In this document: positions 1-64,000 of the stretch, one piece after another
How positions within the stretch are numbered: the stretch's first letter is position 1
Layout: the number at the start of each line of letters is the position of its first letter
NCBI GenBank assembly: GCA_965219575.1
Contig: OZ244779.1
Coordinates: 1,580,769 to 1,644,768, forward strand
DNA length: 64,000 nucleotides
Direction: 5' to 3'
Source: Candidatus Oxydemutatoraceae bacterium
Lineage (GTDB): Bacteria > Pseudomonadota > Gammaproteobacteria > Poriferisulfidales > Oxydemutatoraceae
The notes under the pieces: model-generated
Told to the model about the DNA's origin: nothing
Database searches by the model: none
Seen by the model: the letters and a program-made list of their open reading frames with translations, nothing else
Translations under genes and position numbers: made by a program

Positions 1-312
1 CGATACCGAAGTAAAACATTGTATACCATTTGATGCGTTTGCGTGCCGATTTATGACACTCTTCAGCTCGGCGACAGGCAAAGCGTATATAGAGTCGGGT
101 TCTGCCAAATACCAATGATCAATCAAAGGGGTTACGATTTTAGTCACATTGTCCACATCCGCCTCGCAAGGTATCTTGAAATCCTTCATCGGCGTGAACG
201 CCACAATCAAACTCGCCGGAAATAATGCTTCTTTAACAAATCCTTTATAGATACCTATGCCCACCGAAATAAACAAAATCAAACATATCGCAACATCGAC
301 ATAATTCAACAT
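1..312 (-). CDS. Chimeric ORF, open at the window edge: CvpA-like N-terminus fused in frame to a diverged duplicate of folC 3' sequence
   Basis: Not in the ORF track. Manual translation from ATG at 312 gives MLNYVDVAICLILFISVGIGIYKGFVKEAL (CvpA-like N-terminus, in the expected position after dedD), then KDFKIPCEA-DVDNVTKIVTPLIDHWYLAEPDS...NASNGIQCFTSVS, which matches FolC. DNA 1-159 matches 1002-1160, and 160-203 matches 1356-1399. Confidence 0.75.
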   Translation of the reverse strand, partial: MLNYVDVAICLILFISVGIGIYKGFVKEALFPASLIVAFTPMKDFKIPCEADVDNVTKIVTPLIDHWYLAEPDSIYALPVAELKSVINRHANASNGIQCFTSVS

Positions 313-316
313 CGAA

Positions 317-904
317 TCATTCTCTCTCTTTTATAAAGGCATCGGGATAATCTTTTTTGATAAGTTCCGCTATCTTGCTCAAAGCCTCGTAATCGTCGGA
401 AACTACTTTGACGACATAAATATCACGGCTATCGACCATCTCGGTTTCTATGTTGACGAACACATTCATTGCCTCGATTGCGGTAATTTTTTCGCGTGCC
501 ATCAAAGCATTCTCTTCAACACTAAAACTCCCTACTTGCATCACCCACAGCATGGTAAGTTCGTCATCCGCCGGCTCATCCGATGGTATCTCGGACGACG
601 GGCGGTTTTGTGCGCTTGCGTCGATTGGTTCGGGCGACGCAGTCATACTATCGTTGAATCCTTTAATATCGATCGGTGGTGGCGGTTCCAATAAATCCGC
701 TTGTTTATCGGGCTCGTTGAGAGGCATTGTAAAGCCCTCTTGATGATACTTAAACTTCGGCTTTTGCGGCGCATCGATCTCTATACTTTGCATCGCCCTA
801 TAACCCTCGCCGTCCAATAACAAAGGCAACACGATTACCGCAACCGAAACCAGTACCACCGTACCTAACAATCGCTGCTTGATATGCCGTTCCACCTTAA
901 GCAT
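317..904 (-). CDS. dedD: DedD-like SPOR-domain cell division protein
   Basis: N-terminal KQRLLGTVVLVSVAVIVLPLLLDG transmembrane motif, Pro/acidic linker, C-terminal SPOR motif WVMQVGSFSVEENA; directly downstream of folC. Confidence 0.85.
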   Translation of the reverse strand: MLKVERHIKQRLLGTVVLVSVAVIVLPLLLDGEGYRAMQSIEIDAPQKPKFKYHQEGFTMPLNEPDKQADLLEPPPPIDIKGFNDSMTASPEPIDASAQNRPSSEIPSDEPADDELTMLWVMQVGSFSVEENALMAREKITAIEAMNVFVNIETEMVDSRDIYVVKVVSDDYEALSKIAELIKKDYPDAFIKERE

Positions 905-2189
905 CCAATTCCTTCAGGGCTTCTGCAACGGTCATCGTAGAACCGAAAACGAGTAATTGCTCTCCGTTTTGTATATTGTGTATTGCATAGTTGTATGCCT
1001 CCGATACCGAAGTAAAACATTGTATACCATTCGATGCGTTTGCATGCCGATCTATGACACTTTTTAGCTTGGCGACGGGCAAAGCGTGTGTAGAGTCGGG
1101 TTCCGCCAAATACCAATGATCAATCAAAGGAGCTACGGTTTTAGTCACATTGTCCACATCTTTAGTCGATAGAATTGCAAATACCGCATGCAGTTTGGCA
1201 CCGTTGGTGAAGCTCTTTAGGTTCTGCACCATAACTTCTACACCCTGAGGATTATGACTGATATCGAAAATACCGGTTATCTTTTTAGAATCGACGGTCT
1301 GATATCTAATCTGGAAACGGCCGGGTAAATAAACCGTATTCAATCCCTCTACAACCGCCTCGCGAGGTATCTTGAAATCCTTCGTCAGCGCGAATGTCAT
1401 CAATGCACAACTCGCGTTCTGCAACTGTATATCGCCGAACAACGCCGGCAACGGCAAACCCTCGAAACGACTGTCGGCACTCTCAAAATCCCATCGGTCG
1501 CCGTTTTTGCGGTAACCGAAATTCTCATTGAGTAAATATAAGGGACGATCTTTTTTCAATATCTTAATAGACTCGGGAGGGTTCAAATCGCCGCAAACAC
1601 ACGGCAATCCGGGACGCGTGATGCCGGCTTTTTCACGCCCGATAGATTCTCTGTTATCGCCCAACCACTCGACATGGTCTATGCCGATACCGGTGATGAC
1701 GGCAATATCGGCATCGATGATGTTCACCGCATCCAATCGCCCACCCAAGCCGGTCTCCAGCAAAATGATATCGGGATTATTGAACTTAAAACATTGCAAA
1801 GCTGCCAGCGTACTAAACTCGAAAAAGCTCAGGCTGATGTCGCTGCGCCGTGCTTCTATAAGCTCGAACGCACGACATAACTCGGCATCGTCTATACAGC
1901 GGTTATCGATTTTAATGCGCTCGTTATAGCGATGCATGTGCGGCGAGGTGTAGCTTGCGGTGATATAGCCCGCAGCACGCAACATCGCTTCCAACATTGC
2001 AACCGTCGACCCTTTACCGTTGGTGCCGGCAACCGTTATGACCGTCTGCTCGGGATTCAACAGCTGCATATTTGCGGCGACTTTCTTAACCCGATCCAAA
2101 CCCAGCTCTATTTCTTGAGGGTGGGTTCGTCTATGCTTGTCCAGCCATAGCTCCAATTCTGCCGAATACTTATTTTTCTCGGAACCCAT
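897..2189 (-). CDS. folC: Bifunctional folylpolyglutamate synthase/dihydrofolate synthase
   Basis: ITVAGTNGKGST P-loop, YTSPH, LETGLGGRLDAVN, IGIDHVEWLG, FGS motifs; follows accD. Confidence 0.97.
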   Translation of the reverse strand: MGSEKNKYSAELELWLDKHRRTHPQEIELGLDRVKKVAANMQLLNPEQTVITVAGTNGKGSTVAMLEAMLRAAGYITASYTSPHMHRYNERIKIDNRCIDDAELCRAFELIEARRSDISLSFFEFSTLAALQCFKFNNPDIILLETGLGGRLDAVNIIDADIAVITGIGIDHVEWLGDNRESIGREKAGITRPGLPCVCGDLNPPESIKILKKDRPLYLLNENFGYRKNGDRWDFESADSRFEGLPLPALFGDIQLQNASCALMTFALTKDFKIPREAVVEGLNTVYLPGRFQIRYQTVDSKKITGIFDISHNPQGVEVMVQNLKSFTNGAKLHAVFAILSTKDVDNVTKTVAPLIDHWYLAEPDSTHALPVAKLKSVIDRHANASNGIQCFTSVSEAYNYAIHNIQNGEQLLVFGSTMTVAEALKELDA

Positions 2190-2197
2190 GCTCGCGT

Positions 2198-3049
2198 TCA
2201 GTATTTCATCAGCAATGCAAGTATATTTGCAACTCGTTCTCGCATTTCTTTACGATCCACGATCATATCTATCGCACCGTGTTTCAATAAAAACTCGCTA
2301 CGCTGAAACCCCTCGGGCAACGTCTGCTTGACGGTTTGTTCAATCACTCTAGGACCGGCAAAGCCTACCAAAGCCTTAGGTTCGGCAATAATCACATCAC
2401 CGAGCATCGCCAAGCTGGCGGATACACCGCCCATCGTCGGGTCGCACAACACCGAAATAAACGGGATGCGCTGTGCCGACAACTTTGCCAATGCGGCACT
2501 GGTTTTAGCCATTTGAAACAGAGAGACCAAAGACTCTTGCATGCGCGCCCCACCACTCGTCGAGAAGCATACCAGCGGTGCGCGTATCTCCACCGATTGT
2601 TCAACCGCACGCTTAAAGAGTTCACCGACCACCGCGCCCATAGAACCCCCTATAAAACTGAAATCGAATGCGGCTACGACGACCGGCTTGGACCTCAGTT
2701 CACCTTGATATACGACGAGCGCGTCGCGCTCGGAGGTGCTTTTATAAGCTGCCGTATAACGCTCCTTATAACGTTTCTTATCCTTGAATTTCAGAAAATC
2801 GGTAGGTCCTATGGTGCCGCTCAACTCTACGCGTGCTTCTGCGTCTAAAAATAAATCAATGCGTGTTCTGGCGGAGAGCCTGATATGGTGTCCGCATTTC
2901 GGACAAACATAAAAGCTCTTTTTTAACTCGGGTTGATACAAAACAGCTTGACACGCCGGGCATTTATCCCATAACCCTTCCGGTATTTTGCGATTGTCTT
3001 TACGGGCGGTGCGTATACGCGAAGGTATTAATTTTTCAAACCAGCTCAT
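2198..3049 (-). CDS. accD: Acetyl-CoA carboxylase carboxyltransferase beta subunit
   Basis: [11 protein letters not shown]...CPKC zinc finger, [24 protein letters not shown]. Confidence 0.98.
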
Positions 3050-3069
3050 TTTCTATCTTTATAATCACG

Positions 3070-3876
3070 CTATTCGGCATCGATGGCACTGCGCAATGCG
3101 GCAACGAAATCGGCTACCTCCAGTCGATAATCGGTATCGGCATGTTGCGCTACGATGCGCACAATCGCACTGCCCACCACAACGGCATCCGCCAATCGTG
3201 CAACTTGCCTCGCGTGTTGCGCGTCGTGTATCCCGAACCCCACCGCCGTCGGTATCGTTATTATATTCTTAAAGTGCTCGACCTTGTCGGCTATCTGTTC
3301 CAAGTCTATGTGCTTGGCACCGGTCACACCTTTCAAAGACACATAGTAAAGGAACCCGCTCGCCACTTGCGCAATGCGTTTTAGGCGATCGTCGGTCGTC
3401 GTAGGCGACACCAAAAAAATGATGTCCAAAGCCTCGTGTTCGGTTGCCTTCAGTAGCGTGGCGGCTTCTTCAACCGGCAAATCAACGACCAATACACCGT
3501 CGACACCCGCTTTTACCGCAGATTCTACGAACTGTATCTCTCCCATCGCTTCGATGGGATTTTGATAGGTCATCAAGACAACGGGTGTGTCGTTATTCTT
3601 TAGTCTGAACTCGGCAACCGTATCGATTACATCGTGTAGACTAGTCCGATGGTGTAATGCGCGCTCGCCGGCAGCTTGTATGACCGGCCCGTCCGCCATC
3701 GGGTCCGAAAAGGGAACGCCCAGCTCTATTAAATCGCCGCCGTTTTCGACCAATGTGTGCATCAACGGCACGCTCGCATCGGGGTTCGGGTCGCCGGCCA
3801 TAATATAAGGTATCAACGCCGTACGACCCGACGCTGCCAATGAGTCAAAACATGTGCCGATGCGGGTTTTAGCCAT
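3070..3876 (-). CDS. trpA: Tryptophan synthase alpha chain
   Basis: IELGVPFSDPMADGPVIQ, YYVSLKGVTG, VGFGI, VVVGSAIV. Confidence 0.98.
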   Translation of the reverse strand: MAKTRIGTCFDSLAASGRTALIPYIMAGDPNPDASVPLMHTLVENGGDLIELGVPFSDPMADGPVIQAAGERALHHRTSLHDVIDTVAEFRLKNNDTPVVLMTYQNPIEAMGEIQFVESAVKAGVDGVLVVDLPVEEAATLLKATEHEALDIIFLVSPTTTDDRLKRIAQVASGFLYYVSLKGVTGAKHIDLEQIADKVEHFKNIITIPTAVGFGIHDAQHARQVARLADAVVVGSAIVRIVAQHADTDYRLEVADFVAALRSAIDAE

Positions 3877-3881
3877 TCGTT

Positions 3882-5072
3882 TTAGACGAAGCTACGAACC
3901 GTCTCTAAATCTTTATCCCCTCTTCCCGATAAATTGACAACGATCGCATCGGTATTGGTATAGCGTTTTGCAAGCTGCGTGGTATAAGCTAAAGCATGGC
4001 TGGTTTCTAGAGCGGGGATAATACCTTCGCAACGGGTTAATTGATGAAATGCTTCCAATGCTTCGCGGTCGGTCACGGTAACATAAGAGACCCTGCCGGT
4101 ATCCTTCAGCCAGGCGTGTTCGGGACCGACACCGGGATAATCCAAACCCGCCGAGACCGAATGTGCCGGCAGTATCTGCCCGTCGTTATCCTCCAGTAAA
4201 TAAGTGCGGTTACCATGCAACACGCCGGGTTTGCCCGCACTGAGCGATGCCGAATGTCTATTGCCTTCCAGACCTTCGCCGCCGGCTTCTACACCGTACA
4301 ATTCGACGGCTTCGTCACCCAGAAAAGCATGGAATAAACCCAGCGCATTGGAACCACCGCCGACACAAGCGAGCAACGCACTCGGCAATGCGCCGGTCAA
4401 TTCCACAATCTGTTGTCTGGTCTCGCGTCCTATTACCGATTGGAAATGGCGCACCATCGTCGGATAAGGGTGGGGTCCTGCAACTGTCCCGATAATATAA
4501 AAGGTTTGATCCACATAGGTCACCCAATCACGCATCGCCTCGTTGAGCGCATCTTTTAAGGTATGCGAACCGCTGTCTACCGGAACGACCTCGGCTCCGA
4601 GCAATTCCATACGATACACATTGGGTTTTTGTCGTTTGATGTCTTCGCTACCCATATAGACAACACATTCCAAACCCAAACGCGCAGCGACCGTCGCCGT
4701 TGCAACACCGTGCTGACCGGCACCGGTCTCGGCAATAATCCGTTTTTTACCCATGCGCTTGGCAAGCAGAGCCTGACCCAAGGCACTGTTGATCTTATGG
4801 GCACCGGTGTGATTCAGATCCTCTCGTTTCAAGTAAATTTGCGCACCTCCTAAAATCTCGCTCCAATGCGCCGCAAGATAAAGCGGACTCGGCCTGCCTA
4901 CATAGTCGCGCAAATCGTTTTCGTATTCGGCGATGAAATCGGCATCGTCTTTATAACGCAAATAAGCAGCCTCCAACTCTTCTAAAGGCCACATCAAGGT
5001 CTCCGAGACAAAGCGCCCTCCGTAAGGACCGAAATGTCCCGATGTATCGGTCTTTTGTTCCTGTGTTTCCAT
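3882..5072 (-). CDS. trpB: Tryptophan synthase beta chain
   Basis: [15 protein letters not shown] (PLP lysine), [33 protein letters not shown]. Confidence 0.98.
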
Positions 5073-5329
5073 ATTGATTTTAAGGTAAATATAAACTTCC
5101 GATTATTATATAGCCTCTATGCGATTTTTCCATATTTGTATACGTTTGTGCTACTGATTACGCAAACCATCATTCCTCCCCAAGGAAAAGAAATAATCCG
5201 CCCGAACACACTATTTTCCAACATTTCATACCATTCATCGGATATTTACTACTGTTCATCCATTTGTCTAAAAACATCCCGAATATTTGCGCAAACTATG
5301 GGTTTTAACTAAAACTTACAGGAGATTTC

Positions 5330-6274
5330 ATGGCAAAAGAACAACCTAAATATTTACCGTTGACAAAAGACATTGCCTTTAAACTCTACTTTACCGGCAA
5401 CAAGCGATTACTGCTCTCGCTCATTAAAAGCTTTTTGCCAATCTCCGATAATGTCTCGGATGTCAATGTCCTAAACCTCAAAACTTCTGCCACTTCTACA
5501 AAAGCAACCGAACAACAGCAGTGGCAATCAAGCGATAAACTATGGCTCAAAGACACCTCCATTCCACCAAACAAACCACACGGCAAACAAGTCGTCCTCG
5601 ACCTCAGCGTCAAATTAAGTGGCGGAGAGAATGTCAACATAGAAATGCAAGTCGCCTTCCAAAAAAACTTCCTACTGAGAATGTTCGCCTATTGGGCTTT
5701 GCTGTTTATTCAAGACCTAGACCGTGGCGACGACTATGCAAACCTCAACCCGACCTACTCGTTGGGATTTACCGAGTTCACGGTATTCAAAGGAAAGCAC
5801 AACTTTATCACTGAAATAGGATTTGTAGACCGCAACGAGATAGAATACCATTTTGATATCGGTGCAAAGATTGTCATAGTGGAATTGAATAAGTTCAAGA
5901 AGAGCTATCGCAGTCTTGTTGATATGAAGGATAGGTGGTGCTATATTATTAAGCACTCGGCGGAATTGACCCCCGAGCAAGTAGCGTATTTATCACAAGA
6001 CGGAGAGACGAAAATGATATTAGAACATTTAGAAGAGATATCAAAAAACAAAGAATCACACTGGGAGACTATAGATCGTATGAAGTATGAGATAGGAATT
6101 CAGCTGGAGAGGCGAGGCGCGTTAAAGGAAGGTCTGACAAAAGGCATGGAGGAAGGACAACGAGAAATCGCCTTAAATATGCTGCAAAAAGGTTATGAGG
6201 TTTTGGAGATTTCCCAAGTCACAGGTTTATCTGTCCCCGAAATTAAAAAGCTAAAGGATAGAACCGCCGATTGA
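5330..6274 (+). CDS. Rpn family recombination-promoting nuclease / PD-(D/E)XK putative transposase
   Basis: N-terminal DIAFKLYF, catalytic-like LDLSVK...NIEMQV, IVELNKF, and C-terminal EGLTKGMEEGQREIALNML...ISQVTGLS typical of the family; AGGAG RBS upstream; AT-richer than neighbouring genes. Confidence 0.88.
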   Translation: MAKEQPKYLPLTKDIAFKLYFTGNKRLLLSLIKSFLPISDNVSDVNVLNLKTSATSTKATEQQQWQSSDKLWLKDTSIPPNKPHGKQVVLDLSVKLSGGENVNIEMQVAFQKNFLLRMFAYWALLFIQDLDRGDDYANLNPTYSLGFTEFTVFKGKHNFITEIGFVDRNEIEYHFDIGAKIVIVELNKFKKSYRSLVDMKDRWCYIIKHSAELTPEQVAYLSQDGETKMILEHLEEISKNKESHWETIDRMKYEIGIQLERRGALKEGLTKGMEEGQREIALNMLQKGYEVLEISQVTGLSVPEIKKLKDRTAD

Positions 6275-6311
6275 GCTAGTAGGTCAATCGGCGTGATGTT
6301 ATGCAGAACCT
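6259..6311 (+). repeat. Hairpin repeat element (TAGAACC-CCGATTGA-loop-TCAATCGG-CGTGA...) overlapping the rpn stop codon
   Basis: TAGAACCGCCGATTGAGCTAGTAGGTCAATCGGCGTGATGTTATGCAGA; closely matches the minus-strand sequence starting at the giant-gene stop codon (16563 downward). Confidence 0.8.
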
Positions 6312-6431
6312 TAGCGTGGGTATGTAGGTCGAACAGTAGGATCTGTTCTTATAAGTCCAAAGTGGTTGGATTGTATAATGACGATACTTTTTCAACAGCC
6401 TCGCTGCACTGCACCGATGCATTCAGTGCGC

Positions 6432-7067
6432 TCAGCCGGATCGCTTTGAGTCGGCACGCAGTACCGCTTGAGCGAAAGCACGCATCAATGCCGGGGCTTT
6501 GACTCCGACGGTTGATTCAACCCCGCTACTAACATCCACACCTTGCGGGCGGCATTGTTCAATCGCTTGTGCTACATTTTCGGGATTCAATCCCCCGGCA
6601 ACGAATATTGACGCATTGATCTTGGAAAAATCTCGCCAATCAAAAGCAATTCCTCCACCACCGGGCATTCCGATACGATGACCATCGAGCAACAGTATAT
6701 CGGCACTATTACGGTGCGCTTCTATCATTTCGTTTGCTTGTGCTTCGTCCGCCATAGGTATCGCTTTGATATAAGGTAAGGAAAACGAAGTACAAAACGC
6801 CACCGACTCGGTGCCGTGAAACTGTATATAATCGACATCGATCCGCTCGACTATGTCGGCGATAAAATCAGGGTCGGCATCCATGAACAGTGCTGCTACT
6901 TTTACCGATTTATCGGCTTTGTGCATTAGGCTTTGTGCATGGGCAATATCGATATAGCGAGGACTCGCCTCGTAGAAAACCAGCCCCACGATATCCGCAC
7001 CCAATGATGCCGCATAAGCGAAATCGGACTGCTTGTTTATACCGCAGAATTTAATACGGGTGCGCAC
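6432..7067 (-). CDS. trpF: Phosphoribosylanthranilate isomerase
   Basis: RIKFCGI, GLVFYEASPR, QFHGTE, GGGGIAFDW, VAGGLNPENV, DVSSGVE. Likely start is the GTG at 7067, one base after the alaS stop; the ORF-track extension to 7205 overlaps alaS. Confidence 0.93.
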   Translation of the reverse strand: MRTRIKFCGINKQSDFAYAASLGADIVGLVFYEASPRYIDIAHAQSLMHKADKSVKVAALFMDADPDFIADIVERIDVDYIQFHGTESVAFCTSFSLPYIKAIPMADEAQANEMIEAHRNSADILLLDGHRIGMPGGGGIAFDWRDFSKINASIFVAGGLNPENVAQAIEQCRPQGVDVSSGVESTVGVKAPALMRAFAQAVLRADSKRSG

Positions 7068-7068
7068 C

Positions 7069-9666
7069 TCAAGCTGCCAGATGCTTGCGCACCCATTCGG
7101 GAACCGATGCCAATGCTTTGTCCAAAGCTGCCGGATTTTTACCGCCGGCTTCCGCCATATCGTCGCGCCCGCCGCCTTTGCCGTCGATCTGCGATGCGAT
7201 TGCATTAATCAACCGATGCGCCGAGATGCGGCCTACGCAACTTTTGCTAACGCCGGCAATCAGTATCGCCTTATCATCTTTCTCGGCACCCAAAATGACC
7301 GCTGCATCTCCGAGCTTCATTTTCATTTGATCGACGAGCTTGCGCATTATTTTTGCATCGGCGTGTTCAACCCGTGATGCCACAACTTGTATGCCTCCTA
7401 TCTCCTGTGCTTTAGAGAGCAACGCGCCATCACCGTCGGCAGTGGTTGCCAGCTTTTCTATCTCTTTCTTGAGCTGTTTATTCGTTTGTAGCAACTGCTT
7501 GACTTTGTCGGTGATTTCGGTAGCCGAAGTTTTTAATAACGACTGCAATGTCTCTAAACACAAGTCGTCCGCTTGCATTCGTGCTATCGCCGCTTCGCCG
7601 GTGACCGCTTCTATACGGCGCACCCCCGCCGCAACACCGCCTTCCGAGACAATCTTGAACAAGCCGATATCGCCGGTTCTATCTATATGTGTGCCACCGC
7701 ACAGTTCGGTAGAAAAATCCCCCATTTCGATCACTCGCACCGTCTCGCCGTATTTTTCTCCGAACAACGCAAGTGCGCCGCGCTTCATCGCTTCGTCTTT
7801 AGGCATAACTTCATCTTCGGTCTTGATGTTTAGGCGTATTTGCTCGTTGACGATTTGTTCTATGCGCTTAATCTCTTCGTCGGTCACTGCGACAGGATGC
7901 GAAAAATCAAAACGCAAATGTGTATCGGTTACCAAAGAGCCTTTTTGTGCGACACCCTCACCCAATACCAGTCTCAGTGCCGCGTGTACTAAGTGGGTTG
8001 CCGAGTGATTCAATACGATAGCCTGTCTGCGCACATCGTCTATGCACGCCTGCACCGAATCACCGACGGTCAAAGTCCCTCGTCTGAGAATGCCTATGTG
8101 CTTATGATAATCACCCTGCTTTTGTGTATCCTCCACCTCGAACAGTGCCGAATCCGACTCCAATCGCCCTATATCACCGACTTGCCCTCCCGACTCGGCA
8201 TAAAACGGGGTGCTGTCCAATAATATCGTTGCCGACTCTCCGGCATCGATCGACCGGACTTTTTGTCCGTTGCAAAAGATCTCCTTGACGGTACTCTGCT
8301 CCAGAGTTTTCCGATAACCACTGAAAGCCTGTGCCGGTAAGGTAATATCCAATATCTCGGTGTTGTCCACGAAGCAACTCGCCCGTTTAGCTTGCGTGCG
8401 TTGCTCGTCCATCAAACGATTGAAAGCGACACGATCTACCTTCAGGTTATGTTCGCGAGCAATATCCTCGGTAATATCCAACGGAAAACCGTAAGTATCG
8501 TAGAGCTTAAATGCGATATCACCCGCCAAAACATCAGACGACATCTCCTTGATGTGGTCTTCCAGAATACTCAAACCTACATTCAAAGTCGCACCGAAAC
8601 GTAGTTCTTCTTTTTTTAAGGTTTCCACTATATGTGTTTGTTTTTCCTTTAATATCGGATACGCGTCAGCCATATTTTTTACCAGCGGCAACACCAATTT
8701 ATGAAAGAAAGGCTCCGTTATGCCGAGCTTATGACCGTAGCGTAAGGCGCGACGAATAATCCGCCGTAATACATAGCCTCGTCCTTCCTTCGACGGCACG
8801 ACACCGTCGACAATCAAAAAACTGCCGGAGCGAAGATGGTCGGCAATCACTTTCTGAGAAACATCGCCCAGATGCTCGGCGGAACTCAGATTTGCGACCG
8901 CCTCGATCAGAGGTAAAAACAAATCGGTTTTATAATTATCATGTTCGCCTTGCATCACCGCAGCGATACGCTCGAGCCCCATGCCGGTATCTACCGAGGG
9001 CTTCGGCAAATCCGACAATTCGCCGGCAGCATTGCGCTCGTACTGCATGAACACAAGATTCCACAATTCTACATAGCGATCGCCGTCCTGTTCGGCAGTG
9101 CCGGGCGCACCGCCGGCAATCTGCTCGCCATGGTCGTAGAATATCTCGGTACAAGGACCGCACGGACCTACCTCACCCATTGCCCAGAAGTTGTCGCGCT
9201 CGCCGATGCGCACCAAACGCTCGGGTTTAATTCCTATATCCTTAAGCCAAATATCGGCAGCTTCGTCGTCTTTCTCAAAAACCGTAACCCATAGCCTGTC
9301 TACCGGCAACGCCAACACATCGTCGATATACTCCCACGCATAGGCAATCGCTTCGCGCTTGAAATAATCGCCGAAACTGAAATTGCCGAGCATTTCAAAG
9401 AATGTGTGGTGGCGATAGGTATAGCCGACATTCTCTAAATCGTTGTGCTTGCCACCTGCCCGGATGCAACGTTGGCTGGTGACCGCCCGTCGATACGGTG
9501 CTTGCGCTTTACCCAAAAAAATATCCTTAAACTGCACCATCCCGGCATTGGTGAACAACAACGTCGGGTCGTTGGCGGGTACAAGCGGGCTCGAAGGCAC
9601 GATATTATGTTCCTTTGCCTCGAAAAAATCTAAAAAAGATTGCCTGATATCGTTTGCGGTTTTCAT
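7069..9666 (-). CDS. alaS: Alanine--tRNA ligase
   Basis: DPTLLFTNAGM, HHTFFEMLGNFSFGDYFK, DTGMGLER, editing-domain HSATH and ELCGGTH, C-terminal GKGGGR. Confidence 0.99.
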   Translation of the reverse strand: MKTANDIRQSFLDFFEAKEHNIVPSSPLVPANDPTLLFTNAGMVQFKDIFLGKAQAPYRRAVTSQRCIRAGGKHNDLENVGYTYRHHTFFEMLGNFSFGDYFKREAIAYAWEYIDDVLALPVDRLWVTVFEKDDEAADIWLKDIGIKPERLVRIGERDNFWAMGEVGPCGPCTEIFYDHGEQIAGGAPGTAEQDGDRYVELWNLVFMQYERNAAGELSDLPKPSVDTGMGLERIAAVMQGEHDNYKTDLFLPLIEAVANLSSAEHLGDVSQKVIADHLRSGSFLIVDGVVPSKEGRGYVLRRIIRRALRYGHKLGITEPFFHKLVLPLVKNMADAYPILKEKQTHIVETLKKEELRFGATLNVGLSILEDHIKEMSSDVLAGDIAFKLYDTYGFPLDITEDIAREHNLKVDRVAFNRLMDEQRTQAKRASCFVDNTEILDITLPAQAFSGYRKTLEQSTVKEIFCNGQKVRSIDAGESATILLDSTPFYAESGGQVGDIGRLESDSALFEVEDTQKQGDYHKHIGILRRGTLTVGDSVQACIDDVRRQAIVLNHSATHLVHAALRLVLGEGVAQKGSLVTDTHLRFDFSHPVAVTDEEIKRIEQIVNEQIRLNIKTEDEVMPKDEAMKRGALALFGEKYGETVRVIEMGDFSTELCGGTHIDRTGDIGLFKIVSEGGVAAGVRRIEAVTGEAAIARMQADDLCLETLQSLLKTSATEITDKVKQLLQTNKQLKKEIEKLATTADGDGALLSKAQEIGGIQVVASRVEHADAKIMRKLVDQMKMKLGDAAVILGAEKDDKAILIAGVSKSCVGRISAHRLINAIASQIDGKGGGRDDMAEAGGKNPAALDKALASVPEWVRKHLAA

Positions 9667-9716
9667 AAGTTACCTGTTTAGGGGGTATGGATATTTGTGC
9701 CCTAGCATAACACATA

Positions 9717-11336
9717 CTATTCCCATTCGATAGTTGCCGGCGGTTTGCTGCTCAGGTCGTAACAGACGCGTGTAATGCCCGATACTTCGTTGACGATGCG
9801 CGACGCCACTTCGGATAAAAAAGATGCCGGCAAGCAGGCACTGTTTGCGGTCATAAAATCTTCGCTCGCTACCGCTCGAAGTACAATCACCCGACCGTAT
9901 TGTCTGCCGTCTCCCATCACGCCGACCGACTTGACCGGCAAAATAACCGCAAAAGCCTGCGCAACCTTATCGTATAAATCGTGATCCCACAATGCTTTAA
10001 CGAACAAGGCATCGGCTTGCCGTAGTATATGCAGCGATTCTTCGTCTATGGCACCCAATACTCGCACCGCAAGCCCGGGACCCGGAAACGGATGCCGCTG
10101 AACTATCGCTTTGTCCAAGCCGAGCACGCTGCCCAAAGCGCGTACCTCGTCCTTGAACAGATAAGCCAAAGGTTCCAAGATTTTTAGCTTCATTCGCTCG
10201 GGCAAACCGCCGACATTATGATGAGATTTGATTAGATGAGAACCCTCGGCACCGGCCGACTCTATGATATCGGGGTAGATCGTGCCTTGCGCAAGCCAAT
10301 CGACTTTGCCTATCGCTTGCGCACGATGTTCGAAGGTTTCTATGAACAATTTGCCGATAATTCGTCTTTTCTGTTCGGGGTCGGTTATCCCTTCGAGTGC
10401 GTTCAGAAAAGTATCTGCGGCATCGACGACATGCAAATCTATGCCGAAATGCTTTTCAAAGGTTTCCACGACCTGCCCACGCTCGCCTTGTCTGAGTAAG
10501 CCGTTGTCTACGAAGATGCAGTGCAACCTTTCACCGATTGCGCGCTGCAACAAAAGCGCGGCAACCGAAGAATCCACACCGCCGGATAATGCCAATAGTA
10601 GCTGTTCGTCGCCGACGATGTTGCGAATATGTGCGATGCTTTTATCGGCAATATCGGTAGCTTTCCAGCCCGATTTGCAACCGGCAATGTGATATACAAA
10701 GTTCTTCAGTATGGCTTTGCCGTCGGTGGTATGGGTAACTTCGGGGTGGAATTGCAGCCCGTACCATGCCCGCGCTTCGTCTGCCATTGCGGCAATCGGT
10801 GAATGTTCGCTCGATGCGATGACCGCAAAGCTATCCGGCAATCCGACCACTCTATCGCCGTGCGACATCCACACCGAACAGGTTGAATTGACTCGAGATT
10901 GCACCTCGCCGAACAGCGGAGAGGAACCCTCGATCGTAATCTCTGCGGAACCGAATTCTCTATCGTCGGAACGCTCTATCTCGCCGTTGCCGTGCACGGC
11001 GAGCCACTGCATACCGTAGCATATACCTAATACCGGTAAGCCCAAAGCATCCAGATCGAAACCGACATCGGGTGCCGAGTCCGAATGTACCGACTCGGGA
11101 CCGCCGGATAAGATGATTGCACGCGGTGCGAAATCGCTCAGTTCCGCGGTTGTGGTTCGTGCCGGAAACACCTCGCTGTAAACGCCTAGCTCTCTTATTT
11201 TACGGGCAATCAGCCGTGTGTATTGAGAACCGAAATCAACGATTGCAATTTTATCGCAACCGACATCATCGTATAGAAAATCGTGTAGTCTATAGCGGTT
11301 CTCGGGTTGTGTCGGCTTATCCATGCACTGTGTCAA
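9717..11336 (-). CDS. guaA: GMP synthase (glutamine-hydrolysing)
   Basis: DFGSQYT, GICYGMQ, QFHPEV, LSGGVDSSV, IKSHHNVGGLP, KPPATIEWE. Confidence 0.98.
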   Translation of the reverse strand: MTQCMDKPTQPENRYRLHDFLYDDVGCDKIAIVDFGSQYTRLIARKIRELGVYSEVFPARTTTAELSDFAPRAIILSGGPESVHSDSAPDVGFDLDALGLPVLGICYGMQWLAVHGNGEIERSDDREFGSAEITIEGSSPLFGEVQSRVNSTCSVWMSHGDRVVGLPDSFAVIASSEHSPIAAMADEARAWYGLQFHPEVTHTTDGKAILKNFVYHIAGCKSGWKATDIADKSIAHIRNIVGDEQLLLALSGGVDSSVAALLLQRAIGERLHCIFVDNGLLRQGERGQVVETFEKHFGIDLHVVDAADTFLNALEGITDPEQKRRIIGKLFIETFEHRAQAIGKVDWLAQGTIYPDIIESAGAEGSHLIKSHHNVGGLPERMKLKILEPLAYLFKDEVRALGSVLGLDKAIVQRHPFPGPGLAVRVLGAIDEESLHILRQADALFVKALWDHDLYDKVAQAFAVILPVKSVGVMGDGRQYGRVIVLRAVASEDFMTANSACLPASFLSEVASRIVNEVSGITRVCYDLSSKPPATIEWE

Positions 11337-11341
11337 ACGGC

Positions 11342-12802
11342 TTATTCAACATGGTAATTGGGTGCTTCTTTGGTGATACTGACATCGTGGACATGGCTTT
11401 CTCGCATCCCGGCTTCGGTAATTCTGATAAACTTCGCTTTGTCATGCGCCTCGGCTATCGTTGCACATCCTATATAACCCATACCCGAGCGCACCCCTCC
11501 GAGTAGCTGATAGACGACATCGGCCAAGCCACCGCGATAAGGCACCCGCCCTTCTATCCCTTCGGGTACCAATTTCTCGTCTTCCACATCGAATTGCGCA
11601 TAACGATCCTTGGCACCGCGCTGCATCGCAGCCAAGGATCCCATACCGCGATAGACCTTGTACGAGCGTCCTTGATAGAGTTCTATCTCGCCGGGTGCTT
11701 CTCGGGTACCCGCAAAAAGGCTACCGATCATCACCGTGTCGGCACCCGCCGCAATCGCTTTGCTTACATCGCCGGAAAATCGTATTCCACCGTCGGCAAT
11801 CAGCGGTACTTCGCCTTTGATCGCTCGGGCTACCTCGTAAATTGCGCTGAATTGCGGCATGCCGATTCCGGCGATGACACGCGTGGTGCATATAGATCCC
11901 GGACCGACACCGATCTTTATTGCGTCGACACCCGTATCGAGTAATGCACGCGCCGCCTCGGCGGTTGCAACATTCCCGACAATGAGCTGCTTGTCGGGGA
12001 AAGTGCTTTTAATTTTAGCAATCGTATCGAGTACACGTTGCGAATGACCGTGTGCCGTATCTATCACCATAACATCACACCCGGCATCCACCACTGCGGT
12101 TGCACGCGCCGGTGTCGAGTTATCGGTGCCTATCGAAGCACCGACTTGTAGTCGCCCTTCGGCATCCTTCGACGCATCGGGAAACTGTTCCGCTCTTTGC
12201 ATATCCTTAACGGTTATCAACCCGCACAATTCAAAATCGTCGTTGACGACCAATATCTTTTCGATCTTATGCTCGTGCAATCGCCGCCTGATTTCCTCGG
12301 CATCGGCATTTTCCTTGACGGTGACCAACCGTTCCTTAGGTGTCATTATTTCGGAGATGCGGTCGTCTCGGCGAGTTTCAAAGCGCAGATCACGATGGGT
12401 TACGATGCCTACCAGTTGTTTGCCCGTTACGACCGGCACGCCCGAAATCCCGTAATCTCGTGTTAGATCTATCACCGCTTTGATCGAAGTATCGGGGGAC
12501 ACCGTGATCGGGTCTCTGACCACACCGCTTTCAAACTTCTTGACCATGCGCACATTTTCGGCTTGCGACTCTATAGACATATTTTTGTGTATAAAGCCTA
12601 TACCACCCAGTTGGGCAAGTGAAATTGCGGTATCGTGTTCGGTGACGGTATCCATCGCTGCGGACACCAACGGAATGTTCAAAGAAAGTCCGCGGCTCAA
12701 TTTCGCCGCCAAGTCTACCTCGGTAGGCAAAATCTTCGAATAAGCGGGTACCAACAATACATCGTCGAAGGTCAGTGCTTGTTTTATTTGTTCCATTTTC
12801 AT
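11342..12802 (-). CDS. guaB: Inosine-5'-monophosphate dehydrogenase
   Basis: [22 protein letters not shown] pair, [24 protein letters not shown]. Confidence 0.99.
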
Positions 12803-12870
12803 ATAAAGCCGGGACTCGTATATACTAAACGGCTAGTGTAGCATAAGCACATATACATATAGTAGTCATC

Positions 12871-14217
12871 ATGCAGTTTTCAATAGAACAAAAACACATC
12901 TATACAGTCGGCAAACTGAATCAAAAAATCAGAGAAACCCTACTGCACAATTTTGCGTCGGTTTGGGTCGAAGGAGAAATATCCAATTTTGTGCGCGCTA
13001 CATCGGGACATTTTTATTTCAGTATCAAAGACGAAGACAGTCAAATCCGCTGTGCAATGTTTCGCGGCGATAACCGAGAGCTGAAGTTTGAACTCGAGAA
13101 CGGCTTGCTCGTACAGCTGCAGGCGCGCATAGAATTGTACGAGAAACGCGGCGATTTACAACTCATCGTAAAACATGTAGAAGCGGCGGGCGGCGGCAAA
13201 CTGCAATTAGAGTTTGAACGTCTCAAACTAAAACTTTATAAAGAAGGACTATTCGACGAAACCTTAAAACAAGAAATACCGGCGTATCCGCTTACCGTCG
13301 GAGTGATTACTTCGGAGACAGGTGCCGCCTTAAAAGATGTGATTTCGGTACTGCGCAAACGTTTCCCTATCGTACATCTGATCGTCTATCCGACACTCGT
13401 GCAAGGCGACCGAGCACCCGAAGAGATTTGCCGAGCATTGGAGATTGCCGAACGCAGACACGAGGTTGAAGTCCTATTGCTGGTACGCGGTGGCGGTTCG
13501 ATAGAAGACTTATGGGCATTCAACGACGAAGCGGTTGCGCGTACTATCGCTGCGTCCAAGCTACCCGTCGTCGCCGGTATCGGACACGAAATAGATTTTA
13601 CGATAGCGGATTTCGTATGCGACCGCCGTGCGCCGACACCGTCGGCAGCAGCCGAATACATCAGCCCCGATAAAAGAGAACTCGTGCAGGAATTGAATGT
13701 TATAAACAAAAATCTGTGTACGGAAATGACACGCACGCTCAAACAGAAACTGGAATTCATTAAACTGATGGAAGCCGAACTTGCCAAGTCTCACCCCAAA
13801 CATCAACTACAAAACTACGCCCAGCAACTCGACGAACTCGGCCGCCGTCTGATGCCGACGATAAAAAATTATTTATGTCTACACGACCGGCAACTGGAAC
13901 ATCAACGTAGCTTGCTATTGAGCAACACCCCGATCAAATATATGGAAATGTATGCGGATAAACTCGCCTCTCATACCAAAGCATTGCAAGACAATCTACG
14001 CGCTAGACTACGGCAAGCCGAACAAAGTATCGCACATTCGGCAAGCAAGCTCGAAACCTTGGGACCGACTACCACATTAAAAAGAGGCTATGCAATCGTC
14101 ACCGACGACTCCGACCGCTTGGTGCGCTCGGTCAAACAAGTGCATATAAAGCAAAAGATTAATATTCAAGTCGGCGAAGGCAAAATGGTAGCCGAAGTCG
14201 ATAAAAAGACCGACTAA
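12871..14217 (+). CDS. xseA: Exodeoxyribonuclease VII large subunit
   Basis: VWVEGEISNF, SGHFYFSIKD, RGGGSIEDLWAFNDE, GHEIDFTIADFV, APTPSAAAE; divergent from guaB. Confidence 0.97.
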   Translation: MQFSIEQKHIYTVGKLNQKIRETLLHNFASVWVEGEISNFVRATSGHFYFSIKDEDSQIRCAMFRGDNRELKFELENGLLVQLQARIELYEKRGDLQLIVKHVEAAGGGKLQLEFERLKLKLYKEGLFDETLKQEIPAYPLTVGVITSETGAALKDVISVLRKRFPIVHLIVYPTLVQGDRAPEEICRALEIAERRHEVEVLLLVRGGGSIEDLWAFNDEAVARTIAASKLPVVAGIGHEIDFTIADFVCDRRAPTPSAAAEYISPDKRELVQELNVINKNLCTEMTRTLKQKLEFIKLMEAELAKSHPKHQLQNYAQQLDELGRRLMPTIKNYLCLHDRQLEHQRSLLLSNTPIKYMEMYADKLASHTKALQDNLRARLRQAEQSIAHSASKLETLGPTTTLKRGYAIVTDDSDRLVRSVKQVHIKQKINIQVGEGKMVAEVDKKTD

Positions 14218-14252
14218 TACGGCGGCAACTTGGCCGGTTCGGTGCCGGTAAA

Positions 14253-14660
14253 TTAGCCCGATAAACCCAACTGTGCAAAGAGGTCTTCGGTATCCCAAAC
14301 ACCGACAACGGTGGTCAGTAAACCACCTTCGGTCTTTATAAAATCACAACCTTGAATTACCACATTTTTTCCGGTAGGTGGATTACCCATTATGGAACCG
14401 TCGTTAGTACCGAATATCAGCCACGGGGCTGCAATCACGCCGTTACTCGCCTCGACGCTGCTAATTAATTCTACCGACATATCGGGAAAAGAATCGAACA
14501 AAGACTGCGCATATTCGCCGATCGCCTGACCGGTTATCTGTTTTTCGGTTGCCGGATCGCAATAAGTACCGCCTTCGGCAAAGGTTGCCAAAATAGCATC
14601 TACGTCGCGACGATCCCACGCGTCAAAATATTTTTTAACTATATCGTTTTCGGTTGTCAT
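14253..14660 (-). CDS. SnoaL-like / NTF2-fold (ester cyclase-like) protein
   Basis: YFDAWDRRDVDAILATF, SFPDM, GTNDG...PPTGKNVVIQGCDF, final WD...LFAQLG; GGAG RBS. Confidence 0.85.
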   Translation of the reverse strand: MTTENDIVKKYFDAWDRRDVDAILATFAEGGTYCDPATEKQITGQAIGEYAQSLFDSFPDMSVELISSVEASNGVIAAPWLIFGTNDGSIMGNPPTGKNVVIQGCDFIKTEGGLLTTVVGVWDTEDLFAQLGLSG

Positions 14661-14718
14661 CGGCTTTCTCCATATTGTTCGCTATTGCTCGGTCGCTACA
14701 AACGACTTTGTCTCGGCG

Positions 14719-14727
14719 ATTATATCA
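14719..14727 (-). promoter_or_regulatory. Extended -10 sigma70 promoter candidate for the SnoaL-like gene
   Basis: Minus strand reads TG-A-TATAAT about 60 bp upstream of the start. Confidence 0.5.
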
Positions 14728-14855
14728 TGTTAAATGAGGAATAGCCGAACCCGTACGATTACTGCACTTACGGGTGATTGTCATAAATTTAATATGCACA
14801 AAGATTGGGTTGGTGCGGGTTGTATAAATACGATAACGGTGCTGTAACTCAAAAA

Positions 14856-14884
14856 TTGATTTTCGTTTAATATGGCAGTATACT
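14856..14884 (+). promoter_or_regulatory. Sigma70 promoter candidate for the AAA ATPase gene
   Basis: TTGATT - 17 bp - TATACT immediately upstream of the ORF. Confidence 0.55.
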
Positions 14885-14890
14885 ACCTAA

Positions 14891-16132
14891 TTGAACGAAA
14901 TAGACATGATCAAAGAACGTACTCTGAAAAAGACGATAACCCTTATTTCAAAAGGGTTTCCTGTCTTATTGCTAACCGGTCCCAGGCAAGTCGGTAAAAC
15001 TACTTTGCTTAAATCTTTGTGCAATCGTCAAAGAGCTTATGTTACATTGGACGACGGAGATCAAAGGTATCTAGCTCGGAAAGAACCCGAACTTTTTCTC
15101 CAAAAACACTCACCTCCTCTGCTCATAGACGAAGTCCAATACGCACCCGAACTTTTTAGTTATATTAAAATCTATGTAGACGAACATAAAAAACCGGGTA
15201 TGTTTTGGTTAACCGGTTCTCAGAAATTTCAGCTGATGAATAATATCAGCGAAAGCCTTGCCGGACGCGTTGCCATTATTAGTATGCTGGGCTTTTCTCA
15301 AGGAGAAAAAGAAAACAGAGCTTTGCAAATCAAGCCTTTTATGCCCACGGTTCGATGGATTAAACATGCGAGAAAAAATATCAAAAGAACCAAAAACCTC
15401 ATGACCGTTTATAAAGAAATTTGGCAGGGTTCGTATCCCGGATATATCACCGGCAAAAATATTTCTCATGACATCTTCTATAGTTCGTATTTACAGACTT
15501 ACATACAAAGAGATGTTAAAGATATACTCAATATCAAAAACAATAATACTTTTCTAAGATTTCTTAGAGCCATCGCGGCAAGAACCGGTCAATTACTCAA
15601 CTATGCCGATATTTCCCGGGATACCGATATCGATTACAAAACAGCTAAATCATGGCTGTCGGTGCTCGAGGCTTCGGGATTGATTTATCTGCTCCAGCCT
15701 TATCACAACAATGCGAGCAAACGCCTACTTAAAACTCCTAAAATCTATTTTCTGGATACCGGTTTGTGTAGCTATATTACGCAATGGTCGTCGCATCGGT
15801 CTCTGGAAGCGGGTGCCATGTCCGGTGCTATGCTGGAAAGCTATGTCGTAGCGGAAATACTAAAAAGTTACTGGCATAACGGGAAAACCCCTTATATGTA
15901 CTATTACCGAGATACCGACCAAAAGGAAATAGATCTGGTGATAGAAACAGGCGACACGCTTTATCCGATAGAAATTAAAAAAACGGCGACATTTACTAAA
16001 TTCTCCGCAAAGAGATTTTCGGTTCTTTCCAAACTGGGGAAAAAAGTAGGACACGGTGCCGTCTTATGCTTGAAGAGCAAAGATATGCCGCTCGGTCACG
16101 AAATAGATGCCATTCCGATATGCTACCTTTGA
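14891..16132 (+). CDS. AAA_14 family ATPase with C-terminal DUF4143 domain
   Basis: Walker A GPRQVGKTT, Walker B LLIDEVQ, LTGSQ, ESLAGR, YLQTYIQRDV, KTPKIYFLDTGL, YYYRD..QKEIDLV...PIEIK. The start may be the ATG at 14906. Confidence 0.9.
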   Translation: MNEIDMIKERTLKKTITLISKGFPVLLLTGPRQVGKTTLLKSLCNRQRAYVTLDDGDQRYLARKEPELFLQKHSPPLLIDEVQYAPELFSYIKIYVDEHKKPGMFWLTGSQKFQLMNNISESLAGRVAIISMLGFSQGEKENRALQIKPFMPTVRWIKHARKNIKRTKNLMTVYKEIWQGSYPGYITGKNISHDIFYSSYLQTYIQRDVKDILNIKNNNTFLRFLRAIAARTGQLLNYADISRDTDIDYKTAKSWLSVLEASGLIYLLQPYHNNASKRLLKTPKIYFLDTGLCSYITQWSSHRSLEAGAMSGAMLESYVVAEILKSYWHNGKTPYMYYYRDTDQKEIDLVIETGDTLYPIEIKKTATFTKFSAKRFSVLSKLGKKVGHGAVLCLKSKDMPLGHEIDAIPICYL

Positions 16133-16233
16133 GTAGACGGCAAATTAATGAGTGAATAACGCGGGGCTATCGGCGGATATTGCATTTTGTAATGTATGCG
16201 CTACTTACTTGTTGAGGATCTGCACAACGTCAC

Positions 16234-16518
16234 GCTGTTGAAAAATTACTGTTTTTGCACAACTGCAACCGCTTGCGCCGTGAATATTTACAAACCACCT
16301 GTAGGGGCGGACTGGCATGTCCGCCCTAAAGTGTCGTTCTGCACAGCCGTAATCGCTTGCGCCGTATGGTTTTGGTTTCATGAATTGGATGGCGTACGAT
16401 TTTATTTATGCTAACACGACGCGTGTTCGGGCGGACATCATAATGGCCGATTGACCTACCGGCTCAATCGGCGGCTTTATACTGCCCCTACCACTCTATG
16501 AAATACTTTTTCAACAGC
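16234..16518. mobile_element. MITE-like non-autonomous element with 15-bp terminal inverted repeats
   Basis: GCTGTTGAAAAATTA (16234-16248) and TACTTTTTCAACAGC (16504-16518), flanked by imperfect 11-bp direct repeats CACAACGTCAC (16223-16233) and CCCAATGTCAC (16519-16529). Single ends also occur at 6385-6399 and 56731-56741. Confidence 0.6.
16301..16491. repeat. GTAG-type REP palindromes (REP doublet) containing a hairpin-element copy
   Basis: GTAGGGGCGGAC-TGGCAT-GTCCGCCC at 16301-16326; an inverted ...CTGCCCCTAC end at 16491; hairpin GCCGATTGACCTACCGGCTCAATCGGC at 16446-16472. Confidence 0.7.
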
Positions 16519-16530
16519 CCCAATGTCACG

Positions 16531-16555
16531 CCGATTGACCTACCGGCTCAATCGG
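16531..16555. repeat. Hairpin CCGATTGA-CCTACCGGC-TCAATCGG just past the stop of giant gene 1 (possible terminator or mRNA-stabilising hairpin)
   Basis: Perfect 8-bp stem 5 bp from the TAG; no U-tract. Other copies at 16446, 56818, 56978 (degenerate) and 6265. Confidence 0.7.
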
Positions 16556-16560
16556 TGGTT

Positions 16561-19500
16561 CTACTGGAGCGGACCTTCCAAAAAGACTTTGGCGCGGATG
16601 CGTATCACACCCCTTTCTATTATATTCGTTGCCGAGGCTCGCAACAGAGTCACAATATAGGTTCGGCTATCCCCGGACTGTGGTGTTACGACTATAGTAA
16701 TGTCTTTTTTCGTTCCGGGATTAACCGAAACCGTTAGGCTTGCCGATCGGCTGGCGCGACCTGAGTTTCTCGATCGGTCTCCGATCACCAGCGTAGTATT
16801 TTCAGCGAAAGCCATTGCGGTTATCGTCATATTTGACATATTATTAGGCAATTCCACACTGTAGTTGTTTTGTTGACTTGCCGAGTTCATGTTAAACATA
16901 AATTTCGGTTTCAATACGCCTTGAGATACGCGTAGCATACTCAACCTCGTGTCTCGGCTTTGCTCGCGGTCGATAGCCACCGTATAGGTTTTACTCGTTT
17001 GCCGGTCTTCGGCAAGCACTTTAATTGAAACTCTCTTAGTCTCGCCTTCGGCGTCAACGAAGGAAATAGCATCGCTTATATCGGCATCGGCACCGTCTAC
17101 CGCAACGGTAATCGTCGCACTGGAATGTTCCGTTTCCGTTTCCAGACCGACACTCGTTATCTTATCGCCGACTATCGGATTAGGAATCGTATAAACATAG
17201 TCGGCACTCGTCGCTAGATTGCCGAAGTCGGCAAGTTTATTTCCTCCCGACACGATACGCAAGGCACTCAAGTTGGCATTATCGCTCGCCTTGCGGGTCG
17301 CACGCACCACATAGTTACTCGTTGTCGCACCCGGTGCTACGAGTGCTATGGTAATGTCCTTGGTCTGATCCACATCGAAGCGAATTATGGCACTTCCGTT
17401 AGCGGCTTGTATCACCTCGGTTTCCGCATCGAATATCGTATATTCTACGATACCGTTATCCCCAGAGAACAGTGTCGGACTCACGACCAGATTCGCACTA
17501 TCATTTGCAATCGTCACCGTATAGTTGCGGGTAAAGGCATCAAAACGATAAGGATCATCGTCGCTAAGTCCGTCCAAACCTAGCGTCTGCAAAACCAGCG
17601 GACGAATGACGGTCACGGTATAGCTCTGCTCGGTATAACCGTCTTCGGTGCTATCGCCGCGTCTTACGACGAGGGTGATGCGGTTGGCACCTCGCTGCAA
17701 CGGAATAGCTCGAGAAATAGAAGCAAGATCTGCGCTTAAATCTACGGGATTATCATTCAAGATATATTCGGTGCCACCCAAAAGGATGCTCCGGATACTT
17801 ACACCGGCGGCGGTCGCCGCTGCCGACGCTATGATTTCGGTAGCCGTGCCGATCAGTTCGCCGCGATATTCGGTTTCGGTGTTGCCTTCCGGATTAAGTG
17901 CCACATCACTCATTCGAAGCATAAACCCTAAGGCACTTCGGGTCACCGATGCGGCTCGGGATATCACCACGGTATAAGTTGCGGTTGTTCGATCCTGTGC
18001 GGTTGCCGAGATAGTAATGTCTTCATGTTGTCCGGGATTTATTGCAATCGGCAAGGTCACCGAGTTACCCGAGCGAGAATTGCCTACTTCGCTAATTGTC
18101 AGTATTGTGTTTGCATTGGCGGCAGCTGCACCGAGGTTCACATTTGCGGCGTCGTTAGGCAACTCTACGCTATATTTTCTAATCTCTTGAGTTGCCGCCG
18201 AAGAATCGAAGCCGAATTGCGGTATTAACTCACTCGACGATACCGCCAACCTACTCAGCCGAGTATCTCGGCTCGCTGCCCGCACGATAGTCACCGTATA
18301 GGTTTTCCGGACGCTACGCCGTTGTGCGGTCACTACAATTCGGGCGCGCTTAGTCTCACCTTCGTCTAGGCGAATGTTCTCATTTATAGTATTGACACCC
18401 ATAACTCTCGGAGGGGTGTCGTCGTCTACCGTAAGACTTATCGTCGCATCGGGATGTTCGGCTTGCGCTTGCAGACTAACACTCGTTATCTTATCACCGA
18501 CGATCGGGTTGGGAATCGTATAGACATAGTTGGTACTTGTCGCTAGGCTGTCGAAGTCGGCAAGTGTATTTTCCCCCGATATAATACGCAAGGCACCCAA
18601 GTCGACATCGATATTTCCAAGGGTTATCAGCACGATATAGTCTTGGGTCGTCCGTCGATCTTGTGCGGTCACGACAATGGTAATCGTCGTCGTCCGACCC
18701 TCGGTCACTGCGATCAACGAACTCTGTCCGTTCTCGGCTACGACTTCGCCGCGATCGCTTCCCGGTGCAAAAACTTCTATCTTATCTACATAGGGTTGTG
18801 CAGTCGGTTTTACTCTAACACCGGTCACGATATCGGTGAAAGATGCCGGATATTCACCGCCATCGCTTAAGCTATCAAAAATCACCAACGGCTCAACCGC
18901 AACCGACGATTGCGGCAATAGTTCCAATGCCGACAAACGGGCGTCGGTGCTGGGTGATCGGTTCACCGTCAACGTGTAATCCGCGCTGTCGTCTTCGCGA
19001 CCCGATTGTGCGGTTATCTTAATTCGCAACTCCGTGCCGTCGCCGGGGTCGTCTAAGGTGATACTCGCTCGTGCCGCACCCTCTCCTTCGACCCGCCTAT
19101 TGCGCACATCGGTAATCACCACCGTTGCGAATTTATTGCCGGCGGTCACGGTTACGCTGCTACTCGTCGTTGCTTCGTCTAGGGTTGCGGTATAGGTTCC
19201 GTCGCCGTTATCTACTACCGATGTGCCGGCTACGGTAATATCCGCCAAGCTCGCATCGCGACTCGGATCACGACTTATCGTCAAGGTATAGCCTTGAGTC
19301 GTCTCACCGTCTTGCGCAGTCACTACGATGCGCAGGGTTCTGGAAGCACCGGTATCGGCAATGGTCACTTGTCTGCCGATCTCGTTGCGAATGGAATTCG
19401 TCTCTCCGTCCAAAGTGATTGCCACCGTCGCTTGCGAATGGGTCGTTGTCACGGTCACGGTCGTATTCGATGTGTTTTCGTCTAGGCTCATAGTATAAGT

Positions 19501-22500
19501 CCCGTCTCTACCCACCGCTATAGTATCGCCACCGACAATGACACTTGCCAAACTCGCATCCGCACTGCGCTCTCGAGTTATCACCAAGCTATAGGTCGCA
19601 GACGCAATCCCATCCTCCGCAATCACTTTGATCGGTATAGTCGGCTCCGGTGTATCCAATGCGGCTTTCAGCGGGATGAGCTTATCGGGCATAGATTCCG
19701 CCGCATCGCCGTCTATACTAACCGTCGCAGCCGAGTCTGCAGCCTGCGGCGATACTACGATTTGCGTTATGGTCTGGACTTCACGCCCGTCTATCCCGGT
19801 GATACGCGCCGAATAGGTTGCGCTCGTACCCTCGTCGGGTGATGTCAATGTAAGCAGACGCGTACGCGTATTGTCATCCAACGAAAGCGCAATACCCGCT
19901 AAGCCGGCATTGCTACGGTCGGCTCCGGCACGGGTCACGGCTATGGTATAGCGTCGGGTGGTGCTGTCGTCTTGGGAGCTGACCGTAATACGAATGAGTT
20001 TTTCTATTTCCGACACCGTCAAATCAAACATCCTTTCAATCGTGCCGGTTGCGGTCTTCTCTATACCGTCTATGACCACTGCGATGATTGCACGCGGATG
20101 GGCTTCGGCAACCACCCGAGTGTCGGTGGTGCCATTCGGAACCTCAAATTGATAGACTTGTGTTCTACTCGTGGGATCAAAGTCCGGCAACAGGTTTGCA
20201 TTATTTTCATCGAGCAACCACAAATCTCTCAAATCGGCATCCGAACTCCGAGCGCGGTTTATCGTCACGATATAAGTCTTGCTCGTCGCACCGTTCTCCG
20301 CGGTCACGCGGATCAGCAATTCTCTATTGTCGCCGGTCTCGGCGAAGGTGATATTCACCATCCCCTGTTGCCTTGCACTCACCAGCTCGGTATTGTTTTC
20401 GCTAATTGTCACCGTTGCGAATTGATCGCTCGCAACGGCGGTCACGGTCGCATGCATTACGCTCTCGCCTACGGTTGTGGTATACATCGGTGGGTCGCCT
20501 TGTGGCATCAAGCTACCCACCGGCGACACACTCAGCGATGCCAAGTTCGCATTCGATCCCAGTATAATCCTTGCCGTCAACCTATAATCTTCGGTTGTGC
20601 CGTTTTGTGCGGTCACGGTAATAGTAATCTCTCGCCGTGCCACCGCAATGTCGGCAAGACTCGTCGGAACACCGATCGGGATATCGGTTTTCGTTGCCGT
20701 CCGACCACCGACTGCATCCGCGCCATCATTAATACTAATCCTCACCATCGCACCCGGGTGTGCTGCCGTCGCCGATACCGAGAACGAAGTTACATTTCTG
20801 TCAATCTCCGCAGTATATTCGCTATCGCTTACCGAAACTGCGGTTGCCGTAGTCTCGCCGACACCGGGGATGAGGATTATCGGTGCACCACTTAAATCGT
20901 TATCGGAACTGAGCGCACGACCTATGTTGAGCCTATAACGGTTTATCGTTTTTCCATCGGATGCGGTCACTTTAACCTCAATCGTATTTCGACCGGCACC
21001 TAAGCGCAGGCTCGTATCGGGGCATAGCGAGTCGCTCTCGGCACCGGCAACTTTGCTAATCTCAACGGTCGCCTCTTCATCCTCTGCCTTTGCGGTCACC
21101 CGAATACAATCTATTGCGTTGTCAACGGGAGGAAGCGTATATTCCAGTGTGTCCGGCACAAAATCGCTCGGACTCGCGGATGAGGGCTCCTCTCCCGAAG
21201 AAGAAGACAGTGTATAGAGTATACTTCGCAACCGGGCATTGGTACTCGGCAATCGGTCGACAATCAGCGTGTAGGTTTGCGAAGTGACTCCGTCGTGGGC
21301 AATTATTTTCAATTCTATTTCGTTTTCGCCTAGGGCAAAAAGTGGTTCGCTTTCGGGATGATCTCCGGTAACCGAACCCGTCTCCAGTCCGCTCAAACTC
21401 AACGATATACCGTTCCATAGAATGGCGGTGATTTTGGTGTCCTGCGGTGTCACCCTCAAGCTGACGGTTCTTTGATCGTTGGCAACCTCGACGGTATAGT
21501 TCTGTGTCGTCGGGTTAAACACACTTAGCACATTGATATCGTCGTCGTTCAGCACTTGCAAGTCTTGCAATTCGGCATCGGTACTTCTGAGACGAGTAAT
21601 CGTAAGCGTGGTAGCTTGTTGTGTTCCCAATGCCGAAGTGGCGATCACCATCGTATTGTCGTCGTAGTTCAACGGCACCGATACGATTTTCTCTATCCTA
21701 TCGGCAAGCACTCGGGTATCGGTCGTAATCGGTGCAATGTCCGCTCTCAGTTCGGACACGACTTGCAGATCGGTTGCGAATGTCACCCTAACTTGCGATG
21801 TCTCGGTGGGAACGACTGCGGTATAAATGTGCTGCGTAGAAGCGAATGTCGGCACCAAGGTGACCGTAGTCGCCGGTGCATAAGTCAATACCAAGTCCTG
21901 CAAATCCAAGCTGTATTCACGCACAACGACGAGCGTATAAACGGTGTCGGTTTCACGCGGTGCCTTCACCCTGAGTATTATCGTGTTACTACTGATGTTC
22001 AACGGTGGACTATCAACCCGATTACCGTCGACCTCCACATTATCGACGAGAACCGTAGCCCCTGCTTGTCGCTCGAATTCTATAGCCTCGGAACCTCGCT
22101 CGTTGGCGACGATCGCAAAATATCGGGGCACTTCGGGACGGAATTTCGTAGTGAAGTCGGTTCCCACCAATCTTAGACTTCTAAACCGAGTACTGTATTT
22201 ACGCCAAACATTTACGCTATACACAACGACTTCTTGGTCTGCAAATGAGCCACTCGGAGCCGTCACCGTGAACGCAATGCCGTTTTCTCCCAAAGCCAAG
22301 CCACCGACCGTTGCTTGCGCAACCGGCAAGCCGGCTCGAGTCGAGGTCGTAATCTCACCGACCGTATTGCCGTCGGATGCGATAACAATATCCACCAACT
22401 CGTTGACGCTTGCAATCACCGTGATGGTGCTTATCGCATTCGGAATATCCGGTCGTTCACTCAGATCATCGCCCAAATCTCTGCGCTCGGTGCCGTCCTC

Positions 22501-25500
22501 GCCTTGCCATTCAATACGCCAGCCTCGTATCGCAACATCGTAGTCACGAAAGACCGTATAGGTTCTGGTGCTGGTGTCGTCTTCACCCTGCGATACGATA
22601 ATGACCTCGTTGTCGCCGTATTCCAAATCTAGGGTTGTTGCAACTTTACCGGTAAGCGGCACACCGTTCACCGAGATTGCGCCGCCGATTGCCGTCACAT
22701 CAAGACGCTCGACTTCGGTCGGCACGCGATAGTCTCGCGCTTCGAAGTCGAAGTCCGGCGATAAATCGTCGGCAGCCAATTCCACGAAGATAAAGCCTTC
22801 GGTATCGGCAACCGGTGCCTCTCTCAGCACCAATCCGATAGATGCCCGTTGCGGTGGAGATGCAACCGTCCGGCTATAGCCCTGTCCGTCTATGTAGCTC
22901 ACCACCACTCTGTAATGATCGGCAACCTCGCCGACGACGGTATAGTTCATACCATTCGCAGTATCGATATCCGTCCAGCTGTCTCCCGATCGTCGCTGCC
23001 ACCGGTAAGCGACAGCGCGAGGATCGCCGGCACCGTCGGGGTCTTCCGCCAGCTTGTCTTTGTCCAGCGTCGGTGCGGTATAAGTGAGACCTACCCGTGT
23101 CGGTGTCGTGATGCCGTCTATGATGCCGTTATCGTACTTTGCCACACTAAACGACCTTTCTTGAGTCACGGTTTCCCCGACGGTATCTTCAACTACCAAC
23201 GCTACATTGACCGTCTCGGCGGTTTGGTCGGCAGCGATGAAATCGTCGCGCAGATAGAACGACAGCGTAGCACGACCCGAACCACCCGAAACGCGACCGG
23301 AAAGCATCGTGCGATCTAAAAGCCGCACTTGCTTTTCATCCGCCGTCCATCGATAGCGCAGATCACCGCCGTCGGCATCCGAAAGCTCGCTACTCAGCGT
23401 AATGAAATGCCCCTCTCTGATCGGCACCGAAGTGATCAACGGCTCGCGGCGCTCATCTGCCGCACGCACCGCAATCGCACTTGCTTCGGGGAATGTATTG
23501 AAGGCAATGCGATATTCCACATCCAAATTCTCCTTGCCGCCGATCTCGTAAGGTTCGGATACCACGATGCGCACCCGCGTTGCGGTAGTGAAATCGCCGC
23601 CCACAGAATAATTCGCCGAACCAATCGACGGCGGTGCATCGTTTATCTTGATAACGCCGGCGGGATTGTATGCGTAGGCGACGATACGAATTTCGGCACT
23701 GCGATCCCACACCGATACGGTAATTTCGTCAACCGCCGCCCTATCAAAATCATCTTTGAATGTTGCCACCCTCGGCATCGACGATAATTCCGGCTGCGCT
23801 AGCGCACTGATTTGACCGATTTGTAAATCCTGCAAGCCCAAGCGTTGGCGCGGTAGCACGGCACCGCAATTCACCGACGGTGCGCTGCCGGCACAGGTGC
23901 CGTCGTTGTATTTGAGGACCGGGTATTGCTCGGTGGTGCCGAAATCCCAACGCTCAGTGTTCCAGTTGCGGTACGGGTGGGTATTCGTACTGGATCTTGA
24001 TGATTTCAGTATTTGAGAATTAAAGCCACGTACACCGCTATTGCTGCCGAGCAAACCTGCGGATTGACCACTGCGTTCAATATCCCAATAATTTCCCATG
24101 AGATTAAAACCTATATTCAACCTTATAAATCCTTTATCGTTCGGGTTGCCCGAAACGCGGGTGATTGAATAGTTATTGATAATTTGACCGAGGGCGGCAT
24201 AAACACCGATGAAGCCACTTTTGTCCGCCGGACCGGCAATCGAACCGGCTGCATAATTGTCCCTAACGATTGTCGAACGACCAACTTCGAAATGAGCTAA
24301 AAAGCCACCGACTCGATTGAAATCACTTTCGTTACCTCTTGCTATTACCGTAGCGAATGTGTAATTGTTAGCGATAACCTTGCTATCCGGTCTATTAATA
24401 ACATCATCGATAAGCTCTCCGATCAAACCACCGACACGGTCGTCGGCCGATACGCGCCCGGTTGCATGGCTATTGTCGATAGCCGTATTATTAACATCGC
24501 CTATCAAGCCACCGACAACCCTGTTTCCGTTGACATCACCGATGGCATAACTGTTGCTAATCGTTGCATTTCTGGCAAGACCCACCAAACCGCCGCTAAA
24601 GATTGATGCGCTATTGACATCACCTGCCGCATAACTGTTGCTAATCTCGCCCCCTAAATTGCCGACTAGGCCACCGGCTCTACTCCCCATACCTTGCACA
24701 TCGCCCGTTGCATAACTGTCGCGGATATTGCTAAACGACCGACCGACCAAGCCACCGGTATTGCCTTGCCTTGAATCATTGGTCACATCGCCCGTTGCAT
24801 AACTATTCGTAATCGTCGTGTTACTGAGGCCGAAGCCGACCAAGCCACCGACACCCGTACCTTCGGTAACGGTTATGCTACCACCACCCCTTCTAACGAC
24901 GGTGGCCGACGAAGCACTGTTTTCAATACGACCACCGCTTTCCAGCACACCGACCAACCCCCCGTTCGCTATGACATCTCTTTGCCCGCTCATAGTGATA
25001 TTCAGACTTATTGCCCCTGCCGTACGACTATTGCCGATGGTTGCATTGGAAAAACTGACTAAACCGCCGAGAACATTGGTTCCCGTCAGTGTGCAGTTTG
25101 CCGAACTATCGCTGATTTCGGTAGCGGCTCGGTTTGCTCTACCGATCAAACAACCGCCGTCGTAATAAGTGCTAACCGTGCCACTCAATACATGGCTATC
25201 GGTGATGCTACGACCGCTGAACGAACCGACCAACGCACCGACATTGTTGGATCCCGCTATGTCGACATCGGCCAAGCGCACGCCTCTAATCTCGGCATCG
25301 CCGCTTGCTGCCGCAAATAAGCCTAAATTGACTTGATCGGCTTGCGAAGTACCGGCGAAACTCACCGCTTGATTTATGCGTAGGTTGGATATCGTATAGC
25401 CGTTGCCTTCAAAAATAGCCGTGAAGCAGTCGCTGGTTGCATGGCTACAATCACCGATCTGATTTTGTTTGTTAACCACCGTCCCGATCGGATCCCAGTT

Positions 25501-28500
25501 GTCATAGCTATCCGGACCATTGAAACTTCGATAACTGGACGCGTCGTCAAAATCCAAATCTCTGACCAACTCGTAGCCGCTGCAGACATCGCCCGGACAG
25601 CCGCCGACCAATAACAAATTAATACCGGGATATTGAAGCCCGGTGCCATCGGGCTGATTGCGAATTGCGTCTAATTGCTCTATGAAAAAGATATCTATCA
25701 AGCCGTCTCGGTCATGATCTACGATACGGTCGTCGGATGCCAGTCTGCCATTAATGAACGAAACGATGGTATTGGAATACCCTTGGTTATCGGTATAAGT
25801 CGTTGTCAACCGATACGATGCAAATATATCTTCAACTCGATAATAGGCGCGATCGATGTTCGTCGGAGAACCGTTCACTTCCCATTGATAGCTTATATCG
25901 GTGAACGGTCCACCGTCGGCATCGTTGATTTCCGAGGCAAAAATATAATTTGCGTTAGCAACACCAAGGGGACCATCCACCCAACGCAACGCTGCCATGT
26001 CACCGTCGCGGTTGGTCTTGACCACATCGATGATGATATCCCGAGACGCAAATGCATCGGGATTATTCCTTTTGACGACTTCCAGCTTGATAACCGCTTG
26101 CCCACGGTCGGCTTCGGCAGCGAGTAGATCGTCGCGCACCGCCACCCTCGGCGTCCGCTTGATACTCTGCGATACCGGCAATAGTTCGGGGCCTCTCGTT
26201 TGCCTCCATCTATAATCCAATGCCGCATTGTCTACCGAGCGGCTTCGCGTCGCATCCAATATCAGGGTATCGCCTTCGTTCACGGTGATGATACTCTGCG
26301 CAGTCAACGCCACCGAAGCAGCGTCATTTCGTGCGTATGTGATTACCGGTTGCGGCGGTTTGCCGGAAACCGGCGGTGCCGAGCGCGGAGATACCGCCGT
26401 AGCTCTCGGCTGACCGCGTAGTAGTGCGCCACACATCGGCAACGAGGTGCTGTCGTCGAAGTCGCAAGCCGGATCGTCTCTATCGGCACCTTCGGTGTAT
26501 CTCAGTAGCGGGTATTGCATATCGGTGCCGAAATCCCAGTGGTCGGTATTCCAACCTCGGTATGTAATGCAACTGCGCGTCCTATTCCGGCTTGCTTCGC
26601 TGCGCCCGTCTTCGCCGCTCAAACAGGTTTGGGGTGTATTCGGCACCGACGGATTGGTTAGTGTATTATTCGATCTCCTGTTATTGACATCGGGCATCGA
26701 CACGGCGTGCGTGACATAGGTAGTTCCGGAAACGGTGACCGCACACCGATACGGCTCTCTGCGCCAATAGCTATTCGTAGGTGCCCTACTCGGCATGCTA
26801 CGGTTTAACAAGCCGGCAACGGTAACATTCACCGGGCTGCCGTTATAATTTGCCGTTATATTACCGGGACAAGATGCAAAGCTTTGCGTTTGTGATGCAC
26901 CGAGATCGCTAACCGAAGCGTTTGCCCCGAAGAGCGTCGGCACATAGGCCCTACCGCCGGCATAACTATTGGCAACGATGGATCTGCCGCCGATGTGCCT
27001 ACCGACTAAACCGCCGAGATACGGCGTGGCACATGAAACCGTTGCCGGTATTGCCACATTACTATCAGAATGCACATAACTATTTCTGATTTCGCCGATG
27101 CCGTCGGCTCTATCGGCAGCGGATAACTGAGACCCGACCAAACCACCGACGATACAAGTCCCCGATACTTCACCGGCCGAATAATAGCTGTTGTGAATTT
27201 TCCCGCCACTGCGATTCCTACCAACCAAGCCGCCTACGGTCACATTGCCGTTATTCGATATATTCCCGTCGGAATCCTGCACACCGACATTAATTCGTGC
27301 ACGACTGTTGACTATATAACCGGCGTTGACACCGACCAAGCCACCTGCCGAACCGCGATCGGTACGGATGACACGCGCCGATGTTTGTCCGGGCACAGTA
27401 CCGTACACATCACTATTGCGGATCACGCCGTCGCGCCGCAGTAGCCCGGTGATACCACCGACATTTTTAATCCCTGCCAAACCTTTGATGGCGGGAGAGT
27501 CCAGGACTAAGTTTTCAACCTTGCCGTTTGCACCGATCTCGGCAAACAAGCCGACATTCGCTTTGCTGCCGGCACTGCTACGGCTGATAGCCAGGCGGGC
27601 AATAGAATAACCGTTGCCGTTGAATATTGCATTGAACACGCCGCCTATCGGTTGCCAACCGTCGGCGGTGGTAGTGAATTCACCCTCGTCCACCGTCCAC
27701 GCATCATTCACCACACCCGAGCGATAGTCGCCGGCAGTGGTGAAGTTGAGATTCCCGGTCAACTCGTAGCCGATACAACCGGTGATCGGGCAACCGTGAG
27801 TAATCAATTCACCATCGGCACTTGCCCTATAGCCGCTACCGTCGAGCTGATAACGCACCGCATCCAGATCTTCTAAATGCCTAATCTCTATCAAACCGTC
27901 GCCGTCGTCATCTATATCGTCGGCGTTGGCAATCGAATCACCATCAATATCGGCATTATCCATAGCGACCGACGACCCGACGGTGACGCTATTGGATACG
28001 ATCGGCTCGCTCGTATAGCCCTGACCATCCGAATACAAACCGATAAAACGATATTGATACCCGCCATCGACCGTATCGCCCGCCGATAAATCGACATTCC
28101 TCCATGCATCGCCCGGAAAACGCCGCTGGAACTGCCTACTTAGATTGCGCACGGTACCGTCGATATCGTTAAGATTCTCGGTGACCGTAATTCTTCGGTT
28201 GGTGCCTATCGACAGTACGGGATTTCCGGTCACCGGGCCGTTATTCACTTTGTTGATACGCACCACGATCTCTCTGCTCAAGTAGACTTGCCGGATGCCG
28301 TTATCGGGGGTAATCGATACCGACAATTCAAACTCAAAATCGCCGTCATCGACATTCTCGGATAACAGGTCGGCTTGCGGTGCCAACTCTAGATTCAAGC
28401 TATCTGCATCGGCAATGTTCACCGCCGTGCCGCTAATCTGAGACCAGCTTAGATCCGAACTGCCGGCGTAGTCTCCGCCGATCGTGAACATGTCGCCCTC

Positions 28501-31500
28501 GTCGATGCCGATTGCGGGAACATCGTCCAGTCTTAGATTATCGCGGACTATATCAAAATAATATCTCGTCACCCGATTGCCGGCGCTCGCTACCAGCGTG
28601 ATTTCTTGTATATTAGAATTATCCAAAATGAGCGTGGCGTCGCTGCCGACAAGCGGACATAACACATCGCCACAATAAAGCGTGGTCTCCAAACCGGCAA
28701 CGGTCGATGTGGTGATGAATGTGATCGGCAACGGTAATCGGGTCGCGTCTACATAGAGCCGGTATCTGTTGCTATTTCCACTATATCTAAAATCGCCGGT
28801 GATACCGTTTATTCGGGCTATTGCGGCATTCGCCACCTCTACAATACCCACCAACGAACTATCCAATACCTGCATCGCAATGCGACCGTCAGCAGCTTTC
28901 AGTGTCGGGTATTGTTCGTCGGTGCCGAAATCCCAATCGTCGCTACTCCAATTCGCATAAATACCCATCGTTGGTGTCGTCCCCTGTAGCACTGCGGTGG
29001 TTTGACCACCGAATGGAGTGGTTTCACCGCCGGTTGTAGAAGCCGATTGTTGATCGTTGAGGATATTATCCCAATAGCTGTTGATAACGGAGACGGTGCC
29101 GGTGGTACCCCCGATCAGACCCAAAACACCCCCCGACTGGCGCGCTGCCGCATAGCTGTCGACGATATCGGCTTGCTCCATAAAGCCGACCAAACCACCG
29201 AACCCTTGAACGAACCCTGCAATCTCGAATTCTTGATCGATACACTCTAGATCGAGTATCTTGTTCATATCCACCCTTGCATAGCTGTTCTCGATGGTGC
29301 CGATATTCTCTGCGCTATCGCGATTTGCCGAGATATGCTCGCCGACCAAGCCACCGAGACGACAATGCCCGCTTATCGCACCGGTCGTATAGCTGTTTTT
29401 AATCTTCGCACCACGCTCGTTCCTGCCGACCAAGCCGCCTACGATGTCCCCTAAAGCATCACCGTCAGGAGAAAACGAATGGACATAGACCTGTGCAAAG
29501 CTGTGGCTAATCTCACCACCGCTATTGACACCGACCAGACCACCGAAACGACTTTGTTTAAGCGCACGCCGACTGTAGTTGGAACCTACCAGTGCGGTGA
29601 CATCGCTTACACCGACATCGTATATGCGACCACGGTTCTCGCCTGCCAAGCTCCCTTGCTTCTCCGCTCTCCTACTACTAAGGTCACGCCCGATAACATC
29701 ATAAATCCCGACATTCCGCAAGCGGAGTGCCTTAACTTCGGCATTCCGACCTAGGGTATGGAATAATCCGATTGCATCTTTGGTTTCCGTGCCGCGCAAA
29801 CTCAAATTGCGAATGTGATATCCGCTACCGTCGAACACGGCATCAAACGAGTTATCGTTATCTCCTATAGGATCCCAGTTATCCGCCCATTCGGTATTGA
29901 CCACACCCGAGCGATAGCTTGCGGCATCGCCGAAGTCCAAATCTCGCGTCAACTCGTAGCCTCTGCAACCGACGGTCGGAGTGGTCGGACACCCTTCGAC
30001 GATAGGCAATAATCCACCGTCGGGTAGCGCATAGGTGTAGGTACTGCCGTCCAGACTATAGCGTATCGCATACAGGTCGTCCACTGTCGTGATTTCTATC
30101 AAACCGTCGCCGTCGGCATCGGCTAACACTCTATCGGCATCAAAGCCGAAATAATCTATCTCTAAAATATATTCAACGGTCGCGCCGGCACTTTCAACCG
30201 ACACGATAATCGCATCGCCGACGCCGGGGTCGGGTACGATCGGGTCGCTGACGGCACCGTCGACAACACCGAATTCATCTCCGCCGTAAGCGATAGTAAT
30301 CATCGCATCGTCGCTCGCAGCATTCGGTATCAGACGCAACGAGCCGGTCACTCCGATATACGCACCGATACGATAACGCAGTCTAGGAGTTGCAAATTGT
30401 GGCATCAACTGCATTATGCTTCCTAGAACTTGTAGGTCGCTCAACCCGTAGCTCCGTACACTACTGCAGGTCGGCTGCCCGCTACCACCGCACGCCGGGT
30501 TGTCGCCATCGTCTCCGCGTCCATAGCGCAGTTGCGGATAGTGTTCGGGAGTACCGAAATCCCATAGGTTTGTATCCCAATTCGTATAGATGCCGCTCGC
30601 AGCGGTCGGTGTTAGCAATGCGGCCGTCGTTTGACTGCTACCGATGCCGTTATCCGCTATGCCGGCGGTCTCTATGTTCCAGTAGCTATCACTCACGCCG
30701 CCTAAACTGTCACCGATCAAGCCACCGGACCGAGGCACATCGCTCACTCGTCCGATAGCATAACTATTGACGATGCTACTTGTTCTTCGGTCGCCGACAT
30801 TGCCGTTGACCCCGACCAAACCGCCGACCCGACCTTGTGCAAAAACACCACCGCTCGCATAGGTATCCGACACCATACCGGTATTCAAACCTGCCAAACC
30901 GCCGACGCGGTTGTTGCCCGATACCTCACCCAACGCATAGCTCGTCAAAACCGCCGCGCCGACCTCGTTGCGACCGACCAAACCACCGACCGCACCGCTG
31001 CCCGATACCGCACCGCTCGCATAGCTGTTGACGATACGCCCGTCGCTGTCGGAACCGATACCATTATTAGTCCCGACCAAACCACCGACATTGTTCTCAC
31101 CCGATACGCTACCGATTGCATAACCGTTATAAACTCTGCCGGTGTTATAACCGACCAAACCGCCGACATGATAACTTTCGCTATCGTCGCTACCCGATCC
31201 TACAACCATAACTTCGGCAAAACTACGGTCAACCAAACCGTCGTTCTCACCGACCAAACCACCGACAAAAGCTCTGCCCGTGACTTCACCTACCGCACCG
31301 CTCGCGACGATAGAACCCCTCAAGTTGCGACCGACCATACCACCGACCGCGCTTTCTCCGCCGACCTCACCGTTCACCGACACATTGTCGACGCGACCGT
31401 TGCTATTGGCGGCCAATCCACCGACACCGTCCCGGCCGGTGACCGACACACCCGATAAAACGAGGTTGCGGATCTCGGCATCGGGATGCAGATGCGCAAA

Positions 31501-34500
31501 CAACCCGACATTATCCGTGTTCGGTGCGGCGATGCGCAAGCCCGAAATCGTATAGCCCGATGACCGATTGCCTTCGAATATGCCGGCAAAACATCCGTTC
31601 TCGGGATTATCGCAATCGAGCGTTCCGATGGGCTCCCAATCGGTAGCGGAAAGTTCTATGCTCGCTGCCAATTCGTAGCCGATACAGCCGGTTGTAGGCG
31701 CACATCCGATGGTGATTCTCCGATCGGCAGCCGATGCCCTATAGCCGCTACCGTCCGGTTGATAGCGCACCGCATTCAATTCGGTGCGGTTGTGTATTTC
31801 TATCAAACCGTCGTCGTCCACATCCACATCGCCTATGCGCAAATACGGATGGCGCGACGCAGCAAAGGTGTAGACGATATCGCTGCTTCCGAGATTGATC
31901 TCGATACTACCCGAATCGGGAACCGGAATACGCGACGATGCGCTACCGCTTCGGACGACTTCGGCAACACTGCCGTCTACCGATAATTGATATGCCGCCC
32001 CTACATAAGTCGGCATGAGTTGGAATCCGCTCTCGCCGGCTTTCAATATCAAGCGATAGTTGTATATGAGTGGATTAAACGACGGAATAAGCTCTAAAAC
32101 TTCGCTCGAGAATACCAAATCGGTCAAGCCGATATACTGACCGGGTAGCAACTTGCCACACACCGGCAACCGCGACGAGGTATCCGACGCGACACGGCAG
32201 GTCGGCGCACTACCGATGAAAAGTGTATCGGTGGCAGTCGTGTATTTGAGCCTCGGGTATTGCATATTATTGCCCAAATCCCATATCGCAACATTCCAGT
32301 TGGTGTAAATCTCGGTTGTCGTAGATTGAAGTTCAACGGTGGTTTGGCTGCTACCGTCGCGCCCATCGACAACACCGCTGGTATTTATATCCCAGTAGCT
32401 GTCGTTGACCGCAACCGGCACATTGGCGGCATTGAAGACCAAACCGCCGCTTCGAGCCGAGCGATTCGCACCGATGGCATAACTGTTGTCAATCCGCACG
32501 CCGGTGCCTAGCGAACCGACCAACCCCCCGCCTTCGCTCGCATCGATCATAGCGGTTGCATAACTGTTTGAGATCGTCGCATTCTCAACCGCACCGACCA
32601 AGCCGCCGCCGGACGCGGAACGCGCAGATACCGTACCGGACGCACGACTCTTGCCGATCGCGCCGCGCAACAATCTACCGATCAAGCCACCGCCGATGGC
32701 ATCGACTTCAACCGAAACACTGCTATCGCTGTTGACGATAGTGCCGCGGTAAACGCCGATTAAACCGCCACCGTTGTTGTCGGCACGCACCGTGCCGGTC
32801 GCACGGCTATTGATGATCTCACTGTTGTTTCGGTCTTCGCCGACCAAGATGCCGACATCGTTGTTGCCGATAACCTCGGCAGCCGACACATTAATTCCTC
32901 TGATCATAGCAGCGGATATCGCACCGAACAAACCGACATCGTCGCTATTACGGCGACGGATCATCAAACCCGATATCGTATGGCCGTCGGCAATAAACTG
33001 AGCGGTGAACGGGTGCTCGGCATCGCCGATCGGCTGCCAACCCTTGCCGTCGGTCCACAGTGGCATCGTACGCTGCGCATCCACATAGCTGTCGACCGAG
33101 TTGAAGTCCAGATCTCTGACCAGTTCGTAGCCGAAGCAACCGCTGTCGGGGCAACCGCCGTCTATCATAATCGTGGTGGTCGTCCCTAATCGATAACTGA
33201 AACCACGACCGTCTAAACCGTGTCGTATCGTGTCCAACTGCTCCAAAAACGCAATTTCTATCAACCCGTCGCCGTCGGCATCGAGGGTCAAGTCGCGGTC
33301 GGCATCGACAACGATGTTGTTGTCGGCATCCACGGTGAGGATACCTCGATAGCTTGCGAAAGGCAGACGTTCTACGACGATGCGATATTCAAATCGGTAG
33401 CGTTGCCCGCCGCGCACCGTCACCGTGATTTCGGTGGCAGTGTCGCCCAGCACCACCTCCGCAATACCGCTGTCTTGCAGTGTTATCGGCTGCACACCGT
33501 TATCGGCAGCGATTACAATATCCACGACGGCACCCGGCAACGGATCGCTCACCATCGTATTCAAGCGCACTCGCTCGGTGTCGGAATACACGATCAACCG
33601 ATAGTCGCTTCTATCTCTTATAAAGTTCGGCGACAACCGCGAACCGTCCAATGCCGAAAGCTGTATGTCTATGTTGTCTTGATAATCGGTCGACCTGAAA
33701 TTGATCGTGTAGCTACGGGTCGTGGCATCGGTTGCCGAGCGCACCGCCAAGCGCAGCGCATCGATATCGGTTCTGTTTAGGTCGATCTCGGCACTGCGGG
33801 TGTTGTCGGCAATAATTTGTTCGCTGTCTCCGGCTATCAGGGTGACGGTGTCGGCGCGATAATAGGCGGTCGGTGTGGTGTGGAATACGGTGATTGCCCC
33901 GTTAGTTATCAAGTTGTACGACTCCACTTCGGGGCTGAACTCCGGCACCAACCGTACACCGGCGGGTAATTCCAGTGCAATCAAGCCACGGCGGTTTTGA
34001 TACGGCACCAATGCGCCACAATACGGTTGGTCCGAGCGATCCCTAAGCAGACGGTCGCGACAGACAAGCGCACGGTCGGTTTCCGACAACCTTGCCGAAA
34101 CCAGCGTATCGCAACTTCGTAGCTGTGCCACAGTCGGCTGTGTGCACAAACCGGCACTCCCGTCTTGATACAGTGCCGCAGGGTATTGGTCGGCATTGCC
34201 GAAATGCCACAGTGCCGAATCCCAACGATAGTAGACGGTATCGGTGCTATTATTCTGTGCCACACCGGATTGCAATTCTACCGTCGTTTCGCTCGTACCA
34301 CCGGCAGCGGTCGCTCCGGGTGCGGCGGTATCCCGATCCCAATAACTGTCTAAAACTTGAGAGTCACCCAGTGCATTGCGAAATAAAGGTCCGCCGGTTG
34401 CATAGCTATTAGTGACGATACCCTCGTTTGTATCGATTAGACCGGCAATAACTCCGGTGTTGTCGGAAATGATAGGCTGCGCATAACTATTTTCTATATT

Positions 34501-37500
34501 GCCGGAAATATTATTTTCTAACGACAAACCCGCCGCAGCAGTATTCGAACCTCTACTTCTAATAGCGATCGTTGCAAAACTACCGAGAATAGCACCGTCG
34601 TTGGTATGTACCAAACCTGCAGAAGCATCTTGATTATCTATCGTGCCACCCACTGCACCGCTGTTGATAATGCGACCGAGATTTTGATAAACCAAAGCAC
34701 CGACACTCCCGTTCTGCAAAAGAATATCGGCATTTTCAACGCGACTATTGAAAATAGTGCCGTAGTTATATACCGCCAAAGCGGCGATTACACCGGTTTC
34801 TCTACTACTACGGATAGAGACATCTTTGAGGTGGATATCTTCCAGCCTTGCATTCTCATCCAAATAAGCAAACATGGCTATCTCGTCAAAAGCGGGGTCG
34901 TGTAGGGTCAGGTTGGATATCGCATAGCCGTTGCCTTTGAAATGCGCATCGAAGCGCGCGTTATCGCGACCGATGGGGTGCCAATCTATCCCTGCCAAGT
35001 CTATATCGGCTGTCAACTCATAACCGCGACAGCCGACACGGCAATAAAACCGATCACTATTACTCGTGCCACCTGCCCTATAAAAACGACCGTCCAAACT
35101 ATGACGCATCGCATTCAACTGTTCGGGGGTGGCAACATCTATCAAACCATCGTTGTCGCCGTCTATTGCGGCAAGGTCTATCGGCTCATTCAAACGCGAG
35201 ACACTAAAGCGGTAGCGATACGATGTGCGGTCTTCACCTTCTTCTACGACTACATCCAATAGCGTATCACCGACGGTGTCCAATGCAATCAGTGGTGTCG
35301 CAACGCCGCTCTTTACTCTGAGCACTTCGGCATCGGTGGTCGTTTTATAGACCACAATATCGGCATTCGGAGCAAACGCCTCGGCAACAAAGCGTAGACC
35401 TTGCCGGTCGGCACCGACCACAATCTCGTAATCGTTGAATGTCGCAAAATCAAAAGGTCGGCTGATACCGGCATTATCGAGTAACTCGAAACGCGCCATC
35501 AAGCTCCCCTGATACGGGAGTATCTTGCCGCACAGCGGGTTGTCGTGTCGTTCGAGTTGACATTCCTCGGCGTTGTACTTGATCACCGGAGATTGATCGG
35601 CACCACCGAAATCCCAATCGTCGGTATTCCAAGCGGCAAAAATGCCGGTCATCGTCGTCGCCCGCAACTCGGCACCGCTTCTCGCTCGACTTGCCGGCAC
35701 ATCAACCCCGGCAATGTTGCGATCAAAATAACTGTTTGTTATAACTCCGAGACTATTACTCAGGTTTCCTTGTGGCACGCCCGCTCTGGTCATCAGCATA
35801 GAGGCATAGCTATTGCCGATGTTCAAACTTCGTGTAGGGTTCGCTCCCAACATCGCTGTATTTGTCAATTCACTTTCGATCAGTGTTTCGATTCTTCCGA
35901 TCGCACGGCTGTTTTTGATCGACTCACTACCGATAGTAGCACCGTCAGCCAGCACTAATCCATGGGTGAAAGAGGGACTCTCTCTAAAACGATTTAATGA
36001 CCGCAAAATGCCGATAAAATAGCTATTACTTAACGAAGACTCGGCAAAATCGGTTGCAAAAGGAGCCACATTATGTCCGCTTAAATCTCCGATGACATAA
36101 CTATTGCGAATCGTGCTTCTCGTTAAGGATGCTGCTATTGCCACTGCTATTTCTGAATTTATATCCACATTGACTAAACCCAAGCCGTCTATATCGGAGT
36201 CCGAAACCATAGCGAAAAGTGCGATGGGATCGGGGGAATCCAATACGCTTAGATTGGATATTGCATAGCCGTTGCCTTTGAATACGGCATTGGATAAGTC
36301 AACGAATTCCCAGCTTCGAGTCCAGATAGGCCTATTTGTGGCCGGCTCTCGGTAGCTGGCAGGGTCGTTGAAATCCAAGTCTCGCATCAATTCGTAGCCA
36401 CGGCATACGCCCCTCGGACAACCCGAGGTATTGAGTTCACCCTCCCGTGCCGTTCTATAACCTATCTCTTGTTGGAAATTAAAATCCACCATTGCCACAT
36501 CTTCCAGATAATGAAGGTCTACCAAACCATCGTGGTCCGCATCTATCGGTGTCTCAAACCGGTAATCCAAATAGAGCGTATAGCGCACCGGGCGAGTGCC
36601 GTGAACCGCAATAACGACTTCGGTGGTGCCGTCGGCAGTCAGTGCAATCTCGCCACTGGGATTGCCGCCGGCAATCTCGGTGTTCTCGGGTGTTCGGACA
36701 CCGCCGATATAGACGCTATAGGTGGCACCTGCTTCGCGTGTCGTGGCAACCAGTTGCACACGCGGCGCATCGTTGAGCACCGTGGTGTAATAAGCACCGC
36801 CGATATCCAGTATTGCTTCGTCGAAGGGTGCGATGAGTTGTGCGTAACGAGTGGTGAGTGCGCTCAAGCCGTAGCGTGTTTCAGGTGCAATCAAGGTGCC
36901 GCACAGCGGGCGTTGCGATACGGTATCTTCGGCGTTGCGACACGCCGGGCGACCCAACACATCGGTTGCCGTGGTATATCTGAGAGTCGGGTATTGCATC
37001 GCAGTGCCGAAATCCCAATTTTCCTCGCGCCATAAGTAATAGACACCGGTCGGCGTGGTGCTCGGCTCGGTCGGTGCGCGCAGTTGTCGCATCGTTCTGC
37101 CTTGGAATATTTGCGGCGAAGTCACTAAATTTTGTTCAACGGTATCTGAATTATAATAATTCGCTCCGGTAATATTAATATTTGCTAGATTCCCTTGAGA
37201 ACCGGTATAAGGTAGGCTCGACGGTCCGATTGAATAATTGGCATTTAGCAATAAATTTTTATCAAGGAATAACGCACCAAAAAATCCCCCGTTGGCAATG
37301 GCATTTATTATATTGTTAAATGGCCCACCACTCACATCGACCCACGCATAGTTGTTGCCGATGTTAGATGCGCCTCCTGCACTACCGACAAAGCCTCCGA
37401 TGTTATCCGTGTTTGTACCAATTCCTGTAACCGAACCGACCGCAAAACTGTTCAATATCTTGCAACCGTTGCATCTGCCGAGCATGCCACCGGCATTTAT

Positions 37501-40500
37501 TCCGGTTGCCGACAACCGAATACCGCTACGGCTATTGACGATAACGCCGGTGCCGGCAGCGACCCCGACGATGCCGCCGACATCACCGACACCGGATACC
37601 GTTCCGGTCGCATAACTGTTGACAATTTTACCGCGAACGGTGCCGGCTATACCACCGATCTGCGAACCGGCTGCTATCCTAAAATTCGGTAGACCCAGGT
37701 TGCGTACGACACCGCTACTGTCGATCACACCGAATAAGCCTTGATTATTTTGACCGCTTCGGTTGATCTGTAGACGCGCGATTGCGTAGCCGTTGCCGTT
37801 GAAGGTGCCGGTGAACGGGGTTGTCATGTTGCCTATCGGTAGCCAACCGGTATCGGTGGCGAAGTCTGCCACGACCCAATCTTGGTTTATTTCACCCGAG
37901 AGGTAGCTGTACGGGTCGTTGAAATCGAGGTCGCGCATCAATTCGTATCGACCCGCTAGAGTGGAGGTGCTGGCAGCGATGGCATGAAAGTGCTCCAGAT
38001 AATAGATTTCGGTGAACCCGTTTCTGTCGCGATCCGCAAGCATAGGATCGTTTTGGTAGCGTATATAAAGCGGATAGTATGCCGGCGGTTTGCCTTCTAT
38101 TTCCAGTATAATGTGGTTGATGCCGTCGTCTAAAAAGATCGGGTTGCTCGTGCCACCACCGATAATCGTCTGAAAGGGGTCGCGTTTGACGAAATCAAGG
38201 TGAATGTTGATCTTTGTATTATCGTCTTGGGCAGTCGCTACGATGCGGATCGGGTTGCGGTAGACTTCACCGAAATAGTCGGCGGAACCCTCGACAAAAG
38301 ACGGATTCAATATTCCCGATGCCAAACGCAAATCTTGCAAGCCGTTGCGGATTTGGGAGGCAATCAAATCACCGCACACCGGCAATCGCGACACCGCATT
38401 GCGGTCTCGGCGGCACGCCGGGTTGCCGAATATATCCGGTTCGGCGGTGTACTTGAGTATCGGATACTCATCGGTGTCACCGAAATCCCAATCGTCGGCA
38501 TCCCAGTTGCTATAGATGCCGGTCGGACTGGTCGGCATTTGCAACTGCACCGTCGTTCGACCGGTGCCGCCGGCACTTGTATCCAGCCCGGCGGTTTCGC
38601 TGTTCCAGTAGCTCGCATCGGTATTGGTTCCGACCCTGTTATTGGCGGCAACCAGACCACCGAGGGTGCCGGAACCCGTGACACTCGATAGCGTATAGCT
38701 ATTACGAGTCCCCGTCTCAATCGCCGGAACTCCAAAAATAAAACCGACCAAACCACCGCTGTTATTTGCATCGGCATGAACCGATCCCGTCGCATAACCA
38801 TTGACGACCAAACCGTTTACGAGAATATCCCCTATCAATCCACCGACATTGTCGTCGGCTCGGATATTCACGCCGGCATAACTATTGTAAATTTCCGTAC
38901 TAAAAGCATTTATGTCTCTTAAGCTACGACCGACAACCCCCCCTGCATAACGAATGTTGCCGACAATACTGCCGTAAGCGCGGCTGTTAATAATCATACC
39001 ATTGGAGGCAAACCCGACTAATCCGCCGTAGTTGTTCGCTCTACTAGCGGGGAGTGCTTCTATATGAATCGCTGCATAGCTATTGAGGATTTTGGCATTG
39101 TTCGACGGATTGACTATACCGACTAATCCGCCGATATTGTTGCCCGTTGCGGTTATCTCGCCGATCGCATAACTGCCGATAATCTCCCCTAATGAAATAC
39201 CTGCCACTGCGCCGGTCGTGCCATCGGTATCTATTTTTACACTCAACAGACCGAGGTCGCGTACGACACCGCTATTTCCGATTACACCGAATAAACCTTG
39301 ATTATTTCCGCTATCTCGGTTGATTTGTAGATTGGATATCGTATAGCCGTTGCCGTCGAAAGTGCCGGAGAATCGGTTAGTATTATTGCCTATAGGTTGC
39401 CAGCCGAAATCGTTGCCGTCGTTAAAATCGTCCACCGTCCAGTTGCGATTGATACGACCCGAGCGGTAGCTGGTCGGGTCGTTAAAATCCAGATTACGCA
39501 TCAACTTATAATGACCGCTCGAGTTATTGCGTGTTTGATCGACGCCCTCTAAATCGTGTATTTCGGTAGATTCGTTATAGCGTATATAAAGCGGATAGTA
39601 AACCGTCGGGTTGCTTTTTATTTCCAGTACGATACGGTTGAAACCCTCGGCTAGGGTGATCGAACTGCTGGTCGTACCGCTGATAACGGTCTGGTCGGGA
39701 TGGCTTTTACCTTTGACAGTGCCGAAATAGATATTGATCGTTGTATTATCCTCTTTTGCAGTCGGCACGATACGAATAGGATTCGGGTTGCTACGCCTCG
39801 GGTCGGTGGCAACGACGCGACCGGAATAATTGCCGTTCAGACTTCTATGGGTGTCGCCGAAGGGCGGATATAATTCGTCGCCGTCGGTTAATGTTAAATC
39901 TTCGAGACCGTTGCGGATTTGGGGTGCGATTACATCGCCGCAGTCGGGCAAACCGTTGCCGTCGCAAGTCCGCATCCCGTCGGCAACGGGATTGGGGGCG
40001 TATTTGAGTATCGGGTATTGCATGTTATTGCCGAAATCCCAGTTGTCCTCGCTCCAGTTATGATAAATCTCGGTTGAATTCGTTCCCGGCGCAGTCGCCG
40101 ATTGCAGGTCTCGGGTACTCCTACCGCTTGCGTTTAGCCTCGAATCGTCGGGACGAGGCTGTCCTTCGGCGGTATCGCTGTTCCAATAATTCGGTGCAAT
40201 TACCGAAGGCATATTAACACCGGATAATATATAGTAAAAACTTCCGTCGGTTCGCCCGATCGAATAGTTGGCGGTTAAGTTTATATTACTGTTGAGACCG
40301 AGCACTCCGACAAATCCACCGTTAGCGTATCCCAAGGGGTTAAGTGCTTGCCTTATGTTGCTTTGTGCATAGTTGTCGGCAATGTCGAATGTGCTTTGCG
40401 CTCTACCGACCAAGCCGCCGGGTGGTAGAACATTACTGCCGGTATTGACGATCGGACCGATCGCAAAGCTATTTTGTATGCTACAGCCGTTGCAGTTGCC

Positions 40501-43500
40501 GACCAAGCCGCCGAGATTAGACTGGTTTGTCGACACCGCAACATCGGTATAGCTGTTGACGACGGTGCCGAGACTATCGCCGACCAAGCCACCGATATCA
40601 TTGAAATACCCGTTCACCGTTCCGATAACATAGCTGTTGGCAATCAAACCCGAACCGCTATTGGTACCGACCAAACCACCGATATTGTTGGCATAGCCGG
40701 CAATCTCGCCGATCGCATAGTTGCCGATGGCAACACCGGCGTTGTAGCCGATCAAAGCCCCGACATGATTATAGATTGCACCCGAGGTATCGATGCGTCC
40801 TACCTTCACATCCAACAAGCCGAGGTCGCGTATCACGCCGCCTTCGCCAACCGTGCCGAACAGCCCTTGGCGGTCGGTTGTGCGGTTGATTTGCAAGCCG
40901 GATATCGTATAGCCGTTGCCGTTAAGTTGTCCGATGAACGGTGCACCGCCCTCGCCTATAGGAAGCCAGCCGGTATCGCTTGCCTCGTTAAAGTCTTCCA
41001 CCGTCCATTCGCGGTTTATCCGATTTTCGGCATAGCTGTCCGGGGCGTTGAAGTTCAAGTGTCGAGTCAATTCGTAGTTGCCCGCCGGTCGGGTCGCTAT
41101 AAACCGAAGTTTGTCCAGATTATCGATCTCGGCAAAGCCGTTGCCGTCGCGATCCGACGGCACGTCATCCTTTTGAAAACTTATGAAAAGCGAATACCGT
41201 AGCGGCGGTGTTGCGACGATTTCCAGAACGATGCGGTTGATACCGTCTCGATCCAGTACGATCGGCATGCCGGTCATACCACTGACGACACTTTGGTCGG
41301 GCGTACCGTCGACAGTGCCGAGATAGATATTGATAACGGTGCCGTCTTGCATTGCGGTCGGAATCAAGGCGATGGTGTCGGTGGTGGCTCCGCCTGAATA
41401 GTTGCTACTACCGACACTGAAAACCGGTGTCAATCTACCCGATGCCAATTCCAAGCTCTTCAAACCATTGCGAATTTGCGGTGATATTAGATCACCACAA
41501 TTCGGCAAACCGTTGCTGTCGCAAACCGTAACGGTATCGGTAAATGCGTATTTTAATATCGGGTATTGCGTGTCGCTACCGAAATCCCAATCGGCGTTAC
41601 TCCAGTTCTCATAGATGCCGGTGGCAGCATTTTGATTGGTCGGTGCTTGCAGTTGTATCGTAGTTTGACCGGTGCCGGAAGCACTTCTATCCAGTCCGCC
41701 GGTCCGGCTATCCCAATAGCTGTCTTGAGCGGTGCCCGATCCTGTACCTATCAAACCTCCCAGCGCAGACCCGCTGCCGGATATATTACCGGTTGCATAA
41801 CTATTCCTTATTGTGTTCGCACCCGACGCATTACCGACCAAACCGCCGACATCGGACGCATCGCCGGCGGTAATCGCACCCGTCGCATAGCTGTTTCTAA
41901 TGACGGCATTGTTTGTTTTTTCACCGACTAAACCGCCTATATTTTGATTGGTCGCGGCATCTATCATATCGATACGACCGGTCGCATAGCTATTTCTAAT
42001 TTCACTATTTGCATACACACCGACTAAACCACCGACCGACTGTTCACCCGAAACATTACCGGTCGCATGGCTGTTGACGATATCGGCACGACCGGTGCCG
42101 GCTAATCCTCCGACCCCTTGTTCACCTACAACATTAACGGCTGCATCGCTGTTGGCAATCGAACCCCCGCTATGAATGCCGGCTAAACCGCCAACCCTAA
42201 GTGCTGCGGAGATGTCACCGTTTGCATAGCTACCGATGATGGTACCTCGATTGGAACCGACCAGTGTACCGACAACATCGGTGCCTTGTATTTTGACACC
42301 GATCAAACCGAGATTGCGCACCACACCGCCGATACCGGTAGCACCGAATAAGCCTTGATTAATGCCATTGTCTCGGTTGATTTGTAGATTGGCTATCGTA
42401 TAACCGTTGCCGTCGAAGCGACCGGTATATCGGTTGCCACTATCGCCTATGGGATCCCAACCGAGATCGTCGTCATCGTCAAAATCATCCACCGTCCAAT
42501 CGCTGTTGACCGTGCCCGAGAGATAACTGTCGGCATCGTTGAAGTCCAGATCGCGCATCAATTCGTAGTTGCCCGCTAAAGTGGAATTACTAGTACCGAT
42601 GGCATTAAGGTGGTCCAGATAATAGATTTCGGTGAACCCGTTACCGTCGCGATCCGCCAACACACGATCACCCAGATAGTTTATATAGAGCGGATAGTGA
42701 ACGCGCGTCGTGCCGGTGGTGATCTCTAGGACGATGCGATTGACACCGTCTCGATCCAATACGATCGGCATGCCGGTCATACCACTGACGACACTTTGCT
42801 CGGGCGTGCCGTCGACGCTGCCGAGATAGATATTGATAACGGCACCGTCGTGCATTGCGGTCGGGATCAAGGCAATGGTGTCGAGGGTCGCTTCGCCCGA
42901 ATAGTTGCTACTGCCGGCATTGAAAGCTGGCATCAATCTGCCCGATGCCAATTCCAGATTCCTCAAGCCGTTGCGAATTTGCGGTGATATTAGATCGCCG
43001 CAGTTCGGCAGACCGTTGCCGTCGCAAATCGTAATAGCAGCGATAGATGCGTGTTTTAATATCGGATATTGCTCGGTATTGCCGAAATCCCAATCGGCAC
43101 TACTCCAGTTGTAATAAACATCGGTCGGTGTAGTTCCCGGTGCTGTCGGCGATTGCATTTGTTCGGTGTTAAAACCGAGACCTCGCCGGCTATCACTTTG
43201 ATTACCGGTTTGTGTGTTCCAGTAGCTGTTTTGGACACGACCATCGGTACCACTAAATGTGTCTCCCAAGAAACCACCTATATTCGAGCCGCTACCCGAT
43301 ACACTACCGATAGCATAACTATCGGCAATTACTCCGTCTGCTAAATTTTGCCACAGAGTACCGACGAAACCACCGACCGATTCTTGGCCGATAACCGAAC
43401 CGGCGGCATAGCTATTTCTAATGAAAGTATTGTTTGTTTTATCGCCTACAAAACCACCGACCGACCTCTGGGTACGACACACGACACGGCCGGTCGCATA

Positions 43501-46500
43501 GCTATTTCTGATTTCCCCATTCCTGAGTACGCCGACGAAACCGCCGCAAAAACCGTTGCCGGAAACGCTGCCGGTCGCATGGCTATTGATAATTAAATTG
43601 GGAGTCACTTCTTCGGCAACACCGACTAAGCCGCCGACGCTACCGTTTCCGGTGACATTGACGGCAGCGTAGCTGTTGATAATCCAACCCGACCTCAGAT
43701 GCCCGCCGACCAAACCGCCGACATTATCGGTTCCGGTAACTTTGCCGGTTGCATAACTGCCGATGACGGTGCCTCGGTTTGCACTGACCAACGCAGCGGT
43801 ATACGCCCTACCCTCTATAGCGATACCGATCAAACCGAGGTTGCGTACGGTACCGGTGAGACTACCGAACAGACTCTGATTATCGGCATTTCTATTGATT
43901 TGCAAATTGGATATTACAAAGCCGTTGCCGTCGAAGGTGCCGGAGAATCGAGCAGCATCGGTGCCTATGGGTTGCCAGCCGTCATCGTTGGGATTATAGA
44001 AGTTGTCCACCGTCCACGCGGCTTTATTTGCCGTATCTTCGTAGTCGGCATCATCCAGAAAATCCAGGTCTCCGGTCAGTATATAGTTGCCGCTGCGATT
44101 GTTGCGTATGTTGTCGAGGTCTTCCAAAGTGTCGATTGTGATAGCCGGATTGCCGTCGTCGTTGAATAAACCGAAGCGATAGCCGAGCGATAAGTTGTAG
44201 CGGTCGACACCGCCGCTTTCGCCTTCGCTACCGGGCGTGATCACTTCTATCGCAACATGGGTCGCCGTGCTTTCGCTCAATGTTATTTCTCGGCTCGTCA
44301 CACCGCCGGCACCATCGGCAGCGGCGGTCATCGGCACGCTACGACCGGTCTCGTTGTATGCGTCGTCCAAATAGATAAAGGTGATTCGTGCATCCGGGTC
44401 GGCGGCAACGGCAATCAAATTCGCACTCGGAGTGTCGCGCTCGACGACACCGGTATAGCTCCGATAGCGGGTATCGGGCGGAGGAACCAATCTGCTTCTG
44501 CGTTCCGATACACGCAATGCGCTCAGTGCGCGCCGCGCGATTACCGTACCGCAATTCGGCAAACCGTCGCCGTCACAAGCTCGGCTACGTCCATTTTCAT
44601 TGGCAGCGTATTTCAGAACCGGGTATTGGGTGTTATTGCCGAAATCCCAATTCGCATCGCTCCAGTTGTAATAAACATCGCTCATGTTTCCCGATTGAGC
44701 ACTACCGGCCCGCAACTCGGCAGTCGTTGCCGAAGCCGAATTGCGGATTGTTGCCCCCGAACCGATACTGTTCACCAGAGGTCGCGACGATAGATCGGAG
44801 TTTGCATAGCTATTGATTAGCGATGCATTTGAATTGCTCAAGCGACCTATCAGGCTACCGCCGACATCGACCCTGCCGATGCCGTAGCCGCTTTGGTATA
44901 GACCTCGGTTGTTCGTGCCCGCCAATCCGCCGACTTCGCTACGACCACGAACCCAACCGGTGGCATAGAGGTTTCTATAGTTTGAATAGGTGGTGCCGAA
45001 TAATCCACCGACATTGCGATTACCGCTAACAAAACTATCGGCATAGCTATTGTAGCCGGTTGCGGTAGTCGGTGTGAAAACACTACGCCCGACCAAGCCA
45101 CCGACCGAGTCTCGACCGCGAACGATACCCGCTGCATAGCTGTTGCCGATGATGTTCTTGTCTTCGCCGACCAAACCGCCGGAAATACTATCGCTTGCCG
45201 AACTTTCAACGCTGCATACCGCATGGCTATTTAGGATTTCGCCGTCGTCGGCATTGCGTCCGACCAAGCCACCCAAACCTCTGCTACCGCGCACCGTGCC
45301 GTGCGCATAACTGCCGATCACCGTGCCGTCGTTCATGCCGGCCAAGGTACCGACACCGGGGTAATTGTCGGGGTGCCGATTGCCGTTGTAGTCTTCTATC
45401 TCGGCATCGATCAAGCCCAGATTGCGCACCGTCCCGACACTGCCGATGACCCCGAACAAGCCTTTGTGCATGGCGTTATCGTCGTTGTTGATTTGCAGAT
45501 TGGCTATCGTATAGCCGTTGCCGTCGAAGGTACCGGTGAACGGTGTGTTTGCATCGCCTATCGGTGTCCAGCCGAGGTCGGTCGCATCTCGATAATCGTC
45601 CACCGTCCAGAGCACTCTGAAAACGGTGCCGTCGTAGCTGGCATCGTCTTCAAAATCCAAGTTGCGGGTCAATACATAATTCCCGTGCAGACTATTGCGC
45701 ACCGCATCGAGGTCCTCCAGCGAGTCTATCGCAGTGCCGGGGCGGTATCGCAGATAGAGCGGATATTCTACGGTCGGTTGATCGGCAACACTCGGGTCGA
45801 TTTCAATAACGACATATTGGATCGTGCCTTGCCTAAGCCGAAACGGCGCACCGAGATCGCCGCTGTCGAGCGTATCGCCCAGTTGTCTGCGGGCGGTGCC
45901 GTCGTATAGATAGATTTTGATCTCGGCAGCACTATCGAATGCGACCGGTTGCAGACGGATCGTGTCGCGCAACGACAATACCTCACCCGAATAATTGCTC
46001 TGTCCGACGGCGAAGCGAGGCAACAATTCACCGTCGACTATAGATAAATCCTGCAGCAAGCCGTAGCGCAACTGCGGTGCTATCAGGCTCCCGCAGACCG
46101 GTAAACCGCCGACACCGGCAGCATTACAAGTGCGCGCACCGGCGATGTCCGGATTTTGTGCGTATTTGAGTGTCGGGTATTGCTCGGCATTGCCGAAGTC
46201 CCAGTCGTCGCTACTCCAGCCGGTATATCGGGGAGGACTCGTTGCATCCGGTGCAATCGGCGATTGCATCTGTTCGGTGTTAAGACCGCGACCGCGTTGG
46301 CTGGCACTTCGACCACTGGTTTGTATGTTCCAATAGCTGTTTTGGACGCGACCATCGGTGTTGTCAAATCTGCTTCCCAAGAAACCACCTATATTCGATC
46401 CGCTACCCGACACACTGCCGATAGAATAGCTATCGGCGATTAATCCGTTTGCTGCATTTTGCCACAGAGTACCGATGAAACCACCGACTGCATCTATGCC

Positions 46501-49500
46501 GATAGCCGAGCCGGTTGCATAGCTATCTCTAATGACGGTATTACCTACTTTATCACCTACAAAAGCACCTACGGACCTCACGCTACGACCGCTAACATGA
46601 CCGGTCGCATAGCTATTTCTGATTTCCCCGATGTTGAAAACACCGATGAAACCACCGCAAAAACCGTTGGCGGAGACGTTGCCGGTCGCATGACTGTTGA
46701 TGATCAAATTAGGAGCTTCTCTGTTAAGACCGGCAACACCGACTAAGCCTCCGACCCCCGTGTTCCCGGTGACATCGACGGCAGCGTAGCTGTTGATAAT
46801 CCGACCCGAGGCTAGATGTGCGGCAACCAAACCGCCGACATTATCGGTTCCGGTAACTTTGCCGACCGCATAACTGCCGATGACGGTACCTCGGTTTGAA
46901 CCGACCAGTGCGCCGGTGAACTGCGTACCCTCTATATTGACAGCGGTCAAACCGAGGTTGCGTATAGTACCGGTGATGCTACCGAACAGACTGTGATCGG
47001 CACCACCGCTTCTATTAATCTGCAAATTGGATATCACGAAGCCGTTGCCGTCGAACTCGCCGCCGAATCGGGCGGCATCGGTGCCTATCGATTGCCAACC
47101 GGTATCGGCAGGGTCGTCGAAATCGTCCACCGTCCAGGTCGTTTTATTTGCCAAGTCGTCGTAGCTGTCATCGTCTAGGAAATCCAAGTTGCGGGTCAAT
47201 AGATAACGCGCATTGCGACGGTTGCGTATGTTGTCGAGGTCCTCCAGCGATTCTATTTCAATAACCGCGTTGCGCGACCGGTATCGCAGATACAGCGGAT
47301 ATTCTACGGTCGGTTCGCCGTCGGCACTCGGGTTGATTTCAACGATGAGGTACTGGATGCCGTCGGGATCCAACATGATCGGCGCACTGCGGTCGCCGCC
47401 GGCAAAGGTGTTGCCGATCTGCGTCTTGATGCCGGCAACGAACTCGAAGATTTTGATCTCGGCAGCGAGATCGAATGTGATCGGTTGCAAACGGATCGGG
47501 TTTTCGGAAGACACTACGCTACCGCGATAACTGCCGTAATTTGACCCATGGAACGCCGGCTCCAATTCACCGTCGACGACGAGTATATCCTCCAATAAGC
47601 CGTAGCGGAGTTGCGGTGCTATCAGGCTCCCGCAGATTGGCAACCCGTCGCTACCGTCGGCGTTGCAACTTTGCGGGCCGTCGCTCCTTGGATTTAATCT
47701 ATATTTGAGTATCGGGTATTGCCTATCGGTGCCGAAATCCCAATCGCCGGAGCTCCAGCGGGTATATCGGGGAGGACTCGTTGCATTCGCTGCGGTCGGT
47801 GATTGCATCTCTTCGGTGGTGAGACCGTTGCCCGCAGCACTGGTGGCTCGACCGCTGGTTTGCGTATCCCAATAGCTGTTGCGAGCGGTACCCGACCCGC
47901 TTCCTATTAACCCCCCTATCGCCGACCCGATAGCGGATACATTACCGATTGCATAGCTATCGCTTATCGTGTTCGCACCCGACGACAAACCGGCAAAACC
48001 GCCCACATCGGATGCATCGCCGGCAGCAATCGCACCCGTCGCATAGCTGTTTGTAATGACGGCATTGTCCGATTTTTCACCGACAAAACCGCCTATATGC
48101 TCATTCGTAGTGACATCCGTAACACGAACACGGCCGGTCGCATAGCTATTTATGATTTCCCCGCTGCTGAATAAACCGATAAGGCCACCGGAAAGACCCT
48201 CTGCCGAAACGCTGCCGGTCGCATAACTGTTGATGATCAAATTGGAGGTCGTTCCTTCGGCAATGCCGACTAAGCCTCCGACGCTAGTGCTTGCGGTGAC
48301 ATCGACGGCAGCGTAGCTGTTGATAATCCAACCCGAGGCTAGATGTGCGCCGACCAAACCGCCGACATTATCGGTTCCGGCAACTTCGCCGATCGCATAA
48401 CTACCGATGACGGTACCTCGGTTTGCACCGGTCAGCGCACCGATATTCGTACCCTCTATATTGATATTGACAGCGGTCAAACCGAGGTTGCGGACAACAC
48501 CTCCGTCGATACTACCGAACAAACCTTGATTGATATTACTTCTATTGATCTGTAAATTGGATATCACGAAGCCGTTGCCGTCGAGACTACCGCTGAAATT
48601 GTCTATCGGCTGCCAACCTTGATCGAGCGTGTCGTTAAAATTGTCCACCGTCCACGCGGCTTTATTTGCCGCATCCTCGTAGCTGGCGTTGTCTAGAAAA
48701 TCCAGACTTCGGATCAATAGATAACGCGCACTCGGGTTGTTGCGTATTTTATACAAGTCCTCCAGTGAATCTATTTCTATGACGAGGTCAGGGTCTACGG
48801 GTCCGGGATCACTCACGACATAGGGTGGCTGCGGCGATATCAAGCTCCCGCAATCGGGGGCACCGGCTACATCGCAAACATTGCCGAACGGACCTGCGCT
48901 ATATTTAAGTCTCGGATACTCGCTTGCGGTGCCGAAATCCCAGATCTCGTCGCTCCAGTTCTCGTAAAGACCGACGGCAGCGGTCGGCATTTGCAGTTGC
49001 ATCGTTGTCCTATCTCTATCTCCGTCGGCACTCGCTCCGCTATCCCGGTAGCTGTCGTTAAAAATTAACGGAGGAAAACTGCTCTGCCTAGGAGGTACTT
49101 GAAAACCGAGCAGATCTACGCCGGCCGGTGCCGAACCCGTTGCATAACTATTTTCTATTACGCCGCCGTTAACCAGACCGATCAGCTTGCCTCCGGCAAC
49201 AATTCTACAGCTTTCGGTCAAGAGTTCTAAAGTGGCATCGGCATAGCTGTTTTTAATCGTGCTCAACGGGCCGAATTGATTGCCGACCAAACCACCGGCA
49301 TGACAATATCCGGCGACGGTTGTCGCTTGCACAAAACTATTGTAGATCTCTGCATATATATTCCTGCCGACCAAACCACCGATATGGTGGGTAGCATTTG
49401 CCACCGCCGGGTTGACTCGTATCTCGGAATCTACTACGAAACTGTTGCCGATGTAGTGGATATTATTTTCACCTTCATCAGAACCGTTTCTGCCGACCAA

Positions 49501-52500
49501 GCCACCGATATAATTATGATCACCACCGCCTCTAGTGCTACCGACCCCCTCTACGAAACTTGCTATAACACCGCTGTTCAATACCAGACCTCTGTTTTGA
49601 CCGACCAACGCGGCGACCCACACGGCACGGGAATTGGAAGCTCTGACATCGGCATCGTTGAGGATCAGATTTTTAACCGTCCCCCGTACCCCGATCGTTC
49701 CGAACAGACCGACCGCACTCGTACCGGCATCCCCTACTTTGATTTGTAAGTTGGATATCGCAAAACCGTTGCCGTCGAAGGTGCCGGTGAAATTATCTAT
49801 CGGTTGCCAGCCGTCGTCGCCGTCGGCATCGAAATCGTCCACCGTCCAATCGCTGTTGACCGCCCTCGTGCGATAGCTCAAGGCATCCTCAAAGTCCAGA
49901 TTTCTGGTTAATCTGTAGCTGCCGTTCGGGTTATTGCGTAGCGCATCGAGGTCTTCCAGATTACTGATCTCTATCGGTATTTGCGGCGCACGATAGCGCA
50001 AACGGAAGTTGTATCGGCGTTTGCGTGCCGAAGGATCCGACGGGGTGAGTTCGACGACGATGTGGTTTTCACCGTTCCTCAACATGATTTCTCCGCTCAA
50101 CTCGCCGCCACCGAACTCGGAAACCGGTGCCGTGTTATCCTCGCCGCGCAGAGCGAGAAAGCGCGCACCGGCATCCTGCGACCCGGCAATCAATCGGATC
50201 GTGTTGTCGGCACCGACACCGACGACATGCGTTCGGTAATCGCTCAATCTACCGTTAAAGTTTAGGCGCGGTGAAAACCTACCGGGAAATACGCTTAATT
50301 CGTTCAGATCATAGCTCGGTTTCGGTGCTATCAGACTGCCGCAGACCGGCAAACCGTCGCCACCGGCATCGCTACAAGTGCGCCGACCGGTGCTATCGGG
50401 GTTTCGAGCATATTTGAGTCGCGGATATTGCCGGTTGGTGCCGAAATCCCAGTTGTCGCTACTCCAGCCGGTATAACGGGCAGGGCTCGTTGCATCCGGT
50501 GCAGTCGGCGATTGCATCTGTTGTGTATTAAGACCGCTACCTCTTTCGCTGTTGCTTCGACCGCTGGTTTGTGTATTCCAATAGCTGTTTTGAACGCGAC
50601 CATCGGTGCCGGCAAACCTGTTTCCCAAAAAACCCCCTATATTTGATCCGGTTCCGGATACACTGCCTATAGAGTAACTATCGGCAATTAATCCGTTTGT
50701 TGCGTTTTGCCACAGATTGCCGATAAAACCACCCACTTGGTTTATGCCGGTAACCGAACCGGTTGCATAGCTATTCCTAATGACGGTATTTCCTTGTTTT
50801 TCACCTACAAAACCCCCGATAACCCTATCGGTACCGCCTATCACATTACCGGTTGCATAGCTATTCCTGATTTCACCCCTTCTTTGCACACCGACGAAAC
50901 CACCGGCAAAACCGGCTGCCGAAACGGCACCGGTTGCATAACTGTTGATAATCAAATCGGGAACCTCGTCGGCAAGACCGACCAAACCCCCGACTGCCGT
51001 GTTGCCGGTGACATCGACGCCGGCGTAGCTGTTGATAATCCGGCCCGAACGAAGATGCGCACCGACCAAACCGCCGATATTATTGCCTCCGTTGATCTCG
51101 CCGGTCGCATAACTACCGATAATGGTGCCTCGGTTTGCGCCTGCCAGCGCACCGCTATAATTATTGCTACCGGCATCTATTTTGACATCGGTCAAACCGA
51201 GGTTGCGGACAGTGCCGGTGATACTACCGAACAGACTTTGATCGTTGGCATTTCTATTGATTTGCAAATTGGATATCACGAAGCCGTTACCGTCGAAGAT
51301 GCCGGAGAATCGGTTACTATCATTACCTATGGGTTCCCAGCCGAGGCCGGTGTCGGTGTCAAAGTCCACCGTCCATCGCAACCTGTTTGTTGCCGCATCT
51401 TCATAACCGGCATCATTGCCGAAATCCAGATTTCTGAGCAGGCAATAGCTACCGTCTCGGCGGTTGCGTATGTCGTTAAGGTCTTCCAAAGTCTTGATCG
51501 GCGTGAAATCGCTCAACTCCGAACACTCTCTCGTCTCGACGATATCGGCGACAACGACACGGTTGAGAATGATCGACTGGCGCACCGCTTGTCCGCGCTT
51601 GACCTCTATTACCAGGTGGCGCATCGGTTCGCCGGCAGTCAGAGTCAATGCCATGCTAGGTTCGCCGCTAGCCAGACCGGATTGCAGTAGGGTGCCGTTT
51701 GCGTCGTAGATATCGATAACGGCATTGTCCTCAAAGGCGGTGGCAATCAGGCGAATCTCGGAAACCGACGCAGATACCTGAATGTTGCCCGAATAACTGC
51801 CACCGGTGAACGGCGGCGATAGGGTGCCGTTGACTGCCGTTAAAAACCGCAAGCCACGCCGCAATTCGGGAGAGATCAGCGTGCCACATTCGGGGGTGTC
51901 CGGCGTGTCGCACGCCGGTTGACCGGCAAGGTCGGGGTTCGGCGCATGTTTGAGGACCGGGTATTGGGCATCGGTGCCGAAATCCCAATCGTCGAGGTTC
52001 CAACCGAAATACACTTTGTCGGTATTGCTATATTGTGCAATGCCTGCCTGTAGCTCTGTCGTTGTTTTGCCGCTGCCACCGGTCGAGGTTTGCAAGCCGG
52101 CGGCGATTGTGTCCCAGTGGCTCGCATCAACGGTAGAAGGCTCTATAAACTGCCCGATTAGTCCTCCGTATGGAAAAACGGAGGGATTTAGAGATTCTAT
52201 CCTAACCGTTGCGTAGCTGTTGCGTACGCTACTGTCTCGCTGCAAAACACCGACCAAACCACCGACAAAAGCACTCAGGTTGTTGACTTGAATGATAGAG
52301 CCTTGCGCATAACTGTTGACGACCCGGCTCGTATTATCCAATTCTCCCACCAATGTTCCCATGCGATTGGCAGTATGGCTTGTAGCGATATCGGCAACCG
52401 CATAACTATTGATAATTCTAGAGGCTTGTACATGACCGACCAACCCGGCAACGCGAAACAAGTTGCTGGTGATTTCACCGGTGGTATAGCTGTTGATAAT

Positions 52501-55500
52501 CAGACCGTTCTCCGATATTCGCCCGACCAAAATACCCGAAGCACCGGTATTATCGGCGGTGTCCGAGGAACGGAATGCTATATTCATCAATGCACCGCTG
52601 TTGATAATTTCTCCGCCTAAGTTCTCGGCGACTAGACCGCCTATTAGATTACTTGCCGTGCCGGCGGCGGTGATTTCGCCCTGCACATAGCAATTAACGA
52701 CCGCGCCCCGATTGATCACCGTTAGACCGGAGAGTCTTCGACCGGCCGACGAGGATCCCGCTATCTCTAAACCTTCTATGCGGAGGTTGCGTATCACACC
52801 CGAGTTGTCAAAGAATAAACCCTTGCCACCGGCTGCCGCACTATTCATTCGTAAATTGTAGAGCGTGTTGCGGTTGCCTTCGAAGGTGCCGGTGAACGGG
52901 GTGCTACGATCTCCTATCGCGATCCAGCCGACATCGCCGAGTACGGTGAAATCGGATACCGTCCATGCTTTGTTAACTTGCCGGTTGCGATAGCTGTCGT
53001 TGTCTTCGAAATCCAAGTCTCTCATCAGTTCGTAGCCGAAGCAACCGCTGTCGGGACACCCGCCGGTCACCTCGCTTGCCGTCTCGCTCACCCTATAACC
53101 GCTACCCGATAGCTCGTGGCGGATTGCGTTCAACGCCTCCAAATCGTAAATCTCTATCAGACCGTCGCGGTCTTTATCTACGATCGCAGTCGGTGTCTGC
53201 GATGTTAGGGTGTTATTGTAGCCTTGCCGGTCTATATAGTATATTTGCAGACGGTAGCGAACATTACCTAATTCGTGCATGCCGACATCGAATGTCGCAT
53301 CGGTCGCTCCGTCTATGCTGGTCCAGTTATCGGCTTCATCGGCTTCGCTGAATTGCCATTGGTATAGCCGATCTTGTTCGGCAATCGGGGCGATGCCGTC
53401 GGCATCCGACGCGATGACCGCCTCAAAACCCGGCGAGTGCAACACCGGAGTGCCGTCTAAGAAGGCTAGAGGAGCCAAAACCGGACTGCCGTTATTCACT
53501 TTGGCAACGACGAGCTGTTCGGAGCCTATACTGCGATTACCGAAGCGACCGTCGCTTATCTCCACACTCAGTGATGCCACACGCCCGGTTTCGGTTATTG
53601 ATGCCACGAAATCGCCGGCTATAGTTAGATAGAAGTCGGGTTGGTTTATGGTGATGCCGGTGTCCAGACCGTCCATCAACAGCGGCATCTGCGGTGCGGT
53701 TTGTCTCCACATGTAAGATAAGGGGACGATCCCACCGATGTTGCTCGCTACATTGAAGCGCACCGTTTGACCTTCTCTCACCTGCCTGTTGCTCGAGTCT
53801 ACCGTCACGCTCGCGGCGAAGCTACGGAAAATTTTTACACTATAATTTCGAGCAACGATGAGCTCGGTCGGAGCAGGCATTCTATTGAGGTTGATCGATA
53901 GATCGTTATCGCTACCGGTGACCGTAATTGGGTTGGCTTCGTCGCCGACTTTTAAGACCGTGAATGTAGCATCGTTATCGCGTGCGGCAACATCCAAGCT
54001 AATCGCAGTCGGGTTGTCGCCTACCACCACATAGTAGTTGTTAATCTCGGGGTCGAACTCGGGAATCAATGTGAAGCCACCGTTGACCGCTAGGGTGGCT
54101 ATGCGAGCGACTTGCTGCGCCAAGGCAATGCCGTCGGCATCCTTCAGTATCGGGTATTCGATGGTGGAACCGAAATTCCAGTCGTTGCGACTCCACAGAT
54201 AAAAAGCATCGGATACCTGCTCGCCGGGCGTAACCGCTGCCTCGAGATCGGCAATACCGCTGCCACCGTCGCTCGTCGTGATACCGGCTTCGGTGGTATC
54301 CCAATAGCTACGCAATACGCTGCCTGAATTGATACCGACCAAGCCACCGACATCGTTGCCGCTGCCGATCACTCGCCCGGCCGCATAAGCGATGCGAACT
54401 TCGCCGCCGTTCTCGCCGACCAAACCGCCGACGCGATCGGCACCGATGACCGAACTCAACGCATAGCACAGCTCAACCGTGCCGTCGAATTGCTTGCCGA
54501 CCAAACCGCCGACGCGATCGGCACCGAAGACCTGCGGGTTGACCGCATAGCTACTGCGTATCATGCCGCTGTCGGCTCTACCGACCAAACCACCGACATC
54601 GTTCACATCGTTGTCTATGCCGGGGGCGTCGCTGTTGTCTCCTACGACCGAACCCGTCGCATAGCTGAAAGTGATACCGCCGCCGAACAAATAACCGACT
54701 AAACCGCCGACGCCGACGCCGCTGCCTCGTATATCGCCGCTCGCATAGCTGTTTTCAATTCGGCTATTCTCGGCACTGCCTACCAAACCACCGACATTCG
54801 AAACACCCGTTACATTTACAATCGCATAACCGTTATTGATCGTGCTTTTGTTACTCATCCCGATCAAACCACCGACATCGGTATTGCCGACGACAACACC
54901 GCTCGCAAAACTATCGACGACGACGCTCCCGGTTTCGTCTACAGTACCGATCAACCCGCCGACATTGTCGTTGCCGTCGATGCCGATTTCGGTTGCCGAA
55001 CAGTCGGCTATGCGCTCGCCGGCATAAAAACCGACCAAACCGCCGACATGCGTATTGCCGGAAACTTCTATGTCGTTTGTCGTGCTGTCGCTAATCGTAT
55101 TGTCGCTGTAGCCGACTAAACCGCCGATGTAGTTGCCGGCGACAACCGTACCGCTTGCCGAGTTATCGGTCAAACGGAAGGTCTGCAGACTATCGGCTGC
55201 GACGATCTCTTCGGATGACGGACAAAGACGGCTACCGGTTATGCTCGAACACGCATAGCCGATCAAACCGCCGGCATAATCGCCGGCTACCAACACATCG
55301 GCACTCACATTGTTGCCGACGATAGAACCGATGGTGTAGCCGACCAAACCGCCGACATAACCGTTGCCGTATATGTTACCTCTGATATCGTTGCCACCGA
55401 GTATGCGCCCGAAATTGAAACCGACCAATCCGCCGACCCGCTCACCACCCAGCACATCGGTCGATACAAAATTATCCGATACGATGCCGAAGTTGTCGCC

Positions 55501-56631
55501 GATCAAACCACCGACCGTGTTGCCGTCGCGTATCACCGTCGCAATCTGCTCCGCCGCCTCGCAGTTGCTCGTCGCGCGGTTATCGCGACAACGGCTTTCA
55601 AAAATACCGCCGGCAACTTGTTCCAGCAGTACATTATTGTTGACCACGGTGCCTCTGTTGACGGCAACCAAACCACCGACGGTTCCGACACTGCCGATTA
55701 CACGACCGCGCACGACATTAACATTACTCACGATGCCTTCGTTGACGGCAACCAAACCACCGACCTGCGACCGGCCGGCGATATTCGAACGCAACAATGT
55801 CAACGCATTGATTTGTGCCGACGGCGCAGTGTGTGCAAAAAATCCGATACCGTCTAGCGGACGGTTGATATAGAGGTTCGAAATCGTGAAACCTCTCGCC
55901 TCGAAGTAGCCGGAAAACGGACTCGCACTCGTGCCGATCGGCTGCCAACCCAAACCTTCGTTCCACTCCCGATTGATGCGACCGGCAAGATAGCTTTCGG
56001 CATCACCGAAGTCTAAGTTCCTCGTTAACTCGTACCCTCTGCAGACACCGTCGTTGCCCTCGGCACCTTCGGCACAACCTCGGTTGAACAACGGCGCAGT
56101 GCGACTCGCCCTATAGCCACTTCCGTCCAAAACATATCGCACCGCATTCAAGTCCTCTAAATCGCAAATCTCTATCAAGCCGTCATCGTCGGCATCGACA
56201 TCGACGGCATAACCACAGTTGCGGTCTACAATAACGACCGAGACCGCAGTCGTCTCGCCGAAGCCGTAATTTGCTCCGTCTCTCGGCTCGGCAATGCTCA
56301 AATATACACGGCTGGAGACCGTCCTGTCGCCGGGGTCGGTATTTCTGGTGAGGATGCTCAGAGCGAGTCGGGTAGTGCCGGCGGGAACGACGAACGTCCG
56401 GACACCTTCGAGTTCGTCGGGGACGAGATCGTTGTTACCCTCTTCTTTTATTCCCAGAGTAAACAAGGTGTTTCTATCGGTGACCGCATCGAGCGTTATC
56501 GCATAATTTATGGTATCGCCTTTATAGATCGCAGACGGCGCACTAAGAGATACGGATTGCGCAGATACTTCACCGGTCGGTAGTACGGACGATAGGATGA
56601 TAACCCAAAAAAAATTATTTCGTAGTTTCAT
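16561..56631 (-). CDS. Giant (13,356 aa) secreted GLUG-motif / cadherin-like beta-sandwich repeat protein, putative adhesin or surface protein
   Basis: Uninterrupted 40-kb ORF. Sec-like signal MKLRNNFFWVIILSSVLPTGEVSA|Q and a purine-rich RBS. 19 modules rich in VGGLVG.N...I.NSYA.G.V that end in W...WDFG...QYP.L. 12 D.D.[DN]G.[IVTA][ED] loops. About 19 C-terminal cadherin-like domains (L..L...P.F...Y...VTA.DG...Y.V.V.R). Confidence 0.9.
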   Translation of the reverse strand: MKLRNNFFWVIILSSVLPTGEVSAQSVSLSAPSAIYKGDTINYAITLDAVTDRNTLFTLGIKEEGNNDLVPDELEGVRTFVVPAGTTRLALSILTRNTDPGDRTVSSRVYLSIAEPRDGANYGFGETTAVSVVIVDRNCGYAVDVDADDDGLIEICDLEDLNAVRYVLDGSGYRASRTAPLFNRGCAEGAEGNDGVCRGYELTRNLDFGDAESYLAGRINREWNEGLGWQPIGTSASPFSGYFEARGFTISNLYINRPLDGIGFFAHTAPSAQINALTLLRSNIAGRSQVGGLVAVNEGIVSNVNVVRGRVIGSVGTVGGLVAVNRGTVVNNNVLLEQVAGGIFESRCRDNRATSNCEAAEQIATVIRDGNTVGGLIGDNFGIVSDNFVSTDVLGGERVGGLVGFNFGRILGGNDIRGNIYGNGYVGGLVGYTIGSIVGNNVSADVLVAGDYAGGLIGYACSSITGSRLCPSSEEIVAADSLQTFRLTDNSASGTVVAGNYIGGLVGYSDNTISDSTTNDIEVSGNTHVGGLVGFYAGERIADCSATEIGIDGNDNVGGLIGTVDETGSVVVDSFASGVVVGNTDVGGLIGMSNKSTINNGYAIVNVTGVSNVGGLVGSAENSRIENSYASGDIRGSGVGVGGLVGYLFGGGITFSYATGSVVGDNSDAPGIDNDVNDVGGLVGRADSGMIRSSYAVNPQVFGADRVGGLVGKQFDGTVELCYALSSVIGADRVGGLVGENGGEVRIAYAAGRVIGSGNDVGGLVGINSGSVLRSYWDTTEAGITTSDGGSGIADLEAAVTPGEQVSDAFYLWSRNDWNFGSTIEYPILKDADGIALAQQVARIATLAVNGGFTLIPEFDPEINNYYVVVGDNPTAISLDVAARDNDATFTVLKVGDEANPITVTGSDNDLSINLNRMPAPTELIVARNYSVKIFRSFAASVTVDSSNRQVREGQTVRFNVASNIGGIVPLSYMWRQTAPQMPLLMDGLDTGITINQPDFYLTIAGDFVASITETGRVASLSVEISDGRFGNRSIGSEQLVVAKVNNGSPVLAPLAFLDGTPVLHSPGFEAVIASDADGIAPIAEQDRLYQWQFSEADEADNWTSIDGATDATFDVGMHELGNVRYRLQIYYIDRQGYNNTLTSQTPTAIVDKDRDGLIEIYDLEALNAIRHELSGSGYRVSETASEVTGGCPDSGCFGYELMRDLDFEDNDSYRNRQVNKAWTVSDFTVLGDVGWIAIGDRSTPFTGTFEGNRNTLYNLRMNSAAAGGKGLFFDNSGVIRNLRIEGLEIAGSSSAGRRLSGLTVINRGAVVNCYVQGEITAAGTASNLIGGLVAENLGGEIINSGALMNIAFRSSDTADNTGASGILVGRISENGLIINSYTTGEITSNLFRVAGLVGHVQASRIINSYAVADIATSHTANRMGTLVGELDNTSRVVNSYAQGSIIQVNNLSAFVGGLVGVLQRDSSVRNSYATVRIESLNPSVFPYGGLIGQFIEPSTVDASHWDTIAAGLQTSTGGSGKTTTELQAGIAQYSNTDKVYFGWNLDDWDFGTDAQYPVLKHAPNPDLAGQPACDTPDTPECGTLISPELRRGLRFLTAVNGTLSPPFTGGSYSGNIQVSASVSEIRLIATAFEDNAVIDIYDANGTLLQSGLASGEPSMALTLTAGEPMRHLVIEVKRGQAVRQSIILNRVVVADIVETRECSELSDFTPIKTLEDLNDIRNRRDGSYCLLRNLDFGNDAGYEDAATNRLRWTVDFDTDTGLGWEPIGNDSNRFSGIFDGNGFVISNLQINRNANDQSLFGSITGTVRNLGLTDVKIDAGSNNYSGALAGANRGTIIGSYATGEINGGNNIGGLVGAHLRSGRIINSYAGVDVTGNTAVGGLVGLADEVPDLIINSYATGAVSAAGFAGGFVGVQRRGEIRNSYATGNVIGGTDRVIGGFVGEKQGNTVIRNSYATGSVTGINQVGGFIGNLWQNATNGLIADSYSIGSVSGTGSNIGGFLGNRFAGTDGRVQNSYWNTQTSGRSNSERGSGLNTQQMQSPTAPDATSPARYTGWSSDNWDFGTNRQYPRLKYARNPDSTGRRTCSDAGGDGLPVCGSLIAPKPSYDLNELSVFPGRFSPRLNFNGRLSDYRTHVVGVGADNTIRLIAGSQDAGARFLALRGEDNTAPVSEFGGGELSGEIMLRNGENHIVVELTPSDPSARKRRYNFRLRYRAPQIPIEISNLEDLDALRNNPNGSYRLTRNLDFEDALSYRTRAVNSDWTVDDFDADGDDGWQPIDNFTGTFDGNGFAISNLQIKVGDAGTSAVGLFGTIGVRGTVKNLILNDADVRASNSRAVWVAALVGQNRGLVLNSGVIASFVEGVGSTRGGGDHNYIGGLVGRNGSDEGENNIHYIGNSFVVDSEIRVNPAVANATHHIGGLVGRNIYAEIYNSFVQATTVAGYCHAGGLVGNQFGPLSTIKNSYADATLELLTESCRIVAGGKLIGLVNGGVIENSYATGSAPAGVDLLGFQVPPRQSSFPPLIFNDSYRDSGASADGDRDRTTMQLQMPTAAVGLYENWSDEIWDFGTASEYPRLKYSAGPFGNVCDVAGAPDCGSLISPQPPYVVSDPGPVDPDLVIEIDSLEDLYKIRNNPSARYLLIRSLDFLDNASYEDAANKAAWTVDNFNDTLDQGWQPIDNFSGSLDGNGFVISNLQINRSNINQGLFGSIDGGVVRNLGLTAVNINIEGTNIGALTGANRGTVIGSYAIGEVAGTDNVGGLVGAHLASGWIINSYAAVDVTASTSVGGLVGIAEGTTSNLIINSYATGSVSAEGLSGGLIGLFSSGEIINSYATGRVRVTDVTTNEHIGGFVGEKSDNAVITNSYATGAIAAGDASDVGGFAGLSSGANTISDSYAIGNVSAIGSAIGGLIGSGSGTARNSYWDTQTSGRATSAAGNGLTTEEMQSPTAANATSPPRYTRWSSGDWDFGTDRQYPILKYRLNPRSDGPQSCNADGSDGLPICGSLIAPQLRYGLLEDILVVDGELEPAFHGSNYGSYRGSVVSSENPIRLQPITFDLAAEIKIFEFVAGIKTQIGNTFAGGDRSAPIMLDPDGIQYLIVEINPSADGEPTVEYPLYLRYRSRNAVIEIESLEDLDNIRNRRNARYLLTRNLDFLDDDSYDDLANKTTWTVDDFDDPADTGWQSIGTDAARFGGEFDGNGFVISNLQINRSGGADHSLFGSITGTIRNLGLTAVNIEGTQFTGALVGSNRGTVIGSYAVGKVTGTDNVGGLVAAHLASGRIINSYAAVDVTGNTGVGGLVGVAGLNREAPNLIINSHATGNVSANGFCGGFIGVFNIGEIRNSYATGHVSGRSVRSVGAFVGDKVGNTVIRDSYATGSAIGIDAVGGFIGTLWQNAANGLIADSYSIGSVSGSGSNIGGFLGSRFDNTDGRVQNSYWNIQTSGRSASQRGRGLNTEQMQSPIAPDATSPPRYTGWSSDDWDFGNAEQYPTLKYAQNPDIAGARTCNAAGVGGLPVCGSLIAPQLRYGLLQDLSIVDGELLPRFAVGQSNYSGEVLSLRDTIRLQPVAFDSAAEIKIYLYDGTARRQLGDTLDSGDLGAPFRLRQGTIQYVVIEIDPSVADQPTVEYPLYLRYRPGTAIDSLEDLDAVRNSLHGNYVLTRNLDFEDDASYDGTVFRVLWTVDDYRDATDLGWTPIGDANTPFTGTFDGNGYTIANLQINNDDNAMHKGLFGVIGSVGTVRNLGLIDAEIEDYNGNRHPDNYPGVGTLAGMNDGTVIGSYAHGTVRGSRGLGGLVGRNADDGEILNSHAVCSVESSASDSISGGLVGEDKNIIGNSYAAGIVRGRDSVGGLVGRSVFTPTTATGYNSYADSFVSGNRNVGGLFGTTYSNYRNLYATGWVRGRSEVGGLAGTNNRGLYQSGYGIGRVDVGGSLIGRLSNSNASLINSYANSDLSSRPLVNSIGSGATIRNSASATTAELRAGSAQSGNMSDVYYNWSDANWDFGNNTQYPVLKYAANENGRSRACDGDGLPNCGTVIARRALSALRVSERRSRLVPPPDTRYRSYTGVVERDTPSANLIAVAADPDARITFIYLDDAYNETGRSVPMTAAADGAGGVTSREITLSESTATHVAIEVITPGSEGESGGVDRYNLSLGYRFGLFNDDGNPAITIDTLEDLDNIRNNRSGNYILTGDLDFLDDADYEDTANKAAWTVDNFYNPNDDGWQPIGTDAARFSGTFDGNGFVISNLQINRNADNQSLFGSLTGTVRNLGLIGIAIEGRAYTAALVSANRGTVIGSYATGKVTGTDNVGGLVGGHLRSGWIINSYAAVNVTGNGSVGGLVGVAEEVTPNLIINSHATGSVSGNGFCGGFVGVLRNGEIRNSYATGRVVCRTQRSVGGFVGDKTNNTFIRNSYAAGSVIGQESVGGFVGTLWQNLADGVIADSYAIGSVSGSGSNIGGFLGDTFSGTDGRVQNSYWNTQTGNQSDSRRGLGFNTEQMQSPTAPGTTPTDVYYNWSSADWDFGNTEQYPILKHASIAAITICDGNGLPNCGDLISPQIRNGLRNLELASGRLMPAFNAGSSNYSGEATLDTIALIPTAMHDGAVINIYLGSVDGTPEQSVVSGMTGMPIVLDRDGVNRIVLEITTGTTRVHYPLYINYLGDRVLADRDGNGFTEIYYLDHLNAIGTSNSTLAGNYELMRDLDFNDADSYLSGTVNSDWTVDDFDDDDDLGWDPIGDSGNRYTGRFDGNGYTIANLQINRDNGINQGLFGATGIGGVVRNLGLIGVKIQGTDVVGTLVGSNRGTIIGSYANGDISAALRVGGLAGIHSGGSIANSDAAVNVVGEQGVGGLAGTGRADIVNSHATGNVSGEQSVGGLVGVYANSEIRNSYATGRIDMIDAATNQNIGGLVGEKTNNAVIRNSYATGAITAGDASDVGGLVGNASGANTIRNSYATGNISGSGSALGGLIGTGSGTAQDSYWDSRTGGLDRSASGTGQTTIQLQAPTNQNAATGIYENWSNADWDFGSDTQYPILKYAFTDTVTVCDSNGLPNCGDLISPQIRNGLKSLELASGRLTPVFSVGSSNYSGGATTDTIALIPTAMQDGTVINIYLGTVDGTPDQSVVSGMTGMPIVLDRDGINRIVLEIVATPPLRYSLFISFQKDDVPSDRDGNGFAEIDNLDKLRFIATRPAGNYELTRHLNFNAPDSYAENRINREWTVEDFNEASDTGWLPIGEGGAPFIGQLNGNGYTISGLQINRTTDRQGLFGTVGEGGVIRDLGLLDVKVGRIDTSGAIYNHVGALIGYNAGVAIGNYAIGEIAGYANNIGGLVGTNSGSGLIANSYVIGTVNGYFNDIGGLVGDSLGTVVNSYTDVAVSTNQSNLGGLVGNCNGCSIQNSFAIGPIVNTGSNVLPPGGLVGRAQSTFDIADNYAQSNIRQALNPLGYANGGFVGVLGLNSNINLTANYSIGRTDGSFYYILSGVNMPSVIAPNYWNSDTAEGQPRPDDSRLNASGRSTRDLQSATAPGTNSTEIYHNWSEDNWDFGNNMQYPILKYAPNPVADGMRTCDGNGLPDCGDVIAPQIRNGLEDLTLTDGDELYPPFGDTHRSLNGNYSGRVVATDPRRSNPNPIRIVPTAKEDNTTINIYFGTVKGKSHPDQTVISGTTSSSITLAEGFNRIVLEIKSNPTVYYPLYIRYNESTEIHDLEGVDQTRNNSSGHYKLMRNLDFNDPTSYRSGRINRNWTVDDFNDGNDFGWQPIGNNTNRFSGTFDGNGYTISNLQINRDSGNNQGLFGVIGNSGVVRDLGLLSVKIDTDGTTGAVAGISLGEIIGSYAIGEITATGNNIGGLVGIVNPSNNAKILNSYAAIHIEALPASRANNYGGLVGFASNGMIINSRAYGSIVGNIRYAGGVVGRSLRDINAFSTEIYNSYAGVNIRADDNVGGLIGDILVNGLVVNGYATGSVHADANNSGGLVGFIFGVPAIETGTRNSYTLSSVTGSGTLGGLVAANNRVGTNTDASYWNSETAGLDTSAGGTGRTTVQLQMPTSPTGIYSNWDADDWDFGDTDEYPILKYTAEPDIFGNPACRRDRNAVSRLPVCGDLIASQIRNGLQDLRLASGILNPSFVEGSADYFGEVYRNPIRIVATAQDDNTKINIHLDFVKRDPFQTIIGGGTSNPIFLDDGINHIILEIEGKPPAYYPLYIRYQNDPMLADRDRNGFTEIYYLEHFHAIAASTSTLAGRYELMRDLDFNDPYSYLSGEINQDWVVADFATDTGWLPIGNMTTPFTGTFNGNGYAIARLQINRSGQNNQGLFGVIDSSGVVRNLGLPNFRIAAGSQIGGIAGTVRGKIVNSYATGTVSGVGDVGGIVGVAAGTGVIVNSRSGIRLSATGINAGGMLGRCNGCKILNSFAVGSVTGIGTNTDNIGGFVGSAGGASNIGNNYAWVDVSGGPFNNIINAIANGGFFGALFLDKNLLLNANYSIGPSSLPYTGSQGNLANINITGANYYNSDTVEQNLVTSPQIFQGRTMRQLRAPTEPSTTPTGVYYLWREENWDFGTAMQYPTLRYTTATDVLGRPACRNAEDTVSQRPLCGTLIAPETRYGLSALTTRYAQLIAPFDEAILDIGGAYYTTVLNDAPRVQLVATTREAGATYSVYIGGVRTPENTEIAGGNPSGEIALTADGTTEVVIAVHGTRPVRYTLYLDYRFETPIDADHDGLVDLHYLEDVAMVDFNFQQEIGYRTAREGELNTSGCPRGVCRGYELMRDLDFNDPASYREPATNRPIWTRSWEFVDLSNAVFKGNGYAISNLSVLDSPDPIALFAMVSDSDIDGLGLVNVDINSEIAVAIAASLTRSTIRNSYVIGDLSGHNVAPFATDFAESSLSNSYFIGILRSLNRFRESPSFTHGLVLADGATIGSESIKNSRAIGRIETLIESELTNTAMLGANPTRSLNIGNSYASMLMTRAGVPQGNLSNSLGVITNSYFDRNIAGVDVPASRARSGAELRATTMTGIFAAWNTDDWDFGGADQSPVIKYNAEECQLERHDNPLCGKILPYQGSLMARFELLDNAGISRPFDFATFNDYEIVVGADRQGLRFVAEAFAPNADIVVYKTTTDAEVLRVKSGVATPLIALDTVGDTLLDVVVEEGEDRTSYRYRFSVSRLNEPIDLAAIDGDNDGLIDVATPEQLNAMRHSLDGRFYRAGGTSNSDRFYCRVGCRGYELTADIDLAGIDWHPIGRDNARFDAHFKGNGYAISNLTLHDPAFDEIAMFAYLDENARLEDIHLKDVSIRSSRETGVIAALAVYNYGTIFNSRVENADILLQNGSVGALVYQNLGRIINSGAVGGTIDNQDASAGLVHTNDGAILGSFATIAIRSRGSNTAAAGLSLENNISGNIENSYAQPIISDNTGVIAGLIDTNEGIVTNSYATGGPLFRNALGDSQVLDSYWDRDTAAPGATAAGGTSETTVELQSGVAQNNSTDTVYYRWDSALWHFGNADQYPAALYQDGSAGLCTQPTVAQLRSCDTLVSARLSETDRALVCRDRLLRDRSDQPYCGALVPYQNRRGLIALELPAGVRLVPEFSPEVESYNLITNGAITVFHTTPTAYYRADTVTLIAGDSEQIIADNTRSAEIDLNRTDIDALRLAVRSATDATTRSYTINFRSTDYQDNIDIQLSALDGSRLSPNFIRDRSDYRLIVYSDTERVRLNTMVSDPLPGAVVDIVIAADNGVQPITLQDSGIAEVVLGDTATEITVTVRGGQRYRFEYRIVVERLPFASYRGILTVDADNNIVVDADRDLTLDADGDGLIEIAFLEQLDTIRHGLDGRGFSYRLGTTTTIMIDGGCPDSGCFGYELVRDLDFNSVDSYVDAQRTMPLWTDGKGWQPIGDAEHPFTAQFIADGHTISGLMIRRRNSDDVGLFGAISAAMIRGINVSAAEVIGNNDVGILVGEDRNNSEIINSRATGTVRADNNGGGLIGVYRGTIVNSDSSVSVEVDAIGGGLIGRLLRGAIGKSRASGTVSARSASGGGLVGAVENATISNSYATAMIDASEGGGLVGSLGTGVRIDNSYAIGANRSARSGGLVFNAANVPVAVNDSYWDINTSGVVDGRDGSSQTTVELQSTTTEIYTNWNVAIWDLGNNMQYPRLKYTTATDTLFIGSAPTCRVASDTSSRLPVCGKLLPGQYIGLTDLVFSSEVLELIPSFNPLIYNYRLILKAGESGFQLMPTYVGAAYQLSVDGSVAEVVRSGSASSRIPVPDSGSIEINLGSSDIVYTFAASRHPYLRIGDVDVDDDGLIEIHNRTELNAVRYQPDGSGYRASAADRRITIGCAPTTGCIGYELAASIELSATDWEPIGTLDCDNPENGCFAGIFEGNRSSGYTISGLRIAAPNTDNVGLFAHLHPDAEIRNLVLSGVSVTGRDGVGGLAANSNGRVDNVSVNGEVGGESAVGGMVGRNLRGSIVASGAVGEVTGRAFVGGLVGENDGLVDRSFAEVMVVGSGSDDSESYHVGGLVGYNTGRVYNGYAIGSVSGENNVGGLVGTNNGIGSDSDGRIVNSYASGAVSGSGAVGGLVGRNEVGAAVLTSYALGEVSGNNRVGGLAGLNTGMVSDTYASGGVFAQGRVGGLVGVNGNVGDRRTSSIVNSYAIGRVSDVPRSGGLIGDSLGGVSDSYWNIETAGIADNGIGSSQTTAALLTPTAASGIYTNWDTNLWDFGTPEHYPQLRYGRGDDGDNPACGGSGQPTCSSVRSYGLSDLQVLGSIMQLMPQFATPRLRYRIGAYIGVTGSLRLIPNAASDDAMITIAYGGDEFGVVDGAVSDPIVPDPGVGDAIIVSVESAGATVEYILEIDYFGFDADRVLADADGDGLIEITTVDDLYAIRYSLDGSTYTYALPDGGLLPIVEGCPTTPTVGCRGYELTRDLDFGDAASYRSGVVNTEWADNWDPIGDNDNSFDAVFDGSGYHIRNLSLRGTETKDAIGLFHTLGRNAEVKALRLRNVGIYDVIGRDLSSRRAEKQGSLAGENRGRIYDVGVSDVTALVGSNYSRRALKQSRFGGLVGVNSGGEISHSFAQVYVHSFSPDGDALGDIVGGLVGRNERGAKIKNSYTTGAISGHCRLGGLVGEHISANRDSAENIGTIENSYARVDMNKILDLECIDQEFEIAGFVQGFGGLVGFMEQADIVDSYAAARQSGGVLGLIGGTTGTVSVINSYWDNILNDQQSASTTGGETTPFGGQTTAVLQGTTPTMGIYANWSSDDWDFGTDEQYPTLKAADGRIAMQVLDSSLVGIVEVANAAIARINGITGDFRYSGNSNRYRLYVDATRLPLPITFITTSTVAGLETTLYCGDVLCPLVGSDATLILDNSNIQEITLVASAGNRVTRYYFDIVRDNLRLDDVPAIGIDEGDMFTIGGDYAGSSDLSWSQISGTAVNIADADSLNLELAPQADLLSENVDDGDFEFELSVSITPDNGIRQVYLSREIVVRINKVNNGPVTGNPVLSIGTNRRITVTENLNDIDGTVRNLSRQFQRRFPGDAWRNVDLSAGDTVDGGYQYRFIGLYSDGQGYTSEPIVSNSVTVGSSVAMDNADIDGDSIANADDIDDDGDGLIEIRHLEDLDAVRYQLDGSGYRASADGELITHGCPITGCIGYELTGNLNFTTAGDYRSGVVNDAWTVDEGEFTTTADGWQPIGGVFNAIFNGNGYSIARLAISRSSAGSKANVGLFAEIGANGKVENLVLDSPAIKGLAGIKNVGGITGLLRRDGVIRNSDVYGTVPGQTSARVIRTDRGSAGGLVGVNAGYIVNSRARINVGVQDSDGNISNNGNVTVGGLVGRNRSGGKIHNSYYSAGEVSGTCIVGGLVGSQLSAADRADGIGEIRNSYVHSDSNVAIPATVSCATPYLGGLVGRHIGGRSIVANSYAGGRAYVPTLFGANASVSDLGASQTQSFASCPGNITANYNGSPVNVTVAGLLNRSMPSRAPTNSYWRREPYRCAVTVSGTTYVTHAVSMPDVNNRRSNNTLTNPSVPNTPQTCLSGEDGRSEASRNRTRSCITYRGWNTDHWDFGTDMQYPLLRYTEGADRDDPACDFDDSTSLPMCGALLRGQPRATAVSPRSAPPVSGKPPQPVITYARNDAASVALTAQSIITVNEGDTLILDATRSRSVDNAALDYRWRQTRGPELLPVSQSIKRTPRVAVRDDLLAAEADRGQAVIKLEVVKRNNPDAFASRDIIIDVVKTNRDGDMAALRWVDGPLGVANANYIFASEINDADGGPFTDISYQWEVNGSPTNIDRAYYRVEDIFASYRLTTTYTDNQGYSNTIVSFINGRLASDDRIVDHDRDGLIDIFFIEQLDAIRNQPDGTGLQYPGINLLLVGGCPGDVCSGYELVRDLDFDDASSYRSFNGPDSYDNWDPIGTVVNKQNQIGDCSHATSDCFTAIFEGNGYTISNLRINQAVSFAGTSQADQVNLGLFAAASGDAEIRGVRLADVDIAGSNNVGALVGSFSGRSITDSHVLSGTVSTYYDGGCLIGRANRAATEISDSSANCTLTGTNVLGGLVSFSNATIGNSRTAGAISLNITMSGQRDVIANGGLVGVLESGGRIENSASSATVVRRGGGSITVTEGTGVGGLVGFGLSNTTITNSYATGDVTNDSRQGNTGGLVGRSFSNIRDSYATGDVQGMGSRAGGLVGNLGGEISNSYAAGDVNSASIFSGGLVGLARNATISNSYAIGDVNGNRVVGGLIGDVNNTAIDNSHATGRVSADDRVGGLIGELIDDVINRPDSKVIANNYTFATVIARGNESDFNRVGGFLAHFEVGRSTIVRDNYAAGSIAGPADKSGFIGVYAALGQIINNYSITRVSGNPNDKGFIRLNIGFNLMGNYWDIERSGQSAGLLGSNSGVRGFNSQILKSSRSSTNTHPYRNWNTERWDFGTTEQYPVLKYNDGTCAGSAPSVNCGAVLPRQRLGLQDLQIGQISALAQPELSSMPRVATFKDDFDRAAVDEITVSVWDRSAEIRIVAYAYNPAGVIKINDAPPSIGSANYSVGGDFTTATRVRIVVSEPYEIGGKENLDVEYRIAFNTFPEASAIAVRAADERREPLITSVPIREGHFITLSSELSDADGGDLRYRWTADEKQVRLLDRTMLSGRVSGGSGRATLSFYLRDDFIAADQTAETVNVALVVEDTVGETVTQERSFSVAKYDNGIIDGITTPTRVGLTYTAPTLDKDKLAEDPDGAGDPRAVAYRWQRRSGDSWTDIDTANGMNYTVVGEVADHYRVVVSYIDGQGYSRTVASPPQRASIGLVLREAPVADTEGFIFVELAADDLSPDFDFEARDYRVPTEVERLDVTAIGGAISVNGVPLTGKVATTLDLEYGDNEVIIVSQGEDDTSTRTYTVFRDYDVAIRGWRIEWQGEDGTERRDLGDDLSERPDIPNAISTITVIASVNELVDIVIASDGNTVGEITTSTRAGLPVAQATVGGLALGENGIAFTVTAPSGSFADQEVVVYSVNVWRKYSTRFRSLRLVGTDFTTKFRPEVPRYFAIVANERGSEAIEFERQAGATVLVDNVEVDGNRVDSPPLNISSNTIILRVKAPRETDTVYTLVVVREYSLDLQDLVLTYAPATTVTLVPTFASTQHIYTAVVPTETSQVRVTFATDLQVVSELRADIAPITTDTRVLADRIEKIVSVPLNYDDNTMVIATSALGTQQATTLTITRLRSTDAELQDLQVLNDDDINVLSVFNPTTQNYTVEVANDQRTVSLRVTPQDTKITAILWNGISLSLSGLETGSVTGDHPESEPLFALGENEIELKIIAHDGVTSQTYTLIVDRLPSTNARLRSILYTLSSSSGEEPSSASPSDFVPDTLEYTLPPVDNAIDCIRVTAKAEDEEATVEISKVAGAESDSLCPDTSLRLGAGRNTIEVKVTASDGKTINRYRLNIGRALSSDNDLSGAPIILIPGVGETTATAVSVSDSEYTAEIDRNVTSFSVSATAAHPGAMVRISINDGADAVGGRTATKTDIPIGVPTSLADIAVARREITITVTAQNGTTEDYRLTARIILGSNANLASLSVSPVGSLMPQGDPPMYTTTVGESVMHATVTAVASDQFATVTISENNTELVSARQQGMVNITFAETGDNRELLIRVTAENGATSKTYIVTINRARSSDADLRDLWLLDENNANLLPDFDPTSRTQVYQFEVPNGTTDTRVVAEAHPRAIIAVVIDGIEKTATGTIERMFDLTVSEIEKLIRITVSSQDDSTTRRYTIAVTRAGADRSNAGLAGIALSLDDNTRTRLLTLTSPDEGTSATYSARITGIDGREVQTITQIVVSPQAADSAATVSIDGDAAESMPDKLIPLKAALDTPEPTIPIKVIAEDGIASATYSLVITRERSADASLASVIVGGDTIAVGRDGTYTMSLDENTSNTTVTVTTTHSQATVAITLDGETNSIRNEIGRQVTIADTGASRTLRIVVTAQDGETTQGYTLTISRDPSRDASLADITVAGTSVVDNGDGTYTATLDEATTSSSVTVTAGNKFATVVITDVRNRRVEGEGAARASITLDDPGDGTELRIKITAQSGREDDSADYTLTVNRSPSTDARLSALELLPQSSVAVEPLVIFDSLSDGGEYPASFTDIVTGVRVKPTAQPYVDKIEVFAPGSDRGEVVAENGQSSLIAVTEGRTTTITIVVTAQDRRTTQDYIVLITLGNIDVDLGALRIISGENTLADFDSLATSTNYVYTIPNPIVGDKITSVSLQAQAEHPDATISLTVDDDTPPRVMGVNTINENIRLDEGETKRARIVVTAQRRSVRKTYTVTIVRAASRDTRLSRLAVSSSELIPQFGFDSSAATQEIRKYSVELPNDAANVNLGAAAANANTILTISEVGNSRSGNSVTLPIAINPGQHEDITISATAQDRTTATYTVVISRAASVTRSALGFMLRMSDVALNPEGNTETEYRGELIGTATEIIASAAATAAGVSIRSILLGGTEYILNDNPVDLSADLASISRAIPLQRGANRITLVVRRGDSTEDGYTEQSYTVTVIRPLVLQTLGLDGLSDDDPYRFDAFTRNYTVTIANDSANLVVSPTLFSGDNGIVEYTIFDAETEVIQAANGSAIIRFDVDQTKDITIALVAPGATTSNYVVRATRKASDNANLSALRIVSGGNKLADFGNLATSADYVYTIPNPIVGDKITSVGLETETEHSSATITVAVDGADADISDAISFVDAEGETKRVSIKVLAEDRQTSKTYTVAIDREQSRDTRLSMLRVSQGVLKPKFMFNMNSASQQNNYSVELPNNMSNMTITAMAFAENTTLVIGDRSRNSGRASRSASLTVSVNPGTKKDITIVVTPQSGDSRTYIVTLLRASATNIIERGVIRIRAKVFLEGPLQ
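16620..22800 (-). repeat. Stalk of ~19 tandem cadherin-like beta-sandwich domains within giant gene 1
   Basis: About 100-115 aa units ending in [TY]Y.[VL].[VI].R and restarting S.[DN]A.L..L; closely similar DNA in 57009-64000. Confidence 0.8.
23850..56200 (-). repeat. Array of 19 GLUG-type beta-helix modules (typically ~1.5 kb each) within giant gene 1
   Basis: WDFG-type module ends at about 54170, 51980, 50441, 48932, 47732, 46193, 44639, 43082, 41579, 40031, 38479, 37007, 35605, 34199, 32273, 30554, 28925, 26527 and 23939. Confidence 0.85.
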
Positions 56632-56665
56632 GTACCCCCCCTTTAAGCATAAAACTAATAGTAAT

Positions 56666-56674
56666 ACTATAACA
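56666..56674 (-). promoter_or_regulatory. Extended -10 promoter candidate for giant gene 1
   Basis: Minus strand reads TG-T-TATAGT about 35 bp upstream of the ATG in an AT-rich tract, followed by the AAAGGGGGGG RBS. Confidence 0.45.
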
Positions 56675-56728
56675 CCTTCTAACCCGTAACGGATGGATGT
56701 TTGTGCCGATGTTTACCCACTAATATCG

Positions 56729-57008
56729 GGGCTGTTGAAAAGGTGCGGGCATTGCAAAAATCCAACCGCCTGCGCCGTGAATATTTACAAATCACCGTAG
56801 GGGCGGACATCATAATTGCCGATTGACCTACCGGCTCAATCGGTGGTTATCGCATTTTGTAATGTATGCGTTACTTACTTGTCAAGGGTCTGCACAACGT
56901 CACGCCACTTGCCCAACTGCAACCGCTTGCGCCGTGAATTTATAATAACCACCAAGCCGTAGGGGCAGTATAAAGCCGCCGATTGACCTACCGGCTCAAG
57001 TGGTGGTT
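56729..57008. repeat. Intergenic mosaic of the same repeat blocks found at 16180-16560
   Basis: GTAGGGGCGGACATCATAAT (56797), hairpins (56818, 56978), GCATTTTGTAATGTATGCG.TACTTACTTGT...TGCACAACGTCACGC (56852-56905, matching 16182-16235), CAACTGCAACCGCTTGCGCCGTGAAT (56914, matching 16260), GTAGGGGCAGTATAAAGCCGC (56959, reverse complement of 16471-16491). Confidence 0.85.
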
Positions 57009-60000
57009 CTATTGGAGAGGACCCTCCAAAAAGACTTTGGCACGAATGCGTATCGCACCTCTCTCTATTATATTCGTTGCCGAGGTTCGCAACAGAGTCA
57101 CGGTATAGGTTCGACTCTTCCCGCTCTGTGGAGTTATGACTATAGTAATGTCTCTACTCATTCCGGGCTCAATAGAAACCGCTAGGCTTGCCGATCGGCT
57201 GGCGGGACCCAAGTTACTCAGTCCGTCTCCGATCACCAGTGTTGTACTCGTAGCGAAGGCCGTTGCGGTTATCGTCGTATTTGATATGTCGCTAGGCAAT
57301 TCCACGGTGTAGTTGTTCTGTTGACTTGCCGAGTTCATGTCAAACATAAATCCCGGCACTGTGCCTTGAGATGTGCGTAGCATACTCAACCTCGTGTCTT
57401 GGTTTGCTTGCCGGCTGATAGTCACCGTATAGGTTTTCTGTACGCTGCGTTGTTGTGCGGTCACTACAATTCGCGCTATCTTAGTCTCACCTTCGGCTAG
57501 AGAAATATCGGAACCTATCGTTTCCGTATCACCGTCTACCGTAAGACTGATCGTCGCATCGGGATGTTCGGCTTGCGCTTGTAGCCTAACACTCGTTATC
57601 TTATCGTCGACTATCGGATTGGGAATTGTATAGACATAGTTGGAACTCGTCGCAAAGTTGCCGAATTCGGCAAGTATCTTTTCTCCCGACACAATACGCA
57701 AGGCACTCAAATCGGCATTGCTACTCGGGTCACGACTTATCGTCAAGGCATAGCCTTGGGTTGTCTCGCCGTCTTGCGCAGTCACTACGATGCGCAGGGT
57801 TCGAAAAGCACCGGTATCGGCAATGGTCACCGGTCTGCCGATCATGTTGCGAGCGGAATTCGTCTCTTCGTCCAAGGTAATTGCCACCGCTGCTTGCGAG
57901 TGTGTCGTTGTCACGGTCACGGTCGTATTCGATGTGTGTTCGTCTAGGGTTGCGGTATAGGTTCCATCGCCTTTATCTACTACCGATGCACCGACCACGG
58001 CGATATCCGCCAAACTCGTATCATCACTGCTCTCTCGGATTATCACCAAGCTATAAGTCGCAGATGTAATCCGGTTCCCGGCAATCACTTTGATCGGTAT
58101 GGTCGGCTCGGGTGTATCCAATGCGGCGTTCAGCGTGACCGACTTGTCGGGCATAGACTCCGCCGCATCGCCGTCTATACTAACCGTCGCAGCCGAATCT
58201 GCAGCTCGCGGCGATACTACGATTTGCGTTATGGTCTGGACTTCACGCCCGTCTATTCCGGTGATACGCGCCGTATAAGTTGCGCTCGTACCCTCGTCGG
58301 GTGATCTCAATGTAAGCAGACCCGTACGCGTGTCGTCATCCAACGAAAGCGCAATGCTCGCTAAGTTTGCATTGCTATCGTCGGCTCCGGCACGGGTCAC
58401 GGCGATGGTATAGCCGCGGGTCGTGCTGTCGTCCTGGGAGCTGACCGTAATACGAATGAGTTTTTCTATTTCCGGCACCGTCAAATCAAACGCTCTGTCG
58501 ATCATGCCGATTGCGGTTTCCTCTACACTGTCTATGACCACTTCGATTCTCGCACGCGGATGAGCTTCGGCAACTATTCGAGTGCCGGTGGTGGCATTCG
58601 GAACCTCGAACCTATAGACCTGTGTTCTGCTCGTGGGATCAAAACCCGACAACAAGTTTGCACCGTTTGCATCGAACAATCGCAAATCTCTCAAATCGGC
58701 ATCGTTACTCACCTCGCGGGTCGCACGCACCGTATACATACTTGCCGGCACGCCCGGTGCAGTCAGTGTTACGACAATCTCTCGCGTCTGTCTTAAAGCA
58801 AACGGAATCGTGGCACTCATGTTTTCGGCCGAAATTCTCGAATCGCCGACAACCGATATCGTATACAGAGTGCCGCTTTCACCCTCGGGTAGTGCCGGAC
58901 TCACAACCAGATTTTCACTATCGCTTGCCACCGTCACCGTATAGTTTCTCACCGAAGCATCGAAACTATAAGCATCATCGTCGCTAAGCCCGGTCAGATC
59001 CAGACTCTGTAGAGTTAACGGACGGAATATGCTGACAGTATAGGTCGCCTCGGTAACGCCGTCGGCAGTGTTATCGGCACGGCTTATGAGGATATTTATT
59101 CGGTTCTCACCTCTCGCCAACGGAATAGCTCGAGAAATAGGCGCAGTGGTATTTGCACTTAGTGTCACAAGATTACCGGTCAAGGTGTAGTTGGTGGAGT
59201 CGCCACCTATGCGAATACTTTGAATACTCACACCATTGACATCCACCGATGCGGTTGCCATAGTGGCTGCGATATCCCCACCCGAGAGTGTGCCTATGTA
59301 TTCGGTTCCCGAATTGTCTTCGGAGTCTTCGGTTAAGGTGATACCTGACATTTGAAGCATAAACCTTAGGGCGGTTCTATCGACTGCCGAATCACGATAG
59401 AGTGTCACGGTATAAGTCTGCGTACTCCCATTTTGTGCGGTCACATCTAGGGTAACCGATTTACGCGCACCGGGGTCGATCTCAACCCTCAAACTTGGTC
59501 CCGGCGAGCTAAGTTCTCCGTCTCTGATCAACAATTCTGCATTTGCAGCGTTGACCGTCGCAGTTAGGGTTGTACTTGCTATGTCGTTAGGCAACTCTAC
59601 GATGTAGTCGGTTCGTTGGCTTGCCGAGTGCTCGTTGAATACGAATGTCGGTGCCAATGAGCCCGGTGATACACCCAGCGTTCTCAGTCTCGTATCTCGA
59701 CTTCGCTCGCGAGTCGCACGCACCGTATAGCTATTCGTCACTCCATTCGGTGCTTCAACTATAACGGTAATGACTTTCTGAACTCCTGCGACAAGCGCAA
59801 TCGAAGCTTCACCCGATTCTAAATCCTGCGCCGCCTCCGTGTTCCCGTCGCGGATCGTGTACATAACTCTATTATCTCGATCTATTTGAGACAATACGGG
59901 TCTCACGACGATGTGTTCATTCTCGTTTGCAACCGTGACCGTATAGCTAGTCGTAGAGGGGGCGAAACGATAAGGATCATCGTCGCCGAGTCCGTCCAAA

Positions 60001-63000
60001 CCTAGGGTCTCCAAAACCAGCGGACGAATATCGGTTACGGTATAGCGTTGGGTTGTCTCATTGTCTTCTGCGGTCACGACGATTTCAATCGTATTTTCTC
60101 CGTAAGCTCGCGTAATATTGTATGCGTTAGTACCGGGGTCGGTGGGGGTGAGCAATCTACCGCTGAGATTATCTGCGCTGCGTTGCCTAACTTCAATCCG
60201 TTGCTCTCCTCGGATATTCACACCTAACGCAAAGCTGTTACCGCTAAGGCCTTCTATCTCGTACTCATCTACATCGCCGGCAAAGCTCGGACTTAAGCGA
60301 CCGGGTACCGGCACGATACCATTCAATTCGGCATCGGTATTTCTGAGGGTTATCAGCACGATATATTCTTGGGTTGTCCGTCGATCTTGTGCGGTCACGA
60401 CGATGGTAATCATCGTCGTCCGATCCTCGGTCACTGCGATCACCGAACTCTGTCCGCCTTCGGTTATGACTTCGCCGCGATTGCGCCCCGGTGCAAAAAC
60501 TTCCACCTTATTTACATAGGGTTGTGCGGTCGGTTTTACTCTGACACCGGTCACACTATCGGTGAACGATGCTCGATATTCACCGCCATCGCTTAAGCTA
60601 TCAAAAATTACCAATCGATCAACCGCAACCGACGATTGCGGCAATAGTTCCAATGCCGACAAACGGGCGTCGGTGCTGGGTGTCCGATCTACCGTCAAGG
60701 TGTAATCCTCGCTGTCGTCTTCGCTACCCGATTGTGCGGTTATCCTAATTCGCAACTCCGTACTGTCGCCGGGGTCGTCTAGGGTGATACTCGCTTGCGC
60801 CGCACCCTCTGCTCTTCCGACCTCCGTATTGCTTGCGTCGGTAATCACCACCGTTGCAAATTGATCGCCGGCGGTCACGGTTACGATGCTACTCGTCGTC
60901 GCTTGGTTTAAGGTTGCGTTATAGGTTCCGTCACCGTTATCTACGACCGATGCATCAACCACAGTAATATCTGCCAAGCTCGCATCGCTACTCGGGTCAC
61001 GACTTAGCTCCAAGGTATAGCGTTCGATCGTCTCACTATCCTGCGCAGTCACTACGATGATCAGGGTTCGGGAAGTACCGGTATCGGCAATGGTCACTTG
61101 CCTGCCGAGCATGTTGCGAGCGGAATCCGTCTCTCCGTCCAAAGTGATTGCCACCGTCGCTTGCGAATGGGTCGTTGTCACGGTCACGGTCGTATTCGAT
61201 GTGTTTTCGTCTAGGCTCCTACGGTAAATCCCGTCTCTACCCACCGTTATAGTATCGCCACCGACAATGACACTTGCCAAACTCGCATCCGCACTGCTCA
61301 CCCGGGTTATCACCAAGCTATAGGTCGCAGATGTAGTCCCGTCCTCGGCAATCACTTTGATCGGTATAGCCGGCTCGGGTGTATCCAATGCGGCGTTCAG
61401 CGTGACCGACTTATCGGGCATAGATTCCGCCATATTGCCGTCTATACTAACCATCGCAGATAAGTCTGCAGCCCGCGGCGATACTACGATTTGCGTTATG
61501 GTCTGGACTTCACGCCCGGCTATCCCCATGATACGCGCCGAGTAGGTTCTTTCTCCTTCTTCGTCGGGTGATGTCAATGTAAGTAGGCGACGCATATCGT
61601 CATCCAACGAAAGCGCAATGCTCGCTAAGTTTGCATTGCTACGATCGGCTTCGGCGCGAGTCACGGCTACGGTATAGCCTCGAGTGGTGCTGTCGTCCTG
61701 GGATCTGACTGTAATGCGAATGCGTTTTTCTATTTCCGGCACCGTCAAATCAAACTCCCTGTTAATCGTGCCGGTTGCGACCTCCGCTATACCGTCTATG
61801 ACCACTTCGATTCTCGCATTCGGATGGGCTTCGGCAACCACCCGAGTGCCGGTGGTGGCATTCGGAACATTAAACCGATAGACCTGTGTTTCACTCGTAG
61901 CATCAAAGTCCGGCAACAGGTTCGCATCGTTTTCATCGAGCAACCGCAAATTTCTCAAATCGGCATCCGAACTCTCGGCGCGGTTTATCGTCACGATATA
62001 AGTCCTGCTCGTCGCACCGTTTTGTGAAGTCACCTCAATCCGAACTTGTGCCGAACCTCCTTCGGCTATGGATATAGGCATCGTGCTGTCGGCACCGCTT
62101 TGAACCCGTTCACCGGCGACATCCCCCGGTGCGTGTACGTCGATGACCGCACGAGCATTTTCGGCAGTCGGGCGAATCAATACTTGTGCCACCGAATTGG
62201 CTACATTGAAAGACGGACTTCTATTATTACATTCAATGTCTTCGTTCACTAGCGATCGGTTATCGTCTGCGTCCAAAATGGCTATCGCATCCAAACAATC
62301 GTTATTGCTTTGTACACGGGTGACGGTCAAAGTATGGTCTTTGACCACCTCACCGTTCTCCGCGGTCACGCGAATCAACAATTCTCTACTGTCGCCGGTT
62401 TCGGCGAAGGTGATATCCGCCTCCACTTCTCCTTTTGCGCTCACCAGCCGGGTATTGTTTTCACTAATTACCACCGTTGCGAATTGATCGCCGGCAACGG
62501 CGGTCACGGTCGCCCGCATTACGCTCTCGCCTACGGTTGTGGTATACATCGGTGGGTCGCCTTGTGGCATCAAGCTACCCACCGGCGACACACTCAGCGA
62601 TGCCAAGTTCGCATTCGACCCCAGTATAATCCTTGCCGTCAACTTATAATCTTGGGTCATGCCGTCTTGCGCGGTCACGGTGATAGTAATCTCTTGCCGT
62701 GCCACCGCAATGTCGGCAAGACTCGTCGGAACACCGATCGGGATATCGGTCTTCGTTGCAGTCCGACCACCGACCACATCCGCGCCATCACCGATACTAA
62801 TCGTCACCGTCGCACTGGAATGTGCTGCCGTCGCCGACACCGAGAACCGAGTTACATTTCTGCCAATCACCGCAGTATATTCGGTATTGCTTACCGGAAC
62901 TGCGGTTGCAGTAGTCTCGACTACACCCGGGATGATGATGATCGGTGCGCTACTCAAGCGGGTATCGGAACTGAGGGCGCGACTTATGTTGAGTCTATAG

Positions 63001-64000
63001 CGGTTTATCGTTCTTCTATCGGATGCGGTCACTTTAACCTCAATCGTATTTTGACCTACGCCTAAGCGCAGGCTCGTATCGGGGCATTCATTCGGGGAGT
63101 CACTCTCGGTGCCGGCAACTTTGGTAATTTCAACGGTCGCCTCTTGATCATTCTGCACCGCGTTTACCGAAATACAATTTATTGCGTTTTCAACATCGGG
63201 AAGCGTATATTCCAGTGTGTCGGATATAAAATCGCTCACACTTAAGTTTTCCCTCTCTCCGGAAGTGGAAGACAGCGTATAGAGTATACCTCGCAACCCG
63301 GCATTAGTGCTCGCCCTGCGGGTCGCACGCACCGTATACGTACTTGTCGCCACACCCGGTGCGGTCAGTGTTACGACGATCTCTCTCGTCTGTATTAAAG
63401 CAAACGGAATCGTAGCACTCATGTTTTCGGCCGAAATTGTCGGATCACCGACAACGGATATCGTATACAGAGTGCCGCTTTCACCCTCGGGCAGCACCGG
63501 ACTCACAACCAGATTTTCACTCCCATTTGCCACCATCACCGTATAGTTTCTCACCGAAGCATCAAAACTATAAGGATCATCCATACTAAGTCCGGTCAAA
63601 CCTAGACTCTGCAGGATTAACGGACGGAGTATGTTGACGGTATAGGTCGCTTTGGTAAAGCCGTCGGCGGTGTTATCGGCGCGCCTCAGGACGATACTGA
63701 TTCGGTTCTCACCTCTCGCCAGCGGAATAGATCGAGAAATAGAAGTAGTGGTATTCGCTACAAGATCACCATTCAAGATATTATAGTTCGTAGAGTCGCT
63801 ACCTATGCGAATACTTTGAATACTCACCCCGTTGACATCCACCGATGCCGTTGCCGTAGTGGCTACGATATCCTCACCCGAGAGCGTGCCTATGTATTCG
63901 GTTCCCGAGTCGTCTTCGAGGTCTTCGGTTAAGCTGATACCTGACATTTGAAGCATAAACCCTAGGGCGGTTCTATCGACTGCCGAGTCGCGATAGAGCG
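57009..64000 (-). CDS. 3' part of a second giant cadherin-like repeat protein (paralog of 16561-56631); 5' end lies outside the window
   Basis: The frame stays open beyond 63956 to the window edge (TLYRDSAVDRTALGFMLQMS, repeated internally at ~59400). About 21 cadherin-like domains visible; same C-terminus ATNIIERG[AV]IRIRAKVFLEGPLQ*. Confidence 0.9.
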   Translation of the reverse strand, partial: LYRDSAVDRTALGFMLQMSGISLTEDLEDDSGTEYIGTLSGEDIVATTATASVDVNGVSIQSIRIGSDSTNYNILNGDLVANTTTSISRSIPLARGENRISIVLRRADNTADGFTKATYTVNILRPLILQSLGLTGLSMDDPYSFDASVRNYTVMVANGSENLVVSPVLPEGESGTLYTISVVGDPTISAENMSATIPFALIQTREIVVTLTAPGVATSTYTVRATRRASTNAGLRGILYTLSSTSGERENLSVSDFISDTLEYTLPDVENAINCISVNAVQNDQEATVEITKVAGTESDSPNECPDTSLRLGVGQNTIEVKVTASDRRTINRYRLNISRALSSDTRLSSAPIIIIPGVVETTATAVPVSNTEYTAVIGRNVTRFSVSATAAHSSATVTISIGDGADVVGGRTATKTDIPIGVPTSLADIAVARQEITITVTAQDGMTQDYKLTARIILGSNANLASLSVSPVGSLMPQGDPPMYTTTVGESVMRATVTAVAGDQFATVVISENNTRLVSAKGEVEADITFAETGDSRELLIRVTAENGEVVKDHTLTVTRVQSNNDCLDAIAILDADDNRSLVNEDIECNNRSPSFNVANSVAQVLIRPTAENARAVIDVHAPGDVAGERVQSGADSTMPISIAEGGSAQVRIEVTSQNGATSRTYIVTINRAESSDADLRNLRLLDENDANLLPDFDATSETQVYRFNVPNATTGTRVVAEAHPNARIEVVIDGIAEVATGTINREFDLTVPEIEKRIRITVRSQDDSTTRGYTVAVTRAEADRSNANLASIALSLDDDMRRLLTLTSPDEEGERTYSARIMGIAGREVQTITQIVVSPRAADLSAMVSIDGNMAESMPDKSVTLNAALDTPEPAIPIKVIAEDGTTSATYSLVITRVSSADASLASVIVGGDTITVGRDGIYRRSLDENTSNTTVTVTTTHSQATVAITLDGETDSARNMLGRQVTIADTGTSRTLIIVVTAQDSETIERYTLELSRDPSSDASLADITVVDASVVDNGDGTYNATLNQATTSSIVTVTAGDQFATVVITDASNTEVGRAEGAAQASITLDDPGDSTELRIRITAQSGSEDDSEDYTLTVDRTPSTDARLSALELLPQSSVAVDRLVIFDSLSDGGEYRASFTDSVTGVRVKPTAQPYVNKVEVFAPGRNRGEVITEGGQSSVIAVTEDRTTMITIVVTAQDRRTTQEYIVLITLRNTDAELNGIVPVPGRLSPSFAGDVDEYEIEGLSGNSFALGVNIRGEQRIEVRQRSADNLSGRLLTPTDPGTNAYNITRAYGENTIEIVVTAEDNETTQRYTVTDIRPLVLETLGLDGLGDDDPYRFAPSTTSYTVTVANENEHIVVRPVLSQIDRDNRVMYTIRDGNTEAAQDLESGEASIALVAGVQKVITVIVEAPNGVTNSYTVRATRERSRDTRLRTLGVSPGSLAPTFVFNEHSASQRTDYIVELPNDIASTTLTATVNAANAELLIRDGELSSPGPSLRVEIDPGARKSVTLDVTAQNGSTQTYTVTLYRDSAVDRTALRFMLQMSGITLTEDSEDNSGTEYIGTLSGGDIAATMATASVDVNGVSIQSIRIGGDSTNYTLTGNLVTLSANTTAPISRAIPLARGENRINILISRADNTADGVTEATYTVSIFRPLTLQSLDLTGLSDDDAYSFDASVRNYTVTVASDSENLVVSPALPEGESGTLYTISVVGDSRISAENMSATIPFALRQTREIVVTLTAPGVPASMYTVRATREVSNDADLRDLRLFDANGANLLSGFDPTSRTQVYRFEVPNATTGTRIVAEAHPRARIEVVIDSVEETAIGMIDRAFDLTVPEIEKLIRITVSSQDDSTTRGYTIAVTRAGADDSNANLASIALSLDDDTRTGLLTLRSPDEGTSATYTARITGIDGREVQTITQIVVSPRAADSAATVSIDGDAAESMPDKSVTLNAALDTPEPTIPIKVIAGNRITSATYSLVIIRESSDDTSLADIAVVGASVVDKGDGTYTATLDEHTSNTTVTVTTTHSQAAVAITLDEETNSARNMIGRPVTIADTGAFRTLRIVVTAQDGETTQGYALTISRDPSSNADLSALRIVSGEKILAEFGNFATSSNYVYTIPNPIVDDKITSVRLQAQAEHPDATISLTVDGDTETIGSDISLAEGETKIARIVVTAQQRSVQKTYTVTISRQANQDTRLSMLRTSQGTVPGFMFDMNSASQQNNYTVELPSDISNTTITATAFATSTTLVIGDGLSNLGPASRSASLAVSIEPGMSRDITIVITPQSGKSRTYTVTLLRTSATNIIERGAIRIRAKVFLEGPLQ

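Follow-up and report, generated by a model that had tools for sequence, protein, structure and literature searches.

A peptide of 12-14 residues, with the consensus hydrophobic-R-hydrophobic-R-x-[KR]-V-F-L-E-G-[PA]-L-x-COOH, stands at the extreme C-terminus of unrelated exported proteins in the genome from which the 64,000-nt stretch analysed here (the window) was taken. Its spread is family-wide, its last residues vary in a genome-specific manner, and on homologous proteins of a relative it is exchanged with other C-terminal modules. This tag matches no Pfam or NCBIfam model and none of the known signal classes compared here, and it looks like a so far undescribed label by which surface proteins may be addressed or anchored. 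We consider it probable that this ultrashort, family-specific element serves to sort or anchor the Sec-exported surface proteins that end in it, and that it would be read by one co-evolving receptor.

The window encodes two giant tagged proteins, whose features are as follows (window coordinates):

16561..56631, minus strand: gene for giant 1, an ORF of 13,356 aa
56557..56631, minus strand: predicted Sec signal peptide of giant 1, MKLRNNFFWVIILSSVLPTGEVSAQ (heuristic rule, no trained predictor)
16639..17271, minus strand: the two last cadherin-like beta-sandwich domains of giant 1 (AF2 model; PF12733), complete ahead of the tag
16564..16605, minus strand: 14 codons for the tag of giant 1, IRIRAKVFLEGPLQ (translation)
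16561..16563, minus strand: stop codon TAG of giant 1, right after the tag
16531..16560, no strand assigned: REP-like palindromic repeat abutting the giant 1 stop, outside the tag
57009..64000, minus strand: giant 2 gene, 3' portion; the ORF runs beyond the window edge
57012..57053, minus strand: 14 codons for the identical tag of giant 2 (translation)
57009..57011, minus strand: stop codon TAG of giant 2
56979..57008, no strand assigned: REP-like palindromic repeat abutting the giant 2 stop, outside the tag

Giant 1 leads from its signal peptide through GLUG repeats, Peptidase_M26_N-like stretches and at least 12 cadherin-like beta-sandwich domains to the tag. Giant 2 reaches 16,068 aa in the genome and displays 14 cadherin-like domains in its in-window part. 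Both translated ORFs finish with ...SATNIIERG[V/A]IRIRAKVFLEGPLQ-stop. As the earlier note on this DNA had stated, the final 14 residues are identical and their codons changed synonymously: five of the 14 differ (ATC/ATT, CGC/CGT, GAA/GAG, CCG/CCT and CAG/CAA, giant 1 versus giant 2), all of them without effect on the protein. The same note saw no partner gene for the tag in the window, and the remaining window genes are indeed housekeeping ones.

A search for the core [VIL][FY][LP]EG, at most 8 residues from the stop of stop-to-stop ORFs of at least 60 aa, showed that the tag is not confined to these two paralogs. It ends 51 ORFs of the 2.37-Mb genome, which together make up 159,301 aa (20.2% of the genome), and in 45 of the 51 exactly three residues follow the Gly. 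Inside proteins the core occurred 11 times, only three times in full tag context, and a reversed-peptide control for the core gave one terminal and six internal matches. The terminal tag count is far beyond chance. Among 41 canonical tails, F, L, E, G and L were invariant and Q was found in 40. Their codons were diverse (five for Leu at position -6, from both codon families, four for Val at -8 and three for Pro), as were the stop codons behind them (TAG 22, TAA 15, TGA 4). On these sequence grounds, the tag is under protein-level selection. The ending PLQ prevailed in this genome (33 of 51 tagged ORFs). Internal tag copies were recorded in three proteins (g1114, g1517 and g1410), either mid-protein or directly after the signal peptide, so that the motif can persist away from the chain end.

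Sec signal peptides, whose joint occurrence with the tag had been raised as a question, were the rule: a heuristic rule found them in 39 of the 47 tagged ORFs of at least 150 aa, and four more were recognisable by eye. The sequence preceding the tag is unrelated from one protein to another, and includes cadherin-like domains, a WDFG..LPTL motif, small Ig-like proteins and an S8 protease. At the other end, a conserved N-terminal DxDxDG module is common to 23 of the 51 tagged proteins. The AF2 model of the last 250 aa of giant 1 displayed two confident sandwiches (pLDDT blocks mostly 80-94) followed by a tail of pLDDT 41-56 without any strand. In this model the tail is separate from the last domain and hangs free behind a complete cadherin-like fold. 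Mean pLDDT was 51 in the AF2 model of a 179-aa tagged protein, too low to be informative. The tail can adopt the form of a single amphipathic strand, one side of which bears I, I, A, V and L and the opposite side R, R, K, F and E.

Scanning of relatives and public proteins with a tail profile revealed that the tag is family-wide. It occurred in 16 of 18 other family genomes covering all six genera (13 by the tail profile, three by a variant pattern), and the profile had no match in 34 genomes of three sister families or in 399 class-level genomes outside the family. The three variant genomes belong to genus g5 and contain R.RV[YLF]LGGA.R-stop 9, 14 and 4 times (reversed control 0). Sampled matches in other genera were terminal with three residues after Gly in 20 of 20 cases. 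Among 1.84 billion representative proteins, 80 matched at E<=1e-3, of which 76 ended with the tag and 11 came from this genome. Since the tag-bearing genomes form one clade, this distribution counts as a single evolutionary event. Endings differed among genomes (PLQ, PLR, ALE or GGAVR; last residue R, E or N elsewhere) and were uniform within each, for instance PLR in 13 of 13 tails in genome G006 and ALE in four of four for G017 and G018. Such uniform, genome-specific endings are the pattern that would be expected from co-evolution with one reader.

Only two family genomes, G005 and G011, served as tag-negative ones in co-variation comparisons. G005 encodes GLUG giants that are 30-46% identical to a tagged protein. 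Twenty sampled ends of its giant genes comprised 13 dockerin-like double Ca-loop modules (matches under the Pfam cut-off, 17-22 bits versus 22.9, in 5 of 11 scanned), two Gly-rich+TM+RRR signals, three copies of another shared tail, one end with none and one where no stop was reached. Different C-terminal modules on homologous giants indicate that such modules are interchangeable on homologous passengers. A dockerin-like module where homologues carry the tag recalls the dockerin-cohesin pair and suggests that the two elements serve an equivalent purpose, namely attachment of the chain's C-terminus to a partner. A dockerin, however, folds into a Ca-binding domain of about 60 residues, whereas the tag has no Ca-binding loop.

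Comparison with known signals yielded no counterpart. The tag has no Pfam or NCBIfam model (whole tails and 30-50 aa pieces gave nothing in NCBIfam at E<=10) and the literature offered no match for its core strings. A protein homology search with the 40-aa tail region returned the query alone, the motif being too short for significance in that database. It had been stated before that the tag is unlike LPXTG, PEP-CTERM, GlyGly-CTERM, T9SS CTD, RTX/T1SS and autotransporter-barrel signals, and the defining features of each were indeed missing. Sortase-type signals (LPXTG, PEP-CTERM, GlyGly-CTERM, MYXO-CTERM) were rejected on the three residues after Gly in 45/51 and the lack of an NCBIfam match; genuine TM+RRR tails, present in g1812 and two G005 proteins, differ from the tag, and no sortase-like enzyme was identified. 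Likeness to the tripartite signals (LPXTG/sortase, PEP-CTERM/exosortase, GlyGly-CTERM/rhombosortase) lies in one short C-terminal element borne by dozens of unrelated exported proteins, restricted to a lineage and exchangeable for other anchors where the passengers are homologous; GlyGly-CTERM proteins are reported to be surface proteins linked to T2SS. The tag differs by its 14 residues and polar end, without hydrophobic helix, basic tail, Cys or Gly-Gly signature.

T9SS CTDs of Bacteroidota (type A TIGR04183, type B TIGR04131) likewise accompany a signal peptide on many surface proteins, giant adhesins included. A T9SS CTD takes up about 70-100 residues and is folded, in contrast to the 14 free residues of the tag, and no SprA-sized barrel was seen among 335 proteins scanned. 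Pfam and NCBIfam scans of the last 400 aa found cadherin-like domains alone and no match to the T9SS models (TIGR04183, TIGR04131, PF18962), and the 14-aa tail is unstructured in the AF2 model. An unnamed motor operon of the tag family encodes a MotA-like protein and an FGE-sulfatase-fold protein, reminiscent of PorL/PorK of T9SS. Other classes were discarded as well: T1SS (RTX-type) substrates (signal peptides in 39/47 by the heuristic rule, no RTX family in Pfam scans), T5SS (no barrel domain in the last 400 aa, no genome match to TpsB, PF03865) and the beta-signal of outer-membrane proteins, which ends in aromatic F, W or Y (last residue Q in 40/41 here, R/E/N in other genomes). The NCBIfam entries NF053834 (ultrashort_CTERM) and NF050076 (sort_motif_YLP) are near in kind, being curated models of motifs of some 10 residues that close secreted proteins, have a putative sorting role and, like the tag, come without an assigned machinery. 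Their sequence is another one, and their matches in the genome were at chance level (E 0.6-1), none at a tagged gene end.

The earlier note had further proposed that the tag is recognised by a dedicated export or anchor component, for example by strand donation to an outer-membrane partner. The part of this claim concerning a protein-level, strictly C-terminal tag on unrelated exported proteins stands; the dedicated component and the strand donation are still hypothetical, and no tested candidate co-varies with the tag. In phylogenetic profiling (presence meaning that a homologue was found with the given query protein, absence that it was not), every candidate was present in tag-free G005 and G011 or absent from tag-rich genomes, and no receptor or processing enzyme emerged among the candidates tested. 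An extra Omp85 was rejected on exactly one match (BamA) in each of 21 genomes, and TpsB on zero matches in the genome. A 580-aa protein of the motor operon occurred in 18/18 family genomes, tag-free ones included, GspJ and GspC of T2SS in all family genomes, and the porin-like g0484 in 5/5 genomes. The type IVb-like secretin g1095, located between tagged giants, was found in tag-free G005 and G011 and not in tag-bearing G006, G009, G010, G013 and G016; the uncharacterised pair g1229 and g1230 was found in G005, G011 and G008 and not in G006 and G010.

The end G-[PA]-L-x formally resembles the aaX of CaaX, for which a CPBP (Rce1-like) protease would be the processing enzyme. The distribution of CPBP does not follow the tag: g1321, the only CPBP of the genome, is order-wide (homologues in 32/34 sister-family genomes), was not found in eight family genomes of which seven are tag-bearing, and in G001, another genome with the tag, is broken up by stop codons. 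Neighbours of tagged genes were housekeeping genes, a T3SS cluster and proteins without signal peptides, with no recurrent family. For exported proteins above 10,000 aa, no known outer-membrane route was recognised in the genome: BamA is single, TpsB is missing, and among 335 proteins scanned there was no large barrel of unknown type.

Short strands near a chain end are read by strand addition in PDZ ligands, in the chaperone-bound C-terminal strand of pilus subunits and in the TonB box. Recognition of this type would account for the fixed distance of the tag to the free end, although its terminal residue is polar and varies between genomes and its receptor is hypothetical. We infer a docking or sorting function, a strand-addition mode and a single receptor. 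The tag would hang free behind the last folded domain and would have to end exactly three residues after the invariant Gly. After exit from the Sec channel, one receptor per genome would bind the tag strand together with the chain terminus close by, probably through strand addition within a groove that is closed at its end. This would dock the adhesin by its C-terminus to the cell envelope, and possibly pass it on to an outer-membrane export step. More speculatively, and with fairly low confidence, this could amount to a new surface-display route of Gammaproteobacteria. In such a route, the element captured by an outer-membrane or periplasmic receptor might be an ultrashort free-end strand in place of a folded domain or a membrane helix. 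The receptor would both thread and tether adhesins that leave through Sec and reach lengths of about 16,000 residues; a fifth of the genome would depend on it, and its specificity pocket would drift between genera (PLQ, PLR, ALE, GGAVR).

New envelope machines have been discovered time and again by way of C-terminal sorting tags (sortases, exosortases, rhombosortase, T9SS). The present tag stands out by its shortness and lacks a membrane segment. In these sponge symbionts, which are uncultured sulfur oxidisers, it is borne by about 50 proteins covering a fifth of the genome, including adhesins of 13,000-16,000 residues without recognisable export route. It provides a simple sequence rule to list the surface proteome of a whole symbiont family, and the genome-specific variants and natural dockerin-like replacement are built-in controls for a receptor hunt. 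The receptor, if found, would reveal how giant adhesins thought to mediate host contact are displayed.

The lack of a co-varying partner gene among the candidates would also fit an anchor that needs no receptor, where a cationic amphipathic strand (R-I-R-A-K) would hold the secreted protein by its C-terminus directly on the lipopolysaccharide or outer-membrane surface of the cell that made it. Alternating basic/hydrophobic motifs bind lipid A, as in anti-endotoxin peptides (our literature search gave only unrelated papers), and the tag shows such alternation at positions -14 to -8. This is nevertheless unlikely, since charge pattern alone leaves the V-F-L-E-G invariance, the fixed three-residue end and the genome-uniform endings unexplained, and the tag has a conserved Glu, with a Glu end in some genomes.

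We regard as quite improbable that the free C-terminal peptide is a T2SS secretion signal read by the PDZ-like domain of GspC. A complete system is present (GspA-D and GspF-N plus a T2SSE-family ATPase), one half of its operon adjoins a tagged gene, and GspJ follows the tag's own family boundary (18/18 family versus 0/34 sister-family genomes). GspC residues 192-294 align with a Dickeya OutC region (6hcg_e, E=0.0068), which we take to be the PDZ domain. In Vibrio cholerae, the EpsC PDZ domain is reported to be required for one substrate only, VesB (PMC12369372). However, the system and a GspC with PDZ region also occur in tag-free G005 and G011, and PDZ ligands normally have a hydrophobic last residue whereas the tags end in Q, R, E or N. 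T2SS cargo consists of folded proteins, and we know of none of 13,000-16,000 aa, which further weighs against this reading. In a scan of the GspC alignment for columns that track the last residue of the tag, 8 of 333 passed; one of these, position 282, is too weak to rely on, with K in PLQ genomes and D/E in the two PLR genomes, but D in one PLQ genome too.

The tail may also carry no address and act as a structural or regulatory element, by strand exchange into a mesh, as an anti-aggregation edge cap or through turnover via a tail-specific protease. It is free in the monomer model, the N-terminal DxDxDG module (23/51) could dock the tail of another protein, and tag-like copies lie internally or directly behind the signal peptide in three proteins; the genome also encodes two PDZ proteases, one CtpA-like (S41+PDZ) and one DegP-like (Trypsin_2+PDZ). 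This is quite improbable, as a single invariant sequence shared by unrelated folds is more than an edge cap would need, the tag also occurs on small proteins that lack the N-terminal module, and its swap in G005 for a dockerin-like module or TM+RRR signals speaks for a docking or anchoring role.

That the tail is a DNA artefact, carried by a mobile repeat or left as the first strand of a longer domain truncated by a stop-supplying REP, is highly implausible: the REP core abuts the stop more often in tagged genes (8/51) than in all genes of at least 150 aa (29/1445) and lies directly behind both window genes, but in 43/51 tagged genes the 8 nt next to the stop are free of REP, TAG, TAA and TGA are all used with synonymous sites free to vary, frames downstream of the tag have nothing in common, and the same terminal position recurs in five other genera and in 76/80 library proteins.

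Two giant genes lie head to tail on the minus strand of the window, and both proteins end in ...SATNIIERG[V/A]IRIRAKVFLEGPLQ, followed by a TAG stop. Their last 14 residues were identical, with 5 of the 14 codons differing, always synonymously. Pfam domains in the giants comprised GLUG repeats, Peptidase_M26_N-like stretches and, toward the C-terminus, 12-14 cadherin-like beta-sandwich domains. In agreement with the earlier note, no partner gene was found in the window, the remaining genes being housekeeping ones (folC-like, accD, trpA/B/F, alaS, guaA/B and xseA) together with an AAA_14/DUF4143 ATPase. About ten paralogs of this ATPase occur in the genome, and several of them adjoin tagged genes, i.e. 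genes whose product ends in the shared tail (hereafter the tag). The window features are:

14891-16132, plus strand: AAA_14 + DUF4143 ATPase gene, a short way downstream of giant 1
16531-16560 and 56979-57008: REP-like palindromes abutting the stops of the giants
16561-56631, minus strand: giant 1, an ORF of 13,356 aa
56400-56556: N-terminal DxDxDG-type module of giant 1
57009 onward, past the window end, minus strand: giant 2, 16,068 aa in the genome

The source genome (G000, a single contig of 2,369,097 bp, 47% G+C) was scanned in six frames for the core [VIL][FY][LP]EG at most 8 residues from the stop in stop-to-stop ORFs of at least 60 aa. The core was terminal in 51 ORFs, 45 of them with precisely three residues after the glycine, which contradicts a restriction of the motif to the two paralogs. 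It was internal in 11 places, with tag context around only 3 of these, and the reversed peptide used as control gave 1 terminal and 6 internal matches. Tagged ORFs totalled 159,301 aa (20.2% of the genome) and extended from small Ig-like proteins (~180 aa), through an S8 protease, up to ten ORFs above 5,000 aa. The three internal copies, which may have arisen by stop-loss fusion or be functional in this internal position, occurred in protein g1410, directly after the signal peptide and before a Gly-rich linker, and in two near-identical LRR+fn3 proteins. These three proteins, and a separate set of giants with a variant terminal tag, lie in the following stretches of G000 (L numbers):

L078:9500-13609, minus strand: g1410, 1,370 aa, HYR and two FGE-sulfatase domains, a tagged gene on either side
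L088 and L089: LRR+fn3 proteins of 1,752 and 1,777 aa, internal tag motif at residue ~287
G000 1,232,414-1,331,804, outside the window: five tandem giants of ~5,800 aa with the variant end ...IHIRVFPEGLLR/K/L (one VLPEG)

The exact DNA pattern for KVFLEGPLQ-stop occurred 32 times in G000 and 11, 9 and 6 times in three genomes of the same genus; none was found in the rest of 41 relatives, and the reversed-pattern control gave 0 in all. A slightly looser pattern, searched in 185,579 species with a single genome per species, retrieved 37 loci: 33 belong to three records of Candidatus Porisulfidus sp. and 3 to a Candidatus Oxydemutatoraceae bacterium; for the remaining one, in a Bacteroidales MAG, no supporting ORF was found. 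A tail profile (18 columns, built from 23 tails) matched 13 of the 18 other family genomes, none of 34 genomes from the order's three sister families and, beyond the family, none of 399 genomes at class level. The three genomes of a seemingly negative genus contained 9, 14 and 4 copies of a diverged tag, R.RV[YLF]LGGA.R-stop (control 0), and together with the profile matches this places the tag family in all six genera and 16 of the 18 other genomes. The diverged form displays Gly for Glu and often Tyr or Leu for Phe (L210, L214 and L215; genomes G008 and G015), and is barely detected by the G000-built profile. Matches sampled in other genera were all terminal, three residues after Gly (20/20). 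Among 1.84 billion representative proteins, 80 matched at E<=1e-3 (11 from G000) and 76 of these end in the tag; the profile scan proposed in the earlier note thus carries the tag well beyond the two giants.

No Pfam or NCBIfam model matched the tail, even with pieces of 30-50 residues at E<=10. NCBI's two ultrashort C-terminal motif models gave chance-level matches only, elsewhere in G000, and an exact-string literature search did not find the tag motif strings. A sortase-type signal is ruled out because the tail has neither hydrophobic helix nor basic end; the tail forms no folded C-terminal domain and is therefore not a T9SS CTD. Signal peptides and the absence of RTX repeats rule out T1SS substrates, the lack of a barrel domain and of TpsB, with a single BamA, rules out T5SS, and a polar last residue rules out an OMP beta-signal. 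Domain scans and tail features hence sustain the initial view that the tag is no autotransporter barrel, RTX/T1SS tail, LPXTG, PEP-CTERM or GlyGly-CTERM signal, or T9SS CTD. At least one sortase-type signal does exist in G000, since the C-terminus of a further protein consists of a hydrophobic helix and RRRR:

L162:11390-15841, minus strand: 1,484-aa protein without Pfam match, with this classical tripartite-type sorting tail
L162:15878-16744, minus strand: exported 289-aa protein, next after it

In the most likely reading, which we consider rather probable, the tail is an ultrashort tag, specific to the family, that serves sorting or anchoring. The tagged protein would present it as a free amphipathic strand at its chain end, a putative receptor would recognise the conserved strand face and its fixed distance to the chain end, and this single receptor would co-evolve with the tag. 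If so, the tag belongs with C-terminal sorting tags as a class. The expected co-occurrence with Sec-type signal peptides was found in 39 of 47 tagged ORFs of at least 150 aa by a crude heuristic rule, and by eye in a further four; three ORFs begin within a conserved N-terminal module and appear truncated. In 23 of the 51 tagged proteins, the signal peptide is directly followed by a shared N-terminal module that contains a calcium-loop-like motif, DxDxDG[LIV][IVT][DE] (e.g. DIDKDNDGLIDICDLEGLNAIRYQ). When the C-terminal 250 residues of the window giant were modelled with AlphaFold2 (alignment of 12 rows, mean pLDDT 78), two cadherin-like sandwiches (pLDDT blocks mostly 80-94) were predicted, the final strand stopping at residue 225; from residue 230 the tail displayed no secondary structure (pLDDT 41-56). 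The tag is thus modelled outside the last domain, contrary to the idea that it folds as part of it. In alignments, the usual final strand of the cadherin-like domain (...TYT[IV]TV.R) is followed by a linker of 2-10 residues and then the tag.

Tag endings were alike inside each genome and different between genomes: PLQ in G000 (33/51), PLR in G006 (13/13) and in the single G002 tail read, ALE in G017 and G018 (4/4), and GGAVR-like in the sixth genus. Since synonymous sites vary, this uniformity does not come from recent copying; endings that co-evolve with a single recognition site would show such a pattern, which points to a reader. Direct binding of the tag to LPS or membrane, with no receptor involved, is accordingly given little credence.

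The proposed sorting or anchoring function was also considered in the light of relatives devoid of the tag. Genome G005 contains many GLUG giants, whose longest open frame reaches 17,496 aa; their identity to a tagged G000 protein is 30-46%. Twenty regions were sampled at predicted ends of its giant genes (including L221-L228 and L234-L238). Thirteen displayed a common module of ~70 aa, which carries two calcium loops of the DxDxNG type and finishes in a basic stretch ...ENKGRRRTFSVH; Dockerin_1 (PF00404) matched 5 of 11 scanned modules below threshold (17-22 bits vs a cut-off of 22.9). Three others shared the tail ...SSDFDRV..QLRRPSG..ICRSSGR, and two consisted of a Gly-rich segment, a hydrophobic helix and RRR; in one of these two, a 'choice-of-anchor U' match below threshold comes before the segment. 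One end had none of these modules and one region did not reach a stop. The curated 'choice-of-anchor' families follow the same logic of homologous passengers with swappable C-terminal modules, and such swapping favours docking or anchoring as the tag's job. In G011, the other tag-free genome, a GLUG query gave zero matches.

A Pfam scan covered 335 G000 proteins (tagged-gene neighbours, proteins whose ends resemble signal peptides or those of OMPs, and the members of two secretion clusters). The genome encodes a complete T2SS (GspA-D and GspF-N), half of which adjoins a tagged gene, as well as a T3SS, four secretins and one TolC. A type IVb-pilus-like cluster is situated between tagged giants. 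Further envelope components are CtpA-like (S41+PDZ) and DegP-like (Trypsin_2+PDZ) proteases, two L,D-transpeptidases, an M14 carboxypeptidase and the products of a MotA-like operon, among them an FGE-sulfatase-fold protein anchored in the membrane. The pilus-like cluster (L167: lipoprotein secretin, ATPase, platform protein and two pilins) lies just upstream of the five tandem ~5,800-aa giants and downstream of a tagged giant of 15,535 aa. The phylogenetic profiling suggested earlier for an outer-membrane protein or peptidase yielded no tested envelope candidate co-varying with the tag among family and sister-family genomes. The motor protein of the MotA-like operon and the T2SS were rejected as partners, both being present in every family genome, G005 and G011 included; the sole CPBP protease, the type IVb secretin and the g1229/g1230 pair were either missing from tag-rich genomes or present throughout the order. 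The MotA-like gene set bears what we take to be a loose likeness to the PorK/L/M core of T9SS:

L087:9755-15111, minus strand: MotA-like / TolR-like / 580-aa / FGE-sulfatase operon, in 18/18 family genomes and 1/11 of a sister family

A T2SS signal read by the PDZ of GspC, whose C-terminal region is presumably PDZ-like, would place the reader in a system whose distribution, like that of the tag, ends at the family boundary (GspJ in 18/18 family vs 0/34 sister-family genomes). Yet this seems improbable: the tag-bearing genomes form one clade, so the co-distribution counts as one event, the system also occurs in both tag-free genomes, and we know of no precedent for folded T2SS cargo above 10,000 residues. 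In Vibrio cholerae, the EpsC PDZ domain is described (PMC12369372) as serving one substrate only. A strand-exchange, capping or turnover element is judged just as improbable.

All 41 canonical tails have the same F, L, E and G and an L at the penultimate position, and Q was present in 40 of them. Leu(-6) was encoded by five codons from both codon families, Val(-8) by four and Pro by three, and stops were TAG (22), TAA (15) and TGA (4). Selection on the tag is at the protein level, as the earlier note had suggested. A DNA artefact is hardly credible: REP cores were enriched at most 8 nt from tagged stops (8/51 vs 29/1445 genes of at least 150 aa), but 43 of the 51 have none, so the repeat made neither tag nor stop, synonymous sites vary and all three stop codons are used. 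Downstream frames of tagged genes had nothing in common, which, with these 43 genes, contradicts a longer domain cut by a repeat supplying the TAG. REP-like palindromes are about eight times commoner at tagged stops than at those of genes in general; this may reflect a preferred site of insertion, or 3' ends that paralogs have in common.

Proteins without signal peptides adjoin several tagged genes (g0156, g1407 and g1408 in L058 and L078; Pro-rich g1582 and g1583 in L083) and might be candidate effectors of the T3SS:

L059:8482-16739, plus strand: type III secretion cluster (YscJ, K, L, N, O, HpaP-like), beside three tagged paralogs
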